Source of the DNA: Thermoanaerobaculia bacterium | GTDB taxonomy: Bacteria; Acidobacteriota; Thermoanaerobaculia; Multivoradales; UBA5704 | Direction: 5' to 3' | Assembly: GCA_035536455.1 (NCBI GenBank) | Contig: DATLOC010000053.1 | Location: forward strand, 135,478-199,477 | DNA: 64,000 nucleotides | Part shown: positions 1-64,000 of the stretch, piece after piece | Layout of the letters: each line of letters begins with the position of its first letter | Position numbering within the stretch: the stretch's first letter is position 1 | Notes under the pieces: generated by a model | Told to the model about the DNA's origin: nothing | What the model saw: the letters and a program-made list of their open reading frames with translations, nothing else | Databases searched by the model: none | Position numbers and translations under genes: made by a program

Positions 1-1193
1 GCGGGCGCGGAGGGCTTCGGGGGCCACCGACCCTCCTGCCGCGACGCCGGCGAGGAAGGCGCGGAAGGCGGGGGCGAGGGCGCCGCCCTCCCCTTCGAGC
101 AGGTAGCGCACCCAGAACGAGGCCTGGGCGTAGTGCAGGCGGGCGCCGCCGCCGGCGACGAAGGCGGCCCACTCGAGGTCGAGCAGCTCCGCCAGCGGCC
201 GCAGCGTCCCCGCCTCGACCCCCTCGGCCAGCCGGTGGAGGGCGGCGGGGCCGCCGAAGAACTGCCGGCGGAAGCCCTCGACGACGATGGCGCCGCCGAG
301 CGTCCCCGGCGCCAGCCGTCCGGCCTCATCGATCCGCGACAGCGCCAGCTCGTCGGCGATCCCCTCGTCGAGCCAGCTCGGCAGCGCCGGGCCGATCGCC
401 CGCCGGTTCAGGAGGTGGGTCAGCTCGTGGACCAGCGTGCCGCCGACCTCGGCGCGGCGGCGGCCGCCGTCGAAGAGGGCCGCCAGGCCGTGCCCGGTGT
501 GGCCGGAGGCCCGGCGAGCCGGCCTTCGCGCTCCTGGAAGCCGCGGTAGGCCGCCTCGTCCGCGAAGAGGACCACGGTCTCGGCCGGCTCGCCCACCGGC
601 GCCAGGCCGTAGCGGGCGCGGTAGCTCGGCTCGATGCCGGCCGCGATGCGGTCCAGCCAGGCCAGCCGCTCGGGGTCGGCGAGGTCGGTGACCAGGGCGT
701 AGGGCCCGAGCCGCCCCTCGTCGGCGCCTTCACCCAGCGCGGCGCGGGCGACGGCGAGGAGCGCCGGGTCGGCGGGCGCGCCGGGGAGCGGCAGCGTCGG
801 GTCGGGGGCGCTGCCGAGCGGCGGCTCGTCCCAGTCCCCTTCGAGCGACACCCAGCCGGAGTGCCCGCGGTACTCGACCTTCACCCAGCCCGGCCGGTGA
901 TCGAGGACCTCGAGGTTGCCGTAGGCGTGGAAGCGGGTGATGGCGCGGGCGCCGGCGCGCGGCGCGGCGTGGAGGGCGTCGCCGCGCTCGATCGAGATAC
1001 TCGCCGGCGGCGGCGGCACGGCGTTGGGGTCGAGCGGGAAGGAGCTCCCCTTCTCGAAGAGCCCCTCGCTCAGCTTCCAGGGGCGTGGCGCCCGCGGCGG
1101 CGGCGGCTCGCGGCGCAGGACCCAGGCGGCGGCGCCGAGACCGGCGGCGGCGAGGAGCGCCAGGGCGACGACGAAGGCGGCGCGGCGGCCCAT
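1..1193 (-). CDS. secreted SH3b-domain / HExxH zinc-metallopeptidase-like protein; 3' end runs off the window; apparent 1-nt frameshift near 490-500 in a C-run
   Basis: ORF 420..1241 gives a signal peptide (MGRRAAFVVALALLAAAGLGAAAW) and an SH3b-like VKVEYRGHSGWVSLEG. Reverse translation of 1..500 in the adjacent frame continues as ...HTGHGLAALFDGG...TLVHELTHLLNRR...WLDEGIADELA (HExxH). Confidence 0.5.
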
Positions 1194-1215
1194 CGCCGGC
1201 CATTGTAGACGCCGC

Positions 1216-1992
1216 TCAGGGCGCGGACGGCCGGCGCGCACGCCGCCAGACGAGGACGCTCCAGGCGAGCGCGAGCGCCGGCAGCAGGACGAAGAGCGGC
1301 GGCATCCAGCGCGCCGCCTCCGCCGCCTCGCCCGGGCTCGGCGGCAGCCCCTGGTGCGCCCGCCAGGCGGCGACGTACTCGGCGATCCAGGCCGGCAGCG
1401 CGTCGTAGGCGAGGACGGCCGAGGCGATCGACGCGCCGTGGACGACGATCGAGAGCGGCAGGACCGCGGGCCTCAGCCGCAGCGCCGCGGCGCCCACCAG
1501 GCACTCCAGGACCCCGACGGCGACGCAGAGCGCGGCGGAGCCGGCGGGCGGCAGCTCGAGCCCGAACCAGGGCGTCGGTGGCGCCGCCACCATCCAGCGC
1601 ACCGCCTGCTTGACGCCGCTCAGGATCGCCAGGACGCCGAAGAGGACGGTCCACCAGGTCTCCGCCCGCAGCAGCCGCTCCGGCACCATCGGCACGGCGG
1701 GACGCGCCGGGCTTGGCGGATAGAGCAGCTCCGAGCCCGGCAGCTCGATCGAGAGGAGGGCGTTGCCGGGCGACCAGCGGGCGAAGCGGACGAGGGCGAT
1801 CTCGACGACGGCGAAGAGCAGCGTCTTGGCGATTAGCGCCTCGAGCGTCGCCCCCGCGAAGCGCGGCCCGAGGGCCCAAACGGCGAGCGCCCAGAGGCCG
1901 CCGAAGAGGAGGTAGTCGAGGTAGACCGCCAGGAGCTGCCGCCTGCCGCTCGCGGGGGCCCGTCCGGGCGGCAGCTCGGGGTCGGTGGTCAC
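1216..1992 (-). CDS. hypothetical polytopic membrane protein
   Basis: The C-terminal ~258 aa of ORF 1216..2421 are hydrophobic (LLAVYLDYLLFGGLWALAVWALG...). A GTG start lies 8 nt after the upstream methyltransferase stop. The upstream part of the track ORF is Arg/Ser-rich junk. Confidence 0.5.
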   Translation of the reverse strand: MTTDPELPPGRAPASGRRQLLAVYLDYLLFGGLWALAVWALGPRFAGATLEALIAKTLLFAVVEIALVRFARWSPGNALLSIELPGSELLYPPSPARPAVPMVPERLLRAETWWTVLFGVLAILSGVKQAVRWMVAAPPTPWFGLELPPAGSAALCVAVGVLECLVGAAALRLRPAVLPLSIVVHGASIASAVLAYDALPAWIAEYVAAWRAHQGLPPSPGEAAEAARWMPPLFVLLPALALAWSVLVWRRARRPSAP

Positions 1993-1999
1993 ACCGCGC

Positions 2000-2683
2000 T
2001 CACGGCAGCCTCGCGCCTTCGAGCACGTAGCTCTCCTCCGCCTCGTGCTCGGCGTCGAGACCGCCGAGCTCGGCCGCGGCCCACTCCTCCAGCTCGCGCA
2101 GCACCTCCTCTTGGACGCCGGGCGGCAGGACGATGCCGCCGAGCCCGTCCTTGCTCCGCCAGTCGGCGAGGGCGCGGCGTGGCGAGTGGACGGCCGGCCA
2201 GGAGGCGGCGACGGTCCGTGGCAGCTCGCGGGCGCCGCGGGCGCGGAGGGCTTCCAGAAAGCGCTTGCCTCCCGCTGAGCGGGGAGCGTAACCGCGCTCG
2301 CGCAGCCGCCGCCGCATCTCGCGAGCGAGACGTCCCTTGACGCTCTCGGGCGGGCGCTCGACCCACCCCACGACGCAGGCCGCGCCCGCTCCTCCCACCC
2401 GTAAAAGCTCCCCCACCACATGCTCTTCCGGCAGCAGGTGGAGGGCGCGCGAGCCGAAGACGGCGCGGGCGGCAGCGTCCGGCAGCGGCCAGGAGCGCGC
2501 GGCGTCGGCCTGCACCAGCGGGGCGCCGGCGGGGAGTTGCCGGCGGAAGACCTCGAGCATCGGGCGCGAGACGTCGAGGCCCAGGTAGCGGACGGGCTGC
2601 TCCAGGAGCCAGCGGCCGACCAGCCCGGTGCCGGCGCCGACCTCGAGCAGCAGGTCGCCGGGCCGCGCGCCGGCCAACGCCAC
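2000..2683 (-). CDS. class I SAM-dependent methyltransferase (N-terminal boundary uncertain)
   Basis: Motif I LLEVGAGTGLVGRWL lies close to the called GTG start. The frame stays open upstream (…TSFDAQAAEFDLRAGLTAETGRAAAAAVV) with no canonical start codon. Confidence 0.7.
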   Translation of the reverse strand: MALAGARPGDLLLEVGAGTGLVGRWLLEQPVRYLGLDVSRPMLEVFRRQLPAGAPLVQADAARSWPLPDAAARAVFGSRALHLLPEEHVVGELLRVGGAGAACVVGWVERPPESVKGRLAREMRRRLRERGYAPRSAGGKRFLEALRARGARELPRTVAASWPAVHSPRRALADWRSKDGLGGIVLPPGVQEEVLRELEEWAAAELGGLDAEHEAEESYVLEGARLP

Positions 2684-2795
2684 GACGGCCGCCGCCGCGG
2701 CGCGGCCGGTCTCAGCCGTGAGCCCCGCCCGGAGGTCGAACTCCGCGGCCTGGGCGTCGAAGGAAGTCGCTGGGGTCAGCGGCGGCGCTCCGCGG

Positions 2796-3378
2796 TCAGC
2801 CGGCGTGAGACGAGTGCCCGATGATCGGCCGCACGATCTTCGCCATCGCCAGCCCGGCGAGGAGCCACCCGACGATATGGTCGATCGCCTCGGCGCCGAT
2901 GTAGGCCGTGGGGTAGCCGTACCAGATCCAGTACGAGGCGCTGCCCGCCAGAGCGACGAAGACGCCGGCCAGCGCCACCAGCAGCACGCGGCGGCCGTAG
3001 GGGGCGACGACGTGCGCCAACCCGAAGGCGACGAGGAGCGCGGCCAGGATGTCGGACACCAGCTCGTACACGAGCCCGCGCATGGGCATCGGCTCGGCCC
3101 CTTGCGGATGGACCACCATGATGCCGCTCGGGCCAGTGCGCATGCGCTCCATCCAGGCCTCGTGCTGCGCGGGCGTCATGTCGGGGCTCATCCCGGCGGC
3201 CGGGAAAAAAGTAGAAGCCGTCCTCCCGGACGTTCGCGCGCAGCGCGCCGAGCACCGCCTCCTCGCCCGGGAGCGCGCTGATCCCCGCCGTCGCCAGCGG
3301 CGTCGCCATGTGCTGCACCGCGCTCCACGCGAAGACGATGAGGCCGCCGACCACGGCACCCAGCAGGATCCGTTTCAT
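2796..3378 (-). CDS. exported membrane protein of unknown function, disrupted by a 1-nt homopolymer frameshift at about 3205-3213
   Basis: AGGAGG RBS plus ATG. Signal peptide MKRILLGAVVGGLIVFAWSAV...EDGFYFF (tail of ORF 2776..4125) continues in the adjacent frame as FFPAAGMSPDMTPAQHEAWMER...TM helices...GHSSHAG* (ORF 2796..3359). The shift sits in a T6/C3 run. Confidence 0.55.
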
Positions 3379-3439
3379 GGTCTCCTCCTGAAAGAAAAAA
3401 GTGGCGAGAGCATAAAGCACCCGCCGCCGGGGGGAAGCG

Positions 3440-5578
3440 CTAGAGCGGCCTGACGGTGCAGACCTTGGCGGCGACGCGCTGGCCGGGGCCGAGGGAGAGG
3501 CGGGGGTAGACGCCGGGGTTGGGCTCGCGCTCGGCTTCGCGCTCGATCGCCTCGACGAAGGCGTCGCGGGAGAGGGTGGCGCCGAGGTGCGCCAGGGCGT
3601 GGTCGGCGAGCGACAGCACCCAGTGGGCGGTGAGCCGGTGCCGCGTGTCGTCGGCGGTCCCGCCGCCGGCGGCGCCGCGGGAGCGCAGCCAGGCGCTGGT
3701 GCGGTAGCCGTGCGGGCCCTCCTCGCCTGGCGCTCTGAAGGGGGAGACGACGGAAGAGCGCTCCTGCCAGCCGGGGGCGAGCGGCGCTTTCCCCAGGAGG
3801 GTGCCGGAAACGAAGACCTGGCGGGGGACCAGCGGCCCCGGCGGCGGCAGCGCGGCGAGGTCGGCGGCCGGCAGCCAGAGCACGAGCGCCGACAGCGCAC
3901 GGGCGCCGCGTGCGAGGAGGTCCGGCGGCAGCGGCGCGTCCGGCGGCAGCGCCCGCTCGGCGAGATCGACGCGGCCCTCGCCGGCAAGGCCCCGGCGCAA
4001 CGCGGCCGCCGCCGCGCGCCCGCGCACGTCGTCGCGGTACACCTGGAGGACGTCCGAGCGTCGGTCCGCCTGAGCGCCGTCGAGCAGGTGCCGCGCCAGC
4101 GCCTCGCCCTCCGCTTCCAGCCCACCTGAAAAATAGATGGTGTAGTCGCCGGAAGGCTCCAGCACCGGCAGGTCGGTGTCGGGGAAGAGGCAGGGGATCG
4201 CGCGCCGCTCGCAGACCTCGTGCACCGGCCGCCAGCTCCCGCCGCCCGCCCCGCCCAGCAGCGCGAAGACGGGCCGCGCGCCGAGCCGCGCCTCGAGCTG
4301 TCCCGCCCAGCCCTCCTCCGGCCCCGCCAGCTCCCAGACGTGCAGCACCCACTCGCGCCGCCGGCCGGTCAGATCCTCGCCGTATCCCGGGGTCGAGGCC
4401 GCCTTCCGCGCCAGGCCGGGGAGCATGGCGTTGCGCCAGCGGACGTAGGCCGCCGCCACCTCCAGCCAGGCCGCGCGCCGCGCCGGCTCCGCGTCGGGCG
4501 TAACGACGGTGGCGAAGTGGACCCGCGCCGGCTCGACTCCCGGCGGCTCCGTTGCGCCCAGCGTGCGCAGGTAGGCCGTGAGGTCGGCGAGGTCGCCCTC
4601 GCTCAGCTGGTAGCGCGGCATCAGCGGGTCGAGCGCCCGCCCCGTCGGGTCGTGCCCCTCGCGGAGGGCCACCGCGAGCGTGGCGTCGCCGTAGGGCGGG
4701 CGCGGCGAGCCGGTCCGCACGCGGCTCCACGGCTGCGGCGCGAGCTGCTCCTGGAAGAGGGCGCGGAAGAGGAGGCCGGTCGGAGGCGGCTCGGCGAAGA
4801 GCGCCGGCGCGGTGATCGGCGGCACCGCCACCGTCCCCTCGACGCCGCCGAAGCCGCTGCGGCGGTGGCAGGTGGCGCAGGCCGCGGCGCGGCCGGACGC
4901 CGGCACGTCCCCCTGGAGGACGGCGGCGAGCGGCGCGCCCGAGGGCAGCACGCCGCCGCGGTAGATGCGCTCCCCCGCCCGCGCGTCGCCCTCGGCCGGC
5001 GCCGGCGCGGCCGGGGGCAGGCGCTCGACCTCCGCCACCAGGTCGGCGGCGGCGAGAAAGCCGTCGATCCGCACCCAGGGCGCGCCCGGGGCGGCGCGCA
5101 GGAAGGTCGACGGCTCGTGCCGCATCTTGTCGCCGCGGTAGGCGTCGAAGGCCTCCTGCACGGCGAGGACGTCGGGCGGCTTGCCGGTCAGGAAGCGCCA
5201 GCGCCGCCCCGCCCCGAAGCGCGCCGCATACTCGCGCACGCGCGCCGGCGTGTCCTCCTCGGGGTCGATCGAGATCGAGAGGATCCGCACGTCGGGCAGC
5301 CGCTCCTGCGCCGCCGCGAGGGTCCCGGTCAGGACCGGGCAGACCGTGGCGCAGGAGGTGAAGAGGAAGTGCAGGACGACCGGCCCGGCGCGCTCCAGCT
5401 CGGCGCGTAGGCGCACCGGCGCCCCGTCCATGCCGACCAGCGCGACGTCGGGGGCGCGGTAGGCGTGGAGGGTGCGGCTGTAGCGCGGCGCGTCCGCGGC
5501 GCCGCCCGGGGGAGCGGCCAGCGCCAGCGCGCAGCCGAGGAGGACGGCCGCCTCAGTGGACCGAGAACACGGCCACAT
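3440..5578 (-). CDS. SCO1/SenC thioredoxin-like domain + c-type cytochrome (CxxCH) + periplasmic solute-binding-like domain fusion protein
   Basis: Signal peptide; the SCO motif FLFTSCATVCP with DPEEDTP; heme site CATCH; a C-terminal ~450 aa LivK/Peripla_BP-like region. 712 aa. Confidence 0.7.
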   Translation of the reverse strand: MWPCSRSTEAAVLLGCALALAAPPGGAADAPRYSRTLHAYRAPDVALVGMDGAPVRLRAELERAGPVVLHFLFTSCATVCPVLTGTLAAAQERLPDVRILSISIDPEEDTPARVREYAARFGAGRRWRFLTGKPPDVLAVQEAFDAYRGDKMRHEPSTFLRAAPGAPWVRIDGFLAAADLVAEVERLPPAAPAPAEGDARAGERIYRGGVLPSGAPLAAVLQGDVPASGRAAACATCHRRSGFGGVEGTVAVPPITAPALFAEPPPTGLLFRALFQEQLAPQPWSRVRTGSPRPPYGDATLAVALREGHDPTGRALDPLMPRYQLSEGDLADLTAYLRTLGATEPPGVEPARVHFATVVTPDAEPARRAAWLEVAAAYVRWRNAMLPGLARKAASTPGYGEDLTGRRREWVLHVWELAGPEEGWAGQLEARLGARPVFALLGGAGGGSWRPVHEVCERRAIPCLFPDTDLPVLEPSGDYTIYFSGGLEAEGEALARHLLDGAQADRRSDVLQVYRDDVRGRAAAAALRRGLAGEGRVDLAERALPPDAPLPPDLLARGARALSALVLWLPAADLAALPPPGPLVPRQVFVSGTLLGKAPLAPGWQERSSVVSPFRAPGEEGPHGYRTSAWLRSRGAAGGGTADDTRHRLTAHWVLSLADHALAHLGATLSRDAFVEAIEREAEREPNPGVYPRLSLGPGQRVAAKVCTVRPL

Positions 5579-7817
5579 CGTGGTGCAGCGGATCGAACTG
5601 GTAGAAGCGGAGCCGGCGCCCGGGGTCGAAGTTGTAGGTGATGTGGACCTTCTGGACGCTCGGCTTGTAGGGATCGCGGGTGGCGGGCGGCAGCATGACC
5701 GGCGCCGCCGTGTTGATCCACCAGTAGTTGCGGCCGAAGGTGAACCAGCAGCCCGAGCCCGCGACCTTGACCGACGACTTGTACTGGTTCTCCCAGCCGC
5801 GGCCGCCGCCGAAGTCGACGTTGATGTAGCCGCGCTGGTAGTAGTCGCCGTTGATCAGCGTCACCTTGACCTGCGTGCCGCGGGTCTGGAACGGGGGGAA
5901 GTTGATGAGGGTGCCCTGGGTGAACTCGCCGTAGATCGTGTTGTTGACGTAGAAGAGGGTGAGGTCGGCGTCCTTGTCCAGCTCGACCCCCTTGGGGAGC
6001 TGGTTCCGCTCCTTCCAGTCCTCGAAAGCGCTCCAGCCGGCGTCGGCCTGCGCCCGCACCGTCTTCCAGTCGCCCGTGCCGGCGGCGTCGCGCGCCGCGC
6101 GAAGCGCCTTCCACATCTTCTTGGCCGGCGACAGGTCCCCGATCTGGGCGATCGCATAGCTGCGCGCCTCCTCGCTCGAGGTCGGGGCCGGGCCGAAGGT
6201 GTCGATCTCCCACTGGGCGAGCGTCTTGCCGGCCACCGGCATGGTGGCGTCGTCCATCACCTGCACGCGCGGCGGGTGCATGCGCCAGCCCCAGGTGTAG
6301 ATCAGCTTGTAGTACGGGCCGGGCGCCATCTTGATCTTGAGCACCGTGCGGGTGCCCTCCTGCATCGGGAAGAAGCTCTGGTCCATGCCCATCCCCGGGC
6401 GCTTCCCCGCCGGCGGCGGCGACGGCGGGATGCACGGCGGCGGCGGCGTGGGCGGATGCGGCGCGTCGGGGGGCACCAGGTTCCAGTACATGACGTAGGG
6501 GGAGAAGTCGTCCTCGCCGCGGGTCAGGACGTCGATCGTGTAGGTGACCGTCCAGGTGACGTCGAGGGCGTTGCCGAGGCCGCTGACGTCGAGCAGCCCG
6601 GTGTCGGACTCGAAGTGGTTGTCGTACCAGACCTGGTGGACGTCGACGTTGCCGCCCACCACCTTGCCCGTGGCGTCGTAGATCGGCAGCACCTTCTTGA
6701 TCTTCTCCGGCCCGTTGTAGTGCAGCAGCGGCAGGCCGCTGTAGGCGCGGTTGCGCACCGGCCTCCCCTCCAGGATGTCGATGCCGTTCTGGATGGCCGC
6801 GCGGATCAGCTCCGACTCGACCGGGTCGCGCGGGCCGACGTCGCGCAGCCGGTCCCAGAGGGCGTCGAGGTCCTGGGTCGGCGAGATGGGGTTGATCGCG
6901 GTGACCACCGGCTCGCCGTCGTGGAGGTTGTAGAAGACGGTCGGGGTCGAGGGCAGGGTGTTCTGCACCTCGTTCCCGAGGCTGTCGAAGAGGTTGGTGT
7001 AGACGGTGGGCAGGAGGTTCGTGCCCGGCGGATCGACGAACGGGTAGCTCTGCGGGAAGTGGCTCTCGCCGGTGACGATGGTGGTGACGTTGCCTTCCGT
7101 CGTCTGGCAGGAAGGCGCCAGCGGCGGCTGCGGGTGCGGGTGCTGGGCGAAGCCGGCGGCGGCGCCGAGGCCCAGGAGGAGCCCGGCCAGGGCGGCGAGC
7201 GGCAGCGGGCCGCGCCGGCGCGGCGCGCCGGCGGCCGGCGCGCGCGGCGCGAGCCAGGCGATGCGCTCGGCGATCCACGCCGGGTCGGTCCGGGCCGGCA
7301 CCGACCCCCACAGGCCCACCGCCGCGTTGCCGTAGCGCAGCAGGCCGCGCGAGCAGTCCTGGATCGGCGCGGCGGCGTGCTCGGCGTGCGCTCCGGCCGC
7401 CGCGGCGGTCCCGGCGTCGTGCAGGAAGAGCCGCGAGCGCAGCAGCTCCATCGCCGCCGGCTCGCCGGTCAGGAAGAGCCAGCCGGGGCCGGCGCCGTGC
7501 GCGGCGGCGAAGTCGCGCAGCGCCCGCGGCGTGTCGTGCTCGGGGTCGGTAGTGAGCGAGTAGAGGAAGACGTCCCGCCCCATCCGCCCGCCGACGAGCG
7601 CCTGCACCTTGGCCAGGTTGTCGGCTACCGGGTAGGCGGCCTCGCCGGCCAGCGAGAAGACGTGCAGCACGACCGTCTTGCCGCGCACCAGGTCGCTCCA
7701 GAAGCGCGCGCGGCGGCCGTCGTGGCCCTCGACCACGACGTCGGGGAAGTAGCCCGCCGGCAGCCCGCATTGCGGCTCCTCGGCCGCCAGCCCCAGCACC
7801 TGCCTGCGGTTCATCAT
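5553..7817 (-). CDS. Tat-exported protein with an N-terminal SCO-like thioredoxin fold lacking CxxxC, plus a ~550-aa C-terminal domain of unknown function
   Basis: MMNRRQVLGLAA (RR motif); VVLHVFSLAGEAAYP...DPEHDTP is SCO-like; Pro-rich linker [23 protein letters not shown]. Start ATGATGA overlaps the MCO stop. Confidence 0.6.
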   Translation of the reverse strand: MMNRRQVLGLAAEEPQCGLPAGYFPDVVVEGHDGRRARFWSDLVRGKTVVLHVFSLAGEAAYPVADNLAKVQALVGGRMGRDVFLYSLTTDPEHDTPRALRDFAAAHGAGPGWLFLTGEPAAMELLRSRLFLHDAGTAAAAGAHAEHAAAPIQDCSRGLLRYGNAAVGLWGSVPARTDPAWIAERIAWLAPRAPAAGAPRRRGPLPLAALAGLLLGLGAAAGFAQHPHPQPPLAPSCQTTEGNVTTIVTGESHFPQSYPFVDPPGTNLLPTVYTNLFDSLGNEVQNTLPSTPTVFYNLHDGEPVVTAINPISPTQDLDALWDRLRDVGPRDPVESELIRAAIQNGIDILEGRPVRNRAYSGLPLLHYNGPEKIKKVLPIYDATGKVVGGNVDVHQVWYDNHFESDTGLLDVSGLGNALDVTWTVTYTIDVLTRGEDDFSPYVMYWNLVPPDAPHPPTPPPPCIPPSPPPAGKRPGMGMDQSFFPMQEGTRTVLKIKMAPGPYYKLIYTWGWRMHPPRVQVMDDATMPVAGKTLAQWEIDTFGPAPTSSEEARSYAIAQIGDLSPAKKMWKALRAARDAAGTGDWKTVRAQADAGWSAFEDWKERNQLPKGVELDKDADLTLFYVNNTIYGEFTQGTLINFPPFQTRGTQVKVTLINGDYYQRGYINVDFGGGRGWENQYKSSVKVAGSGCWFTFGRNYWWINTAAPVMLPPATRDPYKPSVQKVHITYNFDPGRRLRFYQFDPLHHDVAVFSVH

Positions 7818-9718
7818 GGCTCGCGCTCCTCCTCCTGGTCCTCCTGGAAGCTCGAGGCGGCGGGCCGCGACTCGAGGTGCGGCGGCGCCGCTTCCGTGCC
7901 GTAGACCGCCGAGGCCGGCCGCGAGCCGACGAAGCCCTGGCCGGGCTCGACGATGTCCCAGCGCACCATCATCGAGTGGTCCTCGTGCACCACGTTGTGG
8001 CAGTGCATGACGTACTTGCCGAGGAAGTCGGTCCAGCGCATCACCACCTTGATCTCGTCGCCGGGCAAGAGCGTCGCCACGTCGCGCCGCTTGCCGCCCA
8101 TGAAGCGCTTGATCGGCTTGGGCTTGGGCCCGCCGTCGAAGTAAGGGACGTGGACCTCCTCCCCCTCGTGCCAGTCCTGCACCCAGCTGCGGTCGAAGGG
8201 CACGCCGTTGACCTCGAGGATCAGGAACTCGGTGAAGTGGCTGTGGATGGGGTGCGACCAGGAGTTGCCGCCGTTGCGGAAGATCCACACTTCCGCCGTC
8301 CCCTGCTCGATGCCGGCGTCGATGCGGTTGGGGTCGAAGACCTTGCCGTTGACCGTCCACAGGCCGCCGTCGTAGTCGAACTCCCACACCCGCTCGCGGC
8401 GGATCTCGCCGGGCTCGATGTGCGGCCACTCGCGGAACCTGTCGGGGACGCGGCTGGGGTCGGGGCCGGTGGCGGCGACGACCCGGAACTCGATCAGCGG
8501 ATCGCCGGGGTCGAGCATGCGGCCCGAAGGCCCCTTGCCGTTGGTCTGCTCGAGGCGGTTCATCACCCGCACCGTCTCCCCCACCCGGTACTGCGAGAAG
8601 TCGAGGATGATGTCCACGCGCTGGGCGACCGAGAGGAAGATGCTCTCGGCCTCGAGCGGCCGCGGCAGGATGTTGCCGTCGCCGCTGATGACGAGGAAGG
8701 GACGGCCGCTCGAGAGGAAGATCTGGTAGAAGCGCGACGGCCCGCCGTTCAAGATGCGGAAGCGGTACTTGCGCCGCTCGACCTCGAAGTAGGGCTGGAT
8801 GCGGCGGTTGACGGTGTAGCGGTCGCCGAGGATGCCGTCGGTGTTGAAGGGGTTCCAGCGCACCTGGCCGGTCTCGTCGAACATCACGTCGTGGAGGATC
8901 AACGGCACGTCGTACTTGCCGCTCGGCAGGCCCCAGGCGGGCGGCGGGTCGTTCTCGTTGCCGGTGTCCCGATCGTCGAAGAGGCAGTAGAAGCCGTCGA
9001 GCCCGGCGTAGACGTTCGAGGCGGTGAAGTCCAGGCGGTGGTCGTGGTACCAGAGGGTAGTGAGCTTCTCGCGCGGGTCGAAGTTGGACGGGAAGTTGGG
9101 GTAGTGGTGGTCCCAGAACTCACCGGTGTCGATCCAGTCCTGCGGCTGGCCGTCGCTCTCCGAGGCGGTGTGGCCGTTGTGCAGGTGGCTGGTCGTCGAG
9201 GGCAGCGCGAAGTTGACCTTGCTCACCCCGACCGGCGGCAGGTCGTTGTAGCGCCGCACCAGGATCGCCTCGCCGTAGCGCGCGTGGTAGGTGGGCCCGG
9301 GGGTCGAGCCGTTGAAGCCCCACGACAGGCTGCCGGTCTTCCACGGCGGGCCGTCGGAGCCCCACGTCGGGCTGCCGTCGCCGTAGGGCGGGTCCGGGTG
9401 GTAGGACCAGAGGAATTCCTGCTCGCGGATCTCGTAGAACTTCTGCGGCTTGAACTCCTCGTAGCGCTGGTGCGCGCGCGGATCGGGCTGCGGGTCGAGC
9501 TTCGCGACCGGCTGCATGATCGGCGGCACGAAGAGCGGCGCGACGAAGGGCCGCGCCGGCGGGCTCGGGGTGGCGAGATCGGGCGGCTCGCCGTCGGGCG
9601 GGCAGAGGAACTTGAGCAGATCGCTCGGGTCGGCGGCCGCGGCGCGCCGGGCGAGGAGCCCGGAACCGCCGGCCACCAACCCGAGCTTGAGGACTTCCCT
9701 CCGTCGGATCATCGGCAC
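7814..9718 (-). CDS. multicopper oxidase (three cupredoxin domains), Tat-secreted
   Basis: RRREVLKLG Tat motif. Copper-site motifs HLHNGH, WYHDH, HPIHSH and HCHNVVHEDHSMM. Confidence 0.85.
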   Translation of the reverse strand: MPMIRRREVLKLGLVAGGSGLLARRAAAADPSDLLKFLCPPDGEPPDLATPSPPARPFVAPLFVPPIMQPVAKLDPQPDPRAHQRYEEFKPQKFYEIREQEFLWSYHPDPPYGDGSPTWGSDGPPWKTGSLSWGFNGSTPGPTYHARYGEAILVRRYNDLPPVGVSKVNFALPSTTSHLHNGHTASESDGQPQDWIDTGEFWDHHYPNFPSNFDPREKLTTLWYHDHRLDFTASNVYAGLDGFYCLFDDRDTGNENDPPPAWGLPSGKYDVPLILHDVMFDETGQVRWNPFNTDGILGDRYTVNRRIQPYFEVERRKYRFRILNGGPSRFYQIFLSSGRPFLVISGDGNILPRPLEAESIFLSVAQRVDIILDFSQYRVGETVRVMNRLEQTNGKGPSGRMLDPGDPLIEFRVVAATGPDPSRVPDRFREWPHIEPGEIRRERVWEFDYDGGLWTVNGKVFDPNRIDAGIEQGTAEVWIFRNGGNSWSHPIHSHFTEFLILEVNGVPFDRSWVQDWHEGEEVHVPYFDGGPKPKPIKRFMGGKRRDVATLLPGDEIKVVMRWTDFLGKYVMHCHNVVHEDHSMMVRWDIVEPGQGFVGSRPASAVYGTEAAPPHLESRPAASSFQEDQEEEREP

Positions 9719-9817
9719 CTCCGAGGAGCGGCTAGTCGACTGCTGGCTGCTGGAACGCCCAGAAAGCTAGCCGGGCTTCATCAACTTGTCAAGCACAGGA
9801 TCTTCCTTGTTGACGGG

Positions 9818-11431
9818 TCATTGACAGGCGAACGCCTCGATGTCCTGCACCGGGAGGTACGCCTTCCCCTGCGGGTTGAAGTAGCGCCGCGTGCGCCCGG
9901 TCTGGGTGTCGGTGACGATGACCAGCACCTCGACGTCGGTCAAGCCGCTGGCGAAGAACCAGTAGTGGTCGTTGACGGCGCAGCCTTCGAGCACCTTGAC
10001 GACCAGCTCGGTGTTGTCCTCGTTGAAGAACCAGAAGCGGCCGGAGTCGGCGGTGTCCGCGACGGCGAAGCCGTGGCCGCCGACGCCGCCGGTCTTCCAG
10101 AGCGCCTCGACCTTGAAGCGTCCGCCCTGCAGGCAGAGGTTGGCGATGCCGGGGACGCAGGGGCCGCTCGCGGCGAGCGGCCCGAGCTGGCTGAAGAAGA
10201 CCAGGTCCCCGAGCGCCCGCCCGGTCTGCAAACCGACCTGGTTGTCGTACTGCCAGTGGATGCCGCCGTAGATGCGGCTCTGCCCCGCTTCGTTGGCCGC
10301 CTGCGAGAAGCTGGTGAACGAGCGCGTGACGCCCGGCAGGCCGTCGGAGCCGTCGTCGAAGGAGAAGTTGTCGGTGCCGAAGAACTGCCCGAGGACGCGC
10401 GCGGCCGCGCCGCTGAAGGTGCTGTGCCCGGAGGTGTAGGCCGGGAAGGGTGGCGTGACGATCAGCGGCGTCCAGGCGGGGTCGGCGACGGTGTTCGGGT
10501 TGCCGTCCTTGTCGGCGTTGGGGATGCCGGTGAAGGGCCGCCAGTGGTTGTAGGCGTACTTGTGGTCCCAGGAGACGATCGCCGCGTCGGCCTCGGCGAT
10601 GCTCAGCAGCGCCAGCAGGCGCGACTTCTCGAGCAGCGACAGCCCCTCCTCCTCGGCGATGTGCTGGGCGATCACCAGCCAGTGCCCGGGCGGAGTGGCC
10701 GTGCCCGCGCCATCGGCCCAGAAGAGGGCGATCTGGGTCTGCTCGGGGGTGCGCGTGCTGCCGGTGGCCCGGCCCAGGCGCTTCACCTCGTTGAAGGCGA
10801 TCGTGTACTGGACGCTGGTGAGCGAGGGCGGCGGCCCCGCCCGGAGCTGCGAGCCGGTCTGCAGCGCCCAGGGGGTGACCAGCGGCCACTGCGGCAGCAG
10901 TCCGGCGGCGAAGGCGGGACCGGTCGGGATCCACCAGTTGGCGCCGTCGATGGTGTTGTAGGCGACGACCCGGTCGTGGCCGTCGTCGACGCGCAGGGCG
11001 AGGATCTGGTCGGCCACGTCCTGCCCCCAAGCGACGCCGATGGCCGCCGCGTTGCCGTCGGCGATGGTCGCCAGCGAGGCCGCGAGGGCGGCGTCGAAGG
11101 TCGCCTGCTGCGCCGGGAAGAGCGCCGAGAGCGCGCGGTGCGCCGCGGCGGCCGCCGCGGCCTCCGGCGAGGCGCCGGCCGGGGCGTCGTCGGTGACGTG
11201 GTACGGCGAGTAGCCGCCGAGGATCCCGACCAGGGCGTCGAAGATCGAGACGTGGACGATCGCCATGGCGCGGCTGGCGCGCGGCGGCGGCGTCTTGTCG
11301 GTGCGGACGGCGTCGAGCAGCTCCTCGTTCCAGTCCGACACGACGTCGGCGCGGGCGGCGCCGGCGGCGCCGAGCAGCCCGGCGCACAGCATGAGGACGA
11401 ACAGCTTCCGAGACATGACGGCCTCCTTCAA
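9818..11431 (-). CDS. secreted PAP2-superfamily / vanadium-dependent haloperoxidase-like protein
   Basis: Signal peptide. PAP2 motifs K-x6-RP (KYAYNHWRP), SGH (YTSGHSTF) and SR-x5-H-x3-D (SRIYGGIHWQYD). Confidence 0.75.
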   Translation of the reverse strand: MKEAVMSRKLFVLMLCAGLLGAAGAARADVVSDWNEELLDAVRTDKTPPPRASRAMAIVHVSIFDALVGILGGYSPYHVTDDAPAGASPEAAAAAAAHRALSALFPAQQATFDAALAASLATIADGNAAAIGVAWGQDVADQILALRVDDGHDRVVAYNTIDGANWWIPTGPAFAAGLLPQWPLVTPWALQTGSQLRAGPPPSLTSVQYTIAFNEVKRLGRATGSTRTPEQTQIALFWADGAGTATPPGHWLVIAQHIAEEEGLSLLEKSRLLALLSIAEADAAIVSWDHKYAYNHWRPFTGIPNADKDGNPNTVADPAWTPLIVTPPFPAYTSGHSTFSGAAARVLGQFFGTDNFSFDDGSDGLPGVTRSFTSFSQAANEAGQSRIYGGIHWQYDNQVGLQTGRALGDLVFFSQLGPLAASGPCVPGIANLCLQGGRFKVEALWKTGGVGGHGFAVADTADSGRFWFFNEDNTELVVKVLEGCAVNDHYWFFASGLTDVEVLVIVTDTQTGRTRRYFNPQGKAYLPVQDIEAFACQ

Positions 11432-11563
11432 GCCACAGTTCTGATGAGCGCCGCCCCGGGGGCGGCCGCGATACGCGTTGAGCTGGAGAAGAGCCTTACA
11501 GGATTCGCCGCGGGAGTCGAGAGCGTCGCAGGCCGTATGAGCTGCGCATAACTCCTACGGGCG

Positions 11564-13018
11564 TCAGTAGCGCGGGACCGCCGGGTCGACCCGGGTGCTC
11601 CAGGCGTCGATGCCGCCGGCGAGGTTCTTGGCGCGGTCGTAGCCCATGCTCAGGAGGAAGGCGACCGCCTGCGCCGAGCGCATGCCGTGGTGGCAGTGGG
11701 CGACGATGGTGGCTGCCGGGTCGAGCTCGCCCAGACGGTCGCGCAGCTCCTGGAGCGGGATGAGCCGCGCCCCCTCGATGCGCGCGATGTCGTGCTCCTG
11801 CGGGCTCCGCACGTCGAGCACCACCAGGTCGCGCCCCTCGTCGCGCCAGCGCTTGAGCTCCTCGGGCTGCACGTCGAAGTCGTATCCCATCGCCCCCTCC
11901 GGCCGCGGCGCGACGCCGCAGAACTGCTCGTAGTCGATCAGGCCGCGCTGCGTCGGGTGCTCGGAGCAAACCGGGCAGGCGGGGTCCTTGCGCAGCTTGA
12001 GCTCGCGGAACCGCATCTTGAGGGCGTCGAAGAGGACGAGGCGCCCGATCAGCGGCTCCCCCACCCCGACGACCAGCTTCACCACCTCGTTGGCCTGCAG
12101 CGCGCCGATGATCCCGGGCAGCACGCCGAGCACCCCGCCCTCGGCGCAGGAGGGCACCAGCCCGGGCGGCGGCGGCTCCGGGAAGAGGCAGCGGTAGCAG
12201 GGCCCGCGCGCCCCCCAGAAGATCGAGACCTGCCCCTCGAAGCGGAAGATCGAGCCGTAGACGTTGGGCTTGCCGGCCAGCACGCAGGCGTCGTTGACGA
12301 GATACCGGGTGGGGAAGTTGTCGGTGCCGTCCACGACGATGTCGTAGCCGGCGAAGAGCTCGAGGGCGTTCTGCGAGGTGAGGCGGGTCTCGTGCGGCAC
12401 AAGAGTCACGTGCGGGTTGACGTCGTGCAGCCGCTCGAGCGCCGCCTGGATCTTCGGGCGGCCGACGTCCGAGCGGCCGTAGAGCACCTGGCGGTGGAGG
12501 TTCGACTCGTCGACGACGTCGAAGTCGACCAGCCCGAGCTTGCCGACGCCGGCCGCCGCGAGGTAGAGCCCCAGCGGCGACCCCAGCCCGCCGGCGCCGA
12601 TGAGCAGGACGCGCGAGGCCTTGAGCTTCCGCTGCCCCGCCGTCCCCACCTCCGGCATGATGAGGTGGCGGCTGTAGTGGCGGATCTCGGAGGGCTCCAG
12701 CTCGGGAAGGTCCGCGGCTCGCGCCGGCGGCGGCTCCGCCGCCACGCCGCCGGCAATCGACGGCACGATCGAGAGCGCGTCCCCCGCCGCCACTGGCGAG
12801 CGCTCGCGCGCCGCGAGGTAGCGCACGTCCTCGTCGTTGACGAAGACGTTGACGAAGCTGCGCAGGCGCCCGTCGTCGGTGTAGAGGTGGCGCTCGAGCC
12901 CCGGGTGGCGCCGGACGAGGTCGCGCAGCGCCTCCTCGACCGTCGCCCCCTCGACCGCGATCTCCCCCTGCTCGCCGGTGAAGCGGCGGAGCGGGGTCGG
13001 GATGTGGATGGTCGGCAT
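11564..13018 (-). CDS. moeZ: MoaD/CysO-like sulfur-carrier domain (ends ...SIAGG) fused to a MoeZ/MoeB-ThiF E1 adenylyltransferase and a C-terminal rhodanese
   Basis: The N-terminal ~90 aa are a ThiS/MoaD fold ending in GG. E1 motifs GAGGLGS, CYRC...CPVC. Rhodanese active-site CHHGMRS. Confidence 0.8.
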   Translation of the reverse strand: MPTIHIPTPLRRFTGEQGEIAVEGATVEEALRDLVRRHPGLERHLYTDDGRLRSFVNVFVNDEDVRYLAARERSPVAAGDALSIVPSIAGGVAAEPPPARAADLPELEPSEIRHYSRHLIMPEVGTAGQRKLKASRVLLIGAGGLGSPLGLYLAAAGVGKLGLVDFDVVDESNLHRQVLYGRSDVGRPKIQAALERLHDVNPHVTLVPHETRLTSQNALELFAGYDIVVDGTDNFPTRYLVNDACVLAGKPNVYGSIFRFEGQVSIFWGARGPCYRCLFPEPPPPGLVPSCAEGGVLGVLPGIIGALQANEVVKLVVGVGEPLIGRLVLFDALKMRFRELKLRKDPACPVCSEHPTQRGLIDYEQFCGVAPRPEGAMGYDFDVQPEELKRWRDEGRDLVVLDVRSPQEHDIARIEGARLIPLQELRDRLGELDPAATIVAHCHHGMRSAQAVAFLLSMGYDRAKNLAGGIDAWSTRVDPAVPRY

Positions 13019-13040
13019 CGGTGTCTCCTACTCCTACTCC

Positions 13041-13523
13041 TTAGGGTGCGCTCTCGCTCCGCTCGGGCACCGGCGGACCGGCCGTGGCACTCTCCTCCGA
13101 CTGGCGCTCGATCGGCTCCTCGACGAAGGCGGAGCGGTCGTCGGCGAGGCGCCAGCTCCGCACCTCGGAGGCCTTGCCGTCGGTCACCGCCACGATCAGG
13201 TACGACACCCCCGGCCAGGCGTTCTCGCGGTCGAACTCGCTCGGCTGCGCCGGGTGGTCGGGGTGCGAGTGGTAGTAGCCGACGATCTCGAGGCCCTCCT
13301 CGCGCGCCGCGCGCTGCGCCGCGAGCACCGTCTCCGGGCCGATGACGAAGCGGTTGCCGCGGCTCTCCTCGCGCTCGTTGTCGGCCGGCACGATCCGCTG
13401 GACCAGCAGCCGCTCACCCTCGGCCTTGCCGAGGAGGATGCCGCAGCACTCCTCGGGGTAGGCCGCGGCGGCGTGCCGCTCGATGGCGGCCAGGTCGGAG
13501 GGCACGAGGACGAGGGCGGTCAT
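13041..13523 (-). CDS. mec: JAMM/MPN+ zinc metalloprotease (Mec-like CysO-processing enzyme)
   Basis: EECCGILLG plus YYHSHPDHPAQPSEFD (JAMM). ATGA overlap with cysM. The track ORF's N-terminal extension is junk. Confidence 0.8.
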   Translation of the reverse strand: MTALVLVPSDLAAIERHAAAAYPEECCGILLGKAEGERLLVQRIVPADNEREESRGNRFVIGPETVLAAQRAAREEGLEIVGYYHSHPDHPAQPSEFDRENAWPGVSYLIVAVTDGKASEVRSWRLADDRSAFVEEPIERQSEESATAGPPVPERSESAP

Positions 13524-14506
13524 GACGGGCTCGCGGGCTCCTCCCAGAAGCGCTCGGACAGGTACTTGTCGGCGCCGTCGCAGAGGACCGTGACCAGCGT
13601 AGCACCCTCGCCGGCGCCGCCATCTCCGCCGGCGGCGAGCCGCGCCGCCAGCCGCAGCGCCGCCGCCACGTTGGCGCCCGACGAGATCCCGGCCAGCACG
13701 CCGGCCTCGCGCGCCAGGCGGCGGACCATGGCTTGCGCCTCCTCGGTCGTCACCTCCCAGGCCTCGTCGGCCAGCGCCGGGTCGTAGATCGGCGGCACGA
13801 TGGCCGAGGCCATGTGCTTCATCCCCTCGAGGCCGTGAAAGGCGCTGTCGGGCTCGACCGAGATCAGCCGCACGCCGGGCGCCCGCTCGCGGAGACACCG
13901 CCCCACCCCCATGAACGTACCGCTGGTCCCCAGGCCGGCGACGAAGTGGGTGAGGCGGCCGCCGGTCTGCGCCCAGATCTCGGGGCCGGTCGAGCGGTAG
14001 TGGGCGCCCCAGTTCTCGGGGTTGGAGTACTGGTCGAGGTAGGCGTAGCGCGCGGGGTCGGCCCCGGCGAGGCGGCGGGCCTCGAGGATGGCGCCGTCGC
14101 TCCCGGTCAGCGGGTCGGTGAGGAGCAGCTCGACGCCGTAGGCGGCGAGGATGCGCTTGCGCTCCGGGCTGGCGTTGGCCGGCAGGCAGAGCGTGACGGG
14201 GATGCCGAGAGCGGCACCGATCATGGCGTAGGCGATCCCGGTGTTGCCGGAGGTGGAATCGAGGAGCCGGCGTGGGCCGCCTGGCGCGAGGAGCCCGCGG
14301 CGGACGGCGTCCTCGATCATGGCGAGCGCCGGGCGGTCTTTGACCGAGCCGCCGGGGTTGGCCAGCTCGGCCTTGGCGTAGAGGCGGACGCGCGGGGACC
14401 CGGTCAGGTGCGAGAGGTCGAGGAGCGGGGTGCGCCCGATGAGGTCGAGCAGCCGGCGCGGCCCCGGGCCGCCGGCGGGCGAGGCTTCGTCCTCGGCCTG
14501 CGTCAT
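13520..14506 (-). CDS. cysM: cysteine synthase, CysM/CysK family (PLP-dependent)
   Basis: GGSVKDRPAL PLP lysine motif; TSGNTG; GTSGT loop. Start MTQAEDEA. Confidence 0.85.
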   Translation of the reverse strand: MTQAEDEASPAGGPGPRRLLDLIGRTPLLDLSHLTGSPRVRLYAKAELANPGGSVKDRPALAMIEDAVRRGLLAPGGPRRLLDSTSGNTGIAYAMIGAALGIPVTLCLPANASPERKRILAAYGVELLLTDPLTGSDGAILEARRLAGADPARYAYLDQYSNPENWGAHYRSTGPEIWAQTGGRLTHFVAGLGTSGTFMGVGRCLRERAPGVRLISVEPDSAFHGLEGMKHMASAIVPPIYDPALADEAWEVTTEEAQAMVRRLAREAGVLAGISSGANVAAALRLAARLAAGGDGGAGEGATLVTVLCDGADKYLSERFWEEPASPS

Positions 14507-14604
14507 GGAGAAGAGAGGAACCGGAGAGAGGGAGCTTCCACCTCCCAAGCTAACAGAGGTCGGCCGCGGGGGCAAGGGGCGGCGCGGCAGGGCCCACGCG
14601 GGAC

Positions 14605-15105
14605 TCAGTTCGCGTTCTTGTCGACCTGCTCGATCAGCGTCTCCGGCCCCGGCAGCGGCGCCACCAGCGCGGCCTCGACCGCCTCCTCCTCGAGCCCCTG
14701 CCGGTCGGAGGAGAGCCGCCAGGCCCGCGTCTCCACCACCTGGCCGGCCGAGATCGCCGTCAGCAGGTAGCTCATGCCCGGGCGCAGCGTCTCGAGCTCC
14801 AGCTCGCTCGGCGTTGCCGTGTCGCCCGCGCGCGCCAGGTAATAGCCGACGACCTCCATCCCCAGTGACTGCGCCTCGTGCGCGGCGGCGGCGTGGGTCT
14901 CGGCCGGGACCGGATCGGCGCCTTGACCTTCGCCGCCGCCGTCGGCCGGCTGCACCGCGAGGATCCGCTCGACGAAGATCTTCTCCAGGCCGTTGCGATG
15001 CGGGCGGCCGATGAGGACGCCGCAGCACTCGCCCGGGTACGTCATAGCGGCGTGGCGGCCGATGGCGTGCAGGTGAGTGGGCGAGATCACGAGATGGCAG
15101 TTCAT
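14605..15105 (-). CDS. MPN-domain protein lacking the JAMM histidines (predicted inactive paralog of Mec)
   Basis: GECCGVLIGR is conserved, but the HSHP-x7-S-x2-D position reads YYLARAGDTATPSELE. Start MNCHLVISP. Confidence 0.6.
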   Translation of the reverse strand: MNCHLVISPTHLHAIGRHAAMTYPGECCGVLIGRPHRNGLEKIFVERILAVQPADGGGEGQGADPVPAETHAAAAHEAQSLGMEVVGYYLARAGDTATPSELELETLRPGMSYLLTAISAGQVVETRAWRLSSDRQGLEEEAVEAALVAPLPGPETLIEQVDKNAN

Positions 15106-15222
15106 ACCCGGTTGCAACCCCTTCTCTCGGAGCGTCGTGGCCAGGTCGGCCACGCGGTTACGCGTCGTCACGGCCGCACTGCAAGAGCAGGGCCAGAGGC
15201 GTTTTCCTCTATCCTGCGCGGC

Positions 15223-15879
15223 ATGGACGACAGCGTCCGCACCGGCGGCGAGCGGGTGCCGCCCGGCCAGTACGTGACCGAGAAGTGGCCGGTCCTCACC
15301 TATGGCCCAGAGCCGCACGTCGAGCCGCGCGAGTGGACGCTACGCCTCTCCGGCCTCGTGGAGGACGAATTGGCGTGGAGCTGGGACGACTTCCAGGCGC
15401 TGCCGCGCGTGCGGGTGACGGCCGACTTCCACTGCGTCACCCGGTTCTCCACTCTCGACAACGCCTGGGAAGGCGTGGCTACCCGCGAGCTGCTGCGCCG
15501 GGCGCGCGTGCGGCCCGAGGCCTCGCACGTCCTCGTCCACTGCTACGGCGGCTACACCACCAACCTCCCGCTCGAGGACTTCCTCTCCGAGCGCGCGCTG
15601 GTGGCCGACACCTGGCGCGGCCAGCCGCTAGCGGTCGAACACGGCGGTCCGGCGCGGCTGGTCGTCCCCCACCTCTACGCCTGGAAGAGCGCCAAGTGGG
15701 TGAGCGGCTTCGAGCTCCTCGACGCCGACCGCCGCGGCTTCTGGGAGGAGAACGGCTACCACACCTACGGCGACCCCTGGCGCGAGGAGCGCTTCAGCTT
15801 CCAGGAAGTCAAAGAGGCCTACCAGGTCCGTCGGCGGGCGAAGGAGCTGGGGCTGGTGCCGGGCCGACCTCCTCGATGA
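15223..15879 (+). CDS. sulfite-oxidase-family molybdopterin-binding oxidoreductase domain protein (MsrP/YedY-like, short)
   Basis: TADFHCVTRFS, GYTTNLPLEDF, YAWKSAKWVSGFELLD — a pattern typical of Oxidored_molyb. 218 aa. Confidence 0.55.
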   Translation: MDDSVRTGGERVPPGQYVTEKWPVLTYGPEPHVEPREWTLRLSGLVEDELAWSWDDFQALPRVRVTADFHCVTRFSTLDNAWEGVATRELLRRARVRPEASHVLVHCYGGYTTNLPLEDFLSERALVADTWRGQPLAVEHGGPARLVVPHLYAWKSAKWVSGFELLDADRRGFWEENGYHTYGDPWREERFSFQEVKEAYQVRRRAKELGLVPGRPPR

Positions 15880-16015
15880 CGTCGCTCTCCGCCGGCGCGA
15901 GGGTGATCGTCAGCGGCCGGCCCACGGCCGCGGCTTCCTTCAAGAGGCGCAAGGACACCTCGAAGGACGGGCGTGCTCTCGGCAGGCGGTAGAAGCGGGC
16001 CGACTCGTAAAACAT
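15809..16015 (-). CDS. small hypothetical protein (MFYESARFYRLPRA...), immediately downstream of 78-bp element copy 1; an alternative start at 16090 encodes a MERMSRREMTVAHVREPPGAD leader
   Basis: Open frame only. It overlaps the 3' end of the convergent Mo-enzyme gene by ~70 nt. Confidence 0.3.
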   Translation of the reverse strand: MFYESARFYRLPRARPSFEVSLRLLKEAAAVGRPLTITLAPAESDVIEEVGPAPAPAPSPADGPGRPL

Positions 16016-16026
16016 GACCTCGACGT

Positions 16027-16104
16027 GATCCGCCCCCGGCGGCTCGCGAACGTGAGCCACCGTCATCTCGCGCCGACTCATCCGCTCCATCCTACGGGCA
16101 GGTG
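16027..16104. repeat. 78-bp element, copy 1 (2 mismatches to copy 2 at 21501-21578)
   Basis: ATCCGCCCC[C/T]GGCGGCTCGCGAACGTGAGCCACCGTCATCTCGCGCCGACTCATCCGCTCC[A/G]TCCTACGGGCAGGTGA. On the minus-strand RNA it folds CGGUGGCUC-ACGUUCGC-GAGCCGCCG. Confidence 0.8.
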
Positions 16105-17048
16105 ACCCCGTTCTTGTACCCGATCAGCGTGCCGTTCGTCGCCGTGTACGACGGATCCGTGGTGAACGTGGTGGTCGAGCCGAAGGCCGGCGTGTAGGCC
16201 GAGCCCGGCTGGATCGAGTACTTCGACACTCTGGCGTGCGGATGGCAAGCGGGGTTCTCCTGCGCGGCCAGCCAACTGCTCAGGAGCACCGGCTTGTCGA
16301 ACATGCCGGGGTCGATGACCATCGCCAGCTCGGCGCTGACGCCCAGCTTCTTGATGGTGATGCGCACCCGCACGAGGGGAGCGACGTGGTACCACCAGGT
16401 CACGCAGCAGCCGCCCCATTTGTTCGCCTGCACCGACAGCCGGTCGAAGTTGTCGACGGCAAAGCTGAACACCTTCTCGCAGCAGTAGCCGTACTGGGTG
16501 GTGATGATCCGGCGCATCTCGTGGGCGCGCGCGTAGCAACCATCCCTCACGTACTGGAACGGGATGCAGTTCGGCACGCCGAACGGCCCCGGCAGGTGAC
16601 ACGACTGTTGCGCGCAGAAGTCGAAGATCGCCTTGGCCGTCGCGTAGTTCGGGACGACGCGCTTGCAGAGCAGGAAGACCGGGATCTTCAGATAGTGCTC
16701 GACGATGTTGAAGGTCGTCGGATCGATCTTCGAGAGGTCGATGTCATGGATCTTCTCGGGCCTCTCGACGTAGGTCCGGCGGCGTTGGAACTCCTCCAGC
16801 TCCACACCGCGGAGGACGTGGATACGCCCGATGAAGCCCCGCCCCTCGTCGAGCTGAGCTTTCACCGGAGCGCCCTTCTCGAAGGCCTCCTCGAGCCGGG
16901 CCGTCGAGGCCTCGGCGGTCCTGGTGGTGGCCGACCGGAAGGTGTAGATCCGCTGCTTCTCGTTGAACAGATACTCGGTCTCCTGCTCGCCCCTGCCCCT
17001 GCGAATGGCGGCGATCGTCAGGAGCTCCTCGCGCGGTTCCCTGGTCAT
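16092..17048 (-). CDS. protein-glutamine glutaminase (protein glutaminase, Cys-His-Asp) with an N-terminal pro-region and no recognisable signal peptide
   Basis: FQYVRDGCYARAHEMRRII...CCEKVF...GGCCVTWWYHVAPLV...VIDPGMF parallels the Chryseobacterium protein-glutaminase catalytic core (…VDGCYARAHKM…CEKQF…CCVAWSYHVA…IIDPSLF). Confidence 0.75.
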   Translation of the reverse strand: MTREPREELLTIAAIRRGRGEQETEYLFNEKQRIYTFRSATTRTAEASTARLEEAFEKGAPVKAQLDEGRGFIGRIHVLRGVELEEFQRRRTYVERPEKIHDIDLSKIDPTTFNIVEHYLKIPVFLLCKRVVPNYATAKAIFDFCAQQSCHLPGPFGVPNCIPFQYVRDGCYARAHEMRRIITTQYGYCCEKVFSFAVDNFDRLSVQANKWGGCCVTWWYHVAPLVRVRITIKKLGVSAELAMVIDPGMFDKPVLLSSWLAAQENPACHPHARVSKYSIQPGSAYTPAFGSTTTFTTDPSYTATNGTLIGYKNGVTCP

Positions 17049-17143
17049 CTCGAGCCTCCTCTTGCCATGGTCCTATGGCGTCCGGACGGCAGGCTGCGTT
17101 ACGCATGCTGAGCCGCTTGACCAGGTGACCACCGGTCACTACC

Positions 17144-19429
17144 GTGAAACGCATGAAAGCGGTTGGGATCAAGCAGCTGCAAGCCCTCGTCCTCGCTTGC
17201 GCCGCTTGGCTCGCCGTGGGCGCGGCACTCGCCGGCGCGGAGGAGGCGCTGGCCGCCGCCGAGGTGAGCGGCACCGCCGTCGGGCCCGGGGGCGAGCCGG
17301 CGGCGGGGGCGGTGGTCGCCGTCGTCGCCGCCCGGCGCAGCGAGCCGTCGGCGGTGGTGGTCGCCGGCGCCGGCGGGGCGTTCGCGGCGACGGTCCCCGC
17401 CGGCACCTACGCCCTGACCGCCACCCATCCGCAGTGGACGGCCGCCTGGTCGCCGCCGGCTGCCGTGAGCGGCAAGGTCGTTCGCGACCTGCGCCTCCTG
17501 GCGCCGGACGAGGGGGTCCTCCTCGAAGGCGACGTCCGCGACTCGACGGGGGCCGCCCTCGCCGGCGCGGAGGTGCACTGCATGCGCACCATCTCCAAGG
17601 GCGACCTCTTCGTCGGCCGCGCCGACGGCGCCGGGCGCTACGCGCTGCGCCTGCCGTCCTCGCCCTACTACGGCTGCCACGCGGCGGCCGACGGGCTGCG
17701 CTCGCCGCTTGTCGAGGTCGACGTCGACGTCGCCGCCGGAGCGGTACGGCGGGACCTGGTGATCCGCCGGCCGGCTCCCCCGCCGCAGGCAGTGGTGGAT
17801 TGGATCCGCGAGCAGGCGATCCCGCTGCTGACGACGCGCGCCGGGCACGGCTTCTCCGACCTGGCGCCCTTGCGCGACGTCGTCGGCGACGCCCGGGTGG
17901 TGGCCCTCGGCGAGGCCACCCACGGTACGCGCGAGTTCTTCCACCTCAAGCACCGCCTCTTCGAGTACCTCGTCGCCGAGCTCGGCTTCACCGTCTTCGC
18001 CATCGAGGCGAGCTGGCCGGAGTCCGAGGCGGTGGACGAGTACGTGCGGACGGGCCGGGGGAACCCCGCCGAGGCGCTCGCCGGGCTGTACATCTGGCCG
18101 TGGAACACCGAGGAGGTGCTCGACCTCATCCGCTGGATGCGGCAGTGGAACGCCGTGCCGGGGCACCGGCAGGTGCGCTTCTACGGCTTCGACGTCAAGG
18201 CCGCCGCGGTGGCGGCCGAGCGCCTGGCGGCGCGGCTCGGGCAGATCGATCCGGCGCTCGCGGCGGAGGCGGGGCCCGCCCTCGCCCGGCTCGCCGCGGC
18301 CGAGCGCGCCGCGCCCGAGCTCGCCGACGCCGACGAGGCGGAGTACCAGGCCGCCGTGGCCGGGGTGGCCGCGGTGCTGCCGCGGATCGCCGCGCGGCTG
18401 CCGCAGCCGGCGTCCGCCGCCGACCGGCAGGCGATCGTCGACCGGCACTACGTGCAGGTGCTCGAGCAGTACACGCGGCTGCGCGGCCCCGGGGGCGGCG
18501 GTCCGGTGCGCGACCGCGGCATGGCCGACAACGTGCGCTGGATCGCCGACGTCGCCGAGCCCGGGTCGCGCGTCGTCGTCTGGGCGCACAACTACCACGT
18601 CAACGTCTTCGCGGAGGGCTCGCTGCCCTGGATGGGCCACCACCTCGAGGCGGCGCTGGGTAAGGACTACCTGCCGGTGGGCTTCCTGTTCCACCACGGC
18701 TCGTTCCAGGCGATGGACCGCACCGGCGGCCCCCGCGGGCTCAAGGAGTTCACGGTCGGCCCACCCGCGGCAGGCACGCTCGAGGACACCTTCGAGCGCG
18801 CCGGCTGGCCGCTCTGCCTCCTCGACCTGCGCCGCCTGCCGGCGGAGGGCCCGGTCGCCGAGTGGCTCCGCGCCCCCCAGCTGTCGCGCGCCGTCGGCTC
18901 TTCTTTCAGCGGCGAAGCCGACATGGCGATGGAGCTGGTGCTGCCCGAGGTGTACGAGGCGGTGGTCTACGTCGAGGCGACGACGAGGGCCCGACCCAAC
19001 CCGCGGTGCAGCCGTAGGACGGGGCGGAGTTCACGTAGCGGGGCTCCGGGGGGTTCCCGGGAGGCGCGAGATGCGGAAGGAACGCTTGCGGATAAGGGAG
19101 CGCGACGTCCGGATAGATCCGCGAGCCGTCCGGATACATCCTCAGCGCGTCCGGATAGATCCGCGGGTCTTCCGGATCTATCCGCGGCGCTTCCGGATGG
19201 ATCTGCGGCGCTTCCGGATCTATCCGCGGGCGGTCCGGATACATCCTCGACGCTTCCGGATATATCCCCCGCGCTTCCGGATCTATCCGCCGCGCTTCCG
19301 GATACATCCGCAGGCCCTGGGGAGATGTCCGGAGGCCTCCCGGCGACCTCCGGAGAGGACGCGAAGAGGTCCTCGCCGCCGCCGGGCTCGTCACGCGGCG
19401 TCGTCAGCTTGCCCAGGAGGGTCCGATGA
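17144..19429 (+). CDS. secreted erythromycin-esterase-family (Ere) hydrolase with two N-terminal CarboxypepD_reg-like domains; the ORF continues in frame through tandem-repeat array A
   Basis: Signal peptide; LGEATHGTREFFHLKHRLFEYLV (Ere motif)...AVVYVEATTRARP; then a LPDLSAA-type heptad tail; stop in ATGA with the downstream ORF. Confidence 0.7.
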   Translation: MKRMKAVGIKQLQALVLACAAWLAVGAALAGAEEALAAAEVSGTAVGPGGEPAAGAVVAVVAARRSEPSAVVVAGAGGAFAATVPAGTYALTATHPQWTAAWSPPAAVSGKVVRDLRLLAPDEGVLLEGDVRDSTGAALAGAEVHCMRTISKGDLFVGRADGAGRYALRLPSSPYYGCHAAADGLRSPLVEVDVDVAAGAVRRDLVIRRPAPPPQAVVDWIREQAIPLLTTRAGHGFSDLAPLRDVVGDARVVALGEATHGTREFFHLKHRLFEYLVAELGFTVFAIEASWPESEAVDEYVRTGRGNPAEALAGLYIWPWNTEEVLDLIRWMRQWNAVPGHRQVRFYGFDVKAAAVAAERLAARLGQIDPALAAEAGPALARLAAAERAAPELADADEAEYQAAVAGVAAVLPRIAARLPQPASAADRQAIVDRHYVQVLEQYTRLRGPGGGGPVRDRGMADNVRWIADVAEPGSRVVVWAHNYHVNVFAEGSLPWMGHHLEAALGKDYLPVGFLFHHGSFQAMDRTGGPRGLKEFTVGPPAAGTLEDTFERAGWPLCLLDLRRLPAEGPVAEWLRAPQLSRAVGSSFSGEADMAMELVLPEVYEAVVYVEATTRARPNPRCSRRTGRSSRSGAPGGSREARDAEGTLADKGARRPDRSASRPDTSSARPDRSAGLPDLSAALPDGSAALPDLSAGGPDTSSTLPDISPALPDLSAALPDTSAGPGEMSGGLPATSGEDAKRSSPPPGSSRGVVSLPRRVR
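19083..19395. repeat. tandem array A: about 11 units of ~21 bp with consensus TCCGGAT-NN-ATCCGCGGCGCT (inverted-repeat core GGAT-NN-ATCC)
   Basis: Read directly: tccggatagatccgcgagccg / tccggatacatcctcagcgcg / tccggatctatccgcggcgct ... Paralogous to array B1. Confidence 0.85.
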
Positions 19430-19660
19430 AAGCCCGTCGTGTCGTCAAAGGCTGCGCCGTCGTGCCGCTGTTGGGCGTTCTCGGGATCGGCGCGCTGTTC
19501 GGCGCGCTCTGGCTGGAGCACCGGAGCAAGACGACGCTGCCGGCGCCCACCGGGCCCTTCGCGGTCGGCCGCGCGAGCTCGGTGTGGGCCGGCGGTCCGG
19601 GGACCGGGCGCGAGCTCGCGGTCTGGATCTGGTACCCGGCGGCGGCGGGCGATCTGATGC
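19426..19660 (+). pseudogene. N-terminal ~78-aa fragment of a PAF-acetylhydrolase/lipase-family alpha/beta hydrolase (truncated)
   Basis: GGAGGG RBS plus ATG. MKARRVVKGCAVVPLLGVLGIGALFG...PTGPFAVGRASSVW...RELAVWIWYPA, then the sequence degenerates. No continuation in any frame before the tyrosinase stop. Confidence 0.45.
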
Positions 19661-19832
19661 GGCTACGGCCGACTACCTGCCCGCTCCCCTGCGCGCGGAG
19701 ATCAAGCGCTCGCGCGGCGCGCAGATCAGCAAGTTCCTGACGCGAGACCTGTCGCGGGTGCGTGTGCACAGCACGCGGGACGCCGCCATGTCGCTGCGGC
19801 GGCGTTCATACCCGGTGGCGGTCCTGCGCGAA

Positions 19833-21281
19833 CTACTGCAGCTGTTCCTCGCGCCTCAGCTTGTCCTGCTCCTCCTTCGGCGGCTGCGGCATGGCGACAT
19901 CGACCGCAATGCTGATTTCACCGACGGTGACGTCGGCGCGCACCTCCGCGGGTAGCGAGCGACCCTGCACTTCGATGCCCGACACCGGCACGAACGTGAC
20001 CTGCAGCTTCGTCGGGTCGCCGGCGGCGCTGATGGCCTTGTCGATCGGGTAGACGAACTCGGCCGGGTGGTAGTGATCCCGCCGCGTCTTGACGCCGGCG
20101 CCGAACAGTCCGAGCACTCCCACGAAATAGGGGCCGGCCGGATCCGGCTTGAGCCCCGCCGGTCCGACATAGACTTCCCAGACGGCGCCGGGCTCTGTGC
20201 TGGCTTCAACCCCCTTCACTTGCAGGACCGCGGTCTGCCCGGGAGCCTTCGCGATTTCCAGAAGGCGCGCACCCATCGCCTTGTCCGCGGCTTCGGGGTA
20301 AAGCGGCAGGCTCACCGGCACCTTCGACAGCCTGAAGGGTTTCGCGATTCGCACGATCACCCTGATATCGAAAATCTCCGGGTCCCAGATGCGCGGGCAG
20401 TACTGCTCGACCTGCGCGGGCTCTCCTTCATAGACGTAGCTGAGCTGCCTGGCCGCGCGCAGAACTTCGCAGCTGGTCATCCTTACTTCCCGGCAGCACT
20501 CGTCGAAGAAAGTGAACGACGTATTGCGCCAGGCCGCATCGCCGAGCGGATTGCTCCGGCCGCCGCCTTGCGCCAGCCACAGGTTCCACTGTCGATCGAC
20601 GTTGGAATGGTGCGCCCAGAAAATGGGATCCTGCGCCGCCGAGCTCACGCAGCACATGTTGCCACTGACCGCGCCATGAACGCTGCCGTGCGGACCGTTG
20701 ATACCGGATTGCGCATTGTAGAAATCGAGGAGCAGGTTCGCGTTCGTAACCGCCGTCCCCAGGGACGTCGAGATCGAACCGGTGCCGTTGTTCATGGCGG
20801 CGTTGCGGCTCGGATCGTGCAGCGCGCTGCCGACGACGCGGAACGCGGGCGGCAACTGGCGCTGCGCGGGATTGGCCCAATCCCAGTAGGGAAGGGCCCA
20901 GTCGTGCATGCGGGAATACTTCCTGACGATTCGTTCGAACCAGTAGAGATACATTCTGTGCCACGACCAGAAGAACTTTGGATCGGTGTGGCAGGTGTTC
21001 CAGGCGGTCTGAACCGGCGTCAGCGTCGTGCCATGAATGGCCGCCTGGTACATCCAGCTGCAAGGATTGCTGGTCGGCAGCGCTCTCATCGCAACGATCG
21101 CGCGGCGGTAGCCCCTGAGAACCGGATCGCTCTCCGCCATCGTGAACGCGTTGCGCCGCACGGTGGGTCCGGCCGCATAGTCGGCGAGCGCAGGAATGCC
21201 GGTGAATGGTTGCGACATCGCTCCCAGCAGGGCGGCGGCGCCGGTCTTCAGAGCGTCGCGACGGTTGAATCGAATGGTCAT
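19833..21281 (-). CDS. tyrosinase (type-3 copper), Tat signal, with a C-terminal lid-like extension
   Basis: MTIRFNRRDALKTGAAALLGA. CuA region HGTT...FFWSWHRMYLYWFERIV. CuB region HGSVHGAVSG...DPIFWAHHSNVDRQWNLW. GGAGGG RBS. Confidence 0.85.
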   Translation of the reverse strand: MTIRFNRRDALKTGAAALLGAMSQPFTGIPALADYAAGPTVRRNAFTMAESDPVLRGYRRAIVAMRALPTSNPCSWMYQAAIHGTTLTPVQTAWNTCHTDPKFFWSWHRMYLYWFERIVRKYSRMHDWALPYWDWANPAQRQLPPAFRVVGSALHDPSRNAAMNNGTGSISTSLGTAVTNANLLLDFYNAQSGINGPHGSVHGAVSGNMCCVSSAAQDPIFWAHHSNVDRQWNLWLAQGGGRSNPLGDAAWRNTSFTFFDECCREVRMTSCEVLRAARQLSYVYEGEPAQVEQYCPRIWDPEIFDIRVIVRIAKPFRLSKVPVSLPLYPEAADKAMGARLLEIAKAPGQTAVLQVKGVEASTEPGAVWEVYVGPAGLKPDPAGPYFVGVLGLFGAGVKTRRDHYHPAEFVYPIDKAISAAGDPTKLQVTFVPVSGIEVQGRSLPAEVRADVTVGEISIAVDVAMPQPPKEEQDKLRREEQLQ

Positions 21282-21500
21282 GTGCGGGTTCCCTCCATCG
21301 AAGGCAGCGGATTGATTGGCGAGAGACGGGCGGGCGGCATCGAGGAGATCGCGTAGCGCCTGCGTCGCGGCAACGCGAAAAGAGCGAGCGACTGCAGACC
21401 TCGACTGGGTCATCTCCGTGTCCCCTGGTGTGCCATTCCATCGCCCGGGTGTTATTGCGCCGATAATAGTCCCGCGTTCGACTGGATCGCAAGTCGCTGG

Positions 21501-21578
21501 ATCCGCCCCTGGCGGCTCGCGAACGTGAGCCACCGTCATCTCGCGCCGACTCATCCGCTCCGTCCTACGGGCAGGTGA
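21501..21578. repeat. 78-bp element, copy 2 (~220 nt upstream of the tyrosinase start)
   Basis: See copy 1. Preceded by a possible degenerate remnant of the glutaminase 3' end (…IEKFTCP*). Confidence 0.8.
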
Positions 21579-21663
21579 ACTTCTCGATCACCCCACAGGC
21601 TGCCCAGAACAGGGCCGCCGCCATCCGCCGCTCGGGACTGGCAACACGCTGTTAGAGCACTAC

Positions 21664-21960
21664 CCGGATAAGGGAGCGCGACGTCCGGATCTATCCGCGA
21701 GCCGTCCGGATACATCCTCAGCGCGTCCGGATCGATCTGCGGGCCTTCCGGATCTATCCGCGGCGCTCCCGGATATCTCCCCAGGCGTTCCGGATACATC
21801 CTCGACGCTTCCGGATATGTCCCCCGCGCTTCCGGATACATCCTCAGGTGTTCCGGGCCTATCCTCAGGTCCTGGGGAGACGTCCGGAGGCCCTCCGGTG
21901 ACCCCGGAGAGGACACGCGGAGCTTCGGCGGCTGCCGGGTTCTCCTTTCGTTCGTTAGGG
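21664..21960. repeat. tandem array B1 (paralog of array A; TCCGGAT-NN-ATCC core, ~10 units)
   Basis: Same first unit ggataagggagcgcgacg and the same unit order as array A. Confidence 0.85.
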
Positions 21961-22019
21961 ATTGAAGGTGCGGACGCTCCGCGACGCCCGCCGAGCGCCG
22001 GCGACCGGCCGGCGCGCGG

Positions 22020-22300
22020 CGCCCAATGGCCTCCGGGAGGCGTGGAACGTCCTGCGGCGGCTTCGGAACCCTTTCCCGGAGCGTGGGAATGGATTGCGCG
22101 GGCCCGGGAACAGGTTGCGGAGCGCCGGGAATCCTTTCCGAGCGGCTCGGAATACGTTCCGCGGCGCGCGCAACTCGTTCCCGGCGTCGCGCAATCGATT
22201 CCCGGCACCGCGCAGGAGGTTCCGGAGGGCGCGCAGGAGGTTCCGAGGTCCCGGGAGGACATAGGGAGGCTCCACCGGGGCGTCTGAGGGTCGCACGGGG
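22020..22300. repeat. tandem array B2 (~12 units of ~21 bp, core GGAA-N4-TTCC)
   Basis: cggaaccctttcccggagcgt / gggaatcctttccgagcggct / cggaatacgttccgcggcgcg / caatcgattcccggcaccgcg ... Confidence 0.8.
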
Positions 22301-22329
22301 ACATTCCGGGGCTTCCGGCGGGCGTTACG

Positions 22330-22560
22330 CCACCTTCTCCAGGGGTTTGTGGGTCGTCGGAGGGAAATCTCGGACGCCCGGAGGGAGATCTCCGAGGGCG
22401 AGAGATAGATCTCCGGCTATGGAAGATGAGTTACGGCGGCTCCGCGAGAGATCCCGGGCGATGGCTGGTTCATCTGCGGAGCTCTGAGACAGGTCTCCAG
22501 GATCCGGAAATGAATCTCCGGCACCCCCGGATACATCTCGGACGGTCCGAGATAACTCGT
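22330..22560. repeat. tandem array B3 (~8 units of ~21-22 bp, core GAGATCTC/GGAGATCTCC)
   Basis: ggagggaaatctcggacgccc / ggagggagatctccgagggcg / agagatagatctccggctatg ... Confidence 0.75.
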
Positions 22561-22645
22561 GCGCCGCCGCGTGAAGCCCCTCCTTCACCTGCTTTTCCTT
22601 ACGCGACCTTCGCCAGGTGCTCCTTGGCGGGCGGGGGGACGGCCC

Positions 22646-23476
22646 CTAGCCAACGAGGAGAGACGCGGCGATCGCTCCGGCGGTGGCGACCAGGCAGAGG
22701 AGGGCGCCGACGGCGTGGTCGGTGCGCTCCGGCTTCAGCGGGTCGAGCCAGACGGCCGCGAGGTAGCCGCCGGCGAAGCCGCCGAGGTGGGCCCAGTTGT
22801 CCACCCGCGTCGCCACGAGGCCGTAGACGAAGAGCATCACCGCGTACCCCCAGGCCTGGGTGGTGAGGGCGCGGCTGCCGCCGCGGCGGCCGTAGCGCAC
22901 CAGCGCCCCGAGCAGGCCGAAGATCGCCGCCGACGCCCCTACCGTCACCCGCGCCCCGCCGAGGAAGGGGAAGAACGCCGCCACCGCGCTGCTGAGCAGG
23001 AACCCCGTGACGCTGGCGAGGGTGTAGAGGATCACCAGGCGGCCGGCGCCGTAAAACTCGGCGGTGAGCGGCGCGAGCTGGCGCAGCCAGAGCAGGTTGA
23101 AGAAGAGGTGGAGGAGGTCGCCGTGCAGCCAGCCGGCCGAGAGCGGAGTCCACCAGCGGCCGAGCTCGAAGACCAGGATCGAGCCGCTCGCCCCGAAGCG
23201 GGCGAGGGCCTCGGTGGTGGGCGGGAAGATGGAGAACGGGCCGCCCGCCGGCCCCGGCCCGCCGCCGGCGACGAGCGTGGCGGCGTAGAGGACGATGCAC
23301 CCCCCGAGCACCAGCTGCACGAACCCCAGGTCGCCGCCGAAGCGGCGCAGGGCCCCGGCGAAGCCCCACATCCCCGGCCGCAGCCGCCCGCAGTTGAAGC
23401 AGCGCTCGTCGGCGACGCCGACCAACCGGCCGCACGACGGGCAGACGACGGCGCCGGTGCGTTGGCGGCGGAGCAT
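22646..23476 (-). CDS. rhomboid-family intramembrane serine protease with an N-terminal zinc ribbon
   Basis: CPSCG...CFNCG; catalytic GASAAIFGLLGA (GxSG) and AHLGGFAGGYL (His). Confidence 0.8.
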   Translation of the reverse strand: MLRRQRTGAVVCPSCGRLVGVADERCFNCGRLRPGMWGFAGALRRFGGDLGFVQLVLGGCIVLYAATLVAGGGPGPAGGPFSIFPPTTEALARFGASGSILVFELGRWWTPLSAGWLHGDLLHLFFNLLWLRQLAPLTAEFYGAGRLVILYTLASVTGFLLSSAVAAFFPFLGGARVTVGASAAIFGLLGALVRYGRRGGSRALTTQAWGYAVMLFVYGLVATRVDNWAHLGGFAGGYLAAVWLDPLKPERTDHAVGALLCLVATAGAIAASLLVG

Positions 23477-23504
23477 GCGCCTACTCTAGAACGGCGCGGG
23501 GGAG

Positions 23505-26500
23505 CTACAGCGGCTCGGGCTGCGGTTGGGAGGCCGGCTCGCCGCCGGCGACCGGCCGCCGGCCGCGGCGGAGGGCGGCGACGACGGCGTCGCGGGCGTC
23601 GTCGAAGAGGGTGTAGAAGACCGGCACGACGAGGAGGGTCAGCAGGGTGGCGGTGGTCATGCCGCCGATCAGGGTGAAGCCGAAGCTGGTGTAGGAGAGG
23701 CCGATCGAGTTGGAGCCGCCGACGGTGAGCGGGACCATGCCGCCCATCGTGGTCAGCGCCGTCATCATGATCGGGCGGAACCGCCGCTCGGTGGCGAGGA
23801 GGAGGGCCTCGCGGCGCGGGTGCCCCTCTTCGCGCAGGCGGATCACGCAGTCGATCAGCACGATGCCGTTGTTGACCACGACGCCGATCAGCAGCACCGC
23901 GCCGACGAAGCCCAGGACGTCGAGGTCGAGGCCGGTCGCGGCGTGCATCCAGACGACGCCGATCGAGGCCAGCGGGATGGTGAGCACGATCGACAGCGGC
24001 AGGATGAAGCTCTCGAAGAGGAACCCCATCAGCAGGTAGACGAAGACGATCGACAGGAGCCCGGCGAAGAGGAGGTTCTTCATCTCCTCGTCGCCGCCGG
24101 CGCGCTCCGGCGGGGCGCCGAGCGAGATCCCCTCGGGCAGGTCGAGCACCGCGGCGAGGGACTCCAGCCGCTCGCGCGTCTCCTTCTCCTTGCCCTCTTG
24201 CATCTCGACGGTCACCGGCCGGGCGACGCGCTGGTCCTCGCGCTGGATGCGGCGGGAGGCGGGGAGGAAGCGAACGTCGGTGAGCGCGGCGAGGGGGACG
24301 ACCCCCGTCGCGGACGGCACCTCGAAGCTCGCCAGCTCCGAGAGGCTCTCGCGGTCCTCCTCCTCGAAGCGCACCCGCACCGGCACCTGGCGGCCGTCGC
24401 GCTGGTAGCGCGGCAGCGCCTGGCCGCGCAGCGCGTAGCCGACGACGCCGGCGATGACCTCGGGGTCGACGCCCTGGCGCTGGGCGCGGGCGCGGTCGAC
24501 GACCAGCGCCAGCTCGTCGGGCGGGCGCTCGCCGGCGCGGCGCACGCCGAGCACCCCCGGCACCTGCGCGAAGAGGGCCTCGAGCTCCTCCGCCGTCTCC
24601 TCCAGCGCCGCGGCGTTCTCGCCGTAGAGGGTGACGGCGTGCACGCCCTCCTCCTTCGCCTCGTCCTCGGCCTGGTCGCCGGTGAAGAGCTTGAAGCCGG
24701 GGCGCTCCGGCAGCGCCGCCATCACCCGCTCCGTGGCCTCACGCGACGTCACGCCGGCGGTGGCCGGCTGGGTGAACCAGCCCTCGATCTCGCCGTAGGT
24801 GGCACGGTGGAAGAGGAACCAGCCTTCCAGACCCAGCTCCTCCTTGAGCCCTTCGACCGTCTTCTCGGCCTGGAGGAACCAGGCCTCGGCCTCCTCCAGC
24901 GTCGTGTTGGCCGGCATCTCGACCGCGATCCCCCAGCCGCGCGCCTCGCTCTCCTGGGTGGGTGAGAACTTGACCCGCTGCTTCGCCACGGCGCCGGTCG
25001 CCGCCAGCACCAGGAGGAGCCCGAGCACCACGTCCAGCCGCCGCCCGAGGGCCACCGCCAGGAGCGCCGTGTAGCCGCGGTTCAGGCGCCCGAAGGTGCC
25101 CTCGTAGAGGCGGGCGAGGAGGACTTCGACGCGGCGCCAGGCCCGCCGGTGCCCCGGCTCCGGCGCGGCGCCGTTCTCGCGCTGCGCCGGCAGCGTCAGG
25201 TAGACGGCGAGCGGCACCGCCACCAGCGCCACGAGGAGCGAGGCCAAGAGCGCCACCGAGACCGGGATCGAGAGGCGGAGGAGGAAGAACTGCCCTTCGC
25301 CCTCGACCAGCGACACCGGCAGGAAGACCATGACGCTGGTGAGGGTCGCCAGGGTGATGGCGAGGGCGATCTCGCCGGCACCTTCGAGGCAGGCCTGCCG
25401 CCGCGGCACGCCCGCGAGGTGGAGGCGGTGGATGTTCTCGGCGACGACGATCGAGTTGTCCACGAGCATCCCGACCGAGATCATCAGGCCGAGGAGCGAC
25501 AGCACGTTGAGCGTCTCGCCGGCGAAGTACATGACGGTCAGGGCGAGGAGCAGCGAGAGCGGGATCGAGAGCGTGATGATGAGGGTCATCCGCAGCCGGC
25601 GGAGGAAGAAGAAGAGGACCGCGACGGCGATGGCGCCGCCGATGAAACCGCTGTCCACGACCTTCCGCAGCGACTCCAGGATCACGTCGCCCTGGTCGAA
25701 GAGCGGGATCATGCGCACCGTGCGCAGGCGCGGGTCGCGCTCCAGCCGCCCGACCAGGGCGCCGATCGAGCGCGCCACCTCCAGCGTGTTGGCGTCCCCC
25801 TCCTTGAGCACCACCACCGCCACCGCCGGCCGGCTCAGGGCCCGCGCCCGGTAGTTGCGCTCGGCCTCCTCGTAGCGCAGGGTGGCGATGTCGCCCAGCC
25901 GCACGGTCGGGGCGACCGGCCGGCGGGCGAGCGCTTCGAGGTCGGCGTAGCGGGCGACCGAGCGCAGGAGGAGCTTGTCGCCGCCGGCGCGCACGCTCCC
26001 CAAGGCGAGGGTGAAGTTGTCGGTGGCGAGCCGGCGGCCCAGCTCGTAGATGTTGAGCCCCGCCGCCTCGGTGCGGTCGCGGTCGAGCTCGATCAGGATC
26101 TCCTTCTCCTCCAGGCCGTCGGTCTCGACCGCGGCGACGCCGTCGATCCGCTGCAGCGGCAGGACGACGCCGTTCTGGATCAGGTTCCAGGCGTCGGTCA
26201 GCTCCGGATCGACCGCCAGGCCGAGGACGTAGACCGGCACGCCGCTCTCGTCGTGCTTGCGGATGAAGATGCGGTCGGCGTCGCGCGGCAGCCGGGCGCG
26301 CGCGCGCTGCACGCGGTCGCGCACCTCGCGGTAGGCGACGTCCATGTCGCTGCCCGGCTTGAAGGCGAGCCCGATGCGGCCGAAGCCGGGGACCGCGGTC
26401 GAGTCGAGCCGGTCGAGGCCGCGCACCGTCGCCAGCTCCTCCTCGAGCGGCAGGACGATCTTCTCCAGCACCTCCTCAGGCGGCGCGTCGGACCAGGGGA

Positions 26501-26668
26501 CGGAGACGCCGAGGTGCGGGGCGTTGAAGCCACGCGGCAGCAGCTCCAAGGGGATGGCGAGGGTCGCGACCAGCCCCACGACCACCGTGCTGGCGATGAA
26601 GACCAGGACGGTGATGCGGCGGTCGAGGGAGAGGCGCGGCAGCGCTTTCTCCCAGCGCGAGGGGGCGC

Positions 26669-26672
<4 letters not shown>
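23505..26672 (-). CDS. RND efflux transporter, inner-membrane subunit (second of two tandem paralogs, MdtC-like position)
   Basis: 12-TM HAE1-like sequence; GTG start in GTGA overlap with the upstream RND stop. The track ORF 23505..28547 is an over-extension. Confidence 0.8.
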
Positions 26673-30432
<3,760 letters not shown>

Positions 30433-30436
<4 letters not shown>

Positions 30437-31539
30437 GCGCCCTTCCCCGCCAGCCGCACCTTCGCGCCCTGCTTGAGCCCGGCCTGCCCGGCCACCACCA
30501 GCCGGTCGCCGGCGGCGAGGCCGCCGGCCGGCTCGACGTTGGCGCGGTCCTCGAGCTTCGCTACCAGGCGCACGCGCTCGACGTGCCGGCCGTCCGGCCG
30601 CAGGCGGTAGACGAAGAGCTGGTCGTGGTCGTAGACCAGCGCCCGCTTGGGGACGAGGAGGGCGTCGGGGTGGACGGCGGTGACGAGCGCCACGTCCACG
30701 TACATGCCGGGGCGGAGCCCCTCCTGCGGCGGCACGTCGACGGTCACCTTGACGGTGCCGCTCTGCGGGTCGACCACCGGCGACAGGCGCTCGACGCGGC
30801 CGGCGAACTCGCGCCCGCCCAGGGCCGGCGCCACGATCCGCACCGTCTGGTTCGGGGCCAGCCGCCCCAGCTCCTTCTCCGGCACGTGGACGCGGGCGAC
30901 GATCGAGTCGAAGTCCACCAGCTCGAAGAGCGGCTGGTTCAGGTTGACGAAGTCGCCGACGCCGACCAGGCGGCGGGTGACGGTGCCGGAGATCGGCGCC
31001 CGCACCTCGGTGTAGCCGAGCTGCCGCCGCGCCTCCTCGCGCGCCAGCTGGAGCTGCTCGAGCTCGTAGGCGGTCTCGTTGAAGGCCTGCTCGGGGATGA
31101 GCTGGAGGGCGAAGAGCTTCTTCTGCCGCTCGTGCTCGCGCTGCGCCTGGGCGAGCTGGCTCTGGACCTTGGCGAGGGCGGTGCGCTGCTCCTCGTCCTG
31201 GAGGCGCAGCAGCGGCTGGCCGCGCCCGACCCGCCGCCCCTCCTCGACGAAGAGCTGCCGCACCTGGCGCGAGGCCTGGGCGAGGACCTCCACCTGCTCC
31301 TCGGCCTCCAGGTGGGTCGAGTAGCGGAGCACCGCCTCGATCGGCCCGCGCCCGAGCGGCGCCACCTCGACCGGCACCGCCTCGTCCTTGGGCTTGGCGT
31401 CCTTGCCGTCCTCGCCCTTCTTCTCCTCGCGGGCGGCCTTGTCGTCCGTCTCGCGGGCCTCGGCGTCCCTCTCCGAGCACCCCGCCCCGGCCAGCCCGAC
31501 GGCCGCCAGCAGCACCAACAGCCAGCATGCGCTTCTCAC
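30433..31539 (-). CDS. RND periplasmic adaptor (membrane fusion protein), lipoprotein
   Basis: GGAGGA RBS plus GTG; lipobox LAGAGC; HlyD-like coiled-coil and beta-barrel regions. Confidence 0.8.
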
Positions 31540-31744
31540 GACGTTCCTCCTCGGCCGAAAAAGGGACCGCCCCGGTGCGCGCGAAACCGAGCTGGGGCTC
31601 CAGAGCCTGCTACGTCCGGCGGAACGGGGTTGTTTCAGGGCGACCGTAACACTCGACCCCCTTTCGCGCCTACTGGAGGAAGCGAGGCCGCAAGTGCGGC
31701 GGCGCAAGGTCTCTCAAACCATCCACAAAAAAGGAGGAAGGACG

Positions 31745-31945
31745 ATGGCGGCACAACCAGCACCAGCGGCACCAGCGACACCGGCGGCACGGGCGAGGAG
31801 CAGCAACGTGCGACTGGGGATCTTCGTGGGCTTCGGCGCGCTCGTCGGCTTCGGCATCGGCTTCGGCATCGGCGGGGTCATCGGCGGCGTCATCGGCGGC
31901 GTCGTCGGCGGCATCATCGGCGGCATCATCGCCAAGTTCGACTGA
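31745..31945 (+). CDS. small glycine-zipper membrane protein (66 aa; transglycosylase-associated/YmgE-like style)
   Basis: AAGGAGGA RBS; ...GIFVGFGALVGFGIGFGIGGVIGGVIGGVVGGIIGGIIAKFD. Confidence 0.6.
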   Translation: MAAQPAPAAPATPAARARSSNVRLGIFVGFGALVGFGIGFGIGGVIGGVIGGVVGGIIGGIIAKFD

Positions 31946-31962
31946 ACCCAAGGAGACACACC

Positions 31963-32241
31963 ATGGCCAAGGAGCAACCGAAACCGGGTCAGGTCGACCG
32001 GGAGGTCGTCAAGGCGCTGCTCGACAGCGGCGCCGTCAACTTCGAAGCGATCGGGGCGGCCGTCGCCAAGTTCGGCCCCAGCCTCGCGCTCAACCCCAAC
32101 GACGAGTGGGAGAACTTCTGCCTGACGATGAAGATCTTCGTCCGGCTCTACCGGTTCCCCTTCCCGTTCGGCGAGCGCCAGAGGGGGCTGGAGGACCTCG
32201 GCGCGCTGCGCGGGGAAGTGGCGCCCGACGTCAAGGGCTAG
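31963..32241 (+). CDS. hypothetical protein (92 aa)
   Basis: AAGGAGA RBS plus ATG; MAKEQPKPGQVDREVVKALL...; shares a 17-bp direct repeat (ccttcccgttcggcgag) with the next gene's start region. Confidence 0.5.
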   Translation: MAKEQPKPGQVDREVVKALLDSGAVNFEAIGAAVAKFGPSLALNPNDEWENFCLTMKIFVRLYRFPFPFGERQRGLEDLGALRGEVAPDVKG

Positions 32242-32264
32242 CCTTCCCGTTCGGCGAGGACGAC

Positions 32265-33521
32265 ATGCACCACGGCTGGGACGAGGAGAACCTGCGGGAG
32301 CGGCTCGCCGCCTCCCTGCAGGTGGCGGCACGCGCCGTCACCCTCCTCGCTCCGGCCGGTTATGAAGCCGAGACGCAAGAGGGACTCCGGCCCGAGAAGG
32401 TGCGGGCCGAAACGGCGCTCTTCCTGCTGGCGAGCCACGCCGTCTGCGCCGCGGACCCGGACCTCGCCGCGCGCCACCGGCAGGTCGCCGAGGCGCTGGT
32501 GCCGTATGCCCGCAGCGAGCGCGTCGCGGCCATGATCGCCCTCGAGCCGGTCGTCGCCCTGGACCACGCCCTGATCCACCTCTGTCTTTCGCGCCTCGGG
32601 CTCGGCGACGAGCGGTTCGACCGCCTCCTCGCCGCGGCCCGGACGAGCCGCGCCGCGGCCGCGCGCGAGCGTCTCCCCCACCGCGACATGGAGCAGGCGT
32701 GGCTCGGACGCCTGACCGGCGCCGCCGGCGAGGAGTCCGGCCGGGGGCGCGGCCTGCCCGGCCGGTCCATCCTCGGGCGCCCGCTGGACGCTCTTTCTGC
32801 GACGGCCGACGACGTCTATGCCTTCACTCATGCCGTGTTGTTCGCCACCGACCTGGGCGCGCGGACGCCGCGGCTACCGCGCTCGGGCGCCGCGATCGCC
32901 GCCGACGCCGAAGCGGCGCTCGCCTGGTGCCTGGACGACCAGGATTACGACCTCGGCGGCGAGGTGCTGCTGACCTGGCCGCTGCTGCGGCGGCGCTGGA
33001 GCGCCGCCGCGACCTTCGGCTTCCACTGCCTCGCCCGCGTCGAGGACGAGGCCGGGTTCCTGCCGGCGCCCGTGATCTCGCTCGAGCGGCTCGCCACCCT
33101 CGCCGGCGAGGCGCGGGCGCGCTACGCCCTCGCGCTGAGCTACCACACCGTCTACGTGATGGGGCTGTTGTGCTCGCTCGCGCTCCTCCCCGGCGGCGCG
33201 CCGCCGCGCTCCATTCCGCCCGCGCGCCGCCAGTGCGGAGCGGCGGCGGCCCTCCTCGAGGTCCCCGACGCGGACGCCGAGCCGAGGCACTGGCAGGGCG
33301 TCTTCGCGGCCCTCGACGCGGCACAGCGCGACGCGCTGGCGCCCCTCCTGCTCGCCATCCGCCTGCGCCGCGCGGCTGCGCGCCGGGACCTGGCGGGCAT
33401 CCAGGAGCTGCTCAGGGCGGCCGCGCGGTTCGACCTCCTGGCGGCGCCGGCCCCGCAACAGGCGATCGAGCTCCTCCAGCGCGCGGCCCTCTTGGGCCGG
33501 CTGGGGCTCGCCACCGACTGA
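32265..33521 (+). CDS. hypothetical alpha-helical protein (418 aa)
   Basis: Open frame with protein-like composition; MHHGWDEENLRERLAAS...; no motif recognised. Confidence 0.45.
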   Translation: MHHGWDEENLRERLAASLQVAARAVTLLAPAGYEAETQEGLRPEKVRAETALFLLASHAVCAADPDLAARHRQVAEALVPYARSERVAAMIALEPVVALDHALIHLCLSRLGLGDERFDRLLAAARTSRAAAARERLPHRDMEQAWLGRLTGAAGEESGRGRGLPGRSILGRPLDALSATADDVYAFTHAVLFATDLGARTPRLPRSGAAIAADAEAALAWCLDDQDYDLGGEVLLTWPLLRRRWSAAATFGFHCLARVEDEAGFLPAPVISLERLATLAGEARARYALALSYHTVYVMGLLCSLALLPGGAPPRSIPPARRQCGAAAALLEVPDADAEPRHWQGVFAALDAAQRDALAPLLLAIRLRRAAARRDLAGIQELLRAAARFDLLAAPAPQQAIELLQRAALLGRLGLATD

Positions 33522-33568
33522 CTAGCTGACCGTCTTCCGGAACGCCCAGGGCGCCGCGTCCAAGAGGC

Positions 33569-33787
33569 TCAGGCAGTCGATCTCCAGGACATCGAGAGTC
33601 GCTTCCCCGAAGCGGCGCACTCCTGGAGATAGAGATTGATCAGCGTCTGGTAGGGAACCCCGACCTCCTCCGAGAGCCTCTTGAAGTAGTCCAAGGTCGG
33701 AACGTCCAAGCGGATCGTGATCTGCTTCTTCAGCCGTTTGGCGTACGGGTTGGGACGGGCCTTGGAAAAGTCGTAGCGCTTCCTCAT
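33569..33787 (-). CDS. brnA: BrnA-family antitoxin (RHH)
   Basis: MRKRYDFSKARPNPYAKRLKKQITIRLDVPTLDYFK is a typical BrnA pattern. 4-nt overlap with brnT. Locally lower GC. Confidence 0.75.
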   Translation of the reverse strand: MRKRYDFSKARPNPYAKRLKKQITIRLDVPTLDYFKRLSEEVGVPYQTLINLYLQECAASGKRLSMSWRSTA

Positions 33788-34080
33788 CGCCGCAGTCTCC
33801 GGTTGTACTCCTCTCGCTCGTGACGGTCGGCCTTGCGTGCCGAGATGATCCGGATGACTTCCTCCCTTACCCGGTAGCAGTGAGACACGACCACGGTACG
33901 TAGCCGGATGCTGAGTCCCAAGAGCACGAACCGATCCTCCTCCTCCGAGTGGTCCGGGTCGGCGAGCAACAGGGCGTTCTCGTCGTAGAAGACACTCGCG
34001 CCTTCCTCGAAGGAGATGCCGTGCTTCCGGCGGTTGGCGGCATCCTTGGCCTCATCCCACTCGAACCGTAGCTCTCCCAC
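33784..34080 (-). CDS. brnT: BrnT-family toxin (DUF497 RNase)
   Basis: FEWDEAKDAANRRKHGISFEEGASVF. Confidence 0.75.
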   Translation of the reverse strand: MGELRFEWDEAKDAANRRKHGISFEEGASVFYDENALLLADPDHSEEEDRFVLLGLSIRLRTVVVSHCYRVREEVIRIISARKADRHEREEYNRRLRR

Positions 34081-34122
34081 GGAACTACAGCATAACTACG
34101 CTGTAGTGGCGGAGGCAAGCCT

Positions 34123-35229
34123 CTAACTCACGGTCTTCCGGAACGCCCGCGCGCTGCCGAGCACCAGGACGGTGGCGATGGCGAGGAGGGCGGCGACGTG
34201 CTGCCAGAGGTCGAGGAAGCCGGCGCCGCGGATGACGATGCCGCGGGAGATGGCGATGAAGTGGGTGGCGGGCAGGACCTGCGCCACCCACTGAAGCGGC
34301 CCGGGGAGCGACGAGAGCGGGAAGATGTAGCCCGAGAGCATGATCGAGGGGAGCAGCACCATCTGCGCGATCTGCGTCGCCTCCATCTGCGTCTTGGCGC
34401 GCGCCGAGATCAGCAGGCCCAGCGACAGGAGAGCGAAGAGGTAGACCGCGGCTAGCCCGAGGAGGAGCGGCACGCTGCCGTGGATCGGCACGCGGAAGAC
34501 CGTGGACATGAGCGCCAGCACCACCAGGAGCTGGAGGAAGGAGAGGGCGAGGTAGGGCAGGAGCTTGCCGAACACCACTGCGATCGGCGAGGCCGGCGTC
34601 ACCATGAGCTGCTCGAGCGTGCCGCGCTCGCGCTCCCGGACGATGGCGTAGGCCGAGAGGAGCGTCCCCGAGAAGGTCAGGAGGATGGCGATCAGCCCCG
34701 GGATCAGCAGGTTCGCGCTCCGCGAGTCGGGGTTGAAGAGGAGCTGCGGCCGCGCCTCCAGCGGCAGCTCGTCGATCCCCTGCTCGCGCGCCAACTGCTC
34801 GAGCGACCGCGAGAGCGTCAGCCCGTTCGTCGCCGCGAGGGCCTGCGACGAGAGACTGGAGTCCGAGCCGTCGATCAGCACCAGGACGCGCGCCGCCCCT
34901 CCGTAGAGCCGCCGGCGGGCGAAGTCGGGCGGCACCTCGATCCCCACCGACGCCTCGCCGGCCACGATCGCCTCGCGCAGCGCCGCCCGCGACGGCACGT
35001 AACGCTCGACGGCGAAGAGCCCCGTGCTCTGGAAGGCGGCGAGGAGCTCGCGGCTCTCGGCGCTGCGGCTCTGGTCGAAGACCGCGGTCGGCACGTCGGT
35101 GACGTTGGTGTCGATCAAGCCGAAGAGGACGAGCTGGAAGACCGGCAGAGCGAGGGCGAAGCGCAGGGTGCCGCGGTCGCGCACCATCTGCAGGCCCTCC
35201 TTGCGCAGGACCGCCCCGAAGCCCCTCAC
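34123..35229 (-). CDS. ABC-2 family transporter permease
   Basis: GTG (GTGA overlap) [29 protein letters not shown]; six TM helices at the C-terminus. Confidence 0.8.
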
Positions 35230-36257
35230 CGCGCCGCTCCCGCCGCCGCCGGCGCCACGCCCGCGGCCTTGCCGTCGCCTTGCATCGCCGTGAGCCGCAC
35301 GAAGACGTCCTCCAGGCTGGGCTCGATCGGGCGGACGCGCACGTCGGAGCGCCCGGCGGCCTCGAGGTCGCGCTCGATCGTCTCGTCGGGCACGCCGGCG
35401 TCGACCAGCAGGTGGAGGGCGTTGCCGAAGATCGTCACCTCCTGGACGTAGGGGAGCGACCGCGCCCGCCCCATGACCGCCGCCGCGCCGAGGTCGCACT
35501 CGGCCTCCACCCGCCGCGTCCCCGTCGGCGTCACCTCCGGCCGCCGCGTCAGCTCGTCCGGGCGGCCCTCGACGAGGAGGCGGGCCATGTAGAGGTAGCC
35601 GACGGTGCCGCAGCGCTCGGCCTCGTCCATGTAGTGGGTGGTGACGAGGAGGGTCACGCCCTCGGCGGCGAGCTCGAAGAGGAGGTTCCAGAGCTCGCGC
35701 CGCGCCACCGGGTCGATGCCGGCGGTCGGCTCGTCGAGGAAGAGGACGCGCGGCCGGTGCATGACCGCGGCGGCGAGCGACAGGCGCTGCTTCCAGCCGC
35801 CGGAGAGCTGGCCGGCGAGGCGGTCGAGGTAGGGGGCGATGCCGGTCAGCTCGATCGCCCACCGCCGCCGCTCGCGCGCCGTCTCGCCGGCCAGGCCGTA
35901 GACCGAGGCGAAGAAGTCCAGGTTCTCGGCCACCGACAGGTCCTCGTAGAGCGAGAAGCGCTGCGGCACGTAGCCGATGCGCGCCCGCACTTCCTCCCCT
36001 TGCGTGGCGACGTCGAGGCCGTCCACCGAAGCGCGCCCGGCGGTCGGGGCCAGGAGGCCGCAGAGGATGCGGATGAGGGTGGACTTGCCCGAGCCGTTGG
36101 GGCCGAGGAGGCCGTAGATCTCGCCGCGGTGGACGCGCAGCGAGACGCCGTCGAGGGCGCGCACGCGGCCGAAGTCCTTGACGATCTTCTCGGCCTCGAT
36201 CCCCCAGCCGCCGGCGGCCGCCGAGGCCGCCACACCGGGTTCACCGGGCTCGCTCAC
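35226..36257 (-). CDS. ABC transporter ATP-binding protein
   Basis: GGAGGAG RBS plus GTG; Walker [10 protein letters not shown]; signature LSGGWKQRL; Walker B LFLDEP. Confidence 0.85.
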
Positions 36258-37189
36258 CGCTCCTCCAGGTGCACCAGCGCCGCCATCCCCGCCTTGAGCT
36301 CCGGCGCCGCTTCCACCTCCACCTTGACGCCGAAGACCTGCTCGGCCCGCTGCTCCAGGGTCTGGACGTTGCGCGGCGTGTACTCGGCCTGGTCGCGGAT
36401 CTCGACGATGCGGCCGCGGAAGCGGCGCTCGGGGAAGCTGTCCACCGTCACCGCCGCCGGCTGGCCGACGCGCACGCGGCCGAGCGCGGGCTCCGGGACG
36501 TAGACGCGCACCCAGAGCTGCCCGGCCTCGAGCAGCGCGGCCACCGGGCGGTTGGCCGGCACCAGGTCGCCGGGCCGCAGGTCGAGGCTCTCGACGACGC
36601 CGGCCGCCGGCGCCGCGACCAGCGTCTCCTGCCGCTGCCGCTCGAGCAGCGCCAGCCGCGTTTCCTCGCGCGCCAGCGCCGCCCGCGCTCCCGCCACGTC
36701 CTCCTCGCGGCCGCCGCTCTCGGCCTCGCGCAGGGTCTCGCGGGCGGTGGCGGCGCGCACCGTCGCGGCGTCGTAGTCGCGGCGCGGGATCACCCCCTGC
36801 CGCCAGAGCGCCTCGAAGCGGCGGCGGTCGGTCTCGGCGGCCCGGTACTCGATCTCGGCGCGGCGCACCGCCTCGCTCCTCGGCCCGCGCTCGGTGCGGG
36901 CGAGGGACGCCCGCGCCTCCTCGATCCGCGCCCGCTGCTCGGCGACCTCCAGGTTGCGCAGGTCGGAGTCGAAGCGGACGATGGGCTGGCCGGCCGCCAC
37001 CCGGTCCCCCTCCTCGACGTAGACCTCCAGTACCCGCCCGCCGACCAGCGACCCCACCTCCACCGTCCGCGCCTCCAGCGACCCCGAGAGGATCAGCCCC
37101 TCGCGGTCGCGCCGGGCGGCTCGCCAGAGCCAGACGCCGGCGGCGGCGACGGCGAGGAGGAGGACGGCGACGGCGGCGCGGCGCTTCAT
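36254..37189 (-). CDS. HlyD-family secretion/adaptor protein
   Basis: N-terminal TM; coiled-coil; stop overlaps the ATPase start. Confidence 0.75.
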
Positions 37190-37263
37190 CGTGGGGGTTC
37201 GAGCCGCCGGCAGTGTATCCCCGGGCAGTCTTCTTGCTTGACTCGGCCGCGAGGCCGCCCCCC

Positions 37264-37722
37264 ATGCACCCCCCCGACAGCTCGCAGTGGGTCCTCCAGC
37301 TCGTCTGGCTCTTCGCCCTGGCGCTGCCGGTCGCCTGCGTCGCCTGGACGGTCACCCACGAGGAGGTCTTCAAAGAGCCGCGCGAGTGGTGCGAACGGAA
37401 GTCCAAGACGGCGCGCTCGCTCCTCGCCCGCAAGTTCTTCTACCTCTTCACCTGCGAGTACTGCTTCAGCCACTACGTGACGATCTTCTTCCTCGTCGTG
37501 ACGCGCTACCGACTGCTCCTCGACGACTGGCGCGGCTACCTGATCGCCTTCTTCGCCCTGGTCGCGGTGGCCAACAGCTACATGAGCGCCTTCGGCCGCC
37601 TCCGCCAGGAGGTCAAGTCCGAGAAGCTGGAGGCCGAGACGAAGGAGAAGGTGCTCGAGAAGGTGGAGCTGGAGGTTGAGCGGCGGGCGGAGGAGAAGCG
37701 GCGGCCGGCCCGTGCGCGCTAG
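37264..37722 (+). CDS. hypothetical membrane protein with a charged coiled-coil tail
   Basis: [23 protein letters not shown]...; divergent from the HlyD operon. Confidence 0.5.
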
Positions 37723-38198
37723 GCGCCCGTGCCGGGCACGGCGACCTCGTCCTCCCGCCACTCCTGGCCGCAGCCGCGGCAGCTCCAGCGCCGGTGCAGG
37801 ACCGGCACCGGAAACCCCAGCAGCAGCCAGGCGGCGACGAAGGCTTTGAGCGACCAGCGGCGGTAGCGCAGCTCGGCCGAATGGCAGCCGGGGCAGCGCC
37901 GCACCGTCACCTCTTCCCCCTCCTCGACCAGGTAGATCTCCGGCAGCGACTCCTCGCGCGCCAGCTCCGCCGCCGCGGCCTCCAGGTCCTGGCGGCGGAC
38001 CTGGAGCTTGACGCCGCCGACCGCCTGGGAGACCGCCCAGACGATGCGGACCGTGTGCTCGTCGGCGACGCTGGCCTCGATCCCCGCCGACTCCAGCCGC
38101 GCCTTGCCGAGGAGCGCTTCCCAGGGCGTGGTGAAGGCCGCCACGGTCACCCGCGGCTCGAGGCCGTAGGCGGGCTGGGGCTCGGGCTCGGCGTTCAC
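37719..38198 (-). CDS. DUF2007-like putative signal-transducing protein with a C-terminal zinc ribbon and TM
   Basis: GTG in GTGA overlap; VNAEPEPQP...CPGCHS...CRGCG. Confidence 0.5.
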   Translation of the reverse strand: MNAEPEPQPAYGLEPRVTVAAFTTPWEALLGKARLESAGIEASVADEHTVRIVWAVSQAVGGVKLQVRRQDLEAAAAELAREESLPEIYLVEEGEEVTVRRCPGCHSAELRYRRWSLKAFVAAWLLLGFPVPVLHRRWSCRGCGQEWREDEVAVPGTGA

Positions 38199-38377
38199 GG
38201 CGCCACGCCCCCTTCGCTCAGGAGGTTCCCGATCCACCAGAGGAGGGCGGCGAAGAGGAGGAGCACGGAGAGGGCGGCGCCGGCGGCCACCACCCGGCCG
38301 AGCGGCCCGCGCAGCGCGAGGTAGGCGAGGACCGCCGCGAGCAGCGCGAAGACGCCGAAGACCAGCGTCGCCAGCAC
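38195..38377 (-). CDS. small hydrophobic membrane protein (60 aa)
   Basis: TAGGTG junction with xseB; MLATLVFGVFALLAAVLAYLAL... Confidence 0.4.
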   Translation of the reverse strand: MLATLVFGVFALLAAVLAYLALRGPLGRVVAAGAALSVLLLFAALLWWIGNLLSEGGVAP

Positions 38378-38608
38378 CTAGCCCGCCCCCTCGCCCTCGC
38401 GCCCCTCGATCCCCTGCACGATCTGCGTCACCTCGACCTCGGCGCGGCGGATCTTGGCGCGGCAGACCTCGAGCAGCTCGGCTGCCCGGCGCAGCTCCTC
38501 GGCCAGGCGGTCGACGTCCACCTCCTCCCCCTCGATGCGGGCGAGGATGCGCTCCAGCTCGTCGATCGCCTCGCGGAAGCTCGGGCCGGCCTGCGGCTCG
38601 CTGCTCAT
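38378..38608 (-). CDS. xseB: exodeoxyribonuclease VII small subunit
   Basis: SFREAIDELERILARIEGEEVDVDRLAEELRRAAELLEVCRAKI. Confidence 0.8.
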   Translation of the reverse strand: MSSEPQAGPSFREAIDELERILARIEGEEVDVDRLAEELRRAAELLEVCRAKIRRAEVEVTQIVQGIEGREGEGAG

Positions 38609-39849
38609 CCCTGCTCCTCCACCACCCGGCTGCGCAGAGCGCCCGCGGCGAGGCGGGTGACCAGCAGCTCGCCGGCGCCGGTGCGCGCGGCGTCGCGCAG
38701 GAGGGCCCCGTCCGCCGTACGGGTGATCGAGAAGCCGCGCGCCAGGGTGCGCTCGGGGCCGAGCTGCCGGCAGAGGCGCTCGAGGCCCTCGGTGCGCCGG
38801 GCGGCGGCGCGCAGGACGCCCTGCCCGGCGCGGCCGAGCGCCCGCCCCAGCTCGGCCACCCGCGCTCCCCGGCCGGCGAGGCGCAGCCGCGCCAGCCGCA
38901 CGCCGCGCTCGGCCCGCCCCAGCGCCTCGCGCCCGGCGCGCAAGGGCGCGGTGCCCTGGCGCAGCAGGGCCTGGCGCAACTTGACAAGCCGCTGCTCGGC
39001 CCGCGCCACTCGCTCGACCAGCAGCTCCGCCGCCTTGGTCGGGGTCTTCACCGCGGTGTGGGCGACTAGGTCGGCGATGGCGTGGTCGATCTCGTGGCCG
39101 AGGCCGGTCAGCACCGGGAAAGGCGCCCGCGCCACCGCCTCGGCGACGGCGCGGCTGTCGAAGGCGGCGAGGTCGGCGCGGGAGCCGCCGCCGCGCACCA
39201 GCACCGCGCAGTCGACCGCCGCGCGGGCCAGCGCCGCCAGCGCCGAGACCACCTCGCGCTCCGCCTCCCGCCCCTGCACGGAGACGTGGACGAAGACGAC
39301 GCGGAAGCCGTAGCCGCTCTCGGCGAGGCCGGAGAGGAAGTCGTGGTAGGCGGCGCTGCCTTTTGAAGTGACGAGGGCGACGCTCAGTGGCAGGTCAGGG
39401 AGGAGCAGCGCGCGGTTGCGCTCGAGGAGGCCGGCGGCGGCGAGGGCGGCGAGAGTTTCGCGCCGGCGCCGCTCGAGCTGCCCCAAGGTGAACGCCGGGT
39501 CCACCTCGCGCACGCAGAGCTGCACCTTGCCGCCGGCGGCGAAGAAGTCGAGGTTGCCGCGCAGCCGCACCTCCTGGCCGTCGGCGAGCTCTTGTCCCGA
39601 GCGGGCGAGGAAGCGCGCCACCCGCTGGTGGTCGGTCTTCCACAGCACCGCCTCGAGCTTCCCCACCACCTCGTCGTCCGCCCCCTTCTCGACCAGCTCG
39701 CAGTAGAGGTGGCCGCGCGGGCTGGCTTTCACCCGCTGCAGCTCGCCGATCACCCAGACGCTCGGGAAGGCCGAGGCCAGCAGCCCCTTGACCTCCCCGC
39801 ACAGCTCGGAGACGGTGTAGGTGGTCTCGAAGAGGGCGAGCGTGCTCAA
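38605..39849 (-). CDS. xseA: exodeoxyribonuclease VII large subunit
   Basis: TTG start in TTGA overlap; OB fold LSTLALFETTYTVSELCGEVK...; 414 aa. Confidence 0.8.
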   Translation of the reverse strand: MSTLALFETTYTVSELCGEVKGLLASAFPSVWVIGELQRVKASPRGHLYCELVEKGADDEVVGKLEAVLWKTDHQRVARFLARSGQELADGQEVRLRGNLDFFAAGGKVQLCVREVDPAFTLGQLERRRRETLAALAAAGLLERNRALLLPDLPLSVALVTSKGSAAYHDFLSGLAESGYGFRVVFVHVSVQGREAEREVVSALAALARAAVDCAVLVRGGGSRADLAAFDSRAVAEAVARAPFPVLTGLGHEIDHAIADLVAHTAVKTPTKAAELLVERVARAEQRLVKLRQALLRQGTAPLRAGREALGRAERGVRLARLRLAGRGARVAELGRALGRAGQGVLRAAARRTEGLERLCRQLGPERTLARGFSITRTADGALLRDAARTGAGELLVTRLAAGALRSRVVEEQG

Positions 39850-40394
39850 TGCGGGGACTTGAGCTCCTTCGAGGTCCCGAGCGGGATCGACTCCGCCCAC
39901 TCGATCGCCTTCTTCTCGCCGGCGGTCAGCTTGGAGAGGAAGTCCACCGCCTCGTCGCGCTCGCGGAAGAGGCGCCAGATGAAGGTGTGGCCGGCGGGGG
40001 CGGTGAAGTAGGTGTAGTGCTTCGAGCCGTTCGAGAGGTCGAAGCCCAGGTTGGCCTCGCCGTTGACGCCGACGCAGGCCAGGGCGATCGCCCGGCAGGC
40101 CAGGGCCAGCGCTTTGATCTCGTCCTCGTAGTCCGACAGCTCCTCGCGCGACAGCGGCGAGTGGAAGAGGGAGACCCGCGTCCCGTCCTCCTCGGCGAGC
40201 AGGGTGTAGGGGATGTCGTTGCGGTCCATCGCGTCCTTGGTCTCGGCGGTGGTGACGAAGACGTCCTCGGTGCCGTGGACCTTGTAGGTGATGGCGTAGA
40301 CGTCCTTGTCGAGCTGGGCGAAGCTCTCGGCGAGGATCGATTCGTCTTCGATGGTGAAGTAGAAGAGGCGGTTGCGCGTGCGGCGTGCGGTCAT
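39846..40394 (-). CDS. hypothetical protein (182 aa)
   Basis: Protein-like ORF, MTARRTRNRLFYFTIEDESILAESFAQLDKDVYAI... Confidence 0.5.
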   Translation of the reverse strand: MTARRTRNRLFYFTIEDESILAESFAQLDKDVYAITYKVHGTEDVFVTTAETKDAMDRNDIPYTLLAEEDGTRVSLFHSPLSREELSDYEDEIKALALACRAIALACVGVNGEANLGFDLSNGSKHYTYFTAPAGHTFIWRLFRERDEAVDFLSKLTAGEKKAIEWAESIPLGTSKELKSPH

Positions 40395-40473
40395 GCGGGG
40401 GACTCCTGGGGTTGGGATGGGCGGCCGGCCGGGACCTTCCCGGCCGCCGCGAACACGTCAATATATCAAATGG

Positions 40474-41130
40474 TTAGCCGGCGGTCCTGCGGAGGTACTC
40501 GTCGAGCAGGCGCCGCTCGTCGCGGGTCAGCGTGGCCTCGGGCAGCACCAGGCTCTCGCCGGCGCGCGGCAGCTCGACGACCAGGGTGTTGACCGCCCGC
40601 TCGACGCCCGAGCAGTCCATCGCCAACCCGGGCACCAGGGCCATCGAGGCGCAGAGGTCGACGAGGCCGTCGCCGACGCCGCTGCGCACGCTCACCGAGA
40701 CCCGCTTCGGGAGCTGCTCGGGGGTGATCCGGTAGCCGCCTTCGATGCGCGCCACCTTCGCCCGCCCTTCCAGGGTCTTGGTCTGGCGCGGCATCCGCAC
40801 CTCGTCCTCCAGCCGCCGCGTCACCCCGCCCATCGTCACGTCCGCCACCAGCCAGCCGGTGCCCTCGAAGGTCAGGGTCAGCTCGGCGGCGTGGCTGCCG
40901 CCGGCCCCCGGCTCCAGGCGGAGGAGGTGGTCGCGCACGGTGACGGCGTTGCGCGGCGAGGCCAGGCGGAGGGTCATGTCCCCCTCCTCCAGGACGGCGA
41001 TCTCGGGCGCCAGGTCGCGGTAGGTGCGGTTGGCGCGCTCCAGGCGGAGGCGCAGGCCCGGCTCGGGGACCGGGGTCGGCGCCGCGCCGAGGAGCAGCAG
41101 GGCGGCGAGCGGCAGGAGCGCGCGCTTCAC
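40474..41130 (-). CDS. secreted hypothetical protein
   Basis: Signal peptide MKRALLPLAALLLLGAAPTP. Confidence 0.55.
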   Translation of the reverse strand: MKRALLPLAALLLLGAAPTPVPEPGLRLRLERANRTYRDLAPEIAVLEEGDMTLRLASPRNAVTVRDHLLRLEPGAGGSHAAELTLTFEGTGWLVADVTMGGVTRRLEDEVRMPRQTKTLEGRAKVARIEGGYRITPEQLPKRVSVSVRSGVGDGLVDLCASMALVPGLAMDCSGVERAVNTLVVELPRAGESLVLPEATLTRDERRLLDEYLRRTAG

Positions 41131-41131
41131 G

Positions 41132-43708
41132 CTACGGATAGTAGCCGCGGATCGTCCGCGCCTTCAAACCGCCGCGCACCCGCACCTCGACCTCGCGGAA
41201 CCCCTCACCGCCGCCGGTCGGGGCGTAGGCGAGGTAGTAGCGGCTGCGCAGCTCCTTCTCGATCTCCTCGTAGACCCCGACGAGCTGCCCCGCCTTCTCG
41301 ACGAAGAAGGCGCGGCCGCCGGTCTCGTTGGCGAGGCGCGAGAGCTTGCTGCGGATGCCGGCCGAGAGCGGCGAGACGGCGAGGCCGATCGTGTAGATGG
41401 CGACGCCGCTGCGCCGCGCGTACTCCAGGGCGTTGCGGTAGGGGGTGTGGCTGGCGGTGTCGTCGCCGTCGGAGAGCAGCACCAGGGCGCGCTGCCCGCG
41501 CACGCCGCGGAAGTAGTAGAGGCTGGTCACCAGCGCGTCGTGGAGCGCCGTGTAGCCCACCGCCTGCAGCCCCTTGAGCGCCTGGATGACCCCGTCGGCG
41601 TCGTCGGTCGGCGGCATCAGGACGACCGGCTTGTCGGAGAAGGAGACCGCGAACGACCGGTCGCGCGGCGTCACCACGTCGCGCACGAAGTCGGCGGCGG
41701 CGCGCTGCGCCTCGACCAGCGAGGACGACATCGAGCCCGAGGTGTCGATCACCAGCCCTACGGAGAGCGGCAGGTCCTCGACCAGCTCGAACTTGGTGAT
41801 CGTCTGCGGCGTGCCCCCGTCGAGCACCTCGAAGTCCGCCGCCGTGAGGCCCAGCGCCGGCTGGCCGCCGCGGTCGAAGACCGTGGTGTAGAGCTCGACC
41901 AGGGTGACGTCGACGCGGTCGAGGTTGGGCGGCGCGTTGAGGAAGCGGGTGTCCTCGGCGCGGCTGCCGTCGTCGAGGGTCGCCACGACCGTCAGGTAGG
42001 CCACGTCGCCGCCGACCGGCACCTCGATCTGCGCCTGCCAGGGGGGCTTGACGAGGCTCGCCACCGTCGCGTCGTTGATCCGGAAGTCGACCGACTCGAT
42101 CCGCTTCCCCTCCGGCACCGAGACCTCGGCGCGCGACAGCGTCTGGCCGCTCACCTTGACGCCGCGGCCGGGGGCGAGGATCGTCACCTGGAGCGCCCCG
42201 CGCGGCTGGTTGACCACCACTTCGTCGGCGGCGACCAGCTCGCCCCGCTCGTCGTAGCCCTCGGCGCGCACCACCTGCTCGACCGGGAACTCGGCGAGGC
42301 GTACCTCGGCGCTGAACGGCGTCTTGGCGCGGGTGAGCTGCACCGCGCCGTCGACGAGGAAGACCACCTTGACGATGCGGCCGCCGGAGACCAGCGCCTC
42401 CGCCCGCCAAAGGCCGAGCACCACGTCCTCCTCCGGCGGCACCAGGATCAGGCTGTCGCGCCCGGCCGGCCGCTCGAGCCCCAGGTCCTCGCCGAGCGCC
42501 ACGACGACGTCGTCCGGCACCGGCGGCTCGGCCACCGCCTCCGGCTCGCGCGGCACCTGGAAGCCGCGGGCGAGGCGGACGCGGGCGCCGCTGACGTCGT
42601 CCTTCAAGTCGAAGCGGAGGAGGAAGGCGCCGGGGCGGAGCGCGCGCTCCAAGGCGAGCGCCACCGGCACCCCTGCGGCCGGGGGCTCGAGCCGGAAGCG
42701 GAGCCGGAACTCCTCGAACGGGCGCCCGTCCTGCTCGAGCATCCCTTGGAGCGTCAGCCGCAGCTCGGGCTTCTCCTTCTCGGTCGCCGGTGTGGAGGCG
42801 CGGACGCTCCCCGGCGGCAGCGTCAGCAGCGCGCGGGCGAGGAGGCGCTGGCCGCGCCGGTCCGGGTAGAGCATCTGCAGGTCGCCGAGCGCCAGCCGCG
42901 GCGCGTCGGCGGTTGCCTTGGCGGGGAGCGCGGTCTTCGCCGCCGCCGCCGCCCAGGCGCCGAGGTCCTCGGGCGGCGCCAGGAAGCGCTCGAAGTCCGC
43001 GCCGGTCGGCCGCCCCTTGCGGAAGCCGAAGAGGCCGTTGACGCCGCTCGCCTTGTCGACGCGCGGCGTCTCCTCGCAGACCTGGAGGTCGAAGCGCACG
43101 GCGCGGATCTGCCCGCGCAGCGCCTCGAAGTCGTCGAGGAGCTTCTCCATGTCGCGGGAGTAGAGGGCGCGCTTGCCCTCGGCCGGCCGCCAGAGCTTGT
43201 ACGGGGCGGTGGGGAGCGGCCGGTAGACGAGCAGCTCACGCCGGCGGTTCTCCGGGTCCGGATCGCTGCCGACGTCGTAGCCCCAGATCTCGAGCGGCTT
43301 GAACGCCTGGCCGCAGTCGATGACCAGGCGCTCCGCCGGCTTGCCGTTCAAGAACAGGAGCTGAGCGCGGACGTCGAGCGGCGAGAGGAACTCCTCGGCG
43401 GCGAGCTGCTGGCGGCGCGCGATGCCGAGCGCGAGCTCGTTCTCCGGCGTCGCCGGCAGCGGGTCGCGGGCGAGGAACTCGGCGATGGAGCGGGTGCGGG
43501 CGGCCGCGTCGAGCGCGGCGAAGGACGCGCGCTCGGACTCGGGGAGGAGGAGGGCGGGGCCGTCCTGAAGGAAAGCGCGCTGCTCCTCGGGCCAGAGGAC
43601 CGGGTCCTCGGCGGCACGGGCGGGCGGTGGGGCGAAGGTGGCGAGCGCGCCGGCGAGCGCGAGAGAAAGGACGACGTATCTGGGATGCACGGCAGGCCCG
43701 CTTTGCAC
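41132..43708 (-). CDS. large secreted protein with a C-terminal von Willebrand factor A domain
   Basis: Signal peptide; VWA MIDAS region LSVGLVIDTSGSMSS...LLSDGDDTAS. Confidence 0.75.
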   Translation of the reverse strand: MQSGPAVHPRYVVLSLALAGALATFAPPPARAAEDPVLWPEEQRAFLQDGPALLLPESERASFAALDAAARTRSIAEFLARDPLPATPENELALGIARRQQLAAEEFLSPLDVRAQLLFLNGKPAERLVIDCGQAFKPLEIWGYDVGSDPDPENRRRELLVYRPLPTAPYKLWRPAEGKRALYSRDMEKLLDDFEALRGQIRAVRFDLQVCEETPRVDKASGVNGLFGFRKGRPTGADFERFLAPPEDLGAWAAAAAKTALPAKATADAPRLALGDLQMLYPDRRGQRLLARALLTLPPGSVRASTPATEKEKPELRLTLQGMLEQDGRPFEEFRLRFRLEPPAAGVPVALALERALRPGAFLLRFDLKDDVSGARVRLARGFQVPREPEAVAEPPVPDDVVVALGEDLGLERPAGRDSLILVPPEEDVVLGLWRAEALVSGGRIVKVVFLVDGAVQLTRAKTPFSAEVRLAEFPVEQVVRAEGYDERGELVAADEVVVNQPRGALQVTILAPGRGVKVSGQTLSRAEVSVPEGKRIESVDFRINDATVASLVKPPWQAQIEVPVGGDVAYLTVVATLDDGSRAEDTRFLNAPPNLDRVDVTLVELYTTVFDRGGQPALGLTAADFEVLDGGTPQTITKFELVEDLPLSVGLVIDTSGSMSSSLVEAQRAAADFVRDVVTPRDRSFAVSFSDKPVVLMPPTDDADGVIQALKGLQAVGYTALHDALVTSLYYFRGVRGQRALVLLSDGDDTASHTPYRNALEYARRSGVAIYTIGLAVSPLSAGIRSKLSRLANETGGRAFFVEKAGQLVGVYEEIEKELRSRYYLAYAPTGGGEGFREVEVRVRGGLKARTIRGYYP

Positions 43709-43742
43709 GGCAGGTGCCAGACACTACACTTGCTCCATCACT

Positions 43743-44828
43743 ATGGCCAAACCGCTGCGCAACGCGCCGATCCGGACCTGGCAGGCCGGGGACGTCGTTC
43801 AGGGCTACGCGCTCCTGACCAAGAAGGAGCTGCGCCAGGACCGCAACGGCAAGAGCTTCATGGACCTCGAGGTGGTGGACGCCAGCGGCTCGATGGTGGC
43901 CAAGGTGTGGAACGACAGCCCGGCCCTCAACGGCCAGTTCGAGACCCACCGCTTCATCGCCTTCCGCGGCTCGGTCAAGCTCTACCGCGATCAGCTCCAG
44001 CTCAGCATCGACGAGTGCCGCGAGGCGACCGAGGAGGACCGCCGCTTCGGCTTCGACGAGACCGTCCTCGTGCCGTCCACCCGCGAGGACGTGGACGACC
44101 TCTGGCGCCGGCTGGAGCGGCTGCTCGGCGAGGAGGTCGAGCGCCCGGTCCTGCGCCGCCTGGCGCGCGAGACGCTGGCCGCGCACGGCGCGGCGTTGCG
44201 CCAGCACCCGGCGGCCAAGTCGATGCACCACGCCTACCGCGGCGGCCTGCTCGAGCACGTCGTCTCGATGGCCGAGCTGGCGATGGCGGTCTGCCGCCAC
44301 TACCGCGACCTCGACCGCGACCTGCTGCTCCTCGGCGTCCTCTTCCACGACCTCGGCAAGCTCCAGGAGCTGGGCGCGATGCCGGTCAACGACTACACCC
44401 TGGTCGGCCGCCTCGTCGGCCACGTCGTCCTGGGCCGCGACCTGCTGCGCGAGCGCTGCGCCGCGATCGAGGACTTCCCCGAGGACCTCCAGCTCCTCCT
44501 CGAGCACATGGTCCTGGCCCACCAGGGGCGGAAGGAGTTCAGCTCCCCGGTCGAGCCGATGACCCCGGAAGCCCTCGCCCTCCACTTCCTCGACGACCTC
44601 GATTCCAAGCTCAACCAGCTCCGCGCCTCCCGCGAGGCGCAGCCCGGCGTGCAGTACCACCGCGGCCTGGGGCGGTTCGTCTACCTGCCGGTCGTCGGCG
44701 AGCTGGGCGAGAGGGTCGAGGCCGTCCCGGTCGAGGTGGAAGTGCGCGAGAGCGTCACCGTCGAGGAGGTCGAAGAGGCCGTAGAGGAAGCGGCCGCCGA
44801 GCCGCGGCCGCTGACGCTGTTCGAGTAG
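43743..44828 (+). CDS. YhaM-like 3'-5' exoribonuclease (OB-fold + HD domain)
   Basis: OB: YALLTKKELRQDRNGKSFMDLEVVDASG. HD: HHAYRGGLLEHVVSM...LFHDLGK. Confidence 0.7.
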   Translation: MAKPLRNAPIRTWQAGDVVQGYALLTKKELRQDRNGKSFMDLEVVDASGSMVAKVWNDSPALNGQFETHRFIAFRGSVKLYRDQLQLSIDECREATEEDRRFGFDETVLVPSTREDVDDLWRRLERLLGEEVERPVLRRLARETLAAHGAALRQHPAAKSMHHAYRGGLLEHVVSMAELAMAVCRHYRDLDRDLLLLGVLFHDLGKLQELGAMPVNDYTLVGRLVGHVVLGRDLLRERCAAIEDFPEDLQLLLEHMVLAHQGRKEFSSPVEPMTPEALALHFLDDLDSKLNQLRASREAQPGVQYHRGLGRFVYLPVVGELGERVEAVPVEVEVRESVTVEEVEEAVEEAAAEPRPLTLFE

Positions 44829-44891
44829 GGAGACTTACGAGTCAATTCGCCGTCGCGCGCACCTCGGTGGGCGGACGGCTCCGACTTTCCC

Positions 44892-45230
44892 TCAATCGCC
44901 GATGATCTGGTTGAGGCCGTCGAGGATGAGGGCGAGCTCTTCCGGCGATGCGCGGCCGAGCCGCCGGCTCAGGCGCTCGGTCGAGAGGGTGCGGATCTGC
45001 CCCGTCTTGATCCACGATCTCTTCGGCAACCGCGCCGACCTCAGCGCCACGGAGAGCGGGAACCCCGCCTTGGGCTCCTGGCCCGTGACCGCCAGCGCGA
45101 TGACCGTGCCGGATCGCTCGTTAAAGACTTCGTGGCTGAGCACGAGGACAGGGCGCTGGCCGGCCTGCTCGTGACCGCGGGCGGGGTCCAAGTCGGCCCA
45201 GAAGATGTCGCCTCTCAGTATTCGGGCCAC
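44892..45230 (-). CDS. MazF/PemK-family endoribonuclease toxin
   Basis: RGDIFWADLDPARGHEQAGQRPVLVLS. Confidence 0.75.
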   Translation of the reverse strand: MARILRGDIFWADLDPARGHEQAGQRPVLVLSHEVFNERSGTVIALAVTGQEPKAGFPLSVALRSARLPKRSWIKTGQIRTLSTERLSRRLGRASPEELALILDGLNQIIGD

Positions 45231-45454
45231 GCAGCCTCGCCGCTCAACCACTGCTCCGCCTCGGCGCGCTCGACCGCGGGCTCCAGCTTGGCGCACTCCT
45301 CGGCGAGGCTCACCCGCTTCAGCCGCTGCAGCTTCTCGCGGACGGCGTCCTGAATCAGCTTGCTGCGGCTGGCTCCCGCGCCCTGCTCGACGAGCTCGTC
45401 GAGCTCTTGGAGGTCGTTGGGGTCGATCGAGATGGCGATCTTGGCCGTAGGCAT
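45215..45454 (-). CDS. RHH/MazE-like antitoxin
   Basis: MPTAKIAISIDPNDLQELDELVEQG; overlaps the toxin start. Confidence 0.65.
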   Translation of the reverse strand: MPTAKIAISIDPNDLQELDELVEQGAGASRSKLIQDAVREKLQRLKRVSLAEECAKLEPAVERAEAEQWLSGEAAWPEY

Positions 45455-45629
45455 GAGATCATGGTATTCTCGCTGGTCGTACCAGTCAAGCATGCGTCAG
45501 CCTCCAAGGAGGTCGCTCGGTGACTCTCGAGGGCCGAGGCCAAGATTCCGACGAGTGGAAGCTGGAGTCCTATCGCCAGGGCTCGGATGCGTGCAGGAAC
45601 TACAGCGGCCTGACGATGAGAGTGCGGAC

Positions 45630-46130
45630 GCTGCGCAACAGGTCCTCGGCTTGAGCATCGCCGGTCTTGCCGCTACCTACCTGAAAGATGACTCCGGCAT
45701 CGATGGCACGCCAGATCGGGCGATCCTGGTTGGCGGCGGTCTGACCCTCGTCCTCCTTGCCATCTCGTTGGGCTTCGTCGACTGGCACTATCAATCCGCC
45801 TTTAGCGCTATCCGGGACTCGCTGGCGAGGGCGGAGGCGGAGCGCAGGATCGACGGGCCGTGGCGAGCTCACCTCTCGGTGCGCAGTCGGCTGGTAGACC
45901 ATTTCGCTTCGTACCTGCCGTTCGTTTTCCTCTTCGCCATCGGCTGCGTTGGCGCCTGCGTCGGCATGTTCGGCATTGGCATTGGATGGTGGCTGTCGGC
46001 TCCGCTGGTGGCCGCGGCGTTTGCCTTCTTCTTCTACCTCTCCTCCCGTGCCAAGAAACGGGACCGGAAGATGCAGGCCGAGATCGATGACATCGTCGCG
46101 CGATGCCCCGCGAGCGCGAGACCCGTATGA
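45630..46130 (+). CDS. hypothetical membrane protein (start uncertain)
   Basis: The C-terminal half of ORF 45360..46130 is hydrophobic (LPFVFLFAIGCVGACVGMFGIGIGWWL). Confidence 0.35.
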   Translation, partial: AAQQVLGLSIAGLAATYLKDDSGIDGTPDRAILVGGGLTLVLLAISLGFVDWHYQSAFSAIRDSLARAEAERRIDGPWRAHLSVRSRLVDHFASYLPFVFLFAIGCVGACVGMFGIGIGWWLSAPLVAAAFAFFFYLSSRAKKRDRKMQAEIDDIVARCPASARPV

Positions 46131-47071
46131 AGGTGGGGATCATCGGGGTCGGCAACGTCGGCACAGCGTGCGCGAAGGCGATGCTGCTGAGGGGGTCCTG
46201 CCTCGAGATCGTGCTTCTCGACACCGATGAAGCGCGCGCCAACGGAGTCGCGGCAGACCTGTCCCACGGTGAGTCGCTCTGTCCTCCGACGAAGATCCTG
46301 GCTGGCGGGTATCGGGATCTGACCCGTGCCGCCGTCGTCGTCATCACCGCTGGAATCAACGAGCGGACCGGAAAGGCGATCGATCGCGACGACAACCTCG
46401 GGCGGCTCCGCCTCCTGCCCCACAACGCCGCCATCTACAGCAAGATCGTGCCGCGTATCGCGCGCGTCGCCCCGCGGGCGCTCATCCTCGTCGTCACCGA
46501 TCCGCCGGACCCCCTCGCCGATGTCGCCCGCCGCTTCACCAAGAGCCCGGTACTCAGCTCGGGCACCTTCCTCGACACGCTCCGGTTCCGCCTACAGCTG
46601 GCGACGGAGCTCGGGTGCCACCCTTCCTCCGTGGACGCGCTCGTGGTCGGAGAGCACGGCACCTCACAGGTGTACGTCTGGTCCTCCGCGACGATAGGAG
46701 GCGAGCCCGTCCTCGAGCTCGCGAGAAGGAAGGGCTTGAACGTGGCGAGCTTCCGGGCGAAGGTCGAGCAAGAAGTGAAGTACGCCAACATCAAGATCAT
46801 TGAGGGAACGGGCGCCAGCCAACACGGCATTGGGATCGTGACGGCGAGGATCGTCGAGGCCATTCTCCGCGATGAGGGGCTGGTGGCGCCGATCGGTGTG
46901 CTCCAGCCGGAGTACGGTGTCACGCTCTCGCTTCCGGCGGTGATCGGGCGCGGGGGGGTGTCGAAGGTCCTGGCTCCCGCTCTCTCAGGCAAGGAGAGGC
47001 GGGCGCTGGCGGCGAGCGCTAAGGCGATCGCCGGGGCGCTAGACGGTCTTGCGGATGAACTCCGGCCCTAG
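46127..47071 (+). CDS. L-lactate/malate dehydrogenase family protein
   Basis: MKVGIIGVGNVGTACA (Rossmann); VVGEHGTSQ catalytic His. Confidence 0.8.
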   Translation: MKVGIIGVGNVGTACAKAMLLRGSCLEIVLLDTDEARANGVAADLSHGESLCPPTKILAGGYRDLTRAAVVVITAGINERTGKAIDRDDNLGRLRLLPHNAAIYSKIVPRIARVAPRALILVVTDPPDPLADVARRFTKSPVLSSGTFLDTLRFRLQLATELGCHPSSVDALVVGEHGTSQVYVWSSATIGGEPVLELARRKGLNVASFRAKVEQEVKYANIKIIEGTGASQHGIGIVTARIVEAILRDEGLVAPIGVLQPEYGVTLSLPAVIGRGGVSKVLAPALSGKERRALAASAKAIAGALDGLADELRP

Positions 47072-48169
47072 TGCCAAGGCCCCCACCGCCAGCCCCATCC
47101 CCACCCAGAACGGAATCCGCGGCACGACCCAGACCCGCGCTCTCAGCACCGGGCTCTCGTAGGGCTCGGGGTCGGGGCGGGGGCGCTTGGCGTTGATCTC
47201 GCTGCGTTGTGCCTCGGGCAGGCGGTGCTGCGCATGCGGTGGCTGGAAGGAGCGGAGGGCCAGGAACGGCGTGTAGTAGACCTCCAGGATCCGGTTCTCC
47301 TTCCAGGCGTGGAACCAGTCGCCGCGGTGGAAGCTGGTGTTGCGGTGCTCGACGTGCCAGCCGGCGGCGGTCAGATAGAAGTCCTCCTTCCCCAGCGGCG
47401 TCAGGCCGGCCGGCGGGTCGGCGGCCCAGGCGCGCGCCCGCTCGGCCTTGAGCTCAGCCAGCCGCTCGCGCGAGTGGAACGAGCGGAAGCGGCCGATCTC
47501 CAGGTCGGCGATCTCGTAGCCCAGGTGGGCGCGGTCGAAGAAGAGGGCGAAGGCAAGGAGTACCACGGCGGCGGTGCGGCCGACGCGCCGCGCCGCGGGC
47601 AGGTCGGGCCGCCAGCGGAAGCCACGCGGCGGCTCCAGCGCGACGCCGAAGAGCAGCCCGCACAGCCCGGCGTAGGCGTTGAGCGCCACGTCGCGCACGT
47701 CGCCGGTGCGCACCGGCGTCCACCACTGCACCGCCTCGTCGACGATCCCGACGAGCGCCACCGCCAGCACGGTCAGCGGCAGGACGGAGGCGTCGCCGTG
47801 GCGGCGGAAGGCGCGGTAGAAGAGCAGCCCCAGGGCGCCGTACTCCAGGAAGTGGATGCGCTCGACCGCGTCCACCTGGAGGTTGCCGGTGCCGAAGCCC
47901 ACGACCTGCACGCCCAGCAGCATCAGCGCCAGTGCCAGCCCGCCGAGCCGCAGCAGTCGCACCGGCCGGCGCGGCTCGCGGACGCGCAGCGCCGCCGCCA
48001 CGACCAGCCCCGCCACCACGACCGCGAAGCCGGCCGCCAGCGCCACGACGAAGCGGCGGCCGAAGAGTTCGAGGAGGAGGTCGCGCAGCGTCCCCATGAA
48101 CGGGGCGGTAGCGACGATGAAGAGGGCGAGGAGGAGCGGCGGGCGGAGGCTCGGGGAGCGCGTCACCAT
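47039..48169 (-). CDS. VanZ-like family membrane protein with a C-terminal extension
   Basis: DEAVQWWTPVRTGDVRDVALNAYAGLCG. Confidence 0.6.
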   Translation of the reverse strand: MVTRSPSLRPPLLLALFIVATAPFMGTLRDLLLELFGRRFVVALAAGFAVVVAGLVVAAALRVREPRRPVRLLRLGGLALALMLLGVQVVGFGTGNLQVDAVERIHFLEYGALGLLFYRAFRRHGDASVLPLTVLAVALVGIVDEAVQWWTPVRTGDVRDVALNAYAGLCGLLFGVALEPPRGFRWRPDLPAARRVGRTAAVVLLAFALFFDRAHLGYEIADLEIGRFRSFHSRERLAELKAERARAWAADPPAGLTPLGKEDFYLTAAGWHVEHRNTSFHRGDWFHAWKENRILEVYYTPFLALRSFQPPHAQHRLPEAQRSEINAKRPRPDPEPYESPVLRARVWVVPRIPFWVGMGLAVGALALGPEFIRKTV

Positions 48170-48585
48170 TGCATCCGGTAGAGCATCCAGTAGACGACCA
48201 CGCCGGTCATTGATACGTAAAGCCAGATCGGCAGCGTCCAGCGGGCGATGCGGACGTGCCGCGGGTAGCGGCGGCGGAAGGCGTGGGTCACCGTGATGAT
48301 GGCGAGGAACGGCACCGTCGCGGCGAGCACGGTGTGGGTCAGGAGGATCGCGAGGTAGGTGGTGCGCGCGCCGCCGGTCCCGGGGAAGCGCACCGAGCCC
48401 ACCTGGTAATGGTAGGTTAAGTAGGAAGCGAGGAAGAGGACCGAGCAGGCCAGGGCGGCCAGCATGACGTTGCGGTGGGCGGTGATCCGCCGGCGGCGGA
48501 TCAGGAGCCAGGCGACGACCAGTAGCACCGCCGCGGTCAGGTTGAGCGCCGCGTTGACGGCCGGCAGGTCGCGGACGGTGAGCAC
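48163..48585 (-). CDS. DUF420-family membrane protein
   Basis: Four TM helices; ...THAFRRRYPRHVRIARWTLPIWLYVS. Confidence 0.6.
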   Translation of the reverse strand: MLTVRDLPAVNAALNLTAAVLLVVAWLLIRRRRITAHRNVMLAALACSVLFLASYLTYHYQVGSVRFPGTGGARTTYLAILLTHTVLAATVPFLAIITVTHAFRRRYPRHVRIARWTLPIWLYVSMTGVVVYWMLYRMQW

Positions 48586-48643
48586 TTGGGGATTCTAGCC
48601 GGCCCGCCCCTGGTATCCTCGCCGTGTTTGAGCGACCTCAGCG

Positions 48644-51025
48644 ATGACCGCAGCACGGCGTAACGGTCCCCCCGGCTCCGCCCCCTTCCTCGCGGCTCTC
48701 CTGCTCCTCGGCAGTCTCGTCCAGGCGGCGCTCCTCCTCGCTGCCGAGGCACGCTACGCCGGCCGCAGCCTCGAAGAGGCGCTCCTCGACCTCCGCGCCC
48801 GCGGCCTGCGCTTGGTCTTCACCAGCAACGTCGTGCGCCCGGAGATGCGGGTCGAGACCGAGCCGGCCGCCGCCGAGCCGCGCCGCGTCCTCGACGAGAT
48901 CCTCGCCCCGCACGGCCTCGCCGCCCGCGAGGCCCCGAACGGCATCGTCGTCGTCGTGCGGCGCCCCGCCACGCCGGCCGCCGCGGCGCCCGCGCCCGGC
49001 GCGCCCGGCGCCGCAACCTCCGCGCCGGTATCCGCCGCCCCCGAGCCACCGCTCGAGATCCACGAGGAGATCGTCGTCACCCCGAGCAAGATCTCGCTGC
49101 TGCGCGAGGACCCGGTCGGCCTCCTCGGCTTGAGCCGCGACGAGATCCTCACCCTCCCCCACCTGGGCGACGACTTCTTCCGCGCCCTGTCGCTGCTGCC
49201 CGGGACGGCGGCCAACGACGTCAGCGCCCGCTTCCACGTCCGCGGCGCGCGCGACGACGAGACGCAGATCGTGCTCGACGGCCAGGAGCTGTTCGAGCCC
49301 TTCCACCTCCAGGACTTCGAGAGCCCGCTCAGCCTCATCGCCCCCGCCACCCTGAGCGGCGCCGACCTCTCGACCGGCGGCTTCCCGGCCCGCTACGGCG
49401 ACCGCATGGGGGGCGTCCTCGACATGACAACGGTGCGGCCGAGCGGCGGCGCGCGCTTGCGGCTCGGCGCCGGCATCCTCGGCTTCCACCTCGGCGGCGG
49501 CGGCACCTTCGCCGGCGAGCGCGGCGCCTGGCTGGTCGAGGCGCGGCGCGGCTCGAGCGACCTCCTGGGCCGGCTCCTGGGCGACGAGGACCCGCGCTAC
49601 TGGGACGGCTTCGGCAAGGTCGACTACTACCTGACCGCCCGCCACGGCCTGCGCGTCAACTTCCTGCGCTCCTTCGACGAGCTGGACTTCGAGGACGTCG
49701 GCGAGGAGACCAAGCGCTTCGAGACCGAGTACGACAACGGCTACCAGTGGCTGACCCACCAGGCGCTGCTGGGCGCCGACCAGTCGCTGGAGTCCGCCGT
49801 CGCCGGCGCCCGCGTCGAGCGCGAGCGGCGCGGGCTGGAGCTGGAGGAGGACGCGCGCTTCGCCGTCCTCGACCACCGCGACACCGGGGTCTTCGAGCTG
49901 CGCCAGGGCTGGCAGCGGCAGACGCCGCGGCACCTGCTGCAGGCGGGCTGGCAGCGGCGCGAGCTGGAGACCGAGTACGACTACGCCGCCGAGCGCGAGC
50001 TGGACGAGCCGCTGGCGCGCATCCGCCACGACTTCGGGCACGACACCACGGTCTTCGCCGGCGAGTTCGACGAGCGCGACTGGGGCGCCTGGGCCAGCGA
50101 CCGCCTGCGTCTCGGCGAGCCGCTGACCCTCGAGCTCGGCCTGCGCCACGACCGCCACTCGCAGACCAGCGAGGGCCACACCAGCCCGCGCGTCAACCTC
50201 GCCTGGGCGGTCGGCGAGCGCAGCGTCGTGCGCGCCGCCTGGGGGCGCTACCACCAGAGCCAGCGGCCCTACGAGCTGGAGGTCGAGGACGGCGAGACGG
50301 CGTTCCACCGCGTCGAGCGCTCGGAGCACCGCGTCCTCGGCTTCGAGACCCTGCTGGGCGCCCCCGGCGGCCGCGACTGGGAGCTGCGCCTCGAGCTCTA
50401 CCGCCGCGGCGTCGCCAACCCGCGGCAGCGCTTCGAGAACCTCTTCGAGCCGATCAACGTCTTCCCCGAAGTCGAGCCCGACCGCGTGCGCATCGCGCCG
50501 GAGGAGAGCGTCGCCGAGGGGGTCGAGCTCTTCCTGCGCGGCGAGGCCGGACCGCGCGCCGCCTGGTGGGTCAACTACACCTACGCCACGACCGAGGACG
50601 AGATCGCCGGCCGCCGCGTGCCGCGGCAGTTCGACCAGACGCACAGCCTGAACCTCGACCTCGACCTGCGCGCCGGCACCCACTGGCGGCTCAACTTCGC
50701 CTGGCGCTTCCACACCGGCTGGCCGACGACGCCGCTGTCGCTCGTGGAGACGGACGACAAGGGGGACCTCGAGTACCAGCCAGTCCTGGGGCCGCTCAAC
50801 AGCGCCCGCCTCCCCGACTACCACCGCCTCGACGTGCGCGCCAGCCGCCGCTGGCGGATCGGCGCGGCGTCGCTCGACCTGTTCTTCGACGTGCAGAACC
50901 TCTACAACCGGAAGAACGTCGCCGGCTTCGACATCGAGATCGACGAGGACGAGGGGAGGCTGGTGATTCGCGAAGAGGGGTGGCCGGGGATCATCCCGTC
51001 GGCCGGCATCAGCCTCGAGCTGTGA
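48644..51025 (+). CDS. TonB-dependent receptor/transducer with an N-terminal STN (FecA-like signalling) domain
   Basis: LEEALLDLRARGLRLVFTSNVV (STN); plug; barrel; C-terminal ...DIEIDEDEGRLVIREEGWPGIIPSAGISLEL. Confidence 0.8.
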   Translation: MTAARRNGPPGSAPFLAALLLLGSLVQAALLLAAEARYAGRSLEEALLDLRARGLRLVFTSNVVRPEMRVETEPAAAEPRRVLDEILAPHGLAAREAPNGIVVVVRRPATPAAAAPAPGAPGAATSAPVSAAPEPPLEIHEEIVVTPSKISLLREDPVGLLGLSRDEILTLPHLGDDFFRALSLLPGTAANDVSARFHVRGARDDETQIVLDGQELFEPFHLQDFESPLSLIAPATLSGADLSTGGFPARYGDRMGGVLDMTTVRPSGGARLRLGAGILGFHLGGGGTFAGERGAWLVEARRGSSDLLGRLLGDEDPRYWDGFGKVDYYLTARHGLRVNFLRSFDELDFEDVGEETKRFETEYDNGYQWLTHQALLGADQSLESAVAGARVERERRGLELEEDARFAVLDHRDTGVFELRQGWQRQTPRHLLQAGWQRRELETEYDYAAERELDEPLARIRHDFGHDTTVFAGEFDERDWGAWASDRLRLGEPLTLELGLRHDRHSQTSEGHTSPRVNLAWAVGERSVVRAAWGRYHQSQRPYELEVEDGETAFHRVERSEHRVLGFETLLGAPGGRDWELRLELYRRGVANPRQRFENLFEPINVFPEVEPDRVRIAPEESVAEGVELFLRGEAGPRAAWWVNYTYATTEDEIAGRRVPRQFDQTHSLNLDLDLRAGTHWRLNFAWRFHTGWPTTPLSLVETDDKGDLEYQPVLGPLNSARLPDYHRLDVRASRRWRIGAASLDLFFDVQNLYNRKNVAGFDIEIDEDEGRLVIREEGWPGIIPSAGISLEL

Positions 51026-51034
51026 GCCGGGCGC

Positions 51035-52042
51035 TCAGCCGCCGGCGCGGGTGATGCGCAGCGCGCCGCCTTCGAGGCGGTAGTCGAGGCCGCTCCCCGG
51101 CAGGACGACGGCGACGGAGGCGTCGGGGGGCATGCCCTCGATCGAGCCGTGCAGGCGGATGGTCGAGGCCAGCTCGGCCAGCGACTCGTCCTCGTACTGC
51201 AGGCGCCAGGCGGTCTCGCGCGACACCCAGTGCAGGTAGTCGCGCAGCGTCGCCCCCTCGATCTCGAAGCTCGGCGCCGCCGCCAGCACCCACTCCCAGA
51301 CCGCTCCCTGCGGCTCGATCCGCCCGCGGCCGAGCCGGCCGTCGCGCCCCAGCCGCAGCTCGCCGCCGGCGGCGACCGGCGCCTCCGGCCCGGCCTGGCG
51401 GACGAGGGCCACCGAGCCCTCGCGCACCCGCACCCGCAGCGCCACCCCGCCCGCGGGGTCCATGCGCACCTCGAACTGGGTGCCGACCTCGCGCACGCTA
51501 CCCCAAGGGGTGCCGATTGCGAGCCCGCCGCCGCCGGCCGCGCCCGCCGAGTCCACGTACACCGCGCCGCGCTCGAGCTCCAGCCGGGTGGCGGAGGTGA
51601 GCCGGACCCGAGTGCCGCCGTCGAGGCGGACCGACTCGCCGCCCGCCAGGCGGAGGGCGATGAGTCCGCCGCCGCCGGTCTCGACCGTCGTGCCGGCGGT
51701 GAGGACGGCGCCGGGGGCCACCGCGACTTCCCCCTTGACGAGCTGCACGGTCGCCACCCGCTCCACCCCGACCGGCGCGGCGTCGCGCACCGACCACCAC
51801 CAGCCGATCCCCAGGGCGAGGAGCAGGGTCGCGGCGAGCGCCAGCGGCAGGGTACGGCGGAAGCGCCGCCGGCGCTCTGCCGCCGCCAGCGCCTCCCACT
51901 CGCGCCGCGCCGCCGCGCGGATGGCGGCCAGGTCCTCGGCCGGCACCGCCGGGCGGCGGCCGGCGCTCTCCAGGAGCTCGCGCACCGCCGCCTCGTCGGC
52001 CGGCGACTCCGTGGAGCGCGGGTCGAGCCGGGGGTCGCTCAC
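51035..52042 (-). CDS. FecR-family anti-sigma factor
   Basis: GTG in GTGA overlap; single TM LPLALAATLLLALGIGWWW; FecR periplasmic domain. Confidence 0.75.
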   Translation of the reverse strand: MSDPRLDPRSTESPADEAAVRELLESAGRRPAVPAEDLAAIRAAARREWEALAAAERRRRFRRTLPLALAATLLLALGIGWWWSVRDAAPVGVERVATVQLVKGEVAVAPGAVLTAGTTVETGGGGLIALRLAGGESVRLDGGTRVRLTSATRLELERGAVYVDSAGAAGGGGLAIGTPWGSVREVGTQFEVRMDPAGGVALRVRVREGSVALVRQAGPEAPVAAGGELRLGRDGRLGRGRIEPQGAVWEWVLAAAPSFEIEGATLRDYLHWVSRETAWRLQYEDESLAELASTIRLHGSIEGMPPDASVAVVLPGSGLDYRLEGGALRITRAGG

Positions 52043-52668
52043 GACGCCGTCACCTCGCGCCGCGCGCGCTCGAACGGCGTCTCCGCGGTCGGCGCCTCCG
52101 GCCCGGTGACCCGCCGGAAGGCGTCGCGGAAGGCCTGGCGGGCGCGCGTCAGCAGCGACTCCGCGGCCTTCGTCCGCACCCCCAGCCGCGCGGCGATCTT
52201 CTCGACCGGCAGGCGCTCGACGTACTTCCACTCGAGCGCCAGGCTGTAGTGCGGCGGCAGGCCGTCGAGGACGGCGTGCACCAGCCCGGCGCGCTCCTTG
52301 GCGAGCAGCGCCTGCTCCGGCCCCGGGGGTCCGGGGACGAGGGCCGCGTCGGCCGCGATGTCAGTGCCCGTCAGCGTCATCTCTTGGTCCCTCCGGCCTT
52401 CGCGCCGGAAGTGGGCGGCGATCTCGTTGCGGCAGCAGGCGCAGAGCCAGGTCATCAGCTCCGACTCGCCGCGGAAGCTCGCCAGCTTCGCGATCACCTT
52501 GCACACGGTCGTCTGCACGATCTCGCGCGTCAGCTCGCGGTCGCGGAGCTGGCGCTGGGCGAAGCGGTAGACCGCCGGGATGTAGGCGTCGGAGAAGACC
52601 TCGAAGGCGGCCCGGTCTCCAGCCAACATCCTCTCGACGAGCGACCGCTCCGCCTCGCCCGCGCCCAT
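52039..52668 (-). CDS. ECF (sigma-70 family) RNA polymerase sigma factor
   Basis: Region 2 FEVFSDAYIPAVYRFA; region 4 LPVEKIAARLGVRTKAAESLLTRAR. Confidence 0.8.
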   Translation of the reverse strand: MGAGEAERSLVERMLAGDRAAFEVFSDAYIPAVYRFAQRQLRDRELTREIVQTTVCKVIAKLASFRGESELMTWLCACCRNEIAAHFRREGRRDQEMTLTGTDIAADAALVPGPPGPEQALLAKERAGLVHAVLDGLPPHYSLALEWKYVERLPVEKIAARLGVRTKAAESLLTRARQAFRDAFRRVTGPEAPTAETPFERARREVTAS

Positions 52669-52713
52669 CGGCTCCCGCCAACCCGTTCGCATCGTGGGTA
52701 CGCAGCCTAACTC

Positions 52714-53445
52714 CTAGTGCGCCACGCCGAACGACACCAGCTCCAGGTCCTCGTCCTTGACGATCCCGACGCCGGGGCAGAAGACCTTGACGTCCACCGC
52801 GTTGGGGTTGCTGGAGAGCGGGTTGGTCTCGTCGATCTGCACGCACTCGGTGAAGATGCCGGCCGGGACCGACATCGCGAACCCCATGCGCGCGTTCTCG
52901 CCGCGGTCCTCGGCGTCGTCCGGGGCCTGCTCCTGGTAGTACCGCGCGCCGAGCAGGAAGCTGCCCGGCATGAGGAGCCCGGGCTGGGCGCCGTCCACCC
53001 CGGCGCGCCAGGCGCCTTCGTGGTCGACCAGCACGCCGTCCTCGTAGTTGTCCACCTCTTCGCCGAAGTAGAAGATGTTGCTCGTCTGGACGCAGCGGGC
53101 GACCCAGTTGCGCGACACCTCGACGATCTCGCCGTCCTCGAACTCCCGCTCCTCCATCACCCGGGCGACGACCGTCAGAGGCTTGCCCTTGGCGGTGGTG
53201 AAGTGGATCGTCTCGAGCTGGTGCAGCATGGTGACCTCCGCCCGGATCTCCGTGCCGTCCTCCTCGCCCTCCAGCACCTGCTGGCGGCCGGGACGCAGGC
53301 TCATGTAGGGGTTCTCCCGCCCCCAGGCCGACCAGGTGCAGTCCTCGATGCGGAAGTCGGTGGTGAACTCGTCCGCGCCGAGCGCGACCTGGGGCAGGGC
53401 GAGGGCGGCCGCCAGGGTCAAAGCCAGTCCGATGCTCGTTCTCAT
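52714..53445 (-). CDS. secreted hypothetical protein (243 aa)
   Basis: Signal peptide MRTSIGLALTLAAALALPQVALGADE; last gene of the cox transcription unit. Confidence 0.55.
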   Translation of the reverse strand: MRTSIGLALTLAAALALPQVALGADEFTTDFRIEDCTWSAWGRENPYMSLRPGRQQVLEGEEDGTEIRAEVTMLHQLETIHFTTAKGKPLTVVARVMEEREFEDGEIVEVSRNWVARCVQTSNIFYFGEEVDNYEDGVLVDHEGAWRAGVDGAQPGLLMPGSFLLGARYYQEQAPDDAEDRGENARMGFAMSVPAGIFTECVQIDETNPLSSNPNAVDVKVFCPGVGIVKDEDLELVSFGVAH

Positions 53446-53510
53446 GGGTGGATTCCTCCTCTCTGCGCGGTTGGACGCGCGGAGCGGCGGAATCCTTCGC
53501 GGGAGCGCCT

Positions 53511-54365
53511 CTAGGGCGCGGGCGCCGGCGCGGCCGCCGGAGCGGCGGCCGGCTCGGCCGGGGCCGCCGGCGGGGCCGGCGGCTTGGGCGCGGCGCCGGC
53601 GAGCCAGGCCTGGTAGCCGGCGGCGTCGTGGACGGTGAAGAAGCCCTTCATCCGGTAGTGCGAGAGGCCGCAGAGCTGGGCGCAGGAGATCTCCCAGCAG
53701 TCCATCGTGGCGGCGCAGCCGGGCAGCGTCGCCTCCGGCGGGGTCACCGCCGTGGGGGTGAAGTGGACGGGGATCTCCATTCCCGGGATGGCGTCCTGCT
53801 TGACCCGCATGGTGGGGAGGAAGAAGCTGTGGATCACGTCCTTCGAGGAGAGGCGGATGTAGGCCGGGCGGTTGACCTCGAGGTGGAGCTGGTTGATCGT
53901 CGTGACGTCGTCGGCGGCCGCCGGGTCGTTGCGGTCGATCCCCAGCGGGTTGGTGCCGGTCGAGATGAGCTTGACGTCGGTGCGCCCGAAGCGGCCGTCG
54001 GCCCCGGGGTAGTGGATGTTCCAGGCGAACTGCTCCCCCACCACCCGCACCTCGATCGCCCGCTGCCGCTCCTCGGGGCTCAGCGCCGACACCCGCCGCG
54101 CCCACATCGGCACCGCGAAGCCGATCAGCAGAGCGATCTCGACCAGCGCCACCCCGACCTCGCCGTAGGTCGAGAAGTGCCCCTTGGCACCGGCGTAGCG
54201 CGCCGTCTGCTGCCGCCCGCCGCGGAAGCGGACCAGCGCCACCACGAAGTAGATGGACCAGCCGACGAAGAGGATGGCCATCACCCAGTGGACGAGGCCG
54301 GTCAGGAAGTCGAGCTCCCCGCCGTGCGCCGAGCCGTTGAACGGCAGGTTGAGATATCTCTCCAT
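53511..54365 (-). CDS. coxB: cytochrome c oxidase subunit II (CuA)
   Basis: VVGEQFAWNIHYP; DVIHSFFLPTMRVKQDAIPG; CuA site CWEISCAQLCGLSHYRM. Confidence 0.85.
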   Translation of the reverse strand: MERYLNLPFNGSAHGGELDFLTGLVHWVMAILFVGWSIYFVVALVRFRGGRQQTARYAGAKGHFSTYGEVGVALVEIALLIGFAVPMWARRVSALSPEERQRAIEVRVVGEQFAWNIHYPGADGRFGRTDVKLISTGTNPLGIDRNDPAAADDVTTINQLHLEVNRPAYIRLSSKDVIHSFFLPTMRVKQDAIPGMEIPVHFTPTAVTPPEATLPGCAATMDCWEISCAQLCGLSHYRMKGFFTVHDAAGYQAWLAGAAPKPPAPPAAPAEPAAAPAAAPAPAP

Positions 54366-54578
54366 CTAGGCTTTCCCCCCTTTGAGCAGGCGCAGCCGGG
54401 TGGCCGGCCGGGAGACCCGTTTCGAGCGCTGCCAGAAGTCCCAGAAGAGCTTGCCGAACCCGACCCACATCAGCGCCACGATGCCGAGCAGGAAGAGGAT
54501 GGCGTTGTTCATGCCGCCCACGATCGGCGCGTCGGCGGCGCCGAAGCAGGTGGCGCAGGCGGCGGCCCAGCCGGTCAC
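54366..54578 (-). CDS. small membrane protein with CxxC (70 aa)
   Basis: MTGWAAACATCFGAADAPIVGGMNNAILFLLGIVALMWVGFG; tightly packed between cox genes. Confidence 0.45.
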   Translation of the reverse strand: MTGWAAACATCFGAADAPIVGGMNNAILFLLGIVALMWVGFGKLFWDFWQRSKRVSRPATRLRLLKGGKA

Positions 54579-54579
54579 C

Positions 54580-54798
54580 TCACTCCTCCTCCGGCGCGAT
54601 GCGGCGGAGCTTGTCGCGCACCCGCAGGCCGTAGACCGCGAGCACCGCGGCGACGGCGAAGAAGACGAGCCCCATCCCCAGCTCCGTGCCGGCGCCCGAG
54701 GCGCGCCAGGCGCCGATCCCCCACACCCCCACCCACGCCGAGAGCAGCACCGAGGCGGCGATGAAGAAGAGGTGGAAGGTGCGCAGGGAGAGCGGCAT
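54580..54798 (-). CDS. small two-TM membrane protein (72 aa)
   Basis: MPLSLRTFHLFFIAASVLLSAWVGVWGIGAW... Confidence 0.45.
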   Translation of the reverse strand: MPLSLRTFHLFFIAASVLLSAWVGVWGIGAWRASGAGTELGMGLVFFAVAAVLAVYGLRVRDKLRRIAPEEE

Positions 54799-54804
54799 CG
54801 CGCG

Positions 54805-55122
54805 CTAGCCCGTCCCCTGCCGGATGCCGATGGTGTCCCCTTCGGTGCCCAAGGGAATCAACATCAGGGCGATGAAGAAGACCACCGTCAGCGCCAGCAG
54901 CCAGTAGATCACCCGTCGTTCGTCGAGCAGATGCATGAAGTAGCCGGCCACCAAGGACCCCTTGACGACCGCGATGAGCAAAGCCACCGCAACCGTCATG
55001 CCCGGGCCGAGCTGCAGTCGGCTCGCCGCCACCGTCACCACCGTCAGCACCGCCAGCGCCGCGAAGACCAGCACGTAGGTGCGGGTCTGCCGCCGGATCG
55101 CCTCCACGTCGTGTCCGCTCAT
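54805..55122 (-). CDS. cytochrome c oxidase subunit IV (bacterial aa3/caa3 CtaF-like)
   Basis: TRTYVLVFAALAVLTVVTVAASRL...VAGYFMHLL. Confidence 0.6.
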   Translation of the reverse strand: MSGHDVEAIRRQTRTYVLVFAALAVLTVVTVAASRLQLGPGMTVAVALLIAVVKGSLVAGYFMHLLDERRVIYWLLALTVVFFIALMLIPLGTEGDTIGIRQGTG

Positions 55123-55140
55123 CGTGCCTCCGTCCCTCCG

Positions 55141-55731
55141 TCAGAGCAGGTACAGCGTCGGGAACAGGAAGATCCACACCAGGTCCACGAAGTGCCAGTA
55201 CAGGCCGGCCACCTCGATGCGGTTGGCGAAGCGCTCGGGGTCGCGCTTCCAGAGCTTCGCGCCGGGGCCCCAGAAGTAGCCGTTGACGATCATCCCGCCG
55301 AGCACGTGCAGGCCGTGCAGGCCGGTCAACGTGAAGTAGATGGCGAGGAAGGTATTGGTCGACGGGTAGAGATGGTGCTCGAACTTGGTGCCGTACTCGA
55401 CGGCCTTGACGATCATGAAGCCGAACCCGGCGAGGATCGTCAGCCCCATGTAGAGCCGGTACTTCTTGAAGTCGCCGAGCTTGAGCGAGGCCCACGACAT
55501 GACCATCGTCACCGACGAGCCGATGAGGATGAGCGTGTTGAGGGTGGCGAGCCAGACGTTCAGGTACTCCGAGCCGTGCGGCCAGCTCGCGGCGCCGGTG
55601 CGCAGCAGCACGTAGGAGGAGAAGAGGGCGCCGAAGAGCATCACCTCGGAGGCCAGGAAGAGCCAGATTCCGAGCTTGGCGTTGTAGAGGCCGGTGTCCG
55701 GCCGCGGCTCGACGGTGTAGGGGATCTGCAT
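55141..55731 (-). CDS. coxC: cytochrome c oxidase subunit III
   Basis: GIWLFLASEVMLFGALFSSY...HGLHVLGGMI...YWHFVDLVWIFLF. Confidence 0.85.
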   Translation of the reverse strand: MQIPYTVEPRPDTGLYNAKLGIWLFLASEVMLFGALFSSYVLLRTGAASWPHGSEYLNVWLATLNTLILIGSSVTMVMSWASLKLGDFKKYRLYMGLTILAGFGFMIVKAVEYGTKFEHHLYPSTNTFLAIYFTLTGLHGLHVLGGMIVNGYFWGPGAKLWKRDPERFANRIEVAGLYWHFVDLVWIFLFPTLYLL

Positions 55732-55734
55732 GGC

Positions 55735-57516
55735 TCAGGCCGCCTCTTCGTCGGCGTGGCCGTTCTGCGTCAGGTAGGCGGCGGGCGCCTCCGGGACGCT
55801 GTACTCGTAGGGGCCGCGCACCACCGTCGGCACGTGCGCGAAGTTGCCGTGCGGGATCGGCGGCGAGGGGGCGGCGGCCCACTCCAGGGTCGTCGCCTCC
55901 CAGTGGTTGTCGGCCACGCGCTTGCCCTTCGCCATGCTCCAGAAGAAGTTGATGATGAAGGGGATCTGCGCCAGGCCCAGGCACCAGGCCGAGACCGACA
56001 TCACCTCGTTGAGCCAAAGCACGTCCTGGGCGTGGGCGTACTGCTGGCCGCCGTCGTAGAGGCGGCGCGAGACCCCGGCCAGACCCTGCCAGAACATCGG
56101 CATGAAGACGCCGTTGATGAACAGGAACGAGGGCCAGAAGTGGATCTTCCCCAGCAGCTCGTTCATCTTCTTGCCGGTCACCTTCGGGAACCAATAGTAG
56201 ATGCCGGCGAACATGGCGAAGATCGTCCCCGGCGCCACCACGTAGTGGAAGTGGCCGATGACGTAGTAGGTGTCGTGGAGGTGGATGTCGGCGGCGGCGA
56301 GCCCGAGCGGCAGCCCGGTGAGGCCGCCGATGCCGAACATCGGCAGGAAGGCGAGGGCGAAGAGCATCGGCGTGTTGAAGCGGATCGAGCCCCCCCAGAG
56401 CGACAGGAAGAGGGCCGAGAGGATGATCACCGAGGGGATCGAGATGATCATCGTCGTGGTCTGGAAGAAGGTCGAGATCGCCGTCCCCATGCCGGTCAGA
56501 AACATGTGGTGGGACCAGACGATGAACGACATGAAGCCGACGAAGATCAGCGAGTAGACCATCGAGCGGTAGCCGTAGAGGGGCTTCCGCGTGTTGTTGG
56601 TGATGACCTCGGCGACGATGCCGAAGGCGGGGAGGATGAGGACGTAGACCTCGGGGTGGGCGAGGAACCAGAAGAGGTGCTGCCAGAGCAGCGGGCTGCC
56701 GCCCCCGGCGACCTCGAGGGCCTTGCCCGAGATGACCAGCCCCTCCGGCAGGAAGAAGCTGGTGCCGGCGACGCGGTCCAAGAACTGGAGGATCGCCGCC
56801 GCCTGCAGGGCCGGGAAGGCGAGCAGCAGCAGGAACGAGGTCACGAACTGGGCCCAGACGAAGAACGGCAGCCGGAACCAGGTGAGCCCCGGAGCGCGGA
56901 GCTGGATGATGGTGACCAGGAAGTTGGTGGCGCCGAGCAGCGAGGAGAAGATCAGGAAGAGCATGCCGACCAGCCACCAGGTCTGGCCGGCGGTGGCGAT
57001 GTTGGAGAGCGGCGGGTAGGAGGTCCAGCCCGAGTTGGCGGCCCCGCCCGGCGCGAAGAAGCTCGCCAGCATGACCACCCCGCCCACGAAGTAGAACCAG
57101 TAGCTCGCCATGTTGAGCTTGGGGAAGGCCATATCGGGGGCGCCGATCTGCAGCGGCACGACGTAGTTGCCGAAGGCGCCGACGGCGAGCGGCACGATCC
57201 CCAGGAAGACCATGATCGTGCCGTGCATGGCCCCGAGCTGGTTGTAGAACTCGGGGAGCATGATGCCGCCGGTGGCCTGGCCCTCGCCGAGCAGCCCGCC
57301 GATCAGCGGCAGCGGCTTGCCTGGGTAGGCGAGCTGCCAGCGCATCATCATCATCAGGGTGAAGCCGAAGAGCAGGAAGGCGAGGGCGGTGAAGCCGTAC
57401 TGAATGCCGATCACCTTGTGGTCCTGCGAGAAGACGTACTTGCGCCAGAAGCCCGGCTCGTCGTGGTGGGCGGCGTCGTGCGCGTGCCCGCCCCGTTCCT
57501 CGACCAGTGCACTCAT
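55735..57516 (-). CDS. coxA: cytochrome c oxidase subunit I
   Basis: Start MSALVEERGG; 12 TM helices; conserved His ligands (WAHHMF, HFHYV). Track ORF 55735..57648 is over-extended. Confidence 0.85.
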   Translation of the reverse strand: MSALVEERGGHAHDAAHHDEPGFWRKYVFSQDHKVIGIQYGFTALAFLLFGFTLMMMMRWQLAYPGKPLPLIGGLLGEGQATGGIMLPEFYNQLGAMHGTIMVFLGIVPLAVGAFGNYVVPLQIGAPDMAFPKLNMASYWFYFVGGVVMLASFFAPGGAANSGWTSYPPLSNIATAGQTWWLVGMLFLIFSSLLGATNFLVTIIQLRAPGLTWFRLPFFVWAQFVTSFLLLLAFPALQAAAILQFLDRVAGTSFFLPEGLVISGKALEVAGGGSPLLWQHLFWFLAHPEVYVLILPAFGIVAEVITNNTRKPLYGYRSMVYSLIFVGFMSFIVWSHHMFLTGMGTAISTFFQTTTMIISIPSVIILSALFLSLWGGSIRFNTPMLFALAFLPMFGIGGLTGLPLGLAAADIHLHDTYYVIGHFHYVVAPGTIFAMFAGIYYWFPKVTGKKMNELLGKIHFWPSFLFINGVFMPMFWQGLAGVSRRLYDGGQQYAHAQDVLWLNEVMSVSAWCLGLAQIPFIINFFWSMAKGKRVADNHWEATTLEWAAAPSPPIPHGNFAHVPTVVRGPYEYSVPEAPAAYLTQNGHADEEAA

Positions 57517-57649
57517 GCGGCCTTCTCCTCTTGGGGTGCCTCGAAAACCGGCGGGAGTGTATGGGAGGCGCGGAGGGCTGGGCAAGCGGGGCGGGCGGAG
57601 TCGGAAAGGGGCCGTCGAGAGGCTGCGCGATGCCAAAACGGCGCGCAAA

Positions 57650-57890
57650 TCGCTCCGGTACGGAGATGGAAGCGCCGGTACCGTAATGGACGCGCCGTTA
57701 CGGTACCGGGCGCCCCGTTACCGTACCGGGCGCCCCGTCACCATACCGGGCGCCCCGTTACCGTACCGGGCGCTCCGTTACCGTAATGGAAGCTCCGTTA
57801 CCGTACCGGACGGACCGTTACCGTAACGGACGCTCCGTCACCATACCGGACGCGCCGTGTCCATAACGGACGCGGCGGTGCGTTCGCGGC
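57650..57890. repeat. tandem array C (~10 units of 20 bp; CGTTACCGTACCGGGCGCCC-like; cores GTTAC-C-GTAAC / GGTACC)
   Basis: cgttacggtaccgggcgccc / cgttaccgtaccgggcgccc / cgtcaccataccgggcgccc / cgttaccgtaacggacgctc ...; divergent promoter region between coxA and a plus-strand membrane gene. Confidence 0.85.
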
Positions 57891-57932
57891 TGGTGTAGGC
57901 TCGACCTCGCCGCGCTAACAGGGAGATCCGCC

Positions 57933-58667
57933 ATGTCCGAAGGCACCGGGAGGTCGGTCCTGTGGTGGCTGTGCCTGTTCTTCGCGCCGCTGGTCCTGCT
58001 GGTCATCGAGCTGTTCCACCCCGCGGGGTTCACCAAGGACCCCGGGATGTTCGCGTACCTCTCCCAGCCCGAAGCCCACAGCCCGCAGCACGGGGCGCTG
58101 GCCTACTTCGGGCCACGGTGGTGGTTCACGCTGCACATGATCCAGACGTTGCTGATGGGGCTGGTGGCGGTTGGGCTCTGGCTCTTGGTCGACGGCTTCG
58201 GGCCCAGCGACCGGCGGCCGGCCGGGATCCTCGCCTGGCTCTCCCGCGTCGCGGCATTCGTCTTCCTCATTTACTACACGGCGCTCGACTCGATCGGCGG
58301 CAGCGGTCTGGGGCGCACCATCGAGCACACGCTGGCGATGAACCTGCCGCCCGACCAGCTCGCGGCGGTGGCGGCGGTCCTCGACGCCACCTGGACCGAC
58401 CCCTGGGTCGGCGGCGTGGGCTCCTTCATCAGCGAGACCGGCTCCTGGGCGGTCTTCATCGCGGCGCTGGCCGCCGCCGGGGCCTTGTTCGCGGCGAAGA
58501 AGGCGCCCTGGCCGCCGCTCGTCCTGCTCGTCGCCTTCGGCTGGGAGCTGCAGGTCAGCCACGCCGCCCCGCACGGGCCGATCGCCTTCGCCCTGCTGCT
58601 GGTCGCGGCGTTCTGGCTCTGGTGGGTGTGGCGGCGGCGGCCAGCGGGCCGTATGCTGGACGCCTAG
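57933..58667 (+). CDS. hypothetical polytopic membrane protein
   Basis: MSEGTGRSVLWWLCLFFAPLVLLVIELF... has multiple TM helices. Confidence 0.55.
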   Translation: MSEGTGRSVLWWLCLFFAPLVLLVIELFHPAGFTKDPGMFAYLSQPEAHSPQHGALAYFGPRWWFTLHMIQTLLMGLVAVGLWLLVDGFGPSDRRPAGILAWLSRVAAFVFLIYYTALDSIGGSGLGRTIEHTLAMNLPPDQLAAVAAVLDATWTDPWVGGVGSFISETGSWAVFIAALAAAGALFAAKKAPWPPLVLLVAFGWELQVSHAAPHGPIAFALLLVAAFWLWWVWRRRPAGRMLDA

Positions 58668-58678
58668 GGAGAAGCACA

Positions 58679-59185
58679 ATGAATCCGACACGCCGAGAGC
58701 TGTTGCAGAGCGGAGCGCTGGCCGCGGCCGGCACGCTCCTCATTTCCCCGCGCATTCTCCTCGCCCAGAACCCGCCGTCGTCCGCCCCGGACCGCGGGCC
58801 GGCGCTCGACAAGGAGCTGGTGCGCGAGTTCGTGGGCGCCGCCCACGCCAATCTCGCGCGGACCAAAGAGATGCTCGAGCCGCAGCCGGCGCTGGTCAAT
58901 GCCACCTGGGACTGGGGCGGCGGCGACTGGGAGACCGGCTTGGGCGGCGCCTCGCACATGGGGAGCCGCGAGATCGCCGAGTACCTGCTGGGGAAGGGCG
59001 CGCGGATGGACGTCTTCTGCGCCGCCATGCTCGGCCGTATCGAGATCGTCAAGGCGTTCCTGGCCGCCGATCCGCAGGTCGTCCACCTGCGCGGCCCGCA
59101 CGGCATCGCGCTGGTGCGCCACGCCGTGGCCGGCAAGCAGCAGGCGGTGGTCGACCTGCTCGTCGCGGCCGGCGCCAACGCCTGA
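58679..59185 (+). CDS. Tat-signal ankyrin-repeat protein
   Basis: MNPTRRELLQSGALAAAGTLL; ANK-like GSREIAEYLLGKGARMDV...HGIALVRHAVAGKQQAVVDLLVAAGANA. Confidence 0.65.
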   Translation: MNPTRRELLQSGALAAAGTLLISPRILLAQNPPSSAPDRGPALDKELVREFVGAAHANLARTKEMLEPQPALVNATWDWGGGDWETGLGGASHMGSREIAEYLLGKGARMDVFCAAMLGRIEIVKAFLAADPQVVHLRGPHGIALVRHAVAGKQQAVVDLLVAAGANA

Positions 59186-59596
59186 GGCCGGCAAGCTTGC
59201 GACTTCTAGCCTAGAGAGATATCTCGCGGAACCTGGAACGTCGACAGCTTCAAGGAAGCTCGATTATTATTCTCGAAGGGCCTCTACCTCAGCCCCGGCT
59301 ACAGGCGGCCGTGGAGAATGTAAGGTCGCCTGACCTCACGCCTGACCCAGCCATGCCGCCGAGCAGGGTCAAGTGCCACGGGGCGTTCCGGGCGGATGTA
59401 GCCGAGACCGCAACCCCTACTCGCAAACCGGGCAAACCCGCCAGGACGACCACGGCGAAATCTCCGAATGTATTGTTGATGGCAGACCGCTCTAAAACCG
59501 CGCTAGAAGCACGCACCATAAACAGGGCGAAAGTTTCGGTTAGCTTTGGGGCGAAGCTCGAAAGCAGCGCGCTCCCACTGCTCTACAGAGCGCGTC

Positions 59597-59764
59597 TCAA
59601 GCTCCAACCAGGTATTTGTGTTTGCATCCTGGGCAAGAATTCCCTTTCCTTCCGTGTTGGCTGCACCACCAAGCACCACACTTGGGGCACCTCGCAAAAA
59701 TACGGCCGCTCTTCTCCGTCGCAGTACACCCTGATGCTGCGCAGTGGATTACCGCCATCTCCAT
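59597..59764 (-). CDS. small Cys-rich zinc-binding protein (55 aa; treble-clef/B-box-like C-x4-C...C-x2-C-x3-C-x2-H...C-x2-C)
   Basis: AGGAGGA RBS plus ATGGAGATG; MEMAVIHCAASGCTATEKSGRIFARCPKCGAWWCSQHGRKGNSCPGCKHKYLVGA. Below the 60-aa track cutoff. Confidence 0.5.
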   Translation of the reverse strand: MEMAVIHCAASGCTATEKSGRIFARCPKCGAWWCSQHGRKGNSCPGCKHKYLVGA

Positions 59765-59788
59765 TCCTCCTAGCCTCTGAGAGCTATG

Positions 59789-59929
59789 CTATCGAAGTGT
59801 GTGCCCGCAAAGAGGGCAATGGCCGTGTCCCCAAGCACAATCCTTACAGATGAAGTGCCCTTTACTACAGGTCTTGCCGCCATAGACATCTTTATGGTGG
59901 CCGCATTTGTCGCAAACTCGTTGTGACAT
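59789..59929 (-). CDS. small RING-finger-like zinc-binding protein (46 aa; C-x2-C-x11-C-x3-H-x2-C-x2-C-x6-C-x2-C)
   Basis: MSQRVCDKCGHHKDVYGGKTCSKGHFICKDCAWGHGHCPLCGHTLR, hand-translated from the minus strand. Confidence 0.45.
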   Translation of the reverse strand: MSQRVCDKCGHHKDVYGGKTCSKGHFICKDCAWGHGHCPLCGHTLR

Positions 59930-60006
59930 TCTAGAATCTCCTTGGGAGCAATCTTGCTAGTTAAGAGTCAGGGTATATCTGTTGTCTTAGCACAAAAAAG
60001 TCTTGC

Positions 60007-60357
60007 TCAGAGGCGCAAAACAACCACAACGAGAACCGCGACAATGCTAAGCAAGACCATGCAGCCAGTATCGCCTCTTGAGGGCGATGGCAAAGAGGTT
60101 CTCACCCGCTTTGACCCTGAACTGGACGGGGAAATGGATGCAGATGAAGACCTGCTGTCTGTAGCGCCACCCCTAAGAAAATCAGGGTTGTTTTGTGCTG
60201 CGGTTTTCTTGGAGGGTCGGATCCTCCCAGGGTCGCCCTGTTCAGCCAGGATATTGACTGTTTTACAGCGCCGACACCGCCACACATCACCGATCTTCGC
60301 AGTGCGCGGCCAATGAATCGTCTTACCGCAACGGCACGTGTGTGTCATATGTGGCAT
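60007..60357 (-). CDS. tail-anchored zinc-ribbon membrane protein (C-x-C...C-x2-C, Ser-rich linker, C-terminal TM)
   Basis: GGAGA RBS; MPHMTHTCRCGKTIHWPRTAKIGDVWRCRRCKTV...CMVLLSIVAVLVVVVLRL. An antisense plus-strand ORF 59942..60316 is the alternative. Confidence 0.45.
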   Translation of the reverse strand: MPHMTHTCRCGKTIHWPRTAKIGDVWRCRRCKTVNILAEQGDPGRIRPSKKTAAQNNPDFLRGGATDSRSSSASISPSSSGSKRVRTSLPSPSRGDTGCMVLLSIVAVLVVVVLRL

Positions 60358-60463
60358 CTGGTAAGGTCTCCTTCCCGACCAAGAAACCGCCTGCAGGGCC
60401 TGAACCACTATTGCACGACTTGCCGCAACATCGGTCGGCGCATTCGACAGTTGACTGCCGTGG

Positions 60464-60500
60464 TATGCGAGCTTAAACGGTTAAGCTTAGCATACCATAA
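60464..60500. promoter_or_regulatory. long imperfect palindrome GGTATGCGAGCTTAAACGGTTAAGCTTAGCATACC (core AAGCTTAA-ACGG-TTAAGCTT) at the island border, ~100 nt upstream of the zinc-ribbon gene set
   Basis: Read directly; candidate operator or recombination site. Confidence 0.4.
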
Positions 60501-60559
60501 GGTGGTGTGCCGGCGGTGGCGATGCGGTCGCGGGGAGGCCGGAGCCGCGGCCGGCGCGC

Positions 60560-60830
60560 AGGCCTGACCGAAGCCCCATCCTCGCCTCGCGGGGGGTGGC
60601 TTCCGAACGGGTCGGTGCCCGCCCTTACACGGGCACGGGTTTCACATGGGAAGGCGTTCTTGTGGGGAAGCGTTCGCCCGGGTGGGCAGGGCGTTCACCC
60701 CTCGAGAGCACCTTTTAGGGACGGCGCCGCCCTTTTCGGGTTGGCGGCGGGCATACTCGGGGAGGCGTCTTCCCCTTTGCCGTTCCCCCAGGGGGCGGCG
60801 TTCCGCCTTTCGGGGAGGGCCTATCCCTCG
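60560..60830. repeat. GC-rich structured intergenic region with ~7 loosely periodic GGG(A/G)GGCGTTC...CCCTTT units and a perfect 7-bp hairpin (GTGCCCG-N8-CGGGCAC at about 60613-60636)
   Basis: gggaaggcgttcttgtgg / ggaagcgttcgcccgggtg / gcagggcgttcacccctcg / gggaggcgtcttcccctttgcc / gggggcggcgttccgcctttcgggg. Confidence 0.5.
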
Positions 60831-61468
60831 TGCCCGAGGGCCGCGGCGTCGAGCCCGAGGCGGTGTATCGCCTCGTCGTCGAAGGCGTCGTAGTAGCCGC
60901 GGATGCGGCCTTCGCCGTCCACCAGGACGAAACGGTTGCTGTGGAGGATCGGCTCCTGGGGCGACGCCGTCCCCGGCGGCGGCGACGGCTCGACGGCGAG
61001 CAGAAAGCCCTCGCGGACCAAGGGGTAGACCTCGGCGGCCGAGCCGCTCAGGAAAAGCCAGTCGTCGGGCGCGGCGTAGCGCTCGGCGTAGCGCGCCAGC
61101 ACCTCCGGCGTGTCGTGCTCCGGGTCGACGGTGAAGCTGACGCGGCGGAACGGGGGCTCCTCTCGCCCGCGGCCCAGGTCCGCCATCCGCTCGGTCATCA
61201 GCGGGCAGGACAGGGCGCAGCGGGTGAAGACGAAGTCGGCCACCCAGGGGCGGCCGGCGAGGTCGGCGCGGGTGACCGTGCGGCCGTCGCGGTTGGTGAG
61301 CGCGAAGTCCGGCACCTGCCCGAGCACGGGCGGCGGCGCGGCCTCCCCGCCCGCCAACCGGCTCCAGAGCGCGGCGCCGCCGATCCCCACCAGCGCCAGC
61401 ACCAGCACCGCCCAGAGGACGAGCCGCTGGAAACGGCGCGCGGACGCCGACGCGGGCGCGACGCTCAA
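60821..61468 (-). CDS. SCO1/SenC copper chaperone
   Basis: TTG start in TTGA overlap; TM; FVFTRCALSCP CxxxC; DPEHDTPEVL. Confidence 0.8.
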   Translation of the reverse strand: MSVAPASASARRFQRLVLWAVLVLALVGIGGAALWSRLAGGEAAPPPVLGQVPDFALTNRDGRTVTRADLAGRPWVADFVFTRCALSCPLMTERMADLGRGREEPPFRRVSFTVDPEHDTPEVLARYAERYAAPDDWLFLSGSAAEVYPLVREGFLLAVEPSPPPGTASPQEPILHSNRFVLVDGEGRIRGYYDAFDDEAIHRLGLDAAALGHEG

Positions 61469-62292
61469 TCGACCCTCGCGCCGCGGCTGGCGAGGAGCGC
61501 GGCGAGGAAGCCGGCGACGGCCACCAGCGCGGTCGCCGCGAGCGCCGTGCCGAAGGGCGGCAGCGCCGGCCCGAGCGGCGTGCCGTCGGGGTAGAGGGCG
61601 CGGCGCAGCGCGGCGACGCCGTAGGTCATCGGGTTGATCCACATCAGCGCGGCCAGCCAGCGCGGCGCGCCGTCGAGCGGGAAGAACGCCCCGGAGAGCA
61701 GCCACATCGGCACCAGCAGCAGGTTCATCACCGCGTGGAAGCCCTGCACCGAGTCCACCCGCCAGGCGAAGGCGAGGCCGACGCCGGCGAGGCCGAGGGC
61801 CAGGAGCGCGAGGACCCCCGCCGCGGCGAGCGCCGAGCGCAACGTCAGCGCCACGCCGGCGAAGGGCGCGAGCGCCAGGAAGGGCAGCCCCTGCAGCCAG
61901 GCGAGCGCGGCGCCGCCCAGGACCTTCCCACCGACGATCGCGGCGCGCGGCACCGGTGCCACCAGCACGCCCTGAAGGAAGCCCTGAGCGCGGTCCTCGA
62001 TCGTCGAGATCGTGGCGAAGATGGCGGCGAAGAGGACGACCAGCGCCACGGTGCCGGGGAAGAAGTACTCGCGGTAGTCGAGGCCGGCCGGGCCGCCCGG
62101 GAGGCGGAAGGAGCTCGAGAGACCGCTGCCGATGAGCAGCCAGAAGAGCAGCGGCGAGCCCGCCGCGCCGGCGATCCGCCATGGCTGGCGGAAGAAGCGC
62201 ACGACCTCGCGGCGGGCGAGGGTGGCGGCGGCGAGGAGCGCCGAAGGATTGCCCACGGCCGGCGCCGCGCCGGCCGCCGCGACCGCGCTCAT
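61465..62292 (-). CDS. ABC-2 family permease (NosY-like)
   Basis: Six TM helices; ATGA overlap with the ATPase. Confidence 0.75.
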   Translation of the reverse strand: MSAVAAAGAAPAVGNPSALLAAATLARREVVRFFRQPWRIAGAAGSPLLFWLLIGSGLSSSFRLPGGPAGLDYREYFFPGTVALVVLFAAIFATISTIEDRAQGFLQGVLVAPVPRAAIVGGKVLGGAALAWLQGLPFLALAPFAGVALTLRSALAAAGVLALLALGLAGVGLAFAWRVDSVQGFHAVMNLLLVPMWLLSGAFFPLDGAPRWLAALMWINPMTYGVAALRRALYPDGTPLGPALPPFGTALAATALVAVAGFLAALLASRGARVD

Positions 62293-63242
62293 GGACGTTC
62301 CTCCACGTAGAGCGGGTGGCCGGTGCGCTGGAGGAAGACGTCCTCCAGCGTCGGCCGCGCCACCGTCACCGCCGCGAGGCGGCCGGGAAAGGCCTCGGCC
62401 AGGCGCGGCACCAGCTCGTGGGCGCGCTCGCGCTCCAGCCGCACCTGCCGGCCGCCGGGGCCATCGGCGACGCGCGGCGCCAGCTCCGGGAAGCGGGCGG
62501 CGAGCTCCGCCGCCAAGCCGTCGGGGTCGTCGGCGCCTAGGGTCACCACGTCGCCGCCGATCCCGTCCTTGAGGACCGTCGGCGCCCCCTCCGCCACGAT
62601 CGCGCCGCCGTCGAGGAGCGCCAGGCGGTCGCAGCGGTCCGCCTCGTCCATGTGATGGGTCGTGAGGAGCACCGTCACGCCGGCGCTCCGCAGGCCGGCG
62701 AGGACGTCCCAGAGGTCGCGCCGCGCGCCGGGGTCAAGGCCGCTCGACGGCTCGTCGAGCAACAGGAGCCGCGGCGCGTGGAGGAGGGCCTTGGCGATCT
62801 CCACCCGCCGGCGCAGACCGCCGGAGAGGGTCGCCGCGCGCTCCCCCGCCCGCTCGGCGAGGCCGAAGCGGGCGAGCTGCTCGCCGGCCCGCCGCGCCAG
62901 CTCGCCGCCGGCGAGGCCGTGCAGCCACCCCTGGTGGAGCAGGTTCTCGCGCACCGTGAGCTGAAGGTCGAGGCTCGGGGCCTGGAAGACGACGCCGAGG
63001 AGGCGGCGCACCGCCGCCGGCGCGGCCGCGACGTCGTGGCCGAAGACGCGCAGGGCGCCGCGCGCGGGACTCGCCAGCGTGGCGAGGATGCGGAAGAGGG
63101 TCGTCTTGCCGCCGCCGTTGGGGCCGAGGAAGCCGTAGACCTCCCCCACCGCCACGCTGAAGGAGACGCCGCGCAGCGCTTGGCGGTCGCGGTAGGAGAA
63201 CTCGAGCCCGGAGGCCTCGACCGCGGCGGTCTCGGCGGTCAC
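62289..63242 (-). CDS. ABC transporter ATP-binding protein (NosF-like)
   Basis: GPNGGGKTT, LSGGLRRRV, LLLDEP. Confidence 0.85.
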   Translation of the reverse strand: MTAETAAVEASGLEFSYRDRQALRGVSFSVAVGEVYGFLGPNGGGKTTLFRILATLASPARGALRVFGHDVAAAPAAVRRLLGVVFQAPSLDLQLTVRENLLHQGWLHGLAGGELARRAGEQLARFGLAERAGERAATLSGGLRRRVEIAKALLHAPRLLLLDEPSSGLDPGARRDLWDVLAGLRSAGVTVLLTTHHMDEADRCDRLALLDGGAIVAEGAPTVLKDGIGGDVVTLGADDPDGLAAELAARFPELAPRVADGPGGRQVRLERERAHELVPRLAEAFPGRLAAVTVARPTLEDVFLQRTGHPLYVEERP

Positions 63243-64000
63243 GCCAGGCCGTCGACCAGCATGACCGCGAGGAGGGCCGGCAGGTAGAGGATCGAGGCGA
63301 GCATCAGCCGGCGGGCGGCCGGCGTCGAGCGCCGGCGCGCGAAGTCCACGCCGAAGCCGAGGTAGGCGAGGCCGAGGAGCAGAGCGCCCAAAAAGTAGGG
63401 CACGCCGAGCAGCCCCTGCACCGCCGGCAGCAGCGAAATCGGCACCAGCGCCGCGCCGTAGAGCAGCACCTGGCGCGCAGTGCGCGTCCCTTCCGGGTCG
63501 TGGACCGTGAGCATCGGCAGGCCGGCGCTGGCGTAGTCGGCGCGGCAGAGCCAGGCGATGGCCAGGAAGTGCGGCATCTGCCAGAGGAAGAGGATGCCGA
63601 AGAGCGCCCAGGCGGCGGGGTCGAGCCCGTCGCGCACCGCCGCCCAGCCCATGAGGGGCGGAATGGCGCCGGGCACCGCCCCGACCACGGTGTTGAGCGA
63701 GCTCACCCGCTTGAGCGGCGTGTAGGCGAAGACGTAGCCGGCGAGGGCGAGGGCGCCGAGGAGAGCGGTCAGGAGGTTCACCGCCAGCGCCAGCTCGAGG
63801 AGCCCGGCGACGGCGAGCCCGACGCCGAAGAGGAGCGCGAGGTCGGGGTCGAGCCGCCCGGCCGGGAGCGGCCGCTCGGCGGTGCGCCGCATGCGCGCGT
63901 CCACCTCCCGCTCGAGGACGTGGTTGAGCGCCGAGGCGCCGGCCGAGACGAGGCCGGTGCCGACCAGCGTATGGACGAGGAGGAGCCAGGGGAGTCGGGC
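63239..64000 (-). CDS. ctaB: protoheme IX farnesyltransferase (heme O synthase), 5' end outside the window
   Basis: ...ALNHVLEREVDARMRRTAERPLPAG...VVGAVPGAIPPLMGW...WQMPHFLAIAW. The frame stays open to the window edge. Confidence 0.8.
   Translation of the reverse strand, partial: ARLPWLLLVHTLVGTGLVSAGASALNHVLEREVDARMRRTAERPLPAGRLDPDLALLFGVGLAVAGLLELALAVNLLTALLGALALAGYVFAYTPLKRVSSLNTVVGAVPGAIPPLMGWAAVRDGLDPAAWALFGILFLWQMPHFLAIAWLCRADYASAGLPMLTVHDPEGTRTARQVLLYGAALVPISLLPAVQGLLGVPYFLGALLLGLAYLGFGVDFARRRSTPAARRLMLASILYLPALLAVMLVDGLA

Follow-up and report, generated by a model that had tools for sequence, protein, structure and literature searches.

The 64-kb window (the whole stretch of DNA that was analysed) contains three minus-strand genes encoding a multicopper oxidase (MCO) with a twin-arginine (Tat) signal and two fusion proteins of 754 and 712 aa, products of gene 2 and gene 3 (Table 1). 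This agrees with the three open reading frames and the copper oxidase operon proposed in a sequence-only reading of this DNA. The same reading had the genes chained by ATGATGA motifs, which holds for the MCO/gene 2 junction, where the MCO stop overlaps the gene 2 start as ATGA within ATGATGA and the gene 2 product is 754 aa from the first ATG or 753 aa from the second. Gene 2 and gene 3 instead overlap by 26 nt, with the gene 3 ATG at 5578 and the gene 2 stop at 5553. The gene 2 reading frame contains no internal stops. Upstream of the MCO gene lies a gene encoding a putative vanadium-haloperoxidase-like protein, with the best PDB match to vanadium-dependent haloperoxidase 4cit (E 3e-44, residues 64-412) and retention of the motifs K..RP, SGHS and SRIYGGIH. 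Domains are named in Table 1 after the Iodidimonas Iox proteins discussed below.

Table 1. Features of the MCO locus and the upstream gene in window coordinates.
Feature	Position	Strand	Remarks
Secreted vanadium-haloperoxidase-like protein	9818..11431	-	Pfam PAP2 and VCPO_2nd; 99 nt upstream of MCO, same strand
IoxA-type three-domain MCO, 634 aa	7814..9718	-	Pfam Cu-oxidase, Cu-oxidase_2, Cu-oxidase_3
MCO twin-arginine signal RRREVLK	9686-9706	-	
MCO copper motif HLHNGH (HLH)	9170-9187	-	
MCO copper motif HDH	9038-9046	-	
MCO copper motif HPIHSH	8237-8254	-	
MCO copper motif HCHNVVHEDHSM	7970-8005	-	
Gene 2	5553-7817	-	
IoxB-like domain, gene 2 residues 1-199	7221..7817	-	SCO-derived, without CxxxC
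Conserved Cys of IoxB-like domain, in QCGLP	7758-7772	-	
Former CxxxC position, reads SLAGEAAYP	7629-7655	-	
Conserved Cys of IoxB-like domain, in DCSRGLLRYGN	7326-7358	-	
Fusion junction, gene 2 residues 200-225	7143..7220	-	Compared with stand-alone IoxB-like and IoxC-like proteins
IoxC-like domain, gene 2 residues 226-754	5556..7142	-	
Invariant motif YTWGWRxHPPR, IoxC-like	6267-6299	-	
Predicted cupredoxin-fold domain, last 146 residues of IoxC-like part	5556..5993	-	Structure model
Invariant motif DFGGxRGWENQ, IoxC-like	5784-5816	-	
Invariant motif GSG[C/P]WFTFGR, IoxC-like	5730-5759	-	
Invariant C-terminal motif FDPxHHDVAxFSVH, IoxC-like	5556-5597	-	
Gene 3	3440-5578	-	
IoxD-like genuine SCO1 with signal peptide, gene 3 residues 1-190	5009..5578	-	Pfam SCO1-SenC, E 3e-15
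CATVCP of IoxD-like SCO1	5336-5353	-	
Downstream His of IoxD-like SCO1, in DKMRHEP	5111-5131	-	
IoxE-like c-type cytochrome domain, gene 3 residues ~196-345	4544..4993	-	
Haem motif CATCH, IoxE-like	4865-4879	-	
Invariant MPRY, IoxE-like cytochrome	4610-4624	-	
IoxE-like divergent type-I periplasmic binding-protein domain, gene 3 residues ~346-712	3443..4543	-	

Domain composition of the oxidase and the fusion proteins

The N-terminus of the MCO reads MPMIRRREVLKLGLVAGGSGLLARRAAAA, and all four copper motifs are intact. Among solved structures, CotA and the bilirubin oxidases come closest to it (E ~1e-55, residues 132-592) and share its copper ligand motifs; these are single polypeptides without an IoxC-like partner, whereas the window MCO carries ~100 extra N-terminal residues and is a member of the IoxA clade.

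The sole Pfam match in gene 2 is to SCO1-SenC (residues 67-128, E 5e-4), at 20.4 bits and below the cutoff of 22.8. The fold of SCO1/SenC chaperones is recognisably ancestral to this N-terminal domain, which differs from them in the missing CxxxC, a Cys (DCS) at or beside the His position and an extra conserved N-terminal Cys. The domain had been described as having lost both cysteines; the CxxxC is indeed gone, but two other conserved cysteines are kept. Within the IoxB-like family, 61 of 71 members carry D-C-[S/A]-x4-RYGN without CxxxCP, and CxxxCP plus His is retained in four of the 71. Labelling gene 2 as a Tat protein is doubtful because its N-terminus combines RR with only ~6 hydrophobic residues and has no full signal peptide. 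The junction between its two parts contains an R-x-G-P tail, as is typical at the C-terminus of stand-alone IoxB-like proteins, and after it a retained IoxC signal peptide, LAALAGLLLGLGAAAGFAQ followed by HPHPQP.

The remaining ~530 residues of gene 2, previously noted as ~550 aa without a recognised motif, indeed return no matches in Pfam, NCBIfam or PDB sequences, and the family has 288 representatives among 1.84 billion proteins. Profile comparison detected no sequence relationship between IoxC and MCOs. In the structure model, the C-terminal 146 residues adopt a cupredoxin fold that ends in three invariant histidines; the whole model gives weaker cupredoxin and MCO-like signals and also has a further beta domain and a four-helix bundle, at medium confidence and with pLDDT <50 in the most conserved loop. 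Single-domain cupredoxins (nitrosocyanin, Cupredoxin_1 and EfeO/FtrB-type) show no sequence similarity to the IoxC-like domain, in which the predicted cupredoxin domain is, unlike theirs, embedded in a larger protein and the Cys-His-Met ligand set is absent. The universally conserved candidate ligands are His only (H300, H531, H532 and the C-terminal H540 in 540-aa domain numbering); Cys476, which is replaced by Pro in Iodidimonas, is not conserved throughout. Judging from residue conservation and the medium-confidence model, the four invariant histidines probably form an additional all-His metal site, for Cu or the reported Zn, or an interface with IoxA.

Gene 3 begins with a genuine SCO1 domain that matches B. 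subtilis Sco/YpmQ in the PDB (E 5e-11) and shares the fold signature, CxxxC and downstream His of SCO1/SenC chaperones, including human SCO1. Both SCO domains of the window differ from these chaperones in being fused to other proteins, and neither is linked to cytochrome oxidase. The following domain scores 23.3 bits with Pfam Cytochrom_C (cutoff 21.3), a match also found in 23/23 homologues; C38, C41, H42 and M124 are invariant in its alignment (A2), and the Met of MPRY is the likely axial haem ligand. Peripla_BP_6 is matched by the C-terminal region in 11 of 23 homologues (best E 2e-8) and in precomputed matches, the window sequence alone not reaching Pfam significance for this family, and the family profile weakly matches Leu/Ile/Val-binding proteins. 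In Paraburkholderia, an IoxE-like protein adjoins a giant cadherin-like protein rather than an MCO.

Both fusions are real and contain the domains proposed in the sequence-only reading, namely a degenerate SCO and a genuine SCO1, together with a c-type haem and a type-I binding-protein-like domain. That reading had allowed for a missed stop codon or for C-terminal alignment to a well-known family; there is no missed stop, and IoxC belongs to no well-known family. The fusions are not assembly artefacts: a protein 100% identical to the gene 3 product is recorded in NCBI, and these fusions recur across many independent assemblies, among them one complete chromosome and that of the cultured Tahibacter soli BL.

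Correspondence with the iodide-oxidising-enzyme cluster

The ioxABCDEF cluster for the iodide-oxidising enzyme (IOX) was described in 2012 from Iodidimonas sp. Q-1 and is flanked by gsp genes (PMC9415286). The extracellular enzyme purified from this strain and from Roseovarius sp. A-2 contains IoxA, the 71 kDa IoxC, Cu and Zn; it converts iodide to I2 and also oxidises phenolic compounds (PMC9415286). In Iodidimonas locus L086, gsp type-II secretion genes are followed by genes for an MCO, a SCO, a 644-aa protein, a SCO, a 573-aa cytochrome c protein and a SCO, exactly the published layout of ioxABCDEF with flanking gsp (PMC9415286). The 644-aa protein, from I. muriae and I. gelatinilytica, agrees in size with IoxC and was identified as such from gene order, size and the review description in PMC9415286 rather than from published peptide sequences.

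Each of IoxA to IoxE has one homologous module in the window, with the order preserved and identities of 29-51%. By BLASTP, the MCO is 51% identical to IoxA over 571 aa, the degenerate SCO domain 34% to IoxB over 185 aa (E 6e-31), the IoxC-like domain 39% to the 644-aa I. muriae protein in the ioxC position (E 2e-120 to 9e-120), and the SCO1 domain 46% to IoxD over 166 aa (E 2e-47), with identical CATVCP; the cytochrome domain is 40% identical to the IoxE N-terminus over 148 aa and the binding-protein domain 29% to its C-terminus over 369 aa (E 7e-41). The four MCO copper motifs, the CATVCP of IoxD, the CxxCH of IoxE and the IoxC C-terminus RLRFYQFDPxHHxVAxxSVH are common to both systems. The window differs, however, in its two fused pairs, in the absence of ioxF and flanking gsp type-II secretion genes from the 64 kb, and in the upstream haloperoxidase-like gene. 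The DCS cysteine, Cys476 and HPHPQP are likewise found in the window proteins and not in their Iodidimonas counterparts, and the host is an acidobacterium of ~75% G+C, whereas iox in Iodidimonas and Roseovarius belongs to marine or brine alphaproteobacteria.

The locus is quite probably an IOX-type MCO system, the Thermoanaerobaculia counterpart of Iodidimonas ioxABCDE with B-C and D-E fused, and the system is of a known but poorly understood kind. The earlier suggestion of an uncharacterised architecture is not sustained, the unfused genes being ioxB, ioxC, ioxD and ioxE of a known cluster (PMC9415286), and the ~550 aa taken as a chaperone add-on correspond to IoxC, a subunit that is purified together with the MCO. 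Nor is the pairing of MCO, SCO and cytochrome c/binding protein novel, as had been implied, since annotations already show it in the mnxG operon of Pseudomonas putida and in the surroundings of mofA/ompB.

Of 80 distinct loci, 66 have genes for an MCO, a SCO-like and an IoxC-like protein in that order, and 74 have the SCO-like/IoxC-like pair. Most carriers are Acidobacteriota, the others Gammaproteobacteria, Alphaproteobacteria, Planctomycetota, Cyanobacteria and Rhodothermales. Divergence of the MCO correlates with that of the IoxC-like protein (r = 0.87), and no gene beyond the cassette is conserved in the neighbourhoods of the 80 loci. The ioxB-ioxC fusion (17/74 loci) and the ioxD-ioxE fusion (18 of 40 scored loci) are recurrent, and each occurs independently of the other. 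Adjacency of the haloperoxidase-like gene to the cluster is confined to close relatives (L001/L005 and L006); this clade-specific neighbour is possibly part of the iox-type unit.

Alternative functions and proposed mechanism

The gene content recalls the Mn-oxidase operons (P. putida mnxG, mofABC and G. sulfurreducens ompB), in which an MCO gene is likewise followed by SCO1/SenC genes and a cytochrome c-domain "substrate-binding" protein, and the window could encode a Mn(II)/Fe(II)-oxidising system of the mnxG/mofA type whose MCO acts outside the cell with the other genes as accessories. Consistent with this, mofA is followed by mofC, encoding a cytochrome c-domain protein, and the ompB cluster contains a MofC-like gene and a SCO1 gene (PMC5566968, PMC8218464); CotA-type MCOs, the closest solved relatives of the window MCO, can oxidise Mn(II) in vitro (PMC3618234). 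However, the catalytic MCO shares 51% identity with IoxA, and its universal co-occurring partner IoxC is not reported from mnxG or mofA operons. Since the IoxE-like protein of Paraburkholderia adjoins a cadherin-like protein and not an MCO, this accessory is not diagnostic of Mn oxidation. MnxG and MofA are also much larger MCOs of other classes, and a Mn(II)/Fe(II) oxidase is considered improbable. Copper detoxification of the CueO/PcoA type, with the MCO oxidising periplasmic Cu(I) and SCO-type proteins buffering copper, would fit the presence of MCO and copper chaperone-like genes in one operon, the Tat signal shared with CueO and the choice of CueO as best NCBIfam model for the MCO. However, the MCO reaches 152 of the 525 bits that this model requires, copB/pcoB, copC, copD and efflux genes are not conserved near the cassette in the 80 loci, and the closest characterised relative is an iodide/phenol oxidase, leaving this function very unlikely.

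A general laccase-like oxidase for phenolic or humic substrates, with iodide oxidation as a side activity and IoxC/IoxE binding substrate or transferring electrons, is a possible if somewhat doubtful explanation. Soil Acidobacteriota, from a phenolic-rich environment, are most of the carriers among the loci examined, and some members of the Peripla_BP_6 family bind aromatic acids derived from lignin; however, the vanadium-haloperoxidase-like gene directly upstream in the clade of L001/L005 and L006 suggests a halide context. This alternative concerns the substrate alone and is compatible with an iox-type architecture. The IOX enzymes studied come from iodide-rich brine organisms. Most soils contain little iodide and phenolics are also oxidised by IOX, so the natural substrate here may be something other than iodide. 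The physiological substrate in a soil-type host would most likely be a halide (iodide) and/or phenolics, and we infer iodide oxidation by the Thermoanaerobaculia host from sequence relationship.

In an IOX-type system, substrate electrons would enter the Tat-exported IoxA-like MCO at the type-1 copper, and O2 would be reduced to water at the trinuclear centre. The IoxC-like protein, predicted to be partly cupredoxin-built, would be a stoichiometric partner subunit of the MCO. Without CxxxC, the IoxB-like domain would be unable to bind copper in the manner of SCO, and, being fused to IoxC, it may serve that subunit as a dedicated assembly factor or a permanent accessory. The IoxD-like SCO1 may deliver Cu(I) and/or reduce cysteines during maturation, and its fusion to the IoxE haem domain suggests that the cytochrome supplies or removes an electron for this step. 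The earlier proposal that the fusion proteins are MCO maturation or partner modules is reasonable. New here are both fusions, the conserved gene order, the loss of CxxxC in most IoxB-like proteins, the cupredoxin model of IoxC and the haloperoxidase-like neighbour; the fusions and the structure model provide new clues to the roles of the little-studied iox subunits.

Gene layout and counterparts in the iox cluster of Iodidimonas

The three tightly packed open reading frames described in the sequence-only reading are present on the minus strand of this window (G+C ~75%). Gene 1 encodes a multicopper oxidase (MCO), gene 2 a SCO-like domain fused to a C-terminal part of ~530 residues, here called X, and gene 3 a fusion of SCO1 and cytochrome c domains with a putative binding-protein domain; a 100%-identical 712-aa protein has been recorded from a Thermoanaerobaculia MAG. 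Overlapping stops and starts had been proposed throughout the chain; the stop of gene 1 and the start of gene 2 do share ATGA inside ATGATGA, whereas the junction of genes 2 and 3 is a 26-nt overlap. The earlier finding is thus real, its description correct save for details and its domain calls largely right, however its interpretation as an uncharacterised module gives way to a different one: the locus represents, in fused form, a system that is known though scarcely characterised, the iodide-oxidising enzyme (IOX) cluster ioxABCDEF, and not an unknown one.

Features of the locus and its surroundings (window positions)
Feature	Position	Strand	Remarks
Gene 3, SCO1 + cytochrome c + binding-protein domain	3440-5578	-	712 aa
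Gene 2, SCO-like + X	5553-7817	-	754 aa
Predicted C-terminal beta sandwich of X	5556-5993	-	last 146 residues
Pro-rich insert in IoxC-like domain	6395-6478	-	gene 2 residues ~447-474; absent from most homologues, modelled disordered
Fusion junction	7143-7220	-	gene 2 residues 200-225; signal-peptide-like RRRGPLPLAALAGLLLGLGAAAGFAQ ending before HPHPQ
Gene 1, MCO	7814-9718	-	634 aa
Secreted vanadium-haloperoxidase-like protein	9818-11431	-	Pfam PAP2 + VCPO_2nd; 99 nt upstream of MCO, same strand
ThiS-ThiF-rhodanese triple fusion	11564-13018	-	upstream
PALP (cysteine-synthase-like) gene	13520-15028	-	upstream
Additional SCO1/SenC homologue	~61016-61318	-	far from cluster; tblastn with IoxD, E 5e-19

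In Iodidimonas, ioxA encodes an MCO, ioxB, ioxD and ioxF encode SCO1/SenC-like proteins, and ioxC (71 kDa) and ioxE encode proteins of unknown kind; biochemical work on Iodidimonas and Roseovarius has established that the extracellular enzyme, once purified, consists of IoxA and IoxC, converts iodide to I2, contains Cu and Zn, and oxidises phenolics too (PMC9415286). A profile of X matches (E 2e-158) a hypothetical protein of 644 aa from Iodidimonas muriae and I. gelatinilytica. This link was found via the cluster members of representative sequences; a homology search that started from an alphaproteobacterial homologue returned no Iodidimonas among its best 120 matches. At the Iodidimonas locus, genes for gsp secretion, an MCO, a SCO-like protein (219 aa), the 644-aa protein, a SCO1 (239 aa), a 573-aa cytochrome c protein and a second SCO1 (214 aa) follow one another, an order equal to the published ioxABCDEF layout, and the 644-aa protein is named IoxC on the basis of its position, its size and the review description.

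Pairwise similarity of window proteins and domains to Iodidimonas Iox proteins
Window protein or domain	Counterpart	Identity	Aligned length	E value
MCO	IoxA	51%	571 aa	0
SCO-like	IoxB	34%	185 aa	6e-31
X	IoxC	39%	593 aa, full length	9e-120 (2e-120 in separate pairwise run)
SCO1 (gene 3)	IoxD	46%	166 aa	2e-47
Cytochrome c	IoxE N-terminus	40%	148 aa	3e-31
Binding-protein domain	IoxE C-terminus (573-aa protein)	29%	369 aa	7e-41

The IoxC homologue is encoded beside the ioxA counterpart, as the C-terminal part of a fusion that starts with the IoxB-like domain. No ioxF counterpart was found at the window locus, and no gsp secretion genes within the 64-kb window. The additional SCO1/SenC homologue could be the usual SCO of a cytochrome oxidase, or an ioxF-like gene that has become detached.

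Distribution, fusion state and neighbours of the cassette

Homologues of gene 2 fall into two classes, fused proteins of 730-870 aa and stand-alone proteins of ~540-600 aa, the latter aligning with the C-terminal part of gene 2 only (55-60% identity), and the neighbourhoods of three relatives contain these modules too, either fused or separate. A survey of one genome per species, about 185,600 genomes in all, identified X relatives in 253. Among the best 80 of these 253, a set whose make-up is biased because the query is acidobacterial, 59 carry the Acidobacteriota label, and members of the Gammaproteobacteria (Tahibacter soli BL, which is cultured, Wenzhouxiangellaceae, BD1-7, Arenicella and Methylocaldum), Alphaproteobacteria, Planctomycetota, Rhodothermales and Actinomycetota and one cyanobacterium are also represented.

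Co-occurrence with MCO genes across genomes, which had been put forward as a check, is borne out: MCO, SCO-like and X genes or domains occur in that order at 66 of 80 distinct loci, the SCO-like-X pair at 74 of 80, and SCO1 and the cytochrome c/binding-protein gene then come at ~45 loci. Divergence of the MCO correlates with that of X (r = 0.87), and no further conserved neighbours, such as transporters, regulators or secretion genes, were found across the 80 loci. SCO-like and X share a single reading frame at 17 of 74 loci, and SCO1 and cytochrome c at 18 of the 40 scored, the two fusions occurring independently of each other. A minority branch (loci L065, L066, L075 and L077) has a canonical SCO with CxxxCP and His in the ioxB position and no downstream SCO1 or cytochrome c genes, an arrangement that may be the ancestral form of the cassette.

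Immediately upstream of the MCO lies the haloperoxidase-like gene, whose product retains the vanadate-site motifs K..RP, SGHS and SRIYGGIH and has its best PDB match (E 3e-44) in 4cit, the Zobellia iodoperoxidase. The protein ends in an extra domain of ~120 residues, a domain with paralogues elsewhere (L001, L012), and the gene adjoins the cluster in close relatives only (L001/L005, L006). Its place beside the MCO would set two types of halide-oxidising enzyme side by side. An upstream frame at 9789-11387 was discarded in favour of the tabulated one, its apparent conservation being DNA-level similarity. The ThiS-ThiF-rhodanese and PALP genes, whose counterpart set in L001 includes JAB-domain genes, belong to a pathway of the sulfur-carrier-protein type and lie outside the conserved oxidase cassette.

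Domain architecture of the cassette proteins

The MCO starts with a twin-arginine signal, matches each of the three Pfam Cu-oxidase domains and contains all four copper motifs, and its closest solved structures are CotA and bilirubin oxidases. The only Pfam match in gene 2 is SCO1-SenC (residues 67-128), with a score below the cutoff; as described earlier, this domain lacks CxxxC, with SLAGEAAYP at that position and DCS in place of the His region. The domain is derived from the SCO1/SenC family but, judged by these residues and its score, is not a canonical functional member. When encoded on their own, IoxB-like proteins mostly begin with a complete Tat signal, closely followed by a conserved Cys, and end in a conserved R-x-G-P tail. 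D-C-[S/A]-x4-RYGN is present without CxxxCP in 61 of the 71 IoxB-like proteins examined, in four lineages CxxxCP is retained along with a His that lies one residue away from the Cys position of DC[S/A], and methanotroph forms are His-rich instead. IoxB is therefore a rewired SCO and not just a degraded one. The N-terminal signal is reduced to RR and about six hydrophobic residues in the clade of the window, as it is in Iodidimonas IoxB; in the gene 2 fusion, this truncated twin-arginine signal and the IoxB tail are followed by the former signal peptide of IoxC.

The ~550 aa in which no motif had been recognised correspond to the ~530 residues of X, which have no match in Pfam, NCBIfam or PDB sequences with either a single sequence or a profile; marginal single-sequence matches to Sco (E 0.05) and iota-carbonic anhydrase (E 0.25) were discarded. 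Searched exhaustively with a profile, 1.84 billion representative proteins yielded the family itself (288 representatives at 50% identity) and no remote relatives, and IoxC was not found in the plasmid collection. The AlphaFold2 (AF2) model of the 540-residue IoxC-like domain (pLDDT 77.5, pTM 0.85) contains beta-rich domains, a variable four-helix bundle and the disordered Pro-rich insert, and its C-terminal domain is predicted to form an eight-stranded Greek-key beta sandwich superposable on cupredoxins. In a set of 100 family members, Iodidimonas IoxC among them, the only candidate metal ligands conserved throughout are H300, H531, H532 and H540, the C-terminal residue (numbered on the 540-residue domain); Cys476 is missing from 25 of the 100 and is Pro in Iodidimonas IoxC. 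The most conserved loop, DFGGxRGWENQ...GSGxWFTFGR, is the lowest-confidence region in both structure models, as would fit an interface or cofactor-dependent region.

A cupredoxin that binds copper would carry a His/Cys/His(/Met) ligand motif in the canonical loops, which the domain lacks, only histidines being invariant. The idea that IoxC is a cryptic MCO was rejected since Foldseek matches in the PDB, although to MCOs only (E 3e-4), have a TM of ~0.14, and hhalign gives a probability of 0.2%. A role of the HPHPQP motif as an N-terminal histidine brace was rejected as well, since the motif lies ~20 residues past the signal cleavage site in stand-alone homologues and is absent from Iodidimonas IoxC. 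A few long variants from outside the window (P0276, P0280 and P0295; 996-1225 aa) have an N-terminal CHRD domain, and P0275, P0266 and P0281 have long extra regions without a Pfam match.

Gene 3 had been described as a fusion of a genuine SCO1, a CxxCH domain and a binding protein, and the first two domains are confirmed. The SCO1 domain has CATVCP and the His-containing DKMRHEP (Pfam E 3e-15; PDB Sco matches E 5e-11). The cytochrome domain scores above the Pfam cutoff with CATCH, and all 23 sequences compared share the C, C and H of the haem motif and the MPRY Met, features of a class I c-type cytochrome with CxxCH and a distal Met for which haem attachment is predicted. The binding-protein domain is matched by Peripla_BP_6 in 11 of 23 homologues (best E 2e-8), however not in the window sequence itself, and the family profile gives weak LIVBP matches (E 0.06); IoxE is a c-type cytochrome fused to what is probably a divergent type-I binding-protein domain. 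Since IoxE-like proteins in Burkholderiaceae replicons do not adjoin MCOs, the module is not specific to oxidase operons. On a Paraburkholderia plasmid (L085; AP028202.1, 1-10542), an IoxE-like gene follows a giant cadherin-like gene and three small genes for hypothetical proteins, of which one is LolA-like, and there is no MCO.

Proposed function and significance

In the proposed mechanism, the MCO would be the catalytic subunit and IoxC its partner, perhaps bearing the extra metal reported for IOX. The IoxB-IoxC fusion suggests that IoxB acts on or with IoxC, and the IoxD-IoxE fusion that the true SCO IoxD and the IoxE cytochrome may cooperate in a maturation step that depends on redox chemistry. 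Within the IOX family, iodide is the substrate that has been characterised, and by analogy iodide oxidation is the putative activity of the window enzyme.

SCO genes and a cytochrome c/substrate-binding protein also accompany the MCO in the mnxG operon of P. putida and in the mofA/ompB clusters. A Mn-oxidase-type system fits poorly with the affinities of the window MCO, as does a copper detoxification operon of the CueO type. A general laccase role bears on the substrate alone, and would leave the assignment to the iox family as it is. A more far-reaching version of the iox reading, which we regard as speculative and rather unlikely, is that IoxC is an unrecognised kind of metalloprotein, cupredoxin-containing and with an all-His Cu/Zn site (H300/H531/H532/H540), that gives a CotA-like MCO its halide oxidation, that IoxB is a re-purposed SCO with rewired ligands serving as a dedicated IoxC assembly factor, and that the cluster and the haloperoxidase-like gene mark soil Acidobacteriota as overlooked iodide oxidisers driving the iodination of soil organic matter.

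To our knowledge, no bacterial iodide oxidase other than IOX has been defined biochemically, and a role has been assigned to just one of the six IOX genes. The natural fusions, pairing IoxB with IoxC and IoxD with IoxE, provide testable hypotheses on who matures whom, the predicted cupredoxin fold and the four invariant histidines offer a first structural handle on IoxC, and the survey extends the IOX family beyond iodide-rich brines. If these enzymes do not oxidise iodide, the locus still encodes a conserved two-subunit oxidase, which would then act on another substrate. Retention of iodine and radio-iodine (129I) in soils has been ascribed to extracellular oxidases of unknown origin (PMC10019592), and if the enzymes do oxidise iodide, they would be relevant to this process.

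Follow-up and report, generated by a model that had tools for sequence, protein, structure and literature searches.

A putative CysO-type cysteine synthesis operon in Acidobacteriota with a carrier-E1 fusion and a JAMM paralog without zinc ligands

Organization and proposed function of the operon

Within a 64-kb window of a Thermoanaerobaculia genome (the window being the whole stretch of DNA analyzed, 64,000 nucleotides), we identify a minus-strand operon that probably supports protein-thiocarboxylate cysteine synthesis of the CysO/CysM/Mec/MoeZ kind, with the carrier made as an E1-fused precursor and an MPN-fold protein, MPN2, acting as a non-catalytic partner. In transcription sense its genes run MPN2, cysM, JAMM, and the carrier-E1-rhodanese fusion. 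An earlier note on this DNA had placed five genes here, and all five lie where it placed them. The profile search that it had proposed matched ThiS, ThiF, Rhodanese, Prok-JAB, PALP, and Oxidored_molyb, and its reading of a CysO/CysM/JAMM sulfur-carrier cysteine operon is supported by domain identities and motifs. The features are as follows.

11564..13018, minus strand: carrier-E1-rhodanese fusion gene, 484 aa (Pfam ThiS + ThiF + Rhodanese)
11597..11866, minus strand: rhodanese domain, active-site loop C442-HHGMR (Rhodanese E 6e-19)
11909..12709, minus strand: E1 adenylation domain of MoeB/ThiF type, with GxGxxG, Cys291, and CXXC pairs C274/C277 and C348/C351 (ThiF E 1e-83)
12710..12745, minus strand: linker, residues 92-103, A/P/E-rich (homolog alignment, AF2)
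12746..12748, minus strand: codon of Gly91, predicted cleavage site after this residue (within the carrier domain)
12746..13018, minus strand: CysO-type beta-grasp carrier domain, residues 1-91, ending PSIAGG (PDB CysO matches, AF2)
13041..13523, minus strand: JAMM/MPN+ metalloprotease, Mec-like, 160 aa (Prok-JAB E 3e-28)
13230..13271, minus strand: intact JAMM motif H85-S-H87-PDHPAQP-S95-EF-D98 (sequence and alignments)
13520..14506, minus strand: cysM, PLP-dependent cysteine synthase B type, 328 aa (PALP E 1.5e-65)
14605..15105, minus strand: MPN2, operon gene 1, MPN fold without zinc ligands (MPN-), 166 aa (Prok-JAB E 7e-8)
14797..14838, minus strand: degenerate counterpart of the JAMM motif in MPN2, L90-A-R92-x7-S100-x2-E103 where JAMM reads H-S-H-x7-S-x2-D (alignments)
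15106..15222, no strand: 117-bp intergenic region separating the divergent MPN2 and molybdoenzyme genes (sequence)
15223..15879, plus strand: small molybdopterin-binding protein of the sulfite oxidase family, with the catalytic domain only, 218 aa (Oxidored_molyb E 1e-40)

The TGA stop of cysM and the ATG of JAMM overlap as ATGA (tcATGAcc). This overlap had been noticed before, but the order then given, with cysM following, is reversed: cysM precedes JAMM in transcription.

Judging from homologs, JAMM would cut the fusion after Gly91, giving a 91-residue CysO that ends in GG and an E1-rhodanese enzyme. The E1 would then adenylate the new C-terminal Gly, and a persulfide on rhodanese Cys442 would yield the thiocarboxylate, which CysM would join to aminoacrylate from O-phosphoserine or O-acetylserine to form CysO-Cys. 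Finally, the same JAMM would hydrolyze CysO-Cys to cysteine and recycled CysO, so that it would be both precursor processor and turnover hydrolase. The chemistry of the CysO/CysM/Mec/MoeZR system has been described (PMC3227635), and there are precedents for the initial cut. HvJAMM1 cleaves a linear SAMP1-MoaE fusion exactly after GG, with cleavage required for activity (PMC4443979); cleavage of MoaX after GG82 is likewise required (PMC4326299), and QbsD and CxnF have been proposed to trim QbsE and CxnE, respectively (PMC5925218). In our case, cleavage could also be carried out by a protease other than JAMM.

The JAMM protease and its MPN- paralog

The JAMM protein matches PDB 2kcq (E 3e-31) and has the active ligand set E25 plus H85-S-H87-x7-S95-x2-D98. 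The motif is thus intact, as the earlier note held; its spacing, given there as HSHP-x7-S-x2-D, is properly HxH-x7-S-x2-D, since the P of HSHP is the first of the seven intervening residues.

MPN2 is a real MPN-fold protein under purifying selection. It matches Prok-JAB across the whole domain (profile positions 4-113 of 114, E 7e-8), is 42% identical to JAMM, and keeps GECCG while carrying L90, R92, and E103 at the H, H, and D positions of JAMM, in agreement with the first description of a second MPN protein that retains the fold and ECCG and reads LARA for HSHP. Alignment of the two MPN proteins, suggested at that time as a check, again places no zinc ligands in MPN2, and H, H, and D are absent from all 10 orthologs found. 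The AF2 model of MPN2 (pLDDT 80.6, pTM 0.75) has its best Foldseek matches in 2kcq, Rpn11, BRCC36, and PfJAMM1, with a probability of 1.00 for 2kcq, Rpn11, and PfJAMM1. A literature search found no description of MPN2, which is apparently the only new element of the operon.

MPN2 occurs only in a narrow clade of Thermoanaerobaculia, with none found in loci L001, L002, and L009 nor in any of 80 species-level loci, and its absence from most relatives implies that the core cycle can run without it. This restricted occurrence (only 10 orthologs found) and the long stem branch of MPN2 in the tree are what would be expected of a functionless, decaying JAMM duplicate beside a molybdoenzyme gene that is a chance neighbor. 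We consider such decay unlikely, because the MPN2 open reading frame is intact in every ortholog (62-93% identity), its N-terminal half and GECCG motif are conserved, its dN/dS of 0.15-0.54 is similar to, and no higher than, that of the active JAMM, and it lies only 10-98 bp from cysM on the same strand across MPN2 loci.

Rather, MPN2 would be a duplicated JAMM that lost its metal site and was kept as a non-catalytic partner in this small clade, and we predict that it most likely binds the active JAMM or the carrier. A more specific proposal, which we regard as doubtful though possible, is that MPN2 forms a complex with JAMM or the CysO domain and times carrier-E1 cleavage or CysO-Cys hydrolysis, constituting an independent bacterial MPN+/MPN- pair. 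Eukaryotic pairs such as Rpn11-Rpn8, CSN5-CSN6, and BRCC36-Abraxas/KIAA0157 similarly combine an active JAMM with a ligand-less MPN-fold paralog, and the predicted MPN2 structure matches their structures (Foldseek). However, those pairs are heterodimers, whereas the putative bacterial one is known from its genes and the MPN2 model and stems from a recent lineage-specific duplication, its setting being a sulfur-carrier system and not protein conjugation. If MPN2 does pair with JAMM, active/inactive MPN pairing of the proteasome lid/COP9 signalosome type can arise independently in bacteria.

A CysO-type carrier fused to its E1

All three Pfam domains of the fusion score above gathering thresholds (ThiS 4-91, E 8e-12; ThiF 115-350, E 1e-83; Rhodanese 385-474, E 6e-19). 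The CysO structures 4n6e_B (E 1.6e-17) and 3dwg_C of Mycobacterium tuberculosis (E 5.9e-15) match residues 3-91 from one end to the other, such that the internal SIAGG pairs with their C-terminal GG, and the domain is a beta-grasp in the AF2 model (pLDDT about 85-95). These results bear out the earlier note's view of an N-terminal MoaD/ThiS fold ending in SIAGG and running into ThiF/MoeB and rhodanese domains, and the N-terminal domain is a beta-grasp carrier by both alignment and model. As translated, the GG sits at residues 90-91 of 484, followed by linker and E1, and has no free C-terminal carboxylate. Proteolysis would be needed to expose it, as had been pointed out, with the JAMM encoded next door as the obvious candidate.

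All 121 close fusions examined have the same PSIAGG sequence, and the linker behind it is hypervariable among homologs in both length (about 3 to 35 residues) and sequence; AF2 pLDDT falls below 50 for residues 87-101, and the linker is predicted to be disordered. Such a pattern would be expected of a GG that has to end up as a C terminus.

Could the N-terminal ubiquitin-like (Ubl) domain instead be a permanent docking or regulatory part of the E1, with the true carrier encoded elsewhere and JAMM hydrolyzing only carrier-cysteine adducts? Campylobacter Ubl-ThiF fusions that co-occur with a separate ThiS are a proposed precedent (PMC1779556), a non-carrier role having been inferred for ThiF-fused Ubl domains where a solo ThiS is present (Iyer et al. 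2006). Among the relatives, one locus (L056) carries, about 4 kb upstream, an additional stand-alone Ubl gene whose product stops right at GG, and one distant fusion (P0175) has RG instead of GG, which also counts against our preferred explanation. We nonetheless judge a docking role to be quite unlikely, because the domain aligns with CysO along its whole length, is orthologous to the stand-alone carrier genes that take its place in split loci, and has a GG that stays invariant beside a hypervariable linker, both in the close fusions and in all 66 fused loci of the species-level set. In addition, no other CysO-like open reading frame was found in the 64-kb window or in L001-L005.

In the E1 domain, GAGGLGSP is conserved in columns that are invariant or nearly so, C274-YR-C277 and C348-PV-C351 are invariant in 45 homologs, and Cys291 and rhodanese C442 are invariant as well (alignment A3). 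The earlier label moeZ does not hold. The protein reaches 502 bits against the NCBIfam MoeZ model, whose cut-off is 647, and in MoeZ/MoeZR, as opposed to MoeB/MoeBR, the first CXXC is replaced by NYRD and the second is mostly missing (Voss et al. 2011). With both CXXC motifs kept, a MoeZ-type E1 is rejected by this distinction, and the enzyme is of MoeBR type (MoeB-rhodanese, Uba4-like). In M. tuberculosis, CysO is thiocarboxylated by MoeZR only and not by MoeBR (PMC3227635), and the sequence-based MoeBR assignment would thus count against a carrier-E1 cysteine pathway. The E1 could also serve a MoaD or ThiS from another locus of the genome.

For CysM, the best NCBIfam model is cysM TIGR01138, at 337 bits and below the equivalog cut-off of 394, and the protein is no closer to CysM of M. 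tuberculosis (3dki, E 3e-58) than to that of Escherichia coli (2v03, E 3e-64). On this basis it might also accept free sulfide or thiosulfate, a further point against the favored pathway.

Distribution of fused and split carriers

We compared 80 species-level relatives, with flank counts made on the 75 loci that have enough flanking sequence. The carrier is fused in 66 of the 80 and split in 12, where the separate carrier gene at the same position is orthologous to the fused domain. All 12 split carriers keep 1-27 residues after GG, which suggests that C-terminal trimming is family-wide and that fusion is its extreme form. JAMM lies directly upstream in 71/75 loci and CysM upstream in 69/75. 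Fusion, the majority state among relatives, is the usual arrangement in Acidobacteria; it spans all major Acidobacteriota classes, Gemmatimonadota, and Eisenbacteria, and the same three-domain architecture recurs in all of the best 120 database homologs. Even at 42-43% identity, in the distant loci L006 and L008, a JAMM gene still accompanies the fusion, with the stop codon of one gene overlapping the start codon of the other, and a four-domain JAB-Ubl-E1-rhodanese protein also exists (P0166). A few fused loci (L059, L087) have no JAMM nearby, which counts against processing by a linked protease.

The idea that the carrier-E1 fusion is an undescribed variant is not borne out by this survey, itself a check proposed along with it: the fusion is real, its rarity is not. 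The fusion is already present in public databases under the names MoeB or SAMP1, which obscure the cysteine-synthesis context of these proteins. MoaD-MoeB-rhodanese fusions have been catalogued (PMC11237513), Ubl-E1 fusions were noted earlier (PMC1779556, PMC2948915), and the operon type corresponds to row 4c in Table 1 of PMC1779556. A fused carrier-E1 thus appears to be standard for the CysO-type cysteine pathway in a very abundant soil phylum, and the interconversion of fused and split forms within this phylum, together with post-GG tails in the latter, offers a clean comparative system for the evolution of Ubl precursors.

Comparison with known systems

The operon resembles the M. tuberculosis CysO-CysM-Mec+-MoeZR system (Rv1335, Rv1336, Rv1334, and Rv3206c) in its CysO-type GG carrier, CysM-type PLP enzyme, full-motif JAMM, E1 with a C-terminal rhodanese, and placement of cysM and the JAMM gene in one operon. 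The proteins are separate polypeptides there, whereas the carrier here is fused to the E1 and, unlike in M. tuberculosis, needs a processing step before the first cycle. Further differences are the E1 gene, which lies elsewhere in the genome there and in the operon here, the E1 type (MoeZR there, MoeBR with two CXXC motifs here), the extra MPN- paralog, and the gene order.

Operon type 4c (Iyer, Burroughs and Aravind 2006, PMC1779556) shares ThiS/MoaD, E1-rhodanese, JAB, and cysteine synthase as well as the phylum, since it includes the acidobacterium Solibacter usitatus. It differs in that carrier and E1 are listed separately, with fusion only between E1 and rhodanese, and no MPN- paralog is mentioned. 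The same domain order is seen in the MoaD-MoeB(-rhodanese) fusions of cluster 356 (PMC11237513) and in Thaumarchaeota Ubl-E1 fusions (PMC2948915), and the 2024 catalogue gives >55% identity between archaeal fusion proteins and Acidobacteria (PMC11237513). Those proteins, however, were read as belonging to Moco biosynthesis, with no link drawn to JAMM processing or CysM.

A masked GG exposed by a JAMM is likewise found in SAMP1-MoaE/HvJAMM1 and proposed for QbsE/QbsD and CxnE/CxnF, and MoaX has a masked GG as well. The fused part in these precursors is either an enzyme that accepts the sulfur or a short tail, whereas here it is the E1; moreover, the SAMP1-MoaE fusion tested with HvJAMM1 is an engineered construct, unlike the natural fusion described here. 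The acidobacterial operon provides natural tests of bacterial JAMM processing of ubiquitin-like precursors, comparable to the action of deubiquitinases on eukaryotic ubiquitin precursors, and of a single protease serving maturation and turnover.

The neighboring molybdoenzyme

That the operon is mainly a Moco module, in which MoaD-MoeB-rhodanese feeds the neighboring sulfite-oxidase-family enzyme and cysM is a passenger, is very unlikely: the database name MoeB, the placement of the fusion under Moco biosynthesis (PMC11237513), the MoeB/MoeBR CXXC motifs, the service of M. tuberculosis MoeZR to both CysO and MoaD (PMC3227635), and the recurrent proximity of an Oxidored_molyb gene would fit such a role, but the Ubl domain is far closer to CysO structures (E 1e-17 and 6e-15) than to MoaD 2m19 (E 2e-5), the molybdoenzyme occurs in 7/80 species-level loci against an upstream CysM in 69/75, and no moaE, moaA, or moaC was found among the called genes of L001-L009 or the neighbors of the window.

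PF00174 (Oxidored_molyb, E 1e-40) is the sole Pfam domain found in the 218-residue molybdoenzyme, with no C-terminal dimerization domain found by Pfam, and the protein falls far short of the cut-offs of the NCBIfam models for SorA, SoxC, and MsrP. The cysteine of FHCVTR, which we take to be the Mo ligand, aligns with the cysteine in the QCAGN stretch of 1ogp, a plant sulfite oxidase. The earlier description of a convergent small Mo-cofactor oxidoreductase is right as to family and adjacency but not orientation, as the gene is divergent, head to head with MPN2 across 117 bp (15106-15222). This intergenic region has no match to the sigma-70 consensus, which is uninformative. An Oxidored_molyb gene lies beside the operon in 12 related loci besides the window, and the same divergent position is shared by L003-5, L009, L011-14, L017-18, and L020. 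Its membership of the system is uncertain; one possibility is that it clears the sulfite that loading of the rhodanese domain from thiosulfate would set free.

Gene layout of the operon

Because the G+C content of the window is about 72%, long spurious ORFs occur on both strands, and the real genes were settled via profile matches, with the Pfam profiles ThiS, ThiF, Rhodanese, Prok-JAB, PALP, and Oxidored_molyb all matched. The operon genes and domains described in the earlier note are borne out, but the orientation of one gene is not: the molybdoenzyme gene, read there as convergent, is divergent, starting 117 bp from the start codon of MPN2 (the MPN- paralog) and running in the opposite direction.

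Genes of the operon, in transcription order, and the adjacent molybdoenzyme gene
15105-14605, minus: MPN2, first gene; 166 aa; Prok-JAB (Pfam)
14506-13520, minus: cysM, second gene; 328 aa; PALP (Pfam)
13523-13041, minus: JAMM protease, third gene; 160 aa; Prok-JAB (Pfam)
13018-11564, minus: fusion gene, fourth gene; 484 aa; ThiS (residues 4-91), ThiF (115-350), and Rhodanese (385-474) (Pfam)
15223-15879, plus: molybdoenzyme gene; Oxidored_molyb (Pfam)

The start codon of the JAMM gene overlaps the stop codon of cysM (tcATGAcc), and a Shine-Dalgarno-like ggag repeat lies 22 nt ahead of the fusion ATG. A promoter and terminator scan gave no matches, which is uninformative in a genome of 72% G+C.

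A CysO-like carrier fused to E1 and rhodanese domains

Residues 3 to 91 of the fusion align over their full length with the CysO of 4n6e, in which it is bound to a cysteine synthase (E 1.6e-17), and with Mycobacterium tuberculosis CysO (3dwg_C; E 5.9e-15), the internal ...PSIAGG pairing with the C-terminal ...AGG of both, and MoaD- and SAMP1-type structures score far lower against this domain than CysO. In an AlphaFold2 model built from 45 homologs, residues 1 to 86 form a confidently predicted beta-grasp; a linker of pLDDT <50 (residues 87 to 101) comes next, then an E1 domain and a rhodanese domain, the last with high confidence. The end-to-end alignment and the model uphold the earlier reading of the N-terminal domain as a beta-grasp carrier, here of CysO-like type. 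A profile for the Ubl domain, run in six frames, found no second CysO-like ORF in the window or in the related loci L001 to L005, leaving the fused copy alone.

Across the 45 homologs, the nucleotide-binding GAGGLGSP occupies invariant or nearly invariant columns, and Cys291, the two CXXC motifs (C274/C277 and C348/C351), and the rhodanese Cys442 are all invariant. According to Voss et al., loss of the CXXC motifs separates MoeZ/MoeZR from MoeB/MoeBR; since both motifs are kept, the E1 classifies under this criterion as MoeBR-type and not MoeZ-type. It also falls short of the NCBIfam MoeZ equivalog cut-off, and the name moeZ, under which it was first described, is thus not upheld.

A common fused form and a split form

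The three-domain architecture is present in all 120 of the best database homologs (68 to 98% identity), among which the named proteins come from Thermoanaerobaculia MAGs and are labelled MoeB or SAMP1. When the cluster representatives at 50% identity are searched exhaustively, further full-length fusions appear down to 42% identity, and the distant clusters have named members from Gemmatimonadales, a deltaproteobacterial MAG, and the Firmicute Evtepia. A species-level census, for which one genome per GTDB species was scanned and loci were annotated by BLAST, gave 80 loci: 66 fused, 12 split, the E1 gene coming directly after the carrier gene, and 2 with E1 only. JAMM lies upstream in 71 and CysM in 69 of the 75 loci having enough flank. 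Going by the titles of the records, the fused form is found in Thermoanaerobaculia, Vicinamibacteria, Blastocatellia/Pyrinomonadaceae, Bryobacterales, Eisenbacteria, and Gemmatimonadota, and most Terriglobia carry the split form. An assembly or frameshift artefact is ruled out as the source of the fusion by its recurrence in the best 120 homologs and in 66 species-level genomes.

The carrier domain ends in [AS][IV]AGG in 66/66 fused loci, followed by 4 to 36 unconserved residues. None of the 12 split carriers (L030, L034, L046, L050, L053, L054, L066, L072, L076, L079, L084, and L089) ends at GG; their tails of 1 to 27 residues include short ones (MY, TA, AA, R, RN, V, GQEM, ARDRV, VAVVR, and LRGENIGD), a Cys-rich SCACCCPCRMNA, and one of 27 residues. 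Because all split carriers also extend beyond GG, C-terminal masking of GG is a trait of the whole family, with E1 fusion as its extreme form. The split carrier genes end near locus position 6270, and in several of these loci a single stop codon is followed by the E1 ORF in the same frame.

A predicted CysO-type pathway with a precursor carrier

The most likely reading is a cysteine pathway of the CysO type whose carrier is made as a precursor, and this assignment, already made in the earlier note, is well supported by the CysO-like carrier, CysM, JAMM, and the linkage of their genes. We observe domains, motifs, conservation patterns, and gene linkage; the chemical steps are all inferred from homologs. 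JAMM would cleave the fusion after Gly91, and the freed E1-rhodanese, which might also serve MoaD or ThiS, would adenylate and then thiocarboxylate the carrier; CysM would make carrier-Cys, from which JAMM would release cysteine. For the domain to work as a carrier, cleavage of some kind is a chemical necessity, since its GG is internal and a peptide-bonded Gly cannot be adenylated; the proposed need for processing is well supported.

The pathway chemistry of CysO/CysM/Mec/MoeZR has been summarised (PMC3227635), and processing of this kind has precedents. Both in vitro and in vivo, HvJAMM1 cuts a linear SAMP1-MoaE fusion exactly after GG, a cleavage on which activity depends (PMC4443979). M. 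tuberculosis MoaX requires cleavage after Gly82 by an unidentified protease (PMC4326299), and trimming has been proposed for QbsD on QbsE and CxnF on CxnE (PMC5925218).

The earlier note took the fusion for an undescribed variant; it is common (66/80 species-level loci) and already catalogued. Table 1 of Iyer et al. 2006 (PMC1779556) lists in row 4c an operon of ThiS/MoaD, E1-rhodanese, JAB, and cysteine synthase that takes in an acidobacterium, and Ubl-ThiF fusions are described there too. A Ubl-E1 fusion that Thaumarchaeota share with bacteria is mentioned by Makarova and Koonin 2010 (PMC2948915). A 2024 fusion-protein catalogue (PMC11237513) lists MoaD-MoeB and MoaD-MoeB-rhodanese fusions, the latter being the exact architecture, gives an identity of >55% for the archaeal proteins against Acidobacteria, and reads these fusions as Moco biosynthesis. 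Our literature search, which did not include Burroughs et al. 2009 (E1-like superfamily), found no paper on CysO fusions in Acidobacteria.

MPN2 is a maintained MPN- paralog

The operon JAMM has E25 and H85-S-H87-x7-S95-x2-D98, and among solved structures its best relative is 2kcq, an MPN protein from Salinibacter (E 3e-31). MPN2 is 42% identical to it and retains the Glu (GECCG), and alignment of the two places L90, R92, and E103 at the three metal-ligand positions, confirming the proposed absence of zinc ligands. Database searches returned only 16 MPN2-like proteins, of which 10 are true orthologs (62 to 93% identity); all 10 read YY[LV][AT]R[AG]G...ATPxELE where JAMM has YYHSHPDHPAxPSxFD. 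The predicted structure is an MPN fold (pLDDT 80.6), best matched by 2kcq, Rpn11, BRCC36, and PfJAMM1.

Across four genomes, dN/dS is 0.15 to 0.54 for MPN2 versus 0.35 to 0.68 for the active JAMM and 0.18 to 0.38 for CysM and the fusion; MPN2 is therefore a maintained gene and no decaying copy. With intact ORFs at these ratios, a pseudogene is ruled out. A crude neighbour-joining tree recovers MPN2 as a monophyletic clade that branches, on a long stem, next to the Thermoanaerobaculia operon JAMMs. This fits a duplication specific to the lineage, after which the copy changed fast and then came under constraint.

The MPN- paralog is the one feature found without a published description, and it is confined to a small clade; no paper describing a bacterial MPN- partner for a JAMM turned up in the literature search. 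A metagenome scan with MPN2 gave, among the matches listed, low-complexity patterns and a single locus of only 29% identity. L035 is ruled out as a second MPN- case, its JAB reading HSHPDHPARPS and then out-of-frame sequence, probably a frameshift in the MAG. The most attractive idea is that MPN2 may be a non-catalytic JAMM partner or a carrier binder, by analogy with the MPN+/MPN- pairs of eukaryotes.

Origin of the MPN2 arrangement and the molybdoenzyme

Gene orders in related Thermoanaerobaculia loci (MoOx, molybdoenzyme gene)
Stage 1, L001 and L002: Rhomboid> cysM> JAMM> fusion>
Stage 2, L009: <MoOx cysM> JAMM> fusion>
Stage 3, window, L003, L004, and L005: <MoOx MPN2> cysM> JAMM> fusion>

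L013, L014, L017, and L018 have MoOx in a position similar to that of L009; in L011 and L012 the gap is wider. From these three stages it follows that MPN2 was inserted between cysM and an already adjacent molybdoenzyme gene, becoming the first gene of the operon; the MPN2-cysM gap is 10 to 98 bp.

The molybdoenzyme has no domain besides the catalytic one, its FHCVTR Cys aligns with the plant sulfite oxidase Cys at QCAGN, and it is conserved (dN/dS 0.09 to 0.26). Its tie to the operon is positional only. Speculatively, it may remove sulfite formed when the rhodanese is loaded from thiosulfate.

Variant architectures

JAMM and fusion are still adjacent, with overlapping stop and start codons, in both distant contexts examined; a PALP enzyme and a hexapeptide transferase follow the pair in L008, and other sulfur-related genes in L006. 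In L006/L007 (2247-9278), probably Firmicute (Evtepia sp. is the source of one named cluster member), JAMM and Ubl-E1-rhodanese occur with a SrpI-like protein, a 606-aa aminotransferase-family protein, and a hexapeptide transferase, and genes for a class V aminotransferase and a PP-loop ATPase run divergently to the module. The absence of CysM from this region suggests that the module feeds another sulfur-incorporation pathway.

Three metagenomic cluster representatives differ in domain order: P0166 (619 aa) is JAB-Ubl-E1-rhodanese, with residues 174 to 619 aligning with 23 to 484 of the window fusion; P0164 (634 aa) has JAB N-terminal and E1 C-terminal; and P0147 (486 aa) is Ubl-GG-rhodanese-E1. 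In two Thermoanaerobaculia species (L019 3663-5144 and L020 5929-7161), JAMM is followed by an E1-rhodanese gene 80 to 81% identical to the window E1, with neither Ubl domain nor cysM, an arrangement suggestive of a paralogous module or of an operon derivative that arose by deletion; L020 still has the molybdoenzyme gene next to it in divergent orientation.

Surrounding genes

None of the neighbours (multicopper oxidase, PAP2/VCPO-like, glutaminase-like, erythromycin-esterase-like, and tyrosinase) is tied to sulfur metabolism.

Genes around the operon
7814-9718, minus: multicopper oxidase, downstream of the fusion gene
9818-11431, minus: PAP2/vanadium-haloperoxidase-like protein, downstream of the fusion gene
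15809-17048, minus: 318-aa protein with a protein-glutaminase-like domain (Gln_deamidase_2, E 1e-23), directly followed by a 93-aa ORF with no Pfam match that overlaps the molybdoenzyme 3' end by ~70 nt
17144-19429, plus: erythromycin-esterase-family protein with an N-terminal CarboxypepD_reg domain
19833-21554, minus: tyrosinase/polyphenol-oxidase-like protein

The pair at 15809-17048 is absent among the called genes of L003 to L005. In L003, the closest long contig, the rhomboid and molybdoenzyme genes are separated by a ParE toxin gene with a small gene upstream of it (2647-3164), so the upstream region of the operon is variable even among close relatives. The order of the PAP2-like and multicopper oxidase genes is kept in L003 and L005, with the multicopper oxidase also in L004, which is probably plain synteny of close relatives and not a functional link. 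Several predicted oxidases, including the multicopper oxidase and the tyrosinase-like protein, are grouped within ~14 kb.

Follow-up and report, generated by a model that had tools for sequence, protein, structure and literature searches.

Results

The esterase frame and its normal stop

An open reading frame on the forward strand of the window (the whole 64,000-nucleotide stretch of DNA that was analyzed) raises the question of whether an array of 21-bp DNA repeats, a relative of which lies upstream of a tyrosinase gene, has been co-opted as the C-terminal tail of an esterase, or whether the esterase gene has lost its real stop codon. Both possibilities had been offered by a sequence-only reading of this DNA, which had noted that the esterase frame has no stop after the catalytic domain and ends in overlap with the start of the next ORF. 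We found that the ORF (17144-19429) is open throughout the array and yields exactly the peptide quoted in that reading, and that its TGA (19427-19429) overlaps an ATG (19426-19428) preceded by AGGAGG, as described. The presence of an array in the 3' tail of this ORF was likewise borne out, and chance does not account for it: against 0.37 expected matches of CGGATNNATCC the window has 22, always within 19110-19310 and 21686-21843, and TRF gave a period of 21 for both stretches, counting 9.7 copies at 19108-19311 and 7.6-8.9 at 21684-21869. The 758-aa ORF from 17153 is NCBI HVF61179.1 of a Thermoanaerobaculia MAG. The features of the locus are listed in Table 1.

Table 1. Features of the esterase-rhomboid locus, in window coordinates.
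Feature	Position	Strand	Basis or remark
Erythromycin-esterase-family gene as relatives end it	17153..19017	+	ancestral stop TAG 19015-19017
Single-base deletion site	19003..19004	+	orthologues CCGCCGG, window CCGCGG (DNA alignment with L027, L001, L028, L029)
Frameshift-generated ORF extension, 141 codons, 'LPDLSAA' tail	19004..19429	+	no genuine coding region
Interspersed element copy A	19029..19381		nhmmer profile E=4.5e-112, alignments of copies
3.26-kb segment absent from two closest relatives (L027, L001)	19382..22645		synteny alignment
Pseudogene, N-terminal ~135 codons of ~400-aa PAF-acetylhydrolase-like alpha/beta hydrolase	19426..19832	+	homologue search
Tyrosinase gene	19833..21281	-	Pfam Tyrosinase, PPO1_DWL; probable start 21281
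Interspersed element copy B1, same orientation as A, upstream of tyrosinase	21609..21935		nhmmer E=1.9e-83, alignment
Second repeated intergenic block B2, degenerate 21-bp TTCCCGG-type units	21957..22322		TRF rows 22077-22253
Rhomboid-family gene, convergent with esterase	22646..23476	-	L027 gene call PF01694, synteny

The esterase carries a signal peptide, a CarboxypepD_reg domain and an Erythro_esteras domain, and the whole Erythro_esteras profile of Pfam was matched, the match ending at residue 613 (~nt 18982). Twenty close orthologues (66-95% identical) were read for their C-termini. They stop at or a few residues past ...TTRARPNP, with 15/20 ending in ...RARPNPPxxP and the other five ending at RARPNP, a few residues from it, or in short unrelated endings; a conserved heptad or other repeat tail after the PF05139 domain was found in none of the 20. 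At the DNA level, all five aligned loci (the window, L027, L001, L028 and L029) have the TAG in the same column, and the four relatives read CCGCCG-xTG-xAG-CCG-TAG up to the stop, giving the normal ending ...RARPNPPxQP-TAG. The window lacks one C at ~19003, four codons upstream of the retained TAG, which is out of frame for this reason, and the loss is uncompensated before the ancestral stop, the next indel lying at ~19061. When the missing C is restored, the esterase reads RPNPPVQP followed by the stop. A missed in-frame stop before 19083 was also looked for; the frame of the ORF contains none, and the TAG is present out of frame.

Reality of the single-base deletion

Since the window presumably is a short-read assembly, we lean towards a real event and infer that the deletion is probably present in the cell. 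Single-base indels are rare in short-read assemblies, and the record is a TPA MAG. The other indels between the window and L027 over 13.8 kb are mostly compensated pairs, multiples of three, or outside the ORFs examined, so that the assembly does not appear indel-prone, and a change that swaps only the last four residues would be under weak selection and could persist. If instead the deletion is an assembly or consensus error, the living cell stops the esterase at the TAG and makes no tail; this is the less probable outcome, though a considerable possibility. The extra C is present in all nearest relatives (92-95.5% nt identity), the independent same-strain Logan contigs L033 and L034 stop short of 19003 and leave the site uncovered, and P0122, from the assembly of a near-identical genome, has a frameshift that is absent from the sibling assembly P0001, indicating that such errors do occur at the esterase locus. 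The frameshift in P0122 is independent of that in the window and also leads into the same array.

Coding character of the ORF extension

In the tail, GC3 was 0.62 compared to 0.956 in the gene body, and the CAI-like index was 0.21 compared to 0.78. Differences from L027 were distributed over the three codon positions as 12/13/13 in the tail, without third-position bias, versus 13/12/41 in the gene body. Inside the tail, 1-nt indels relative to L027 are found at ~19060 and 19373, and two 20-bp units in the L001 array break the frame there. Among 101 units, conservation was not codon-periodic, and the conserved third positions include the T of GAT and the A of CTA/ACA. The PDxSAxL frame of the tail is stop-free in 7/10 copies of the array, with stops in L003, L009 and L019; most frames of most copies are stop-free, the other frames on both strands being equally open, and the chance of 141 open codons at this base composition is ~0.055. 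A tail-only search among 5.8 billion proteins returned no related protein, and its one match, P0121, proved to be a false lead whose DNA (L032) is an unrelated, AT-richer 21-bp repeat. A peptide encoded by the tail is, for example, LPDLSAALPDGSAALPDLSAGGPDTSSTLPDISPALPDLSAALPDTSAGPGEMSGGLPATSGEDAK.

It is highly improbable that a DNA repeat was co-opted here into a genuine C-terminal heptad-repeat domain under selection. The open frame of the tail, which most copies share, the equivalence of a 21-bp period to seven codons, and the known cases of interspersed repeats extending gene 3' ends (PMC3184786, PMC3049150) are in favor of this reading, but the absence of the tail from orthologues, its GC3, the lack of third-position bias, the frame-breaking indels, the equal openness of the other frames and the empty protein search are against it. 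The available comparisons argue strongly against such a domain and point to an accidental 141-codon run. Of the two possibilities offered at the outset, the loss of the real stop therefore stands, since there is a 1-nt deletion upstream of a conserved TAG, and co-option as a tail is not supported; the proposal that one DNA family is coding at this locus and intergenic at another holds in name only.

Structure and spread of the repeat element

The array belongs to an element of ~355 bp, in which ten 21-bp units are flanked by a left module of ~80 bp and a right module of ~65 bp; in copy A, the left module lies at 19029-19107, the units at 19108-19317 and the right module at 19318-19381. The 21-bp unit core of array A is TCCGGATnnATCC, and the palindromic core of each unit is GGATnnATCC (4+2+4). 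Each unit follows directly on the one before, only 8 variable bases separating the cores, and the spacing is almost always exactly 21 bp. There are 10 units in seven copies, 11 in L001 and 9 in B1 (21684-21872) and L019, and the copies show positional, unit-by-unit homology. The left module also contains a hairpin, CTCCGGGGGGTTCCCGGAG.

The sequence-only reading had regarded A and B1 as diverged duplicates with a common unit order. In the pairwise alignment they were 82.7% identical over 272 bp, with one unit fewer in B1; 'ggataagggagcgcgacg' precedes both arrays (19090-19107 in A, 21666-21683 in B1), and the unit order and ~60 bp after the array are common to both. A single DNA family and its divergence were thus upheld, but not a local duplication, because copies in another genome match A better (88%) than B1 does (83%). 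A and B1 both belong to a dispersed family whose ten-unit layout is older than its spread, and part of their resemblance looks like later gene conversion.

At least 12 copies from five sources were collected (two in the window, and L027, L001, L003, L005, L006, L009, L011, L015, L019 and L004). Every one of them lies between genes, in some cases filling the space that separates a convergent pair. A strict two-unit pattern search found six loci in OY969474.1, and further copies were present in other MAGs and metagenomes. The neighbors include esterase, rhomboid, acyl-CoA dehydrogenase and DUF4440 protein genes as well as IS elements. The element is absent at some orthologous loci (L028, L029-31), and the homology of the window with the element-free loci L028 and L029 ends at ~19021. 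Inspection of 8-10 copies aligned at their ends, and of the L028 boundary, showed neither terminal inverted repeats nor target-site duplications. A CRISPR array was rejected, the units being contiguous with no unique spacers of similar length; binding-site arrays of transposon ends were also rejected, as A and B1 are direct rather than inverted, with about ten units each. A search for two phased cores in viral contigs gave 0 matches. This repeat family seems to be undescribed so far.

The segment between the esterase and rhomboid genes

Window positions 11160-19381 correspond to L027 2-8229 and positions 22646-28275 to L027 8234-13863, both at 95.5%, and the alignment with L001 shows the same break; in both relatives the rhomboid stop codon lies immediately next to the right end of the element. 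The hydrolase fragment, the tyrosinase gene and B1 all lie within a segment of 3.26 kb that is missing from the two closest relatives, and GC is 0.64-0.66 at 20001-22000 compared to ~0.73 around it. A simple origin of this segment by A/B1 recombination, as the insertion of a circle or as a deletion in the relatives, was rejected because the locus in the relatives has no B2 and because B1 does not adjoin the rhomboid stop. B2 is 91% identical to L005 1-365, from a relative's genome. The tyrosinase has a TAT-type signal peptide (by eye) and a CAI-like index of 0.45, and an identical 482-aa protein is encoded on the independent Logan contig L033.

An exhaustive HMMER search with the ORF that follows the esterase found 311 homologues matching only query residues ~3-76, at their own N-termini. 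Full-length homologues are 350-411 aa and carry PF03403 (Pfam), while Pfam gave no match to the 104-aa ORF itself. The frame is shifted near 19655, beyond which P0146 keeps matching the other frame of the window to ~19830 (by eye), and the sequence is then cut off by the 3' end of the tyrosinase gene. By these homologies, the ORF is a dead fragment of a PAF-acetylhydrolase-like gene.

Possible roles of the element

Between orthologous copies, differences were seen at 4/110 sites in the cores and at 21/100 outside them (p=9e-5), and the same CCGGATnnATCCGG core recurs, with different flanks, in 21-bp arrays of unrelated contigs. Since these contigs share the core and not the flanks, there is a hint that core and phasing matter. 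A 20-bp array with a different palindrome was also observed in the window, upstream of ctaD (57655-57874).

Our best guess is that the ten palindromes, all on the same face, serve as a docking array to which a dimeric DNA-binding protein binds, and that the element bearing them spreads or is retained at sites where an insertion does no harm. The full proposal, that the element is a selected docking scaffold of ten operators on one helix face, bound by a putative dimer and reused at many intergenic sites of Thermoanaerobaculia, and that it is mirrored by the unrelated CCGGATnnATCCGG-core 21-bp arrays and by the array upstream of ctaD, is rather doubtful; the analysis identified no binding protein for the element. 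If it were true, the arrays would be a so far undescribed class of chromosomal site array, serving perhaps in insulation between convergent genes or in nucleoid organization.

It is quite possible, if somewhat short of an even chance, that the element is purely selfish or neutral and has no host function, its core conservation reflecting gene conversion and shared ancestry. The copies are scattered between genes, the left module of one is broken by an IS256-type transposase gene and another has an IS3-type gene ~0.8 kb away, some orthologous loci lack the element, A and B1 show signs of conversion, and the position between convergent genes is also that of REPs (PMC3184786). On the other hand, the terminal inverted repeats and target-site duplications were not seen, the unit-by-unit positional homology indicates little homogenization, and the same core recurs in unrelated arrays. 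The core conservation could stem from gene conversion rather than selection, and the constancy of about ten units and the strict phasing may be inherited from a founder copy.

A role as RNA (a structured 3'-UTR, a terminator or an sRNA) rather than as an array of DNA sites is unlikely. In several copies (window A/L027/L001, L009, L019 and L005) the start lies only a few bases from a stop codon, the element folds better than shuffled sequences (z = -4.3 on the + strand and -3.3 on the - strand), and in the right-module hairpin GAGGAC...GTC(C/T)TC pairing is kept via G-U on the + strand only (by eye). However, both strands fold about equally, as expected of palindromes, the hairpin of each unit is by our own reading only 4 bp, and RNAalifold gave a covariation term of +1.35 for ten copies, which is no support. 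The element lies in mixed orientation relative to the neighboring genes, a promoter/terminator scan found nothing in copy A, including no T-run terminator, and an Rfam scan of 18800-22800 (E<=1) returned three chance-level matches only (miRNA and sucA-II, E 0.58-0.94).

Discussion

Very probably, array A is a non-coding copy of a ~355-bp interspersed element, and the esterase tail is an accidental run-on caused by the loss of one base. In this lineage the element fills the gap between the convergent esterase and rhomboid genes; after the loss of one C in CCGCCGG, a ribosome would pass the TAG out of frame and enter the element, whose GC richness, period in a multiple of three and units stop-free in that frame account for the long run, ending at a TGA whose overlap with the start codon of the dead hydrolase fragment is fortuitous.

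The deposited HVF61179.1 (758 aa) thus carries a spurious or accidental tail of 141 residues, and another version of this artefact, 1032 aa long, is found in a sibling assembly; in 73% GC genomes, a long ORF that crosses a repeat is not to be taken for a domain. Given a real deletion, translation of the tail is well possible, and the tail could develop into a nascent extension; on the docking-scaffold reading, this would be a disordered protein tail caught in the act of being born from such an array. The apparently undescribed repeat family, with its unusually regular ten phased palindromes, comes from a poorly studied acidobacterial class; exchange between its copies is seen, and the tyrosinase-bearing segment sits beside one copy. 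If a binding protein exists, the arrays would be an easy handle for finding it.

Interspersed repeats of the BOX and ERIC/MITE types extend or fuse with gene 3' ends (PMC3184786; PMC3049150), and the present case is similar in that an intergenic repeat open in several frames, as BOX elements are on both strands, becomes the nominal C-terminus of a neighboring gene. It differs from those fusions in that it arose from a frameshift in the gene and not from insertion of the repeat, the relatives carrying the element after an intact stop. The element further resembles the Streptococcus BOX (boxA - boxB(n) - boxC) in having conserved end modules around a tandem short internal module, and in its many dispersed intergenic copies, clustered with other repeats and with IS elements nearby. 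However, it has no sequence relation to BOX, its units are 21 bp with a palindromic core rather than the 45 bp of boxB, its unit number is nearly fixed (9-11) where that of BOX is variable, no terminal inverted repeats were found, and its host is a 73% GC acidobacterium. Unlike a MITE, it shows neither terminal inverted repeats nor a target-site duplication at its ends.

REP/BIME sequences tend to lie behind genes or between convergent ones, are hit by IS insertions, and include docking sites for gyrase, IHF and Pol I (PMC3184786); REP units are 20-40 bp hairpins in alternating orientation, often with GTAG/CGTC tags (PMC3733652). The element shares GC-rich palindromic tandem units with those of Enterobacteria and Pseudomonas, but its units are direct repeats with a 4+2+4 palindrome, strict 21-bp spacing and no tag. 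The MIRU of mycobacteria are tandem units in the intergenic DNA of a high-GC genome, with open frames that touch flanking stop and start codons (PMC3184786). The present array is alike in all of this, whereas MIRU are 40-100 bp, variable in number and inside operons, and the overlap with the next start is accidental here and involves a pseudogene. Iteron and centromere-like arrays (F sopC, R1 parC, plasmid origin iterons) are present once or twice per replicon and adjoin rep or par genes. The element, unlike these, is found at six or more places on the chromosome, and no rep, par or regulator gene is linked to it; like these, it is built of about ten helically phased direct repeats, each with a short inverted repeat.

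Loss of the esterase stop codon

The sequence-only reading was confirmed in what it observed: the reading frame of the erythromycin-esterase-family gene (HVF61179.1, deposited for a Thermoanaerobaculia MAG) spans array A, in which ten 21-bp units built on the core TCCGGATnnATCC follow one another without gaps, and its translation yields the heptad peptide that had been described. That reading offered two explanations, a DNA repeat co-opted as a protein tail or the loss of the real stop. The Pfam erythromycin-esterase match covers the full profile, with its last residue at 613, and 20 of 20 close orthologues examined (66-95% identical) terminate shortly past this domain. Fifteen of them end in ...TTRARPNPPxxP, the remainder either terminate at RARPNP or no more than a few residues from it, or have short unrelated endings, and none of the 20 carries a heptad tail. 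The DNA was compared with four orthologous loci, L027 (95.5% nucleotide identity, fully syntenic), L001 (92%), L028 (93%) and L029 (83%), all of which read CCG-CCG-xTG-xAG-CCG-TAG where the window reads CCG-CGG-TGC-AGC-CGT-AGG, one C being absent from the window at ~19003. The invariant TAG is kept in the window, out of frame, and restoring the missing C gives RPNPPVQP followed by the stop. Of the other indels in the 13.8-kb alignment of the window with L027, the majority occur as compensated pairs, have lengths divisible by three or lie outside the ORFs examined; the deletion at ~19003 has no compensation ahead of the ancestral stop. These results confirm that the stop was lost, and the esterase tail is ordinary.

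A different frameshift was found in P0122, a 1032-aa protein of the P0001 cluster encoded on a 1.1-Mb contig from another assembly of a near-identical genome. P0122 is identical to P0001 (620 aa, sibling assembly, normal stop) as far as ...EATTRA, after which it runs through that array, likewise in the PD frame, and then along the antisense strand of the next gene, a rhomboid gene. Since this frameshift also yields read-through of the array, any slip here leads to a long ORF. The chance of 141 open codons, the length of the tail, is ~0.055 at this base composition, and most of the six frames are stop-free in most copies of the repeat element, including copies that no gene reads into.

Within the ORF, GC3 is 0.956 for the gene body but 0.62 for the tail; the corresponding values of a CAI-like index are 0.78 and 0.21. 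Counted by codon position, the differences between the window and L027 number 13/12/41 for the gene body and 12/13/13 for the tail, which also contains single-base indels relative to L027; in the L001 array, two 20-bp units break the frame. Conservation computed over 101 units from 11 copies showed that unit positions 1-8, 10-13 and 15 are conserved, including would-be codon third positions (T of GAT, A of CTA/ACA/AGA), while would-be first and second positions vary freely. A tail-only search of 5.8 billion proteins returned one weak match, the DNA of which is an unrelated repeat. Overall, judged by these signatures, the tail is unlike coding sequence, and with heptads in none of the 20 orthologues the co-opted protein tail was rejected.

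Features in the window and at related loci
Feature	Locus	Position	Strand or setting
Gln_deamidase_2 gene	window	16092-17048	minus
Esterase ORF	window	17144-19429	plus
Ancestral esterase gene	window	17153-19017	plus
Out-of-frame TAG	window	19015-19017	
Tail	window	19004-19429	plus
Element, copy A	window	19029-19381	
Array A units	window	19108-19317	
3.26-kb segment	window	19382-22645	
Element, copy B1	window	21609-21935	
B1 units	window	21684-21872	
B2	window	21957-22322	
Further ~21-bp units	window	22340-22560	
Cytochrome oxidase subunit I (by eye, ORF translation)	window	start 57516	minus
20-bp array	window	57655-57874	divergent region
244-aa membrane protein	window	start 57933	plus
Transposase gene	L005	4830-6217	
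Antitoxin-like ORF and PIN-domain toxin gene	L028	2177-2870	
21-bp CCGGATGCATCCGG-core array	L016/L021	~1664-1830	intergenic
21-bp CCGGATGCATCCGG-core array	L025	9383-9616	intergenic
21-bp CCGGATGCATCCGG-core array	L022	4906-5354	intergenic

An interspersed element

Alignment and an nhmmer profile defined an element of ~355 bp in which ten units are flanked by a left and a right module, with strong matches at copies A and B1 and in L027, L001, L003, L005, L006, L009, L011, L015 and L019, and a weaker, partial match in L004. A pattern scan of reference genomes located the array in one complete Acidobacteriota chromosome, OY969474.1 (six loci), as well as in other MAGs from Thermoanaerobaculia and Acidobacteriota, and a metagenome scan added two further copies. 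The copies are intergenic in every case and of mixed orientation with respect to neighbouring genes, and for several the start lies only a few bases from a stop codon. The copy shared by the window, L027 and L001 exactly fills the gap between the convergent esterase and rhomboid genes; it is absent from the orthologous loci L028 and L029-31, where homology to the window stops ~four bases past the stop codon. In L005, an IS256/Mutator-family transposase gene lies inside the left module and the first 40 bp of the element are present again beyond the insertion; an IS3-type gene lies ~0.8 kb from the L011 copy. Neither terminal inverted repeats nor target-site duplications were seen at the element copies. 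The units are positionally homologous across copies, most of which have ten, and therefore the ten-unit layout is older than the dispersal and no homogenisation of the arrays is under way; the ATGTCC variant occupies unit 8 in L027, L001, L003 and L011 and the corresponding unit 7 in B1. This is a genuine repeat family that has apparently not been described before, and it is best classed as a new bacterial interspersed repeat family.

In L028, a small antitoxin-like ORF and a PIN-domain toxin gene take the place of the element after the esterase stop and the upstream glutaminase gene is also absent, indicating that the esterase locus is often rearranged.

Arrays A and B1 and the segment between the convergent genes

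The CGGATNNATCC core occurs 22 times in the window (0.37 expected), confined to array A and B1, both of which lie between ggataagggagcgcgacg on the left and tggggagaYgtccggaggcc...ccggagaggac on the right. The two align with 82.7% identity across 272 bp and have their unit order in common, B1 being one unit short with nine. Since A is nearer to the L006 and L011 copies of another genome (88%) than to B1 (83%), B1, on these identities, is not a recent duplicate of A. At 31 sites A differs privately from a state common to L027 and L001, compared with 6 and 11 differences private to L027 and L001, respectively. Fourteen of the 31 agree with B1, and six of them, grouped into three small clusters, are found in A and B1 but in none of the other closer copies used for comparison (L027, L001, L003, L006 and L011), a pattern that points to gene conversion between A and B1, 2.5 kb apart. 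Such exchange would help explain why non-core array positions differ between orthologues (21/100) more often than four-fold degenerate sites (109/1380, 7.9%); core positions differ at 4/110 (core versus non-core, p=9e-5).

The 3.26-kb segment, comprising a hydrolase pseudogene, the tyrosinase gene, B1 and B2, is missing in the two closest relatives, L027 and L001, whose copy of the element reaches right up to the rhomboid stop codon; the right junction of the segment lies exactly at that codon. Because its GC is lower (0.64-0.66) and the codon usage of the tyrosinase gene (minus strand, after the hydrolase fragment, in a lower-GC stretch) is poorer than that of the esterase, the segment was probably acquired or relocated. 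The TGA of the esterase ORF does overlap an ATG preceded by AGGAGG, as the sequence-only reading had noted, but the next ORF is not a working gene: it corresponds to the N-terminal ~75 codons of a PAF-acetylhydrolase-type hydrolase of ~400 aa, then frameshifted and cut off at 19832, and the overlap is therefore coincidental. In the same strain, the adjacency of tyrosinase gene and hydrolase fragment was confirmed on an independent Logan contig. P0129 (100 aa), from a related genome, is the same fragment with additional frameshifts, so the pseudogene predates this strain.

B2, a repeated block of degenerate 21-bp TTCCCGG-type units after B1, is 91% identical to L005 1-365, at a different locus of a relative's chromosome, where it again lies upstream of a secreted-protein gene; B2 is possibly a promoter or leader block that can move. 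More ~21-bp units follow it (cores GAGATnnATCTC / GGAAATGAATCTCC), and the 1.36 kb from the tyrosinase start to the rhomboid stop is built throughout of such periodic units. Elsewhere in the window, the Gln_deamidase_2 gene lies in a low-GC stretch (0.646) and differs from L027 at 2 of 156 four-fold sites; this divergence of 1.3%, against 8-11% in neighbouring genes, suggests a recent exchange between lineages.

Possible function and comparison with known repeats

The conserved unit pattern consists of half-sites GGAT and ATCC flanking a free dinucleotide, with a 21-bp period equal to two helix turns, and looks like a site array for a putative dimeric DNA-binding protein. Unrelated metagenome contigs contain 21-bp arrays with the CCGGATGCATCCGG core and flanks that differ from the element, one of them bordered by convergent genes, another following an SLT-domain gene and a third following an FG-GAP gene (names assigned by eye, SLT from translation). 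A role as RNA is less likely: the element has no match in Rfam, RNAalifold on ten copies gave a covariation term of +1.35, which is no covariation support, and the hairpin of a single unit would be 4 bp only. Given the half-sites phased at 21 bp, the CCGGATGCATCCGG core in unrelated arrays and the RNA results, we favour a putative protein-docking array carried on a repeat that would survive where insertions do no harm, and consider a purely selfish or neutral repeat about as likely.

A second phased array in the window, unrelated to the 21-bp array, consists of ~11 20-bp units that all contain the palindrome CCGTTACCGTAACGG and lies in the ~415-bp divergent region separating the cytochrome oxidase subunit I gene from that of the 244-aa membrane protein; with this period it cannot be coding. 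Several families of phased palindromic arrays thus appear to be in use in this genome.

Interspersed repeats that nominally extend the 3' ends of genes are documented (PMC3184786, PMC3049150). The closest layouts are those of pneumococcal BOX and REP/BIME. Like the element, BOX has end modules around a tandem internal module, but its variable module number and terminal inverted repeats are lacking here. REP/BIME clusters are likewise palindromic, occupy gaps between convergent genes and serve as targets for IS elements, whereas REP has alternating hairpin units with GTAG/CGTC tags that the element does not have. Iteron and centromere arrays share the phased palindromic direct repeats of the element, which lacks the genes linked to such arrays.
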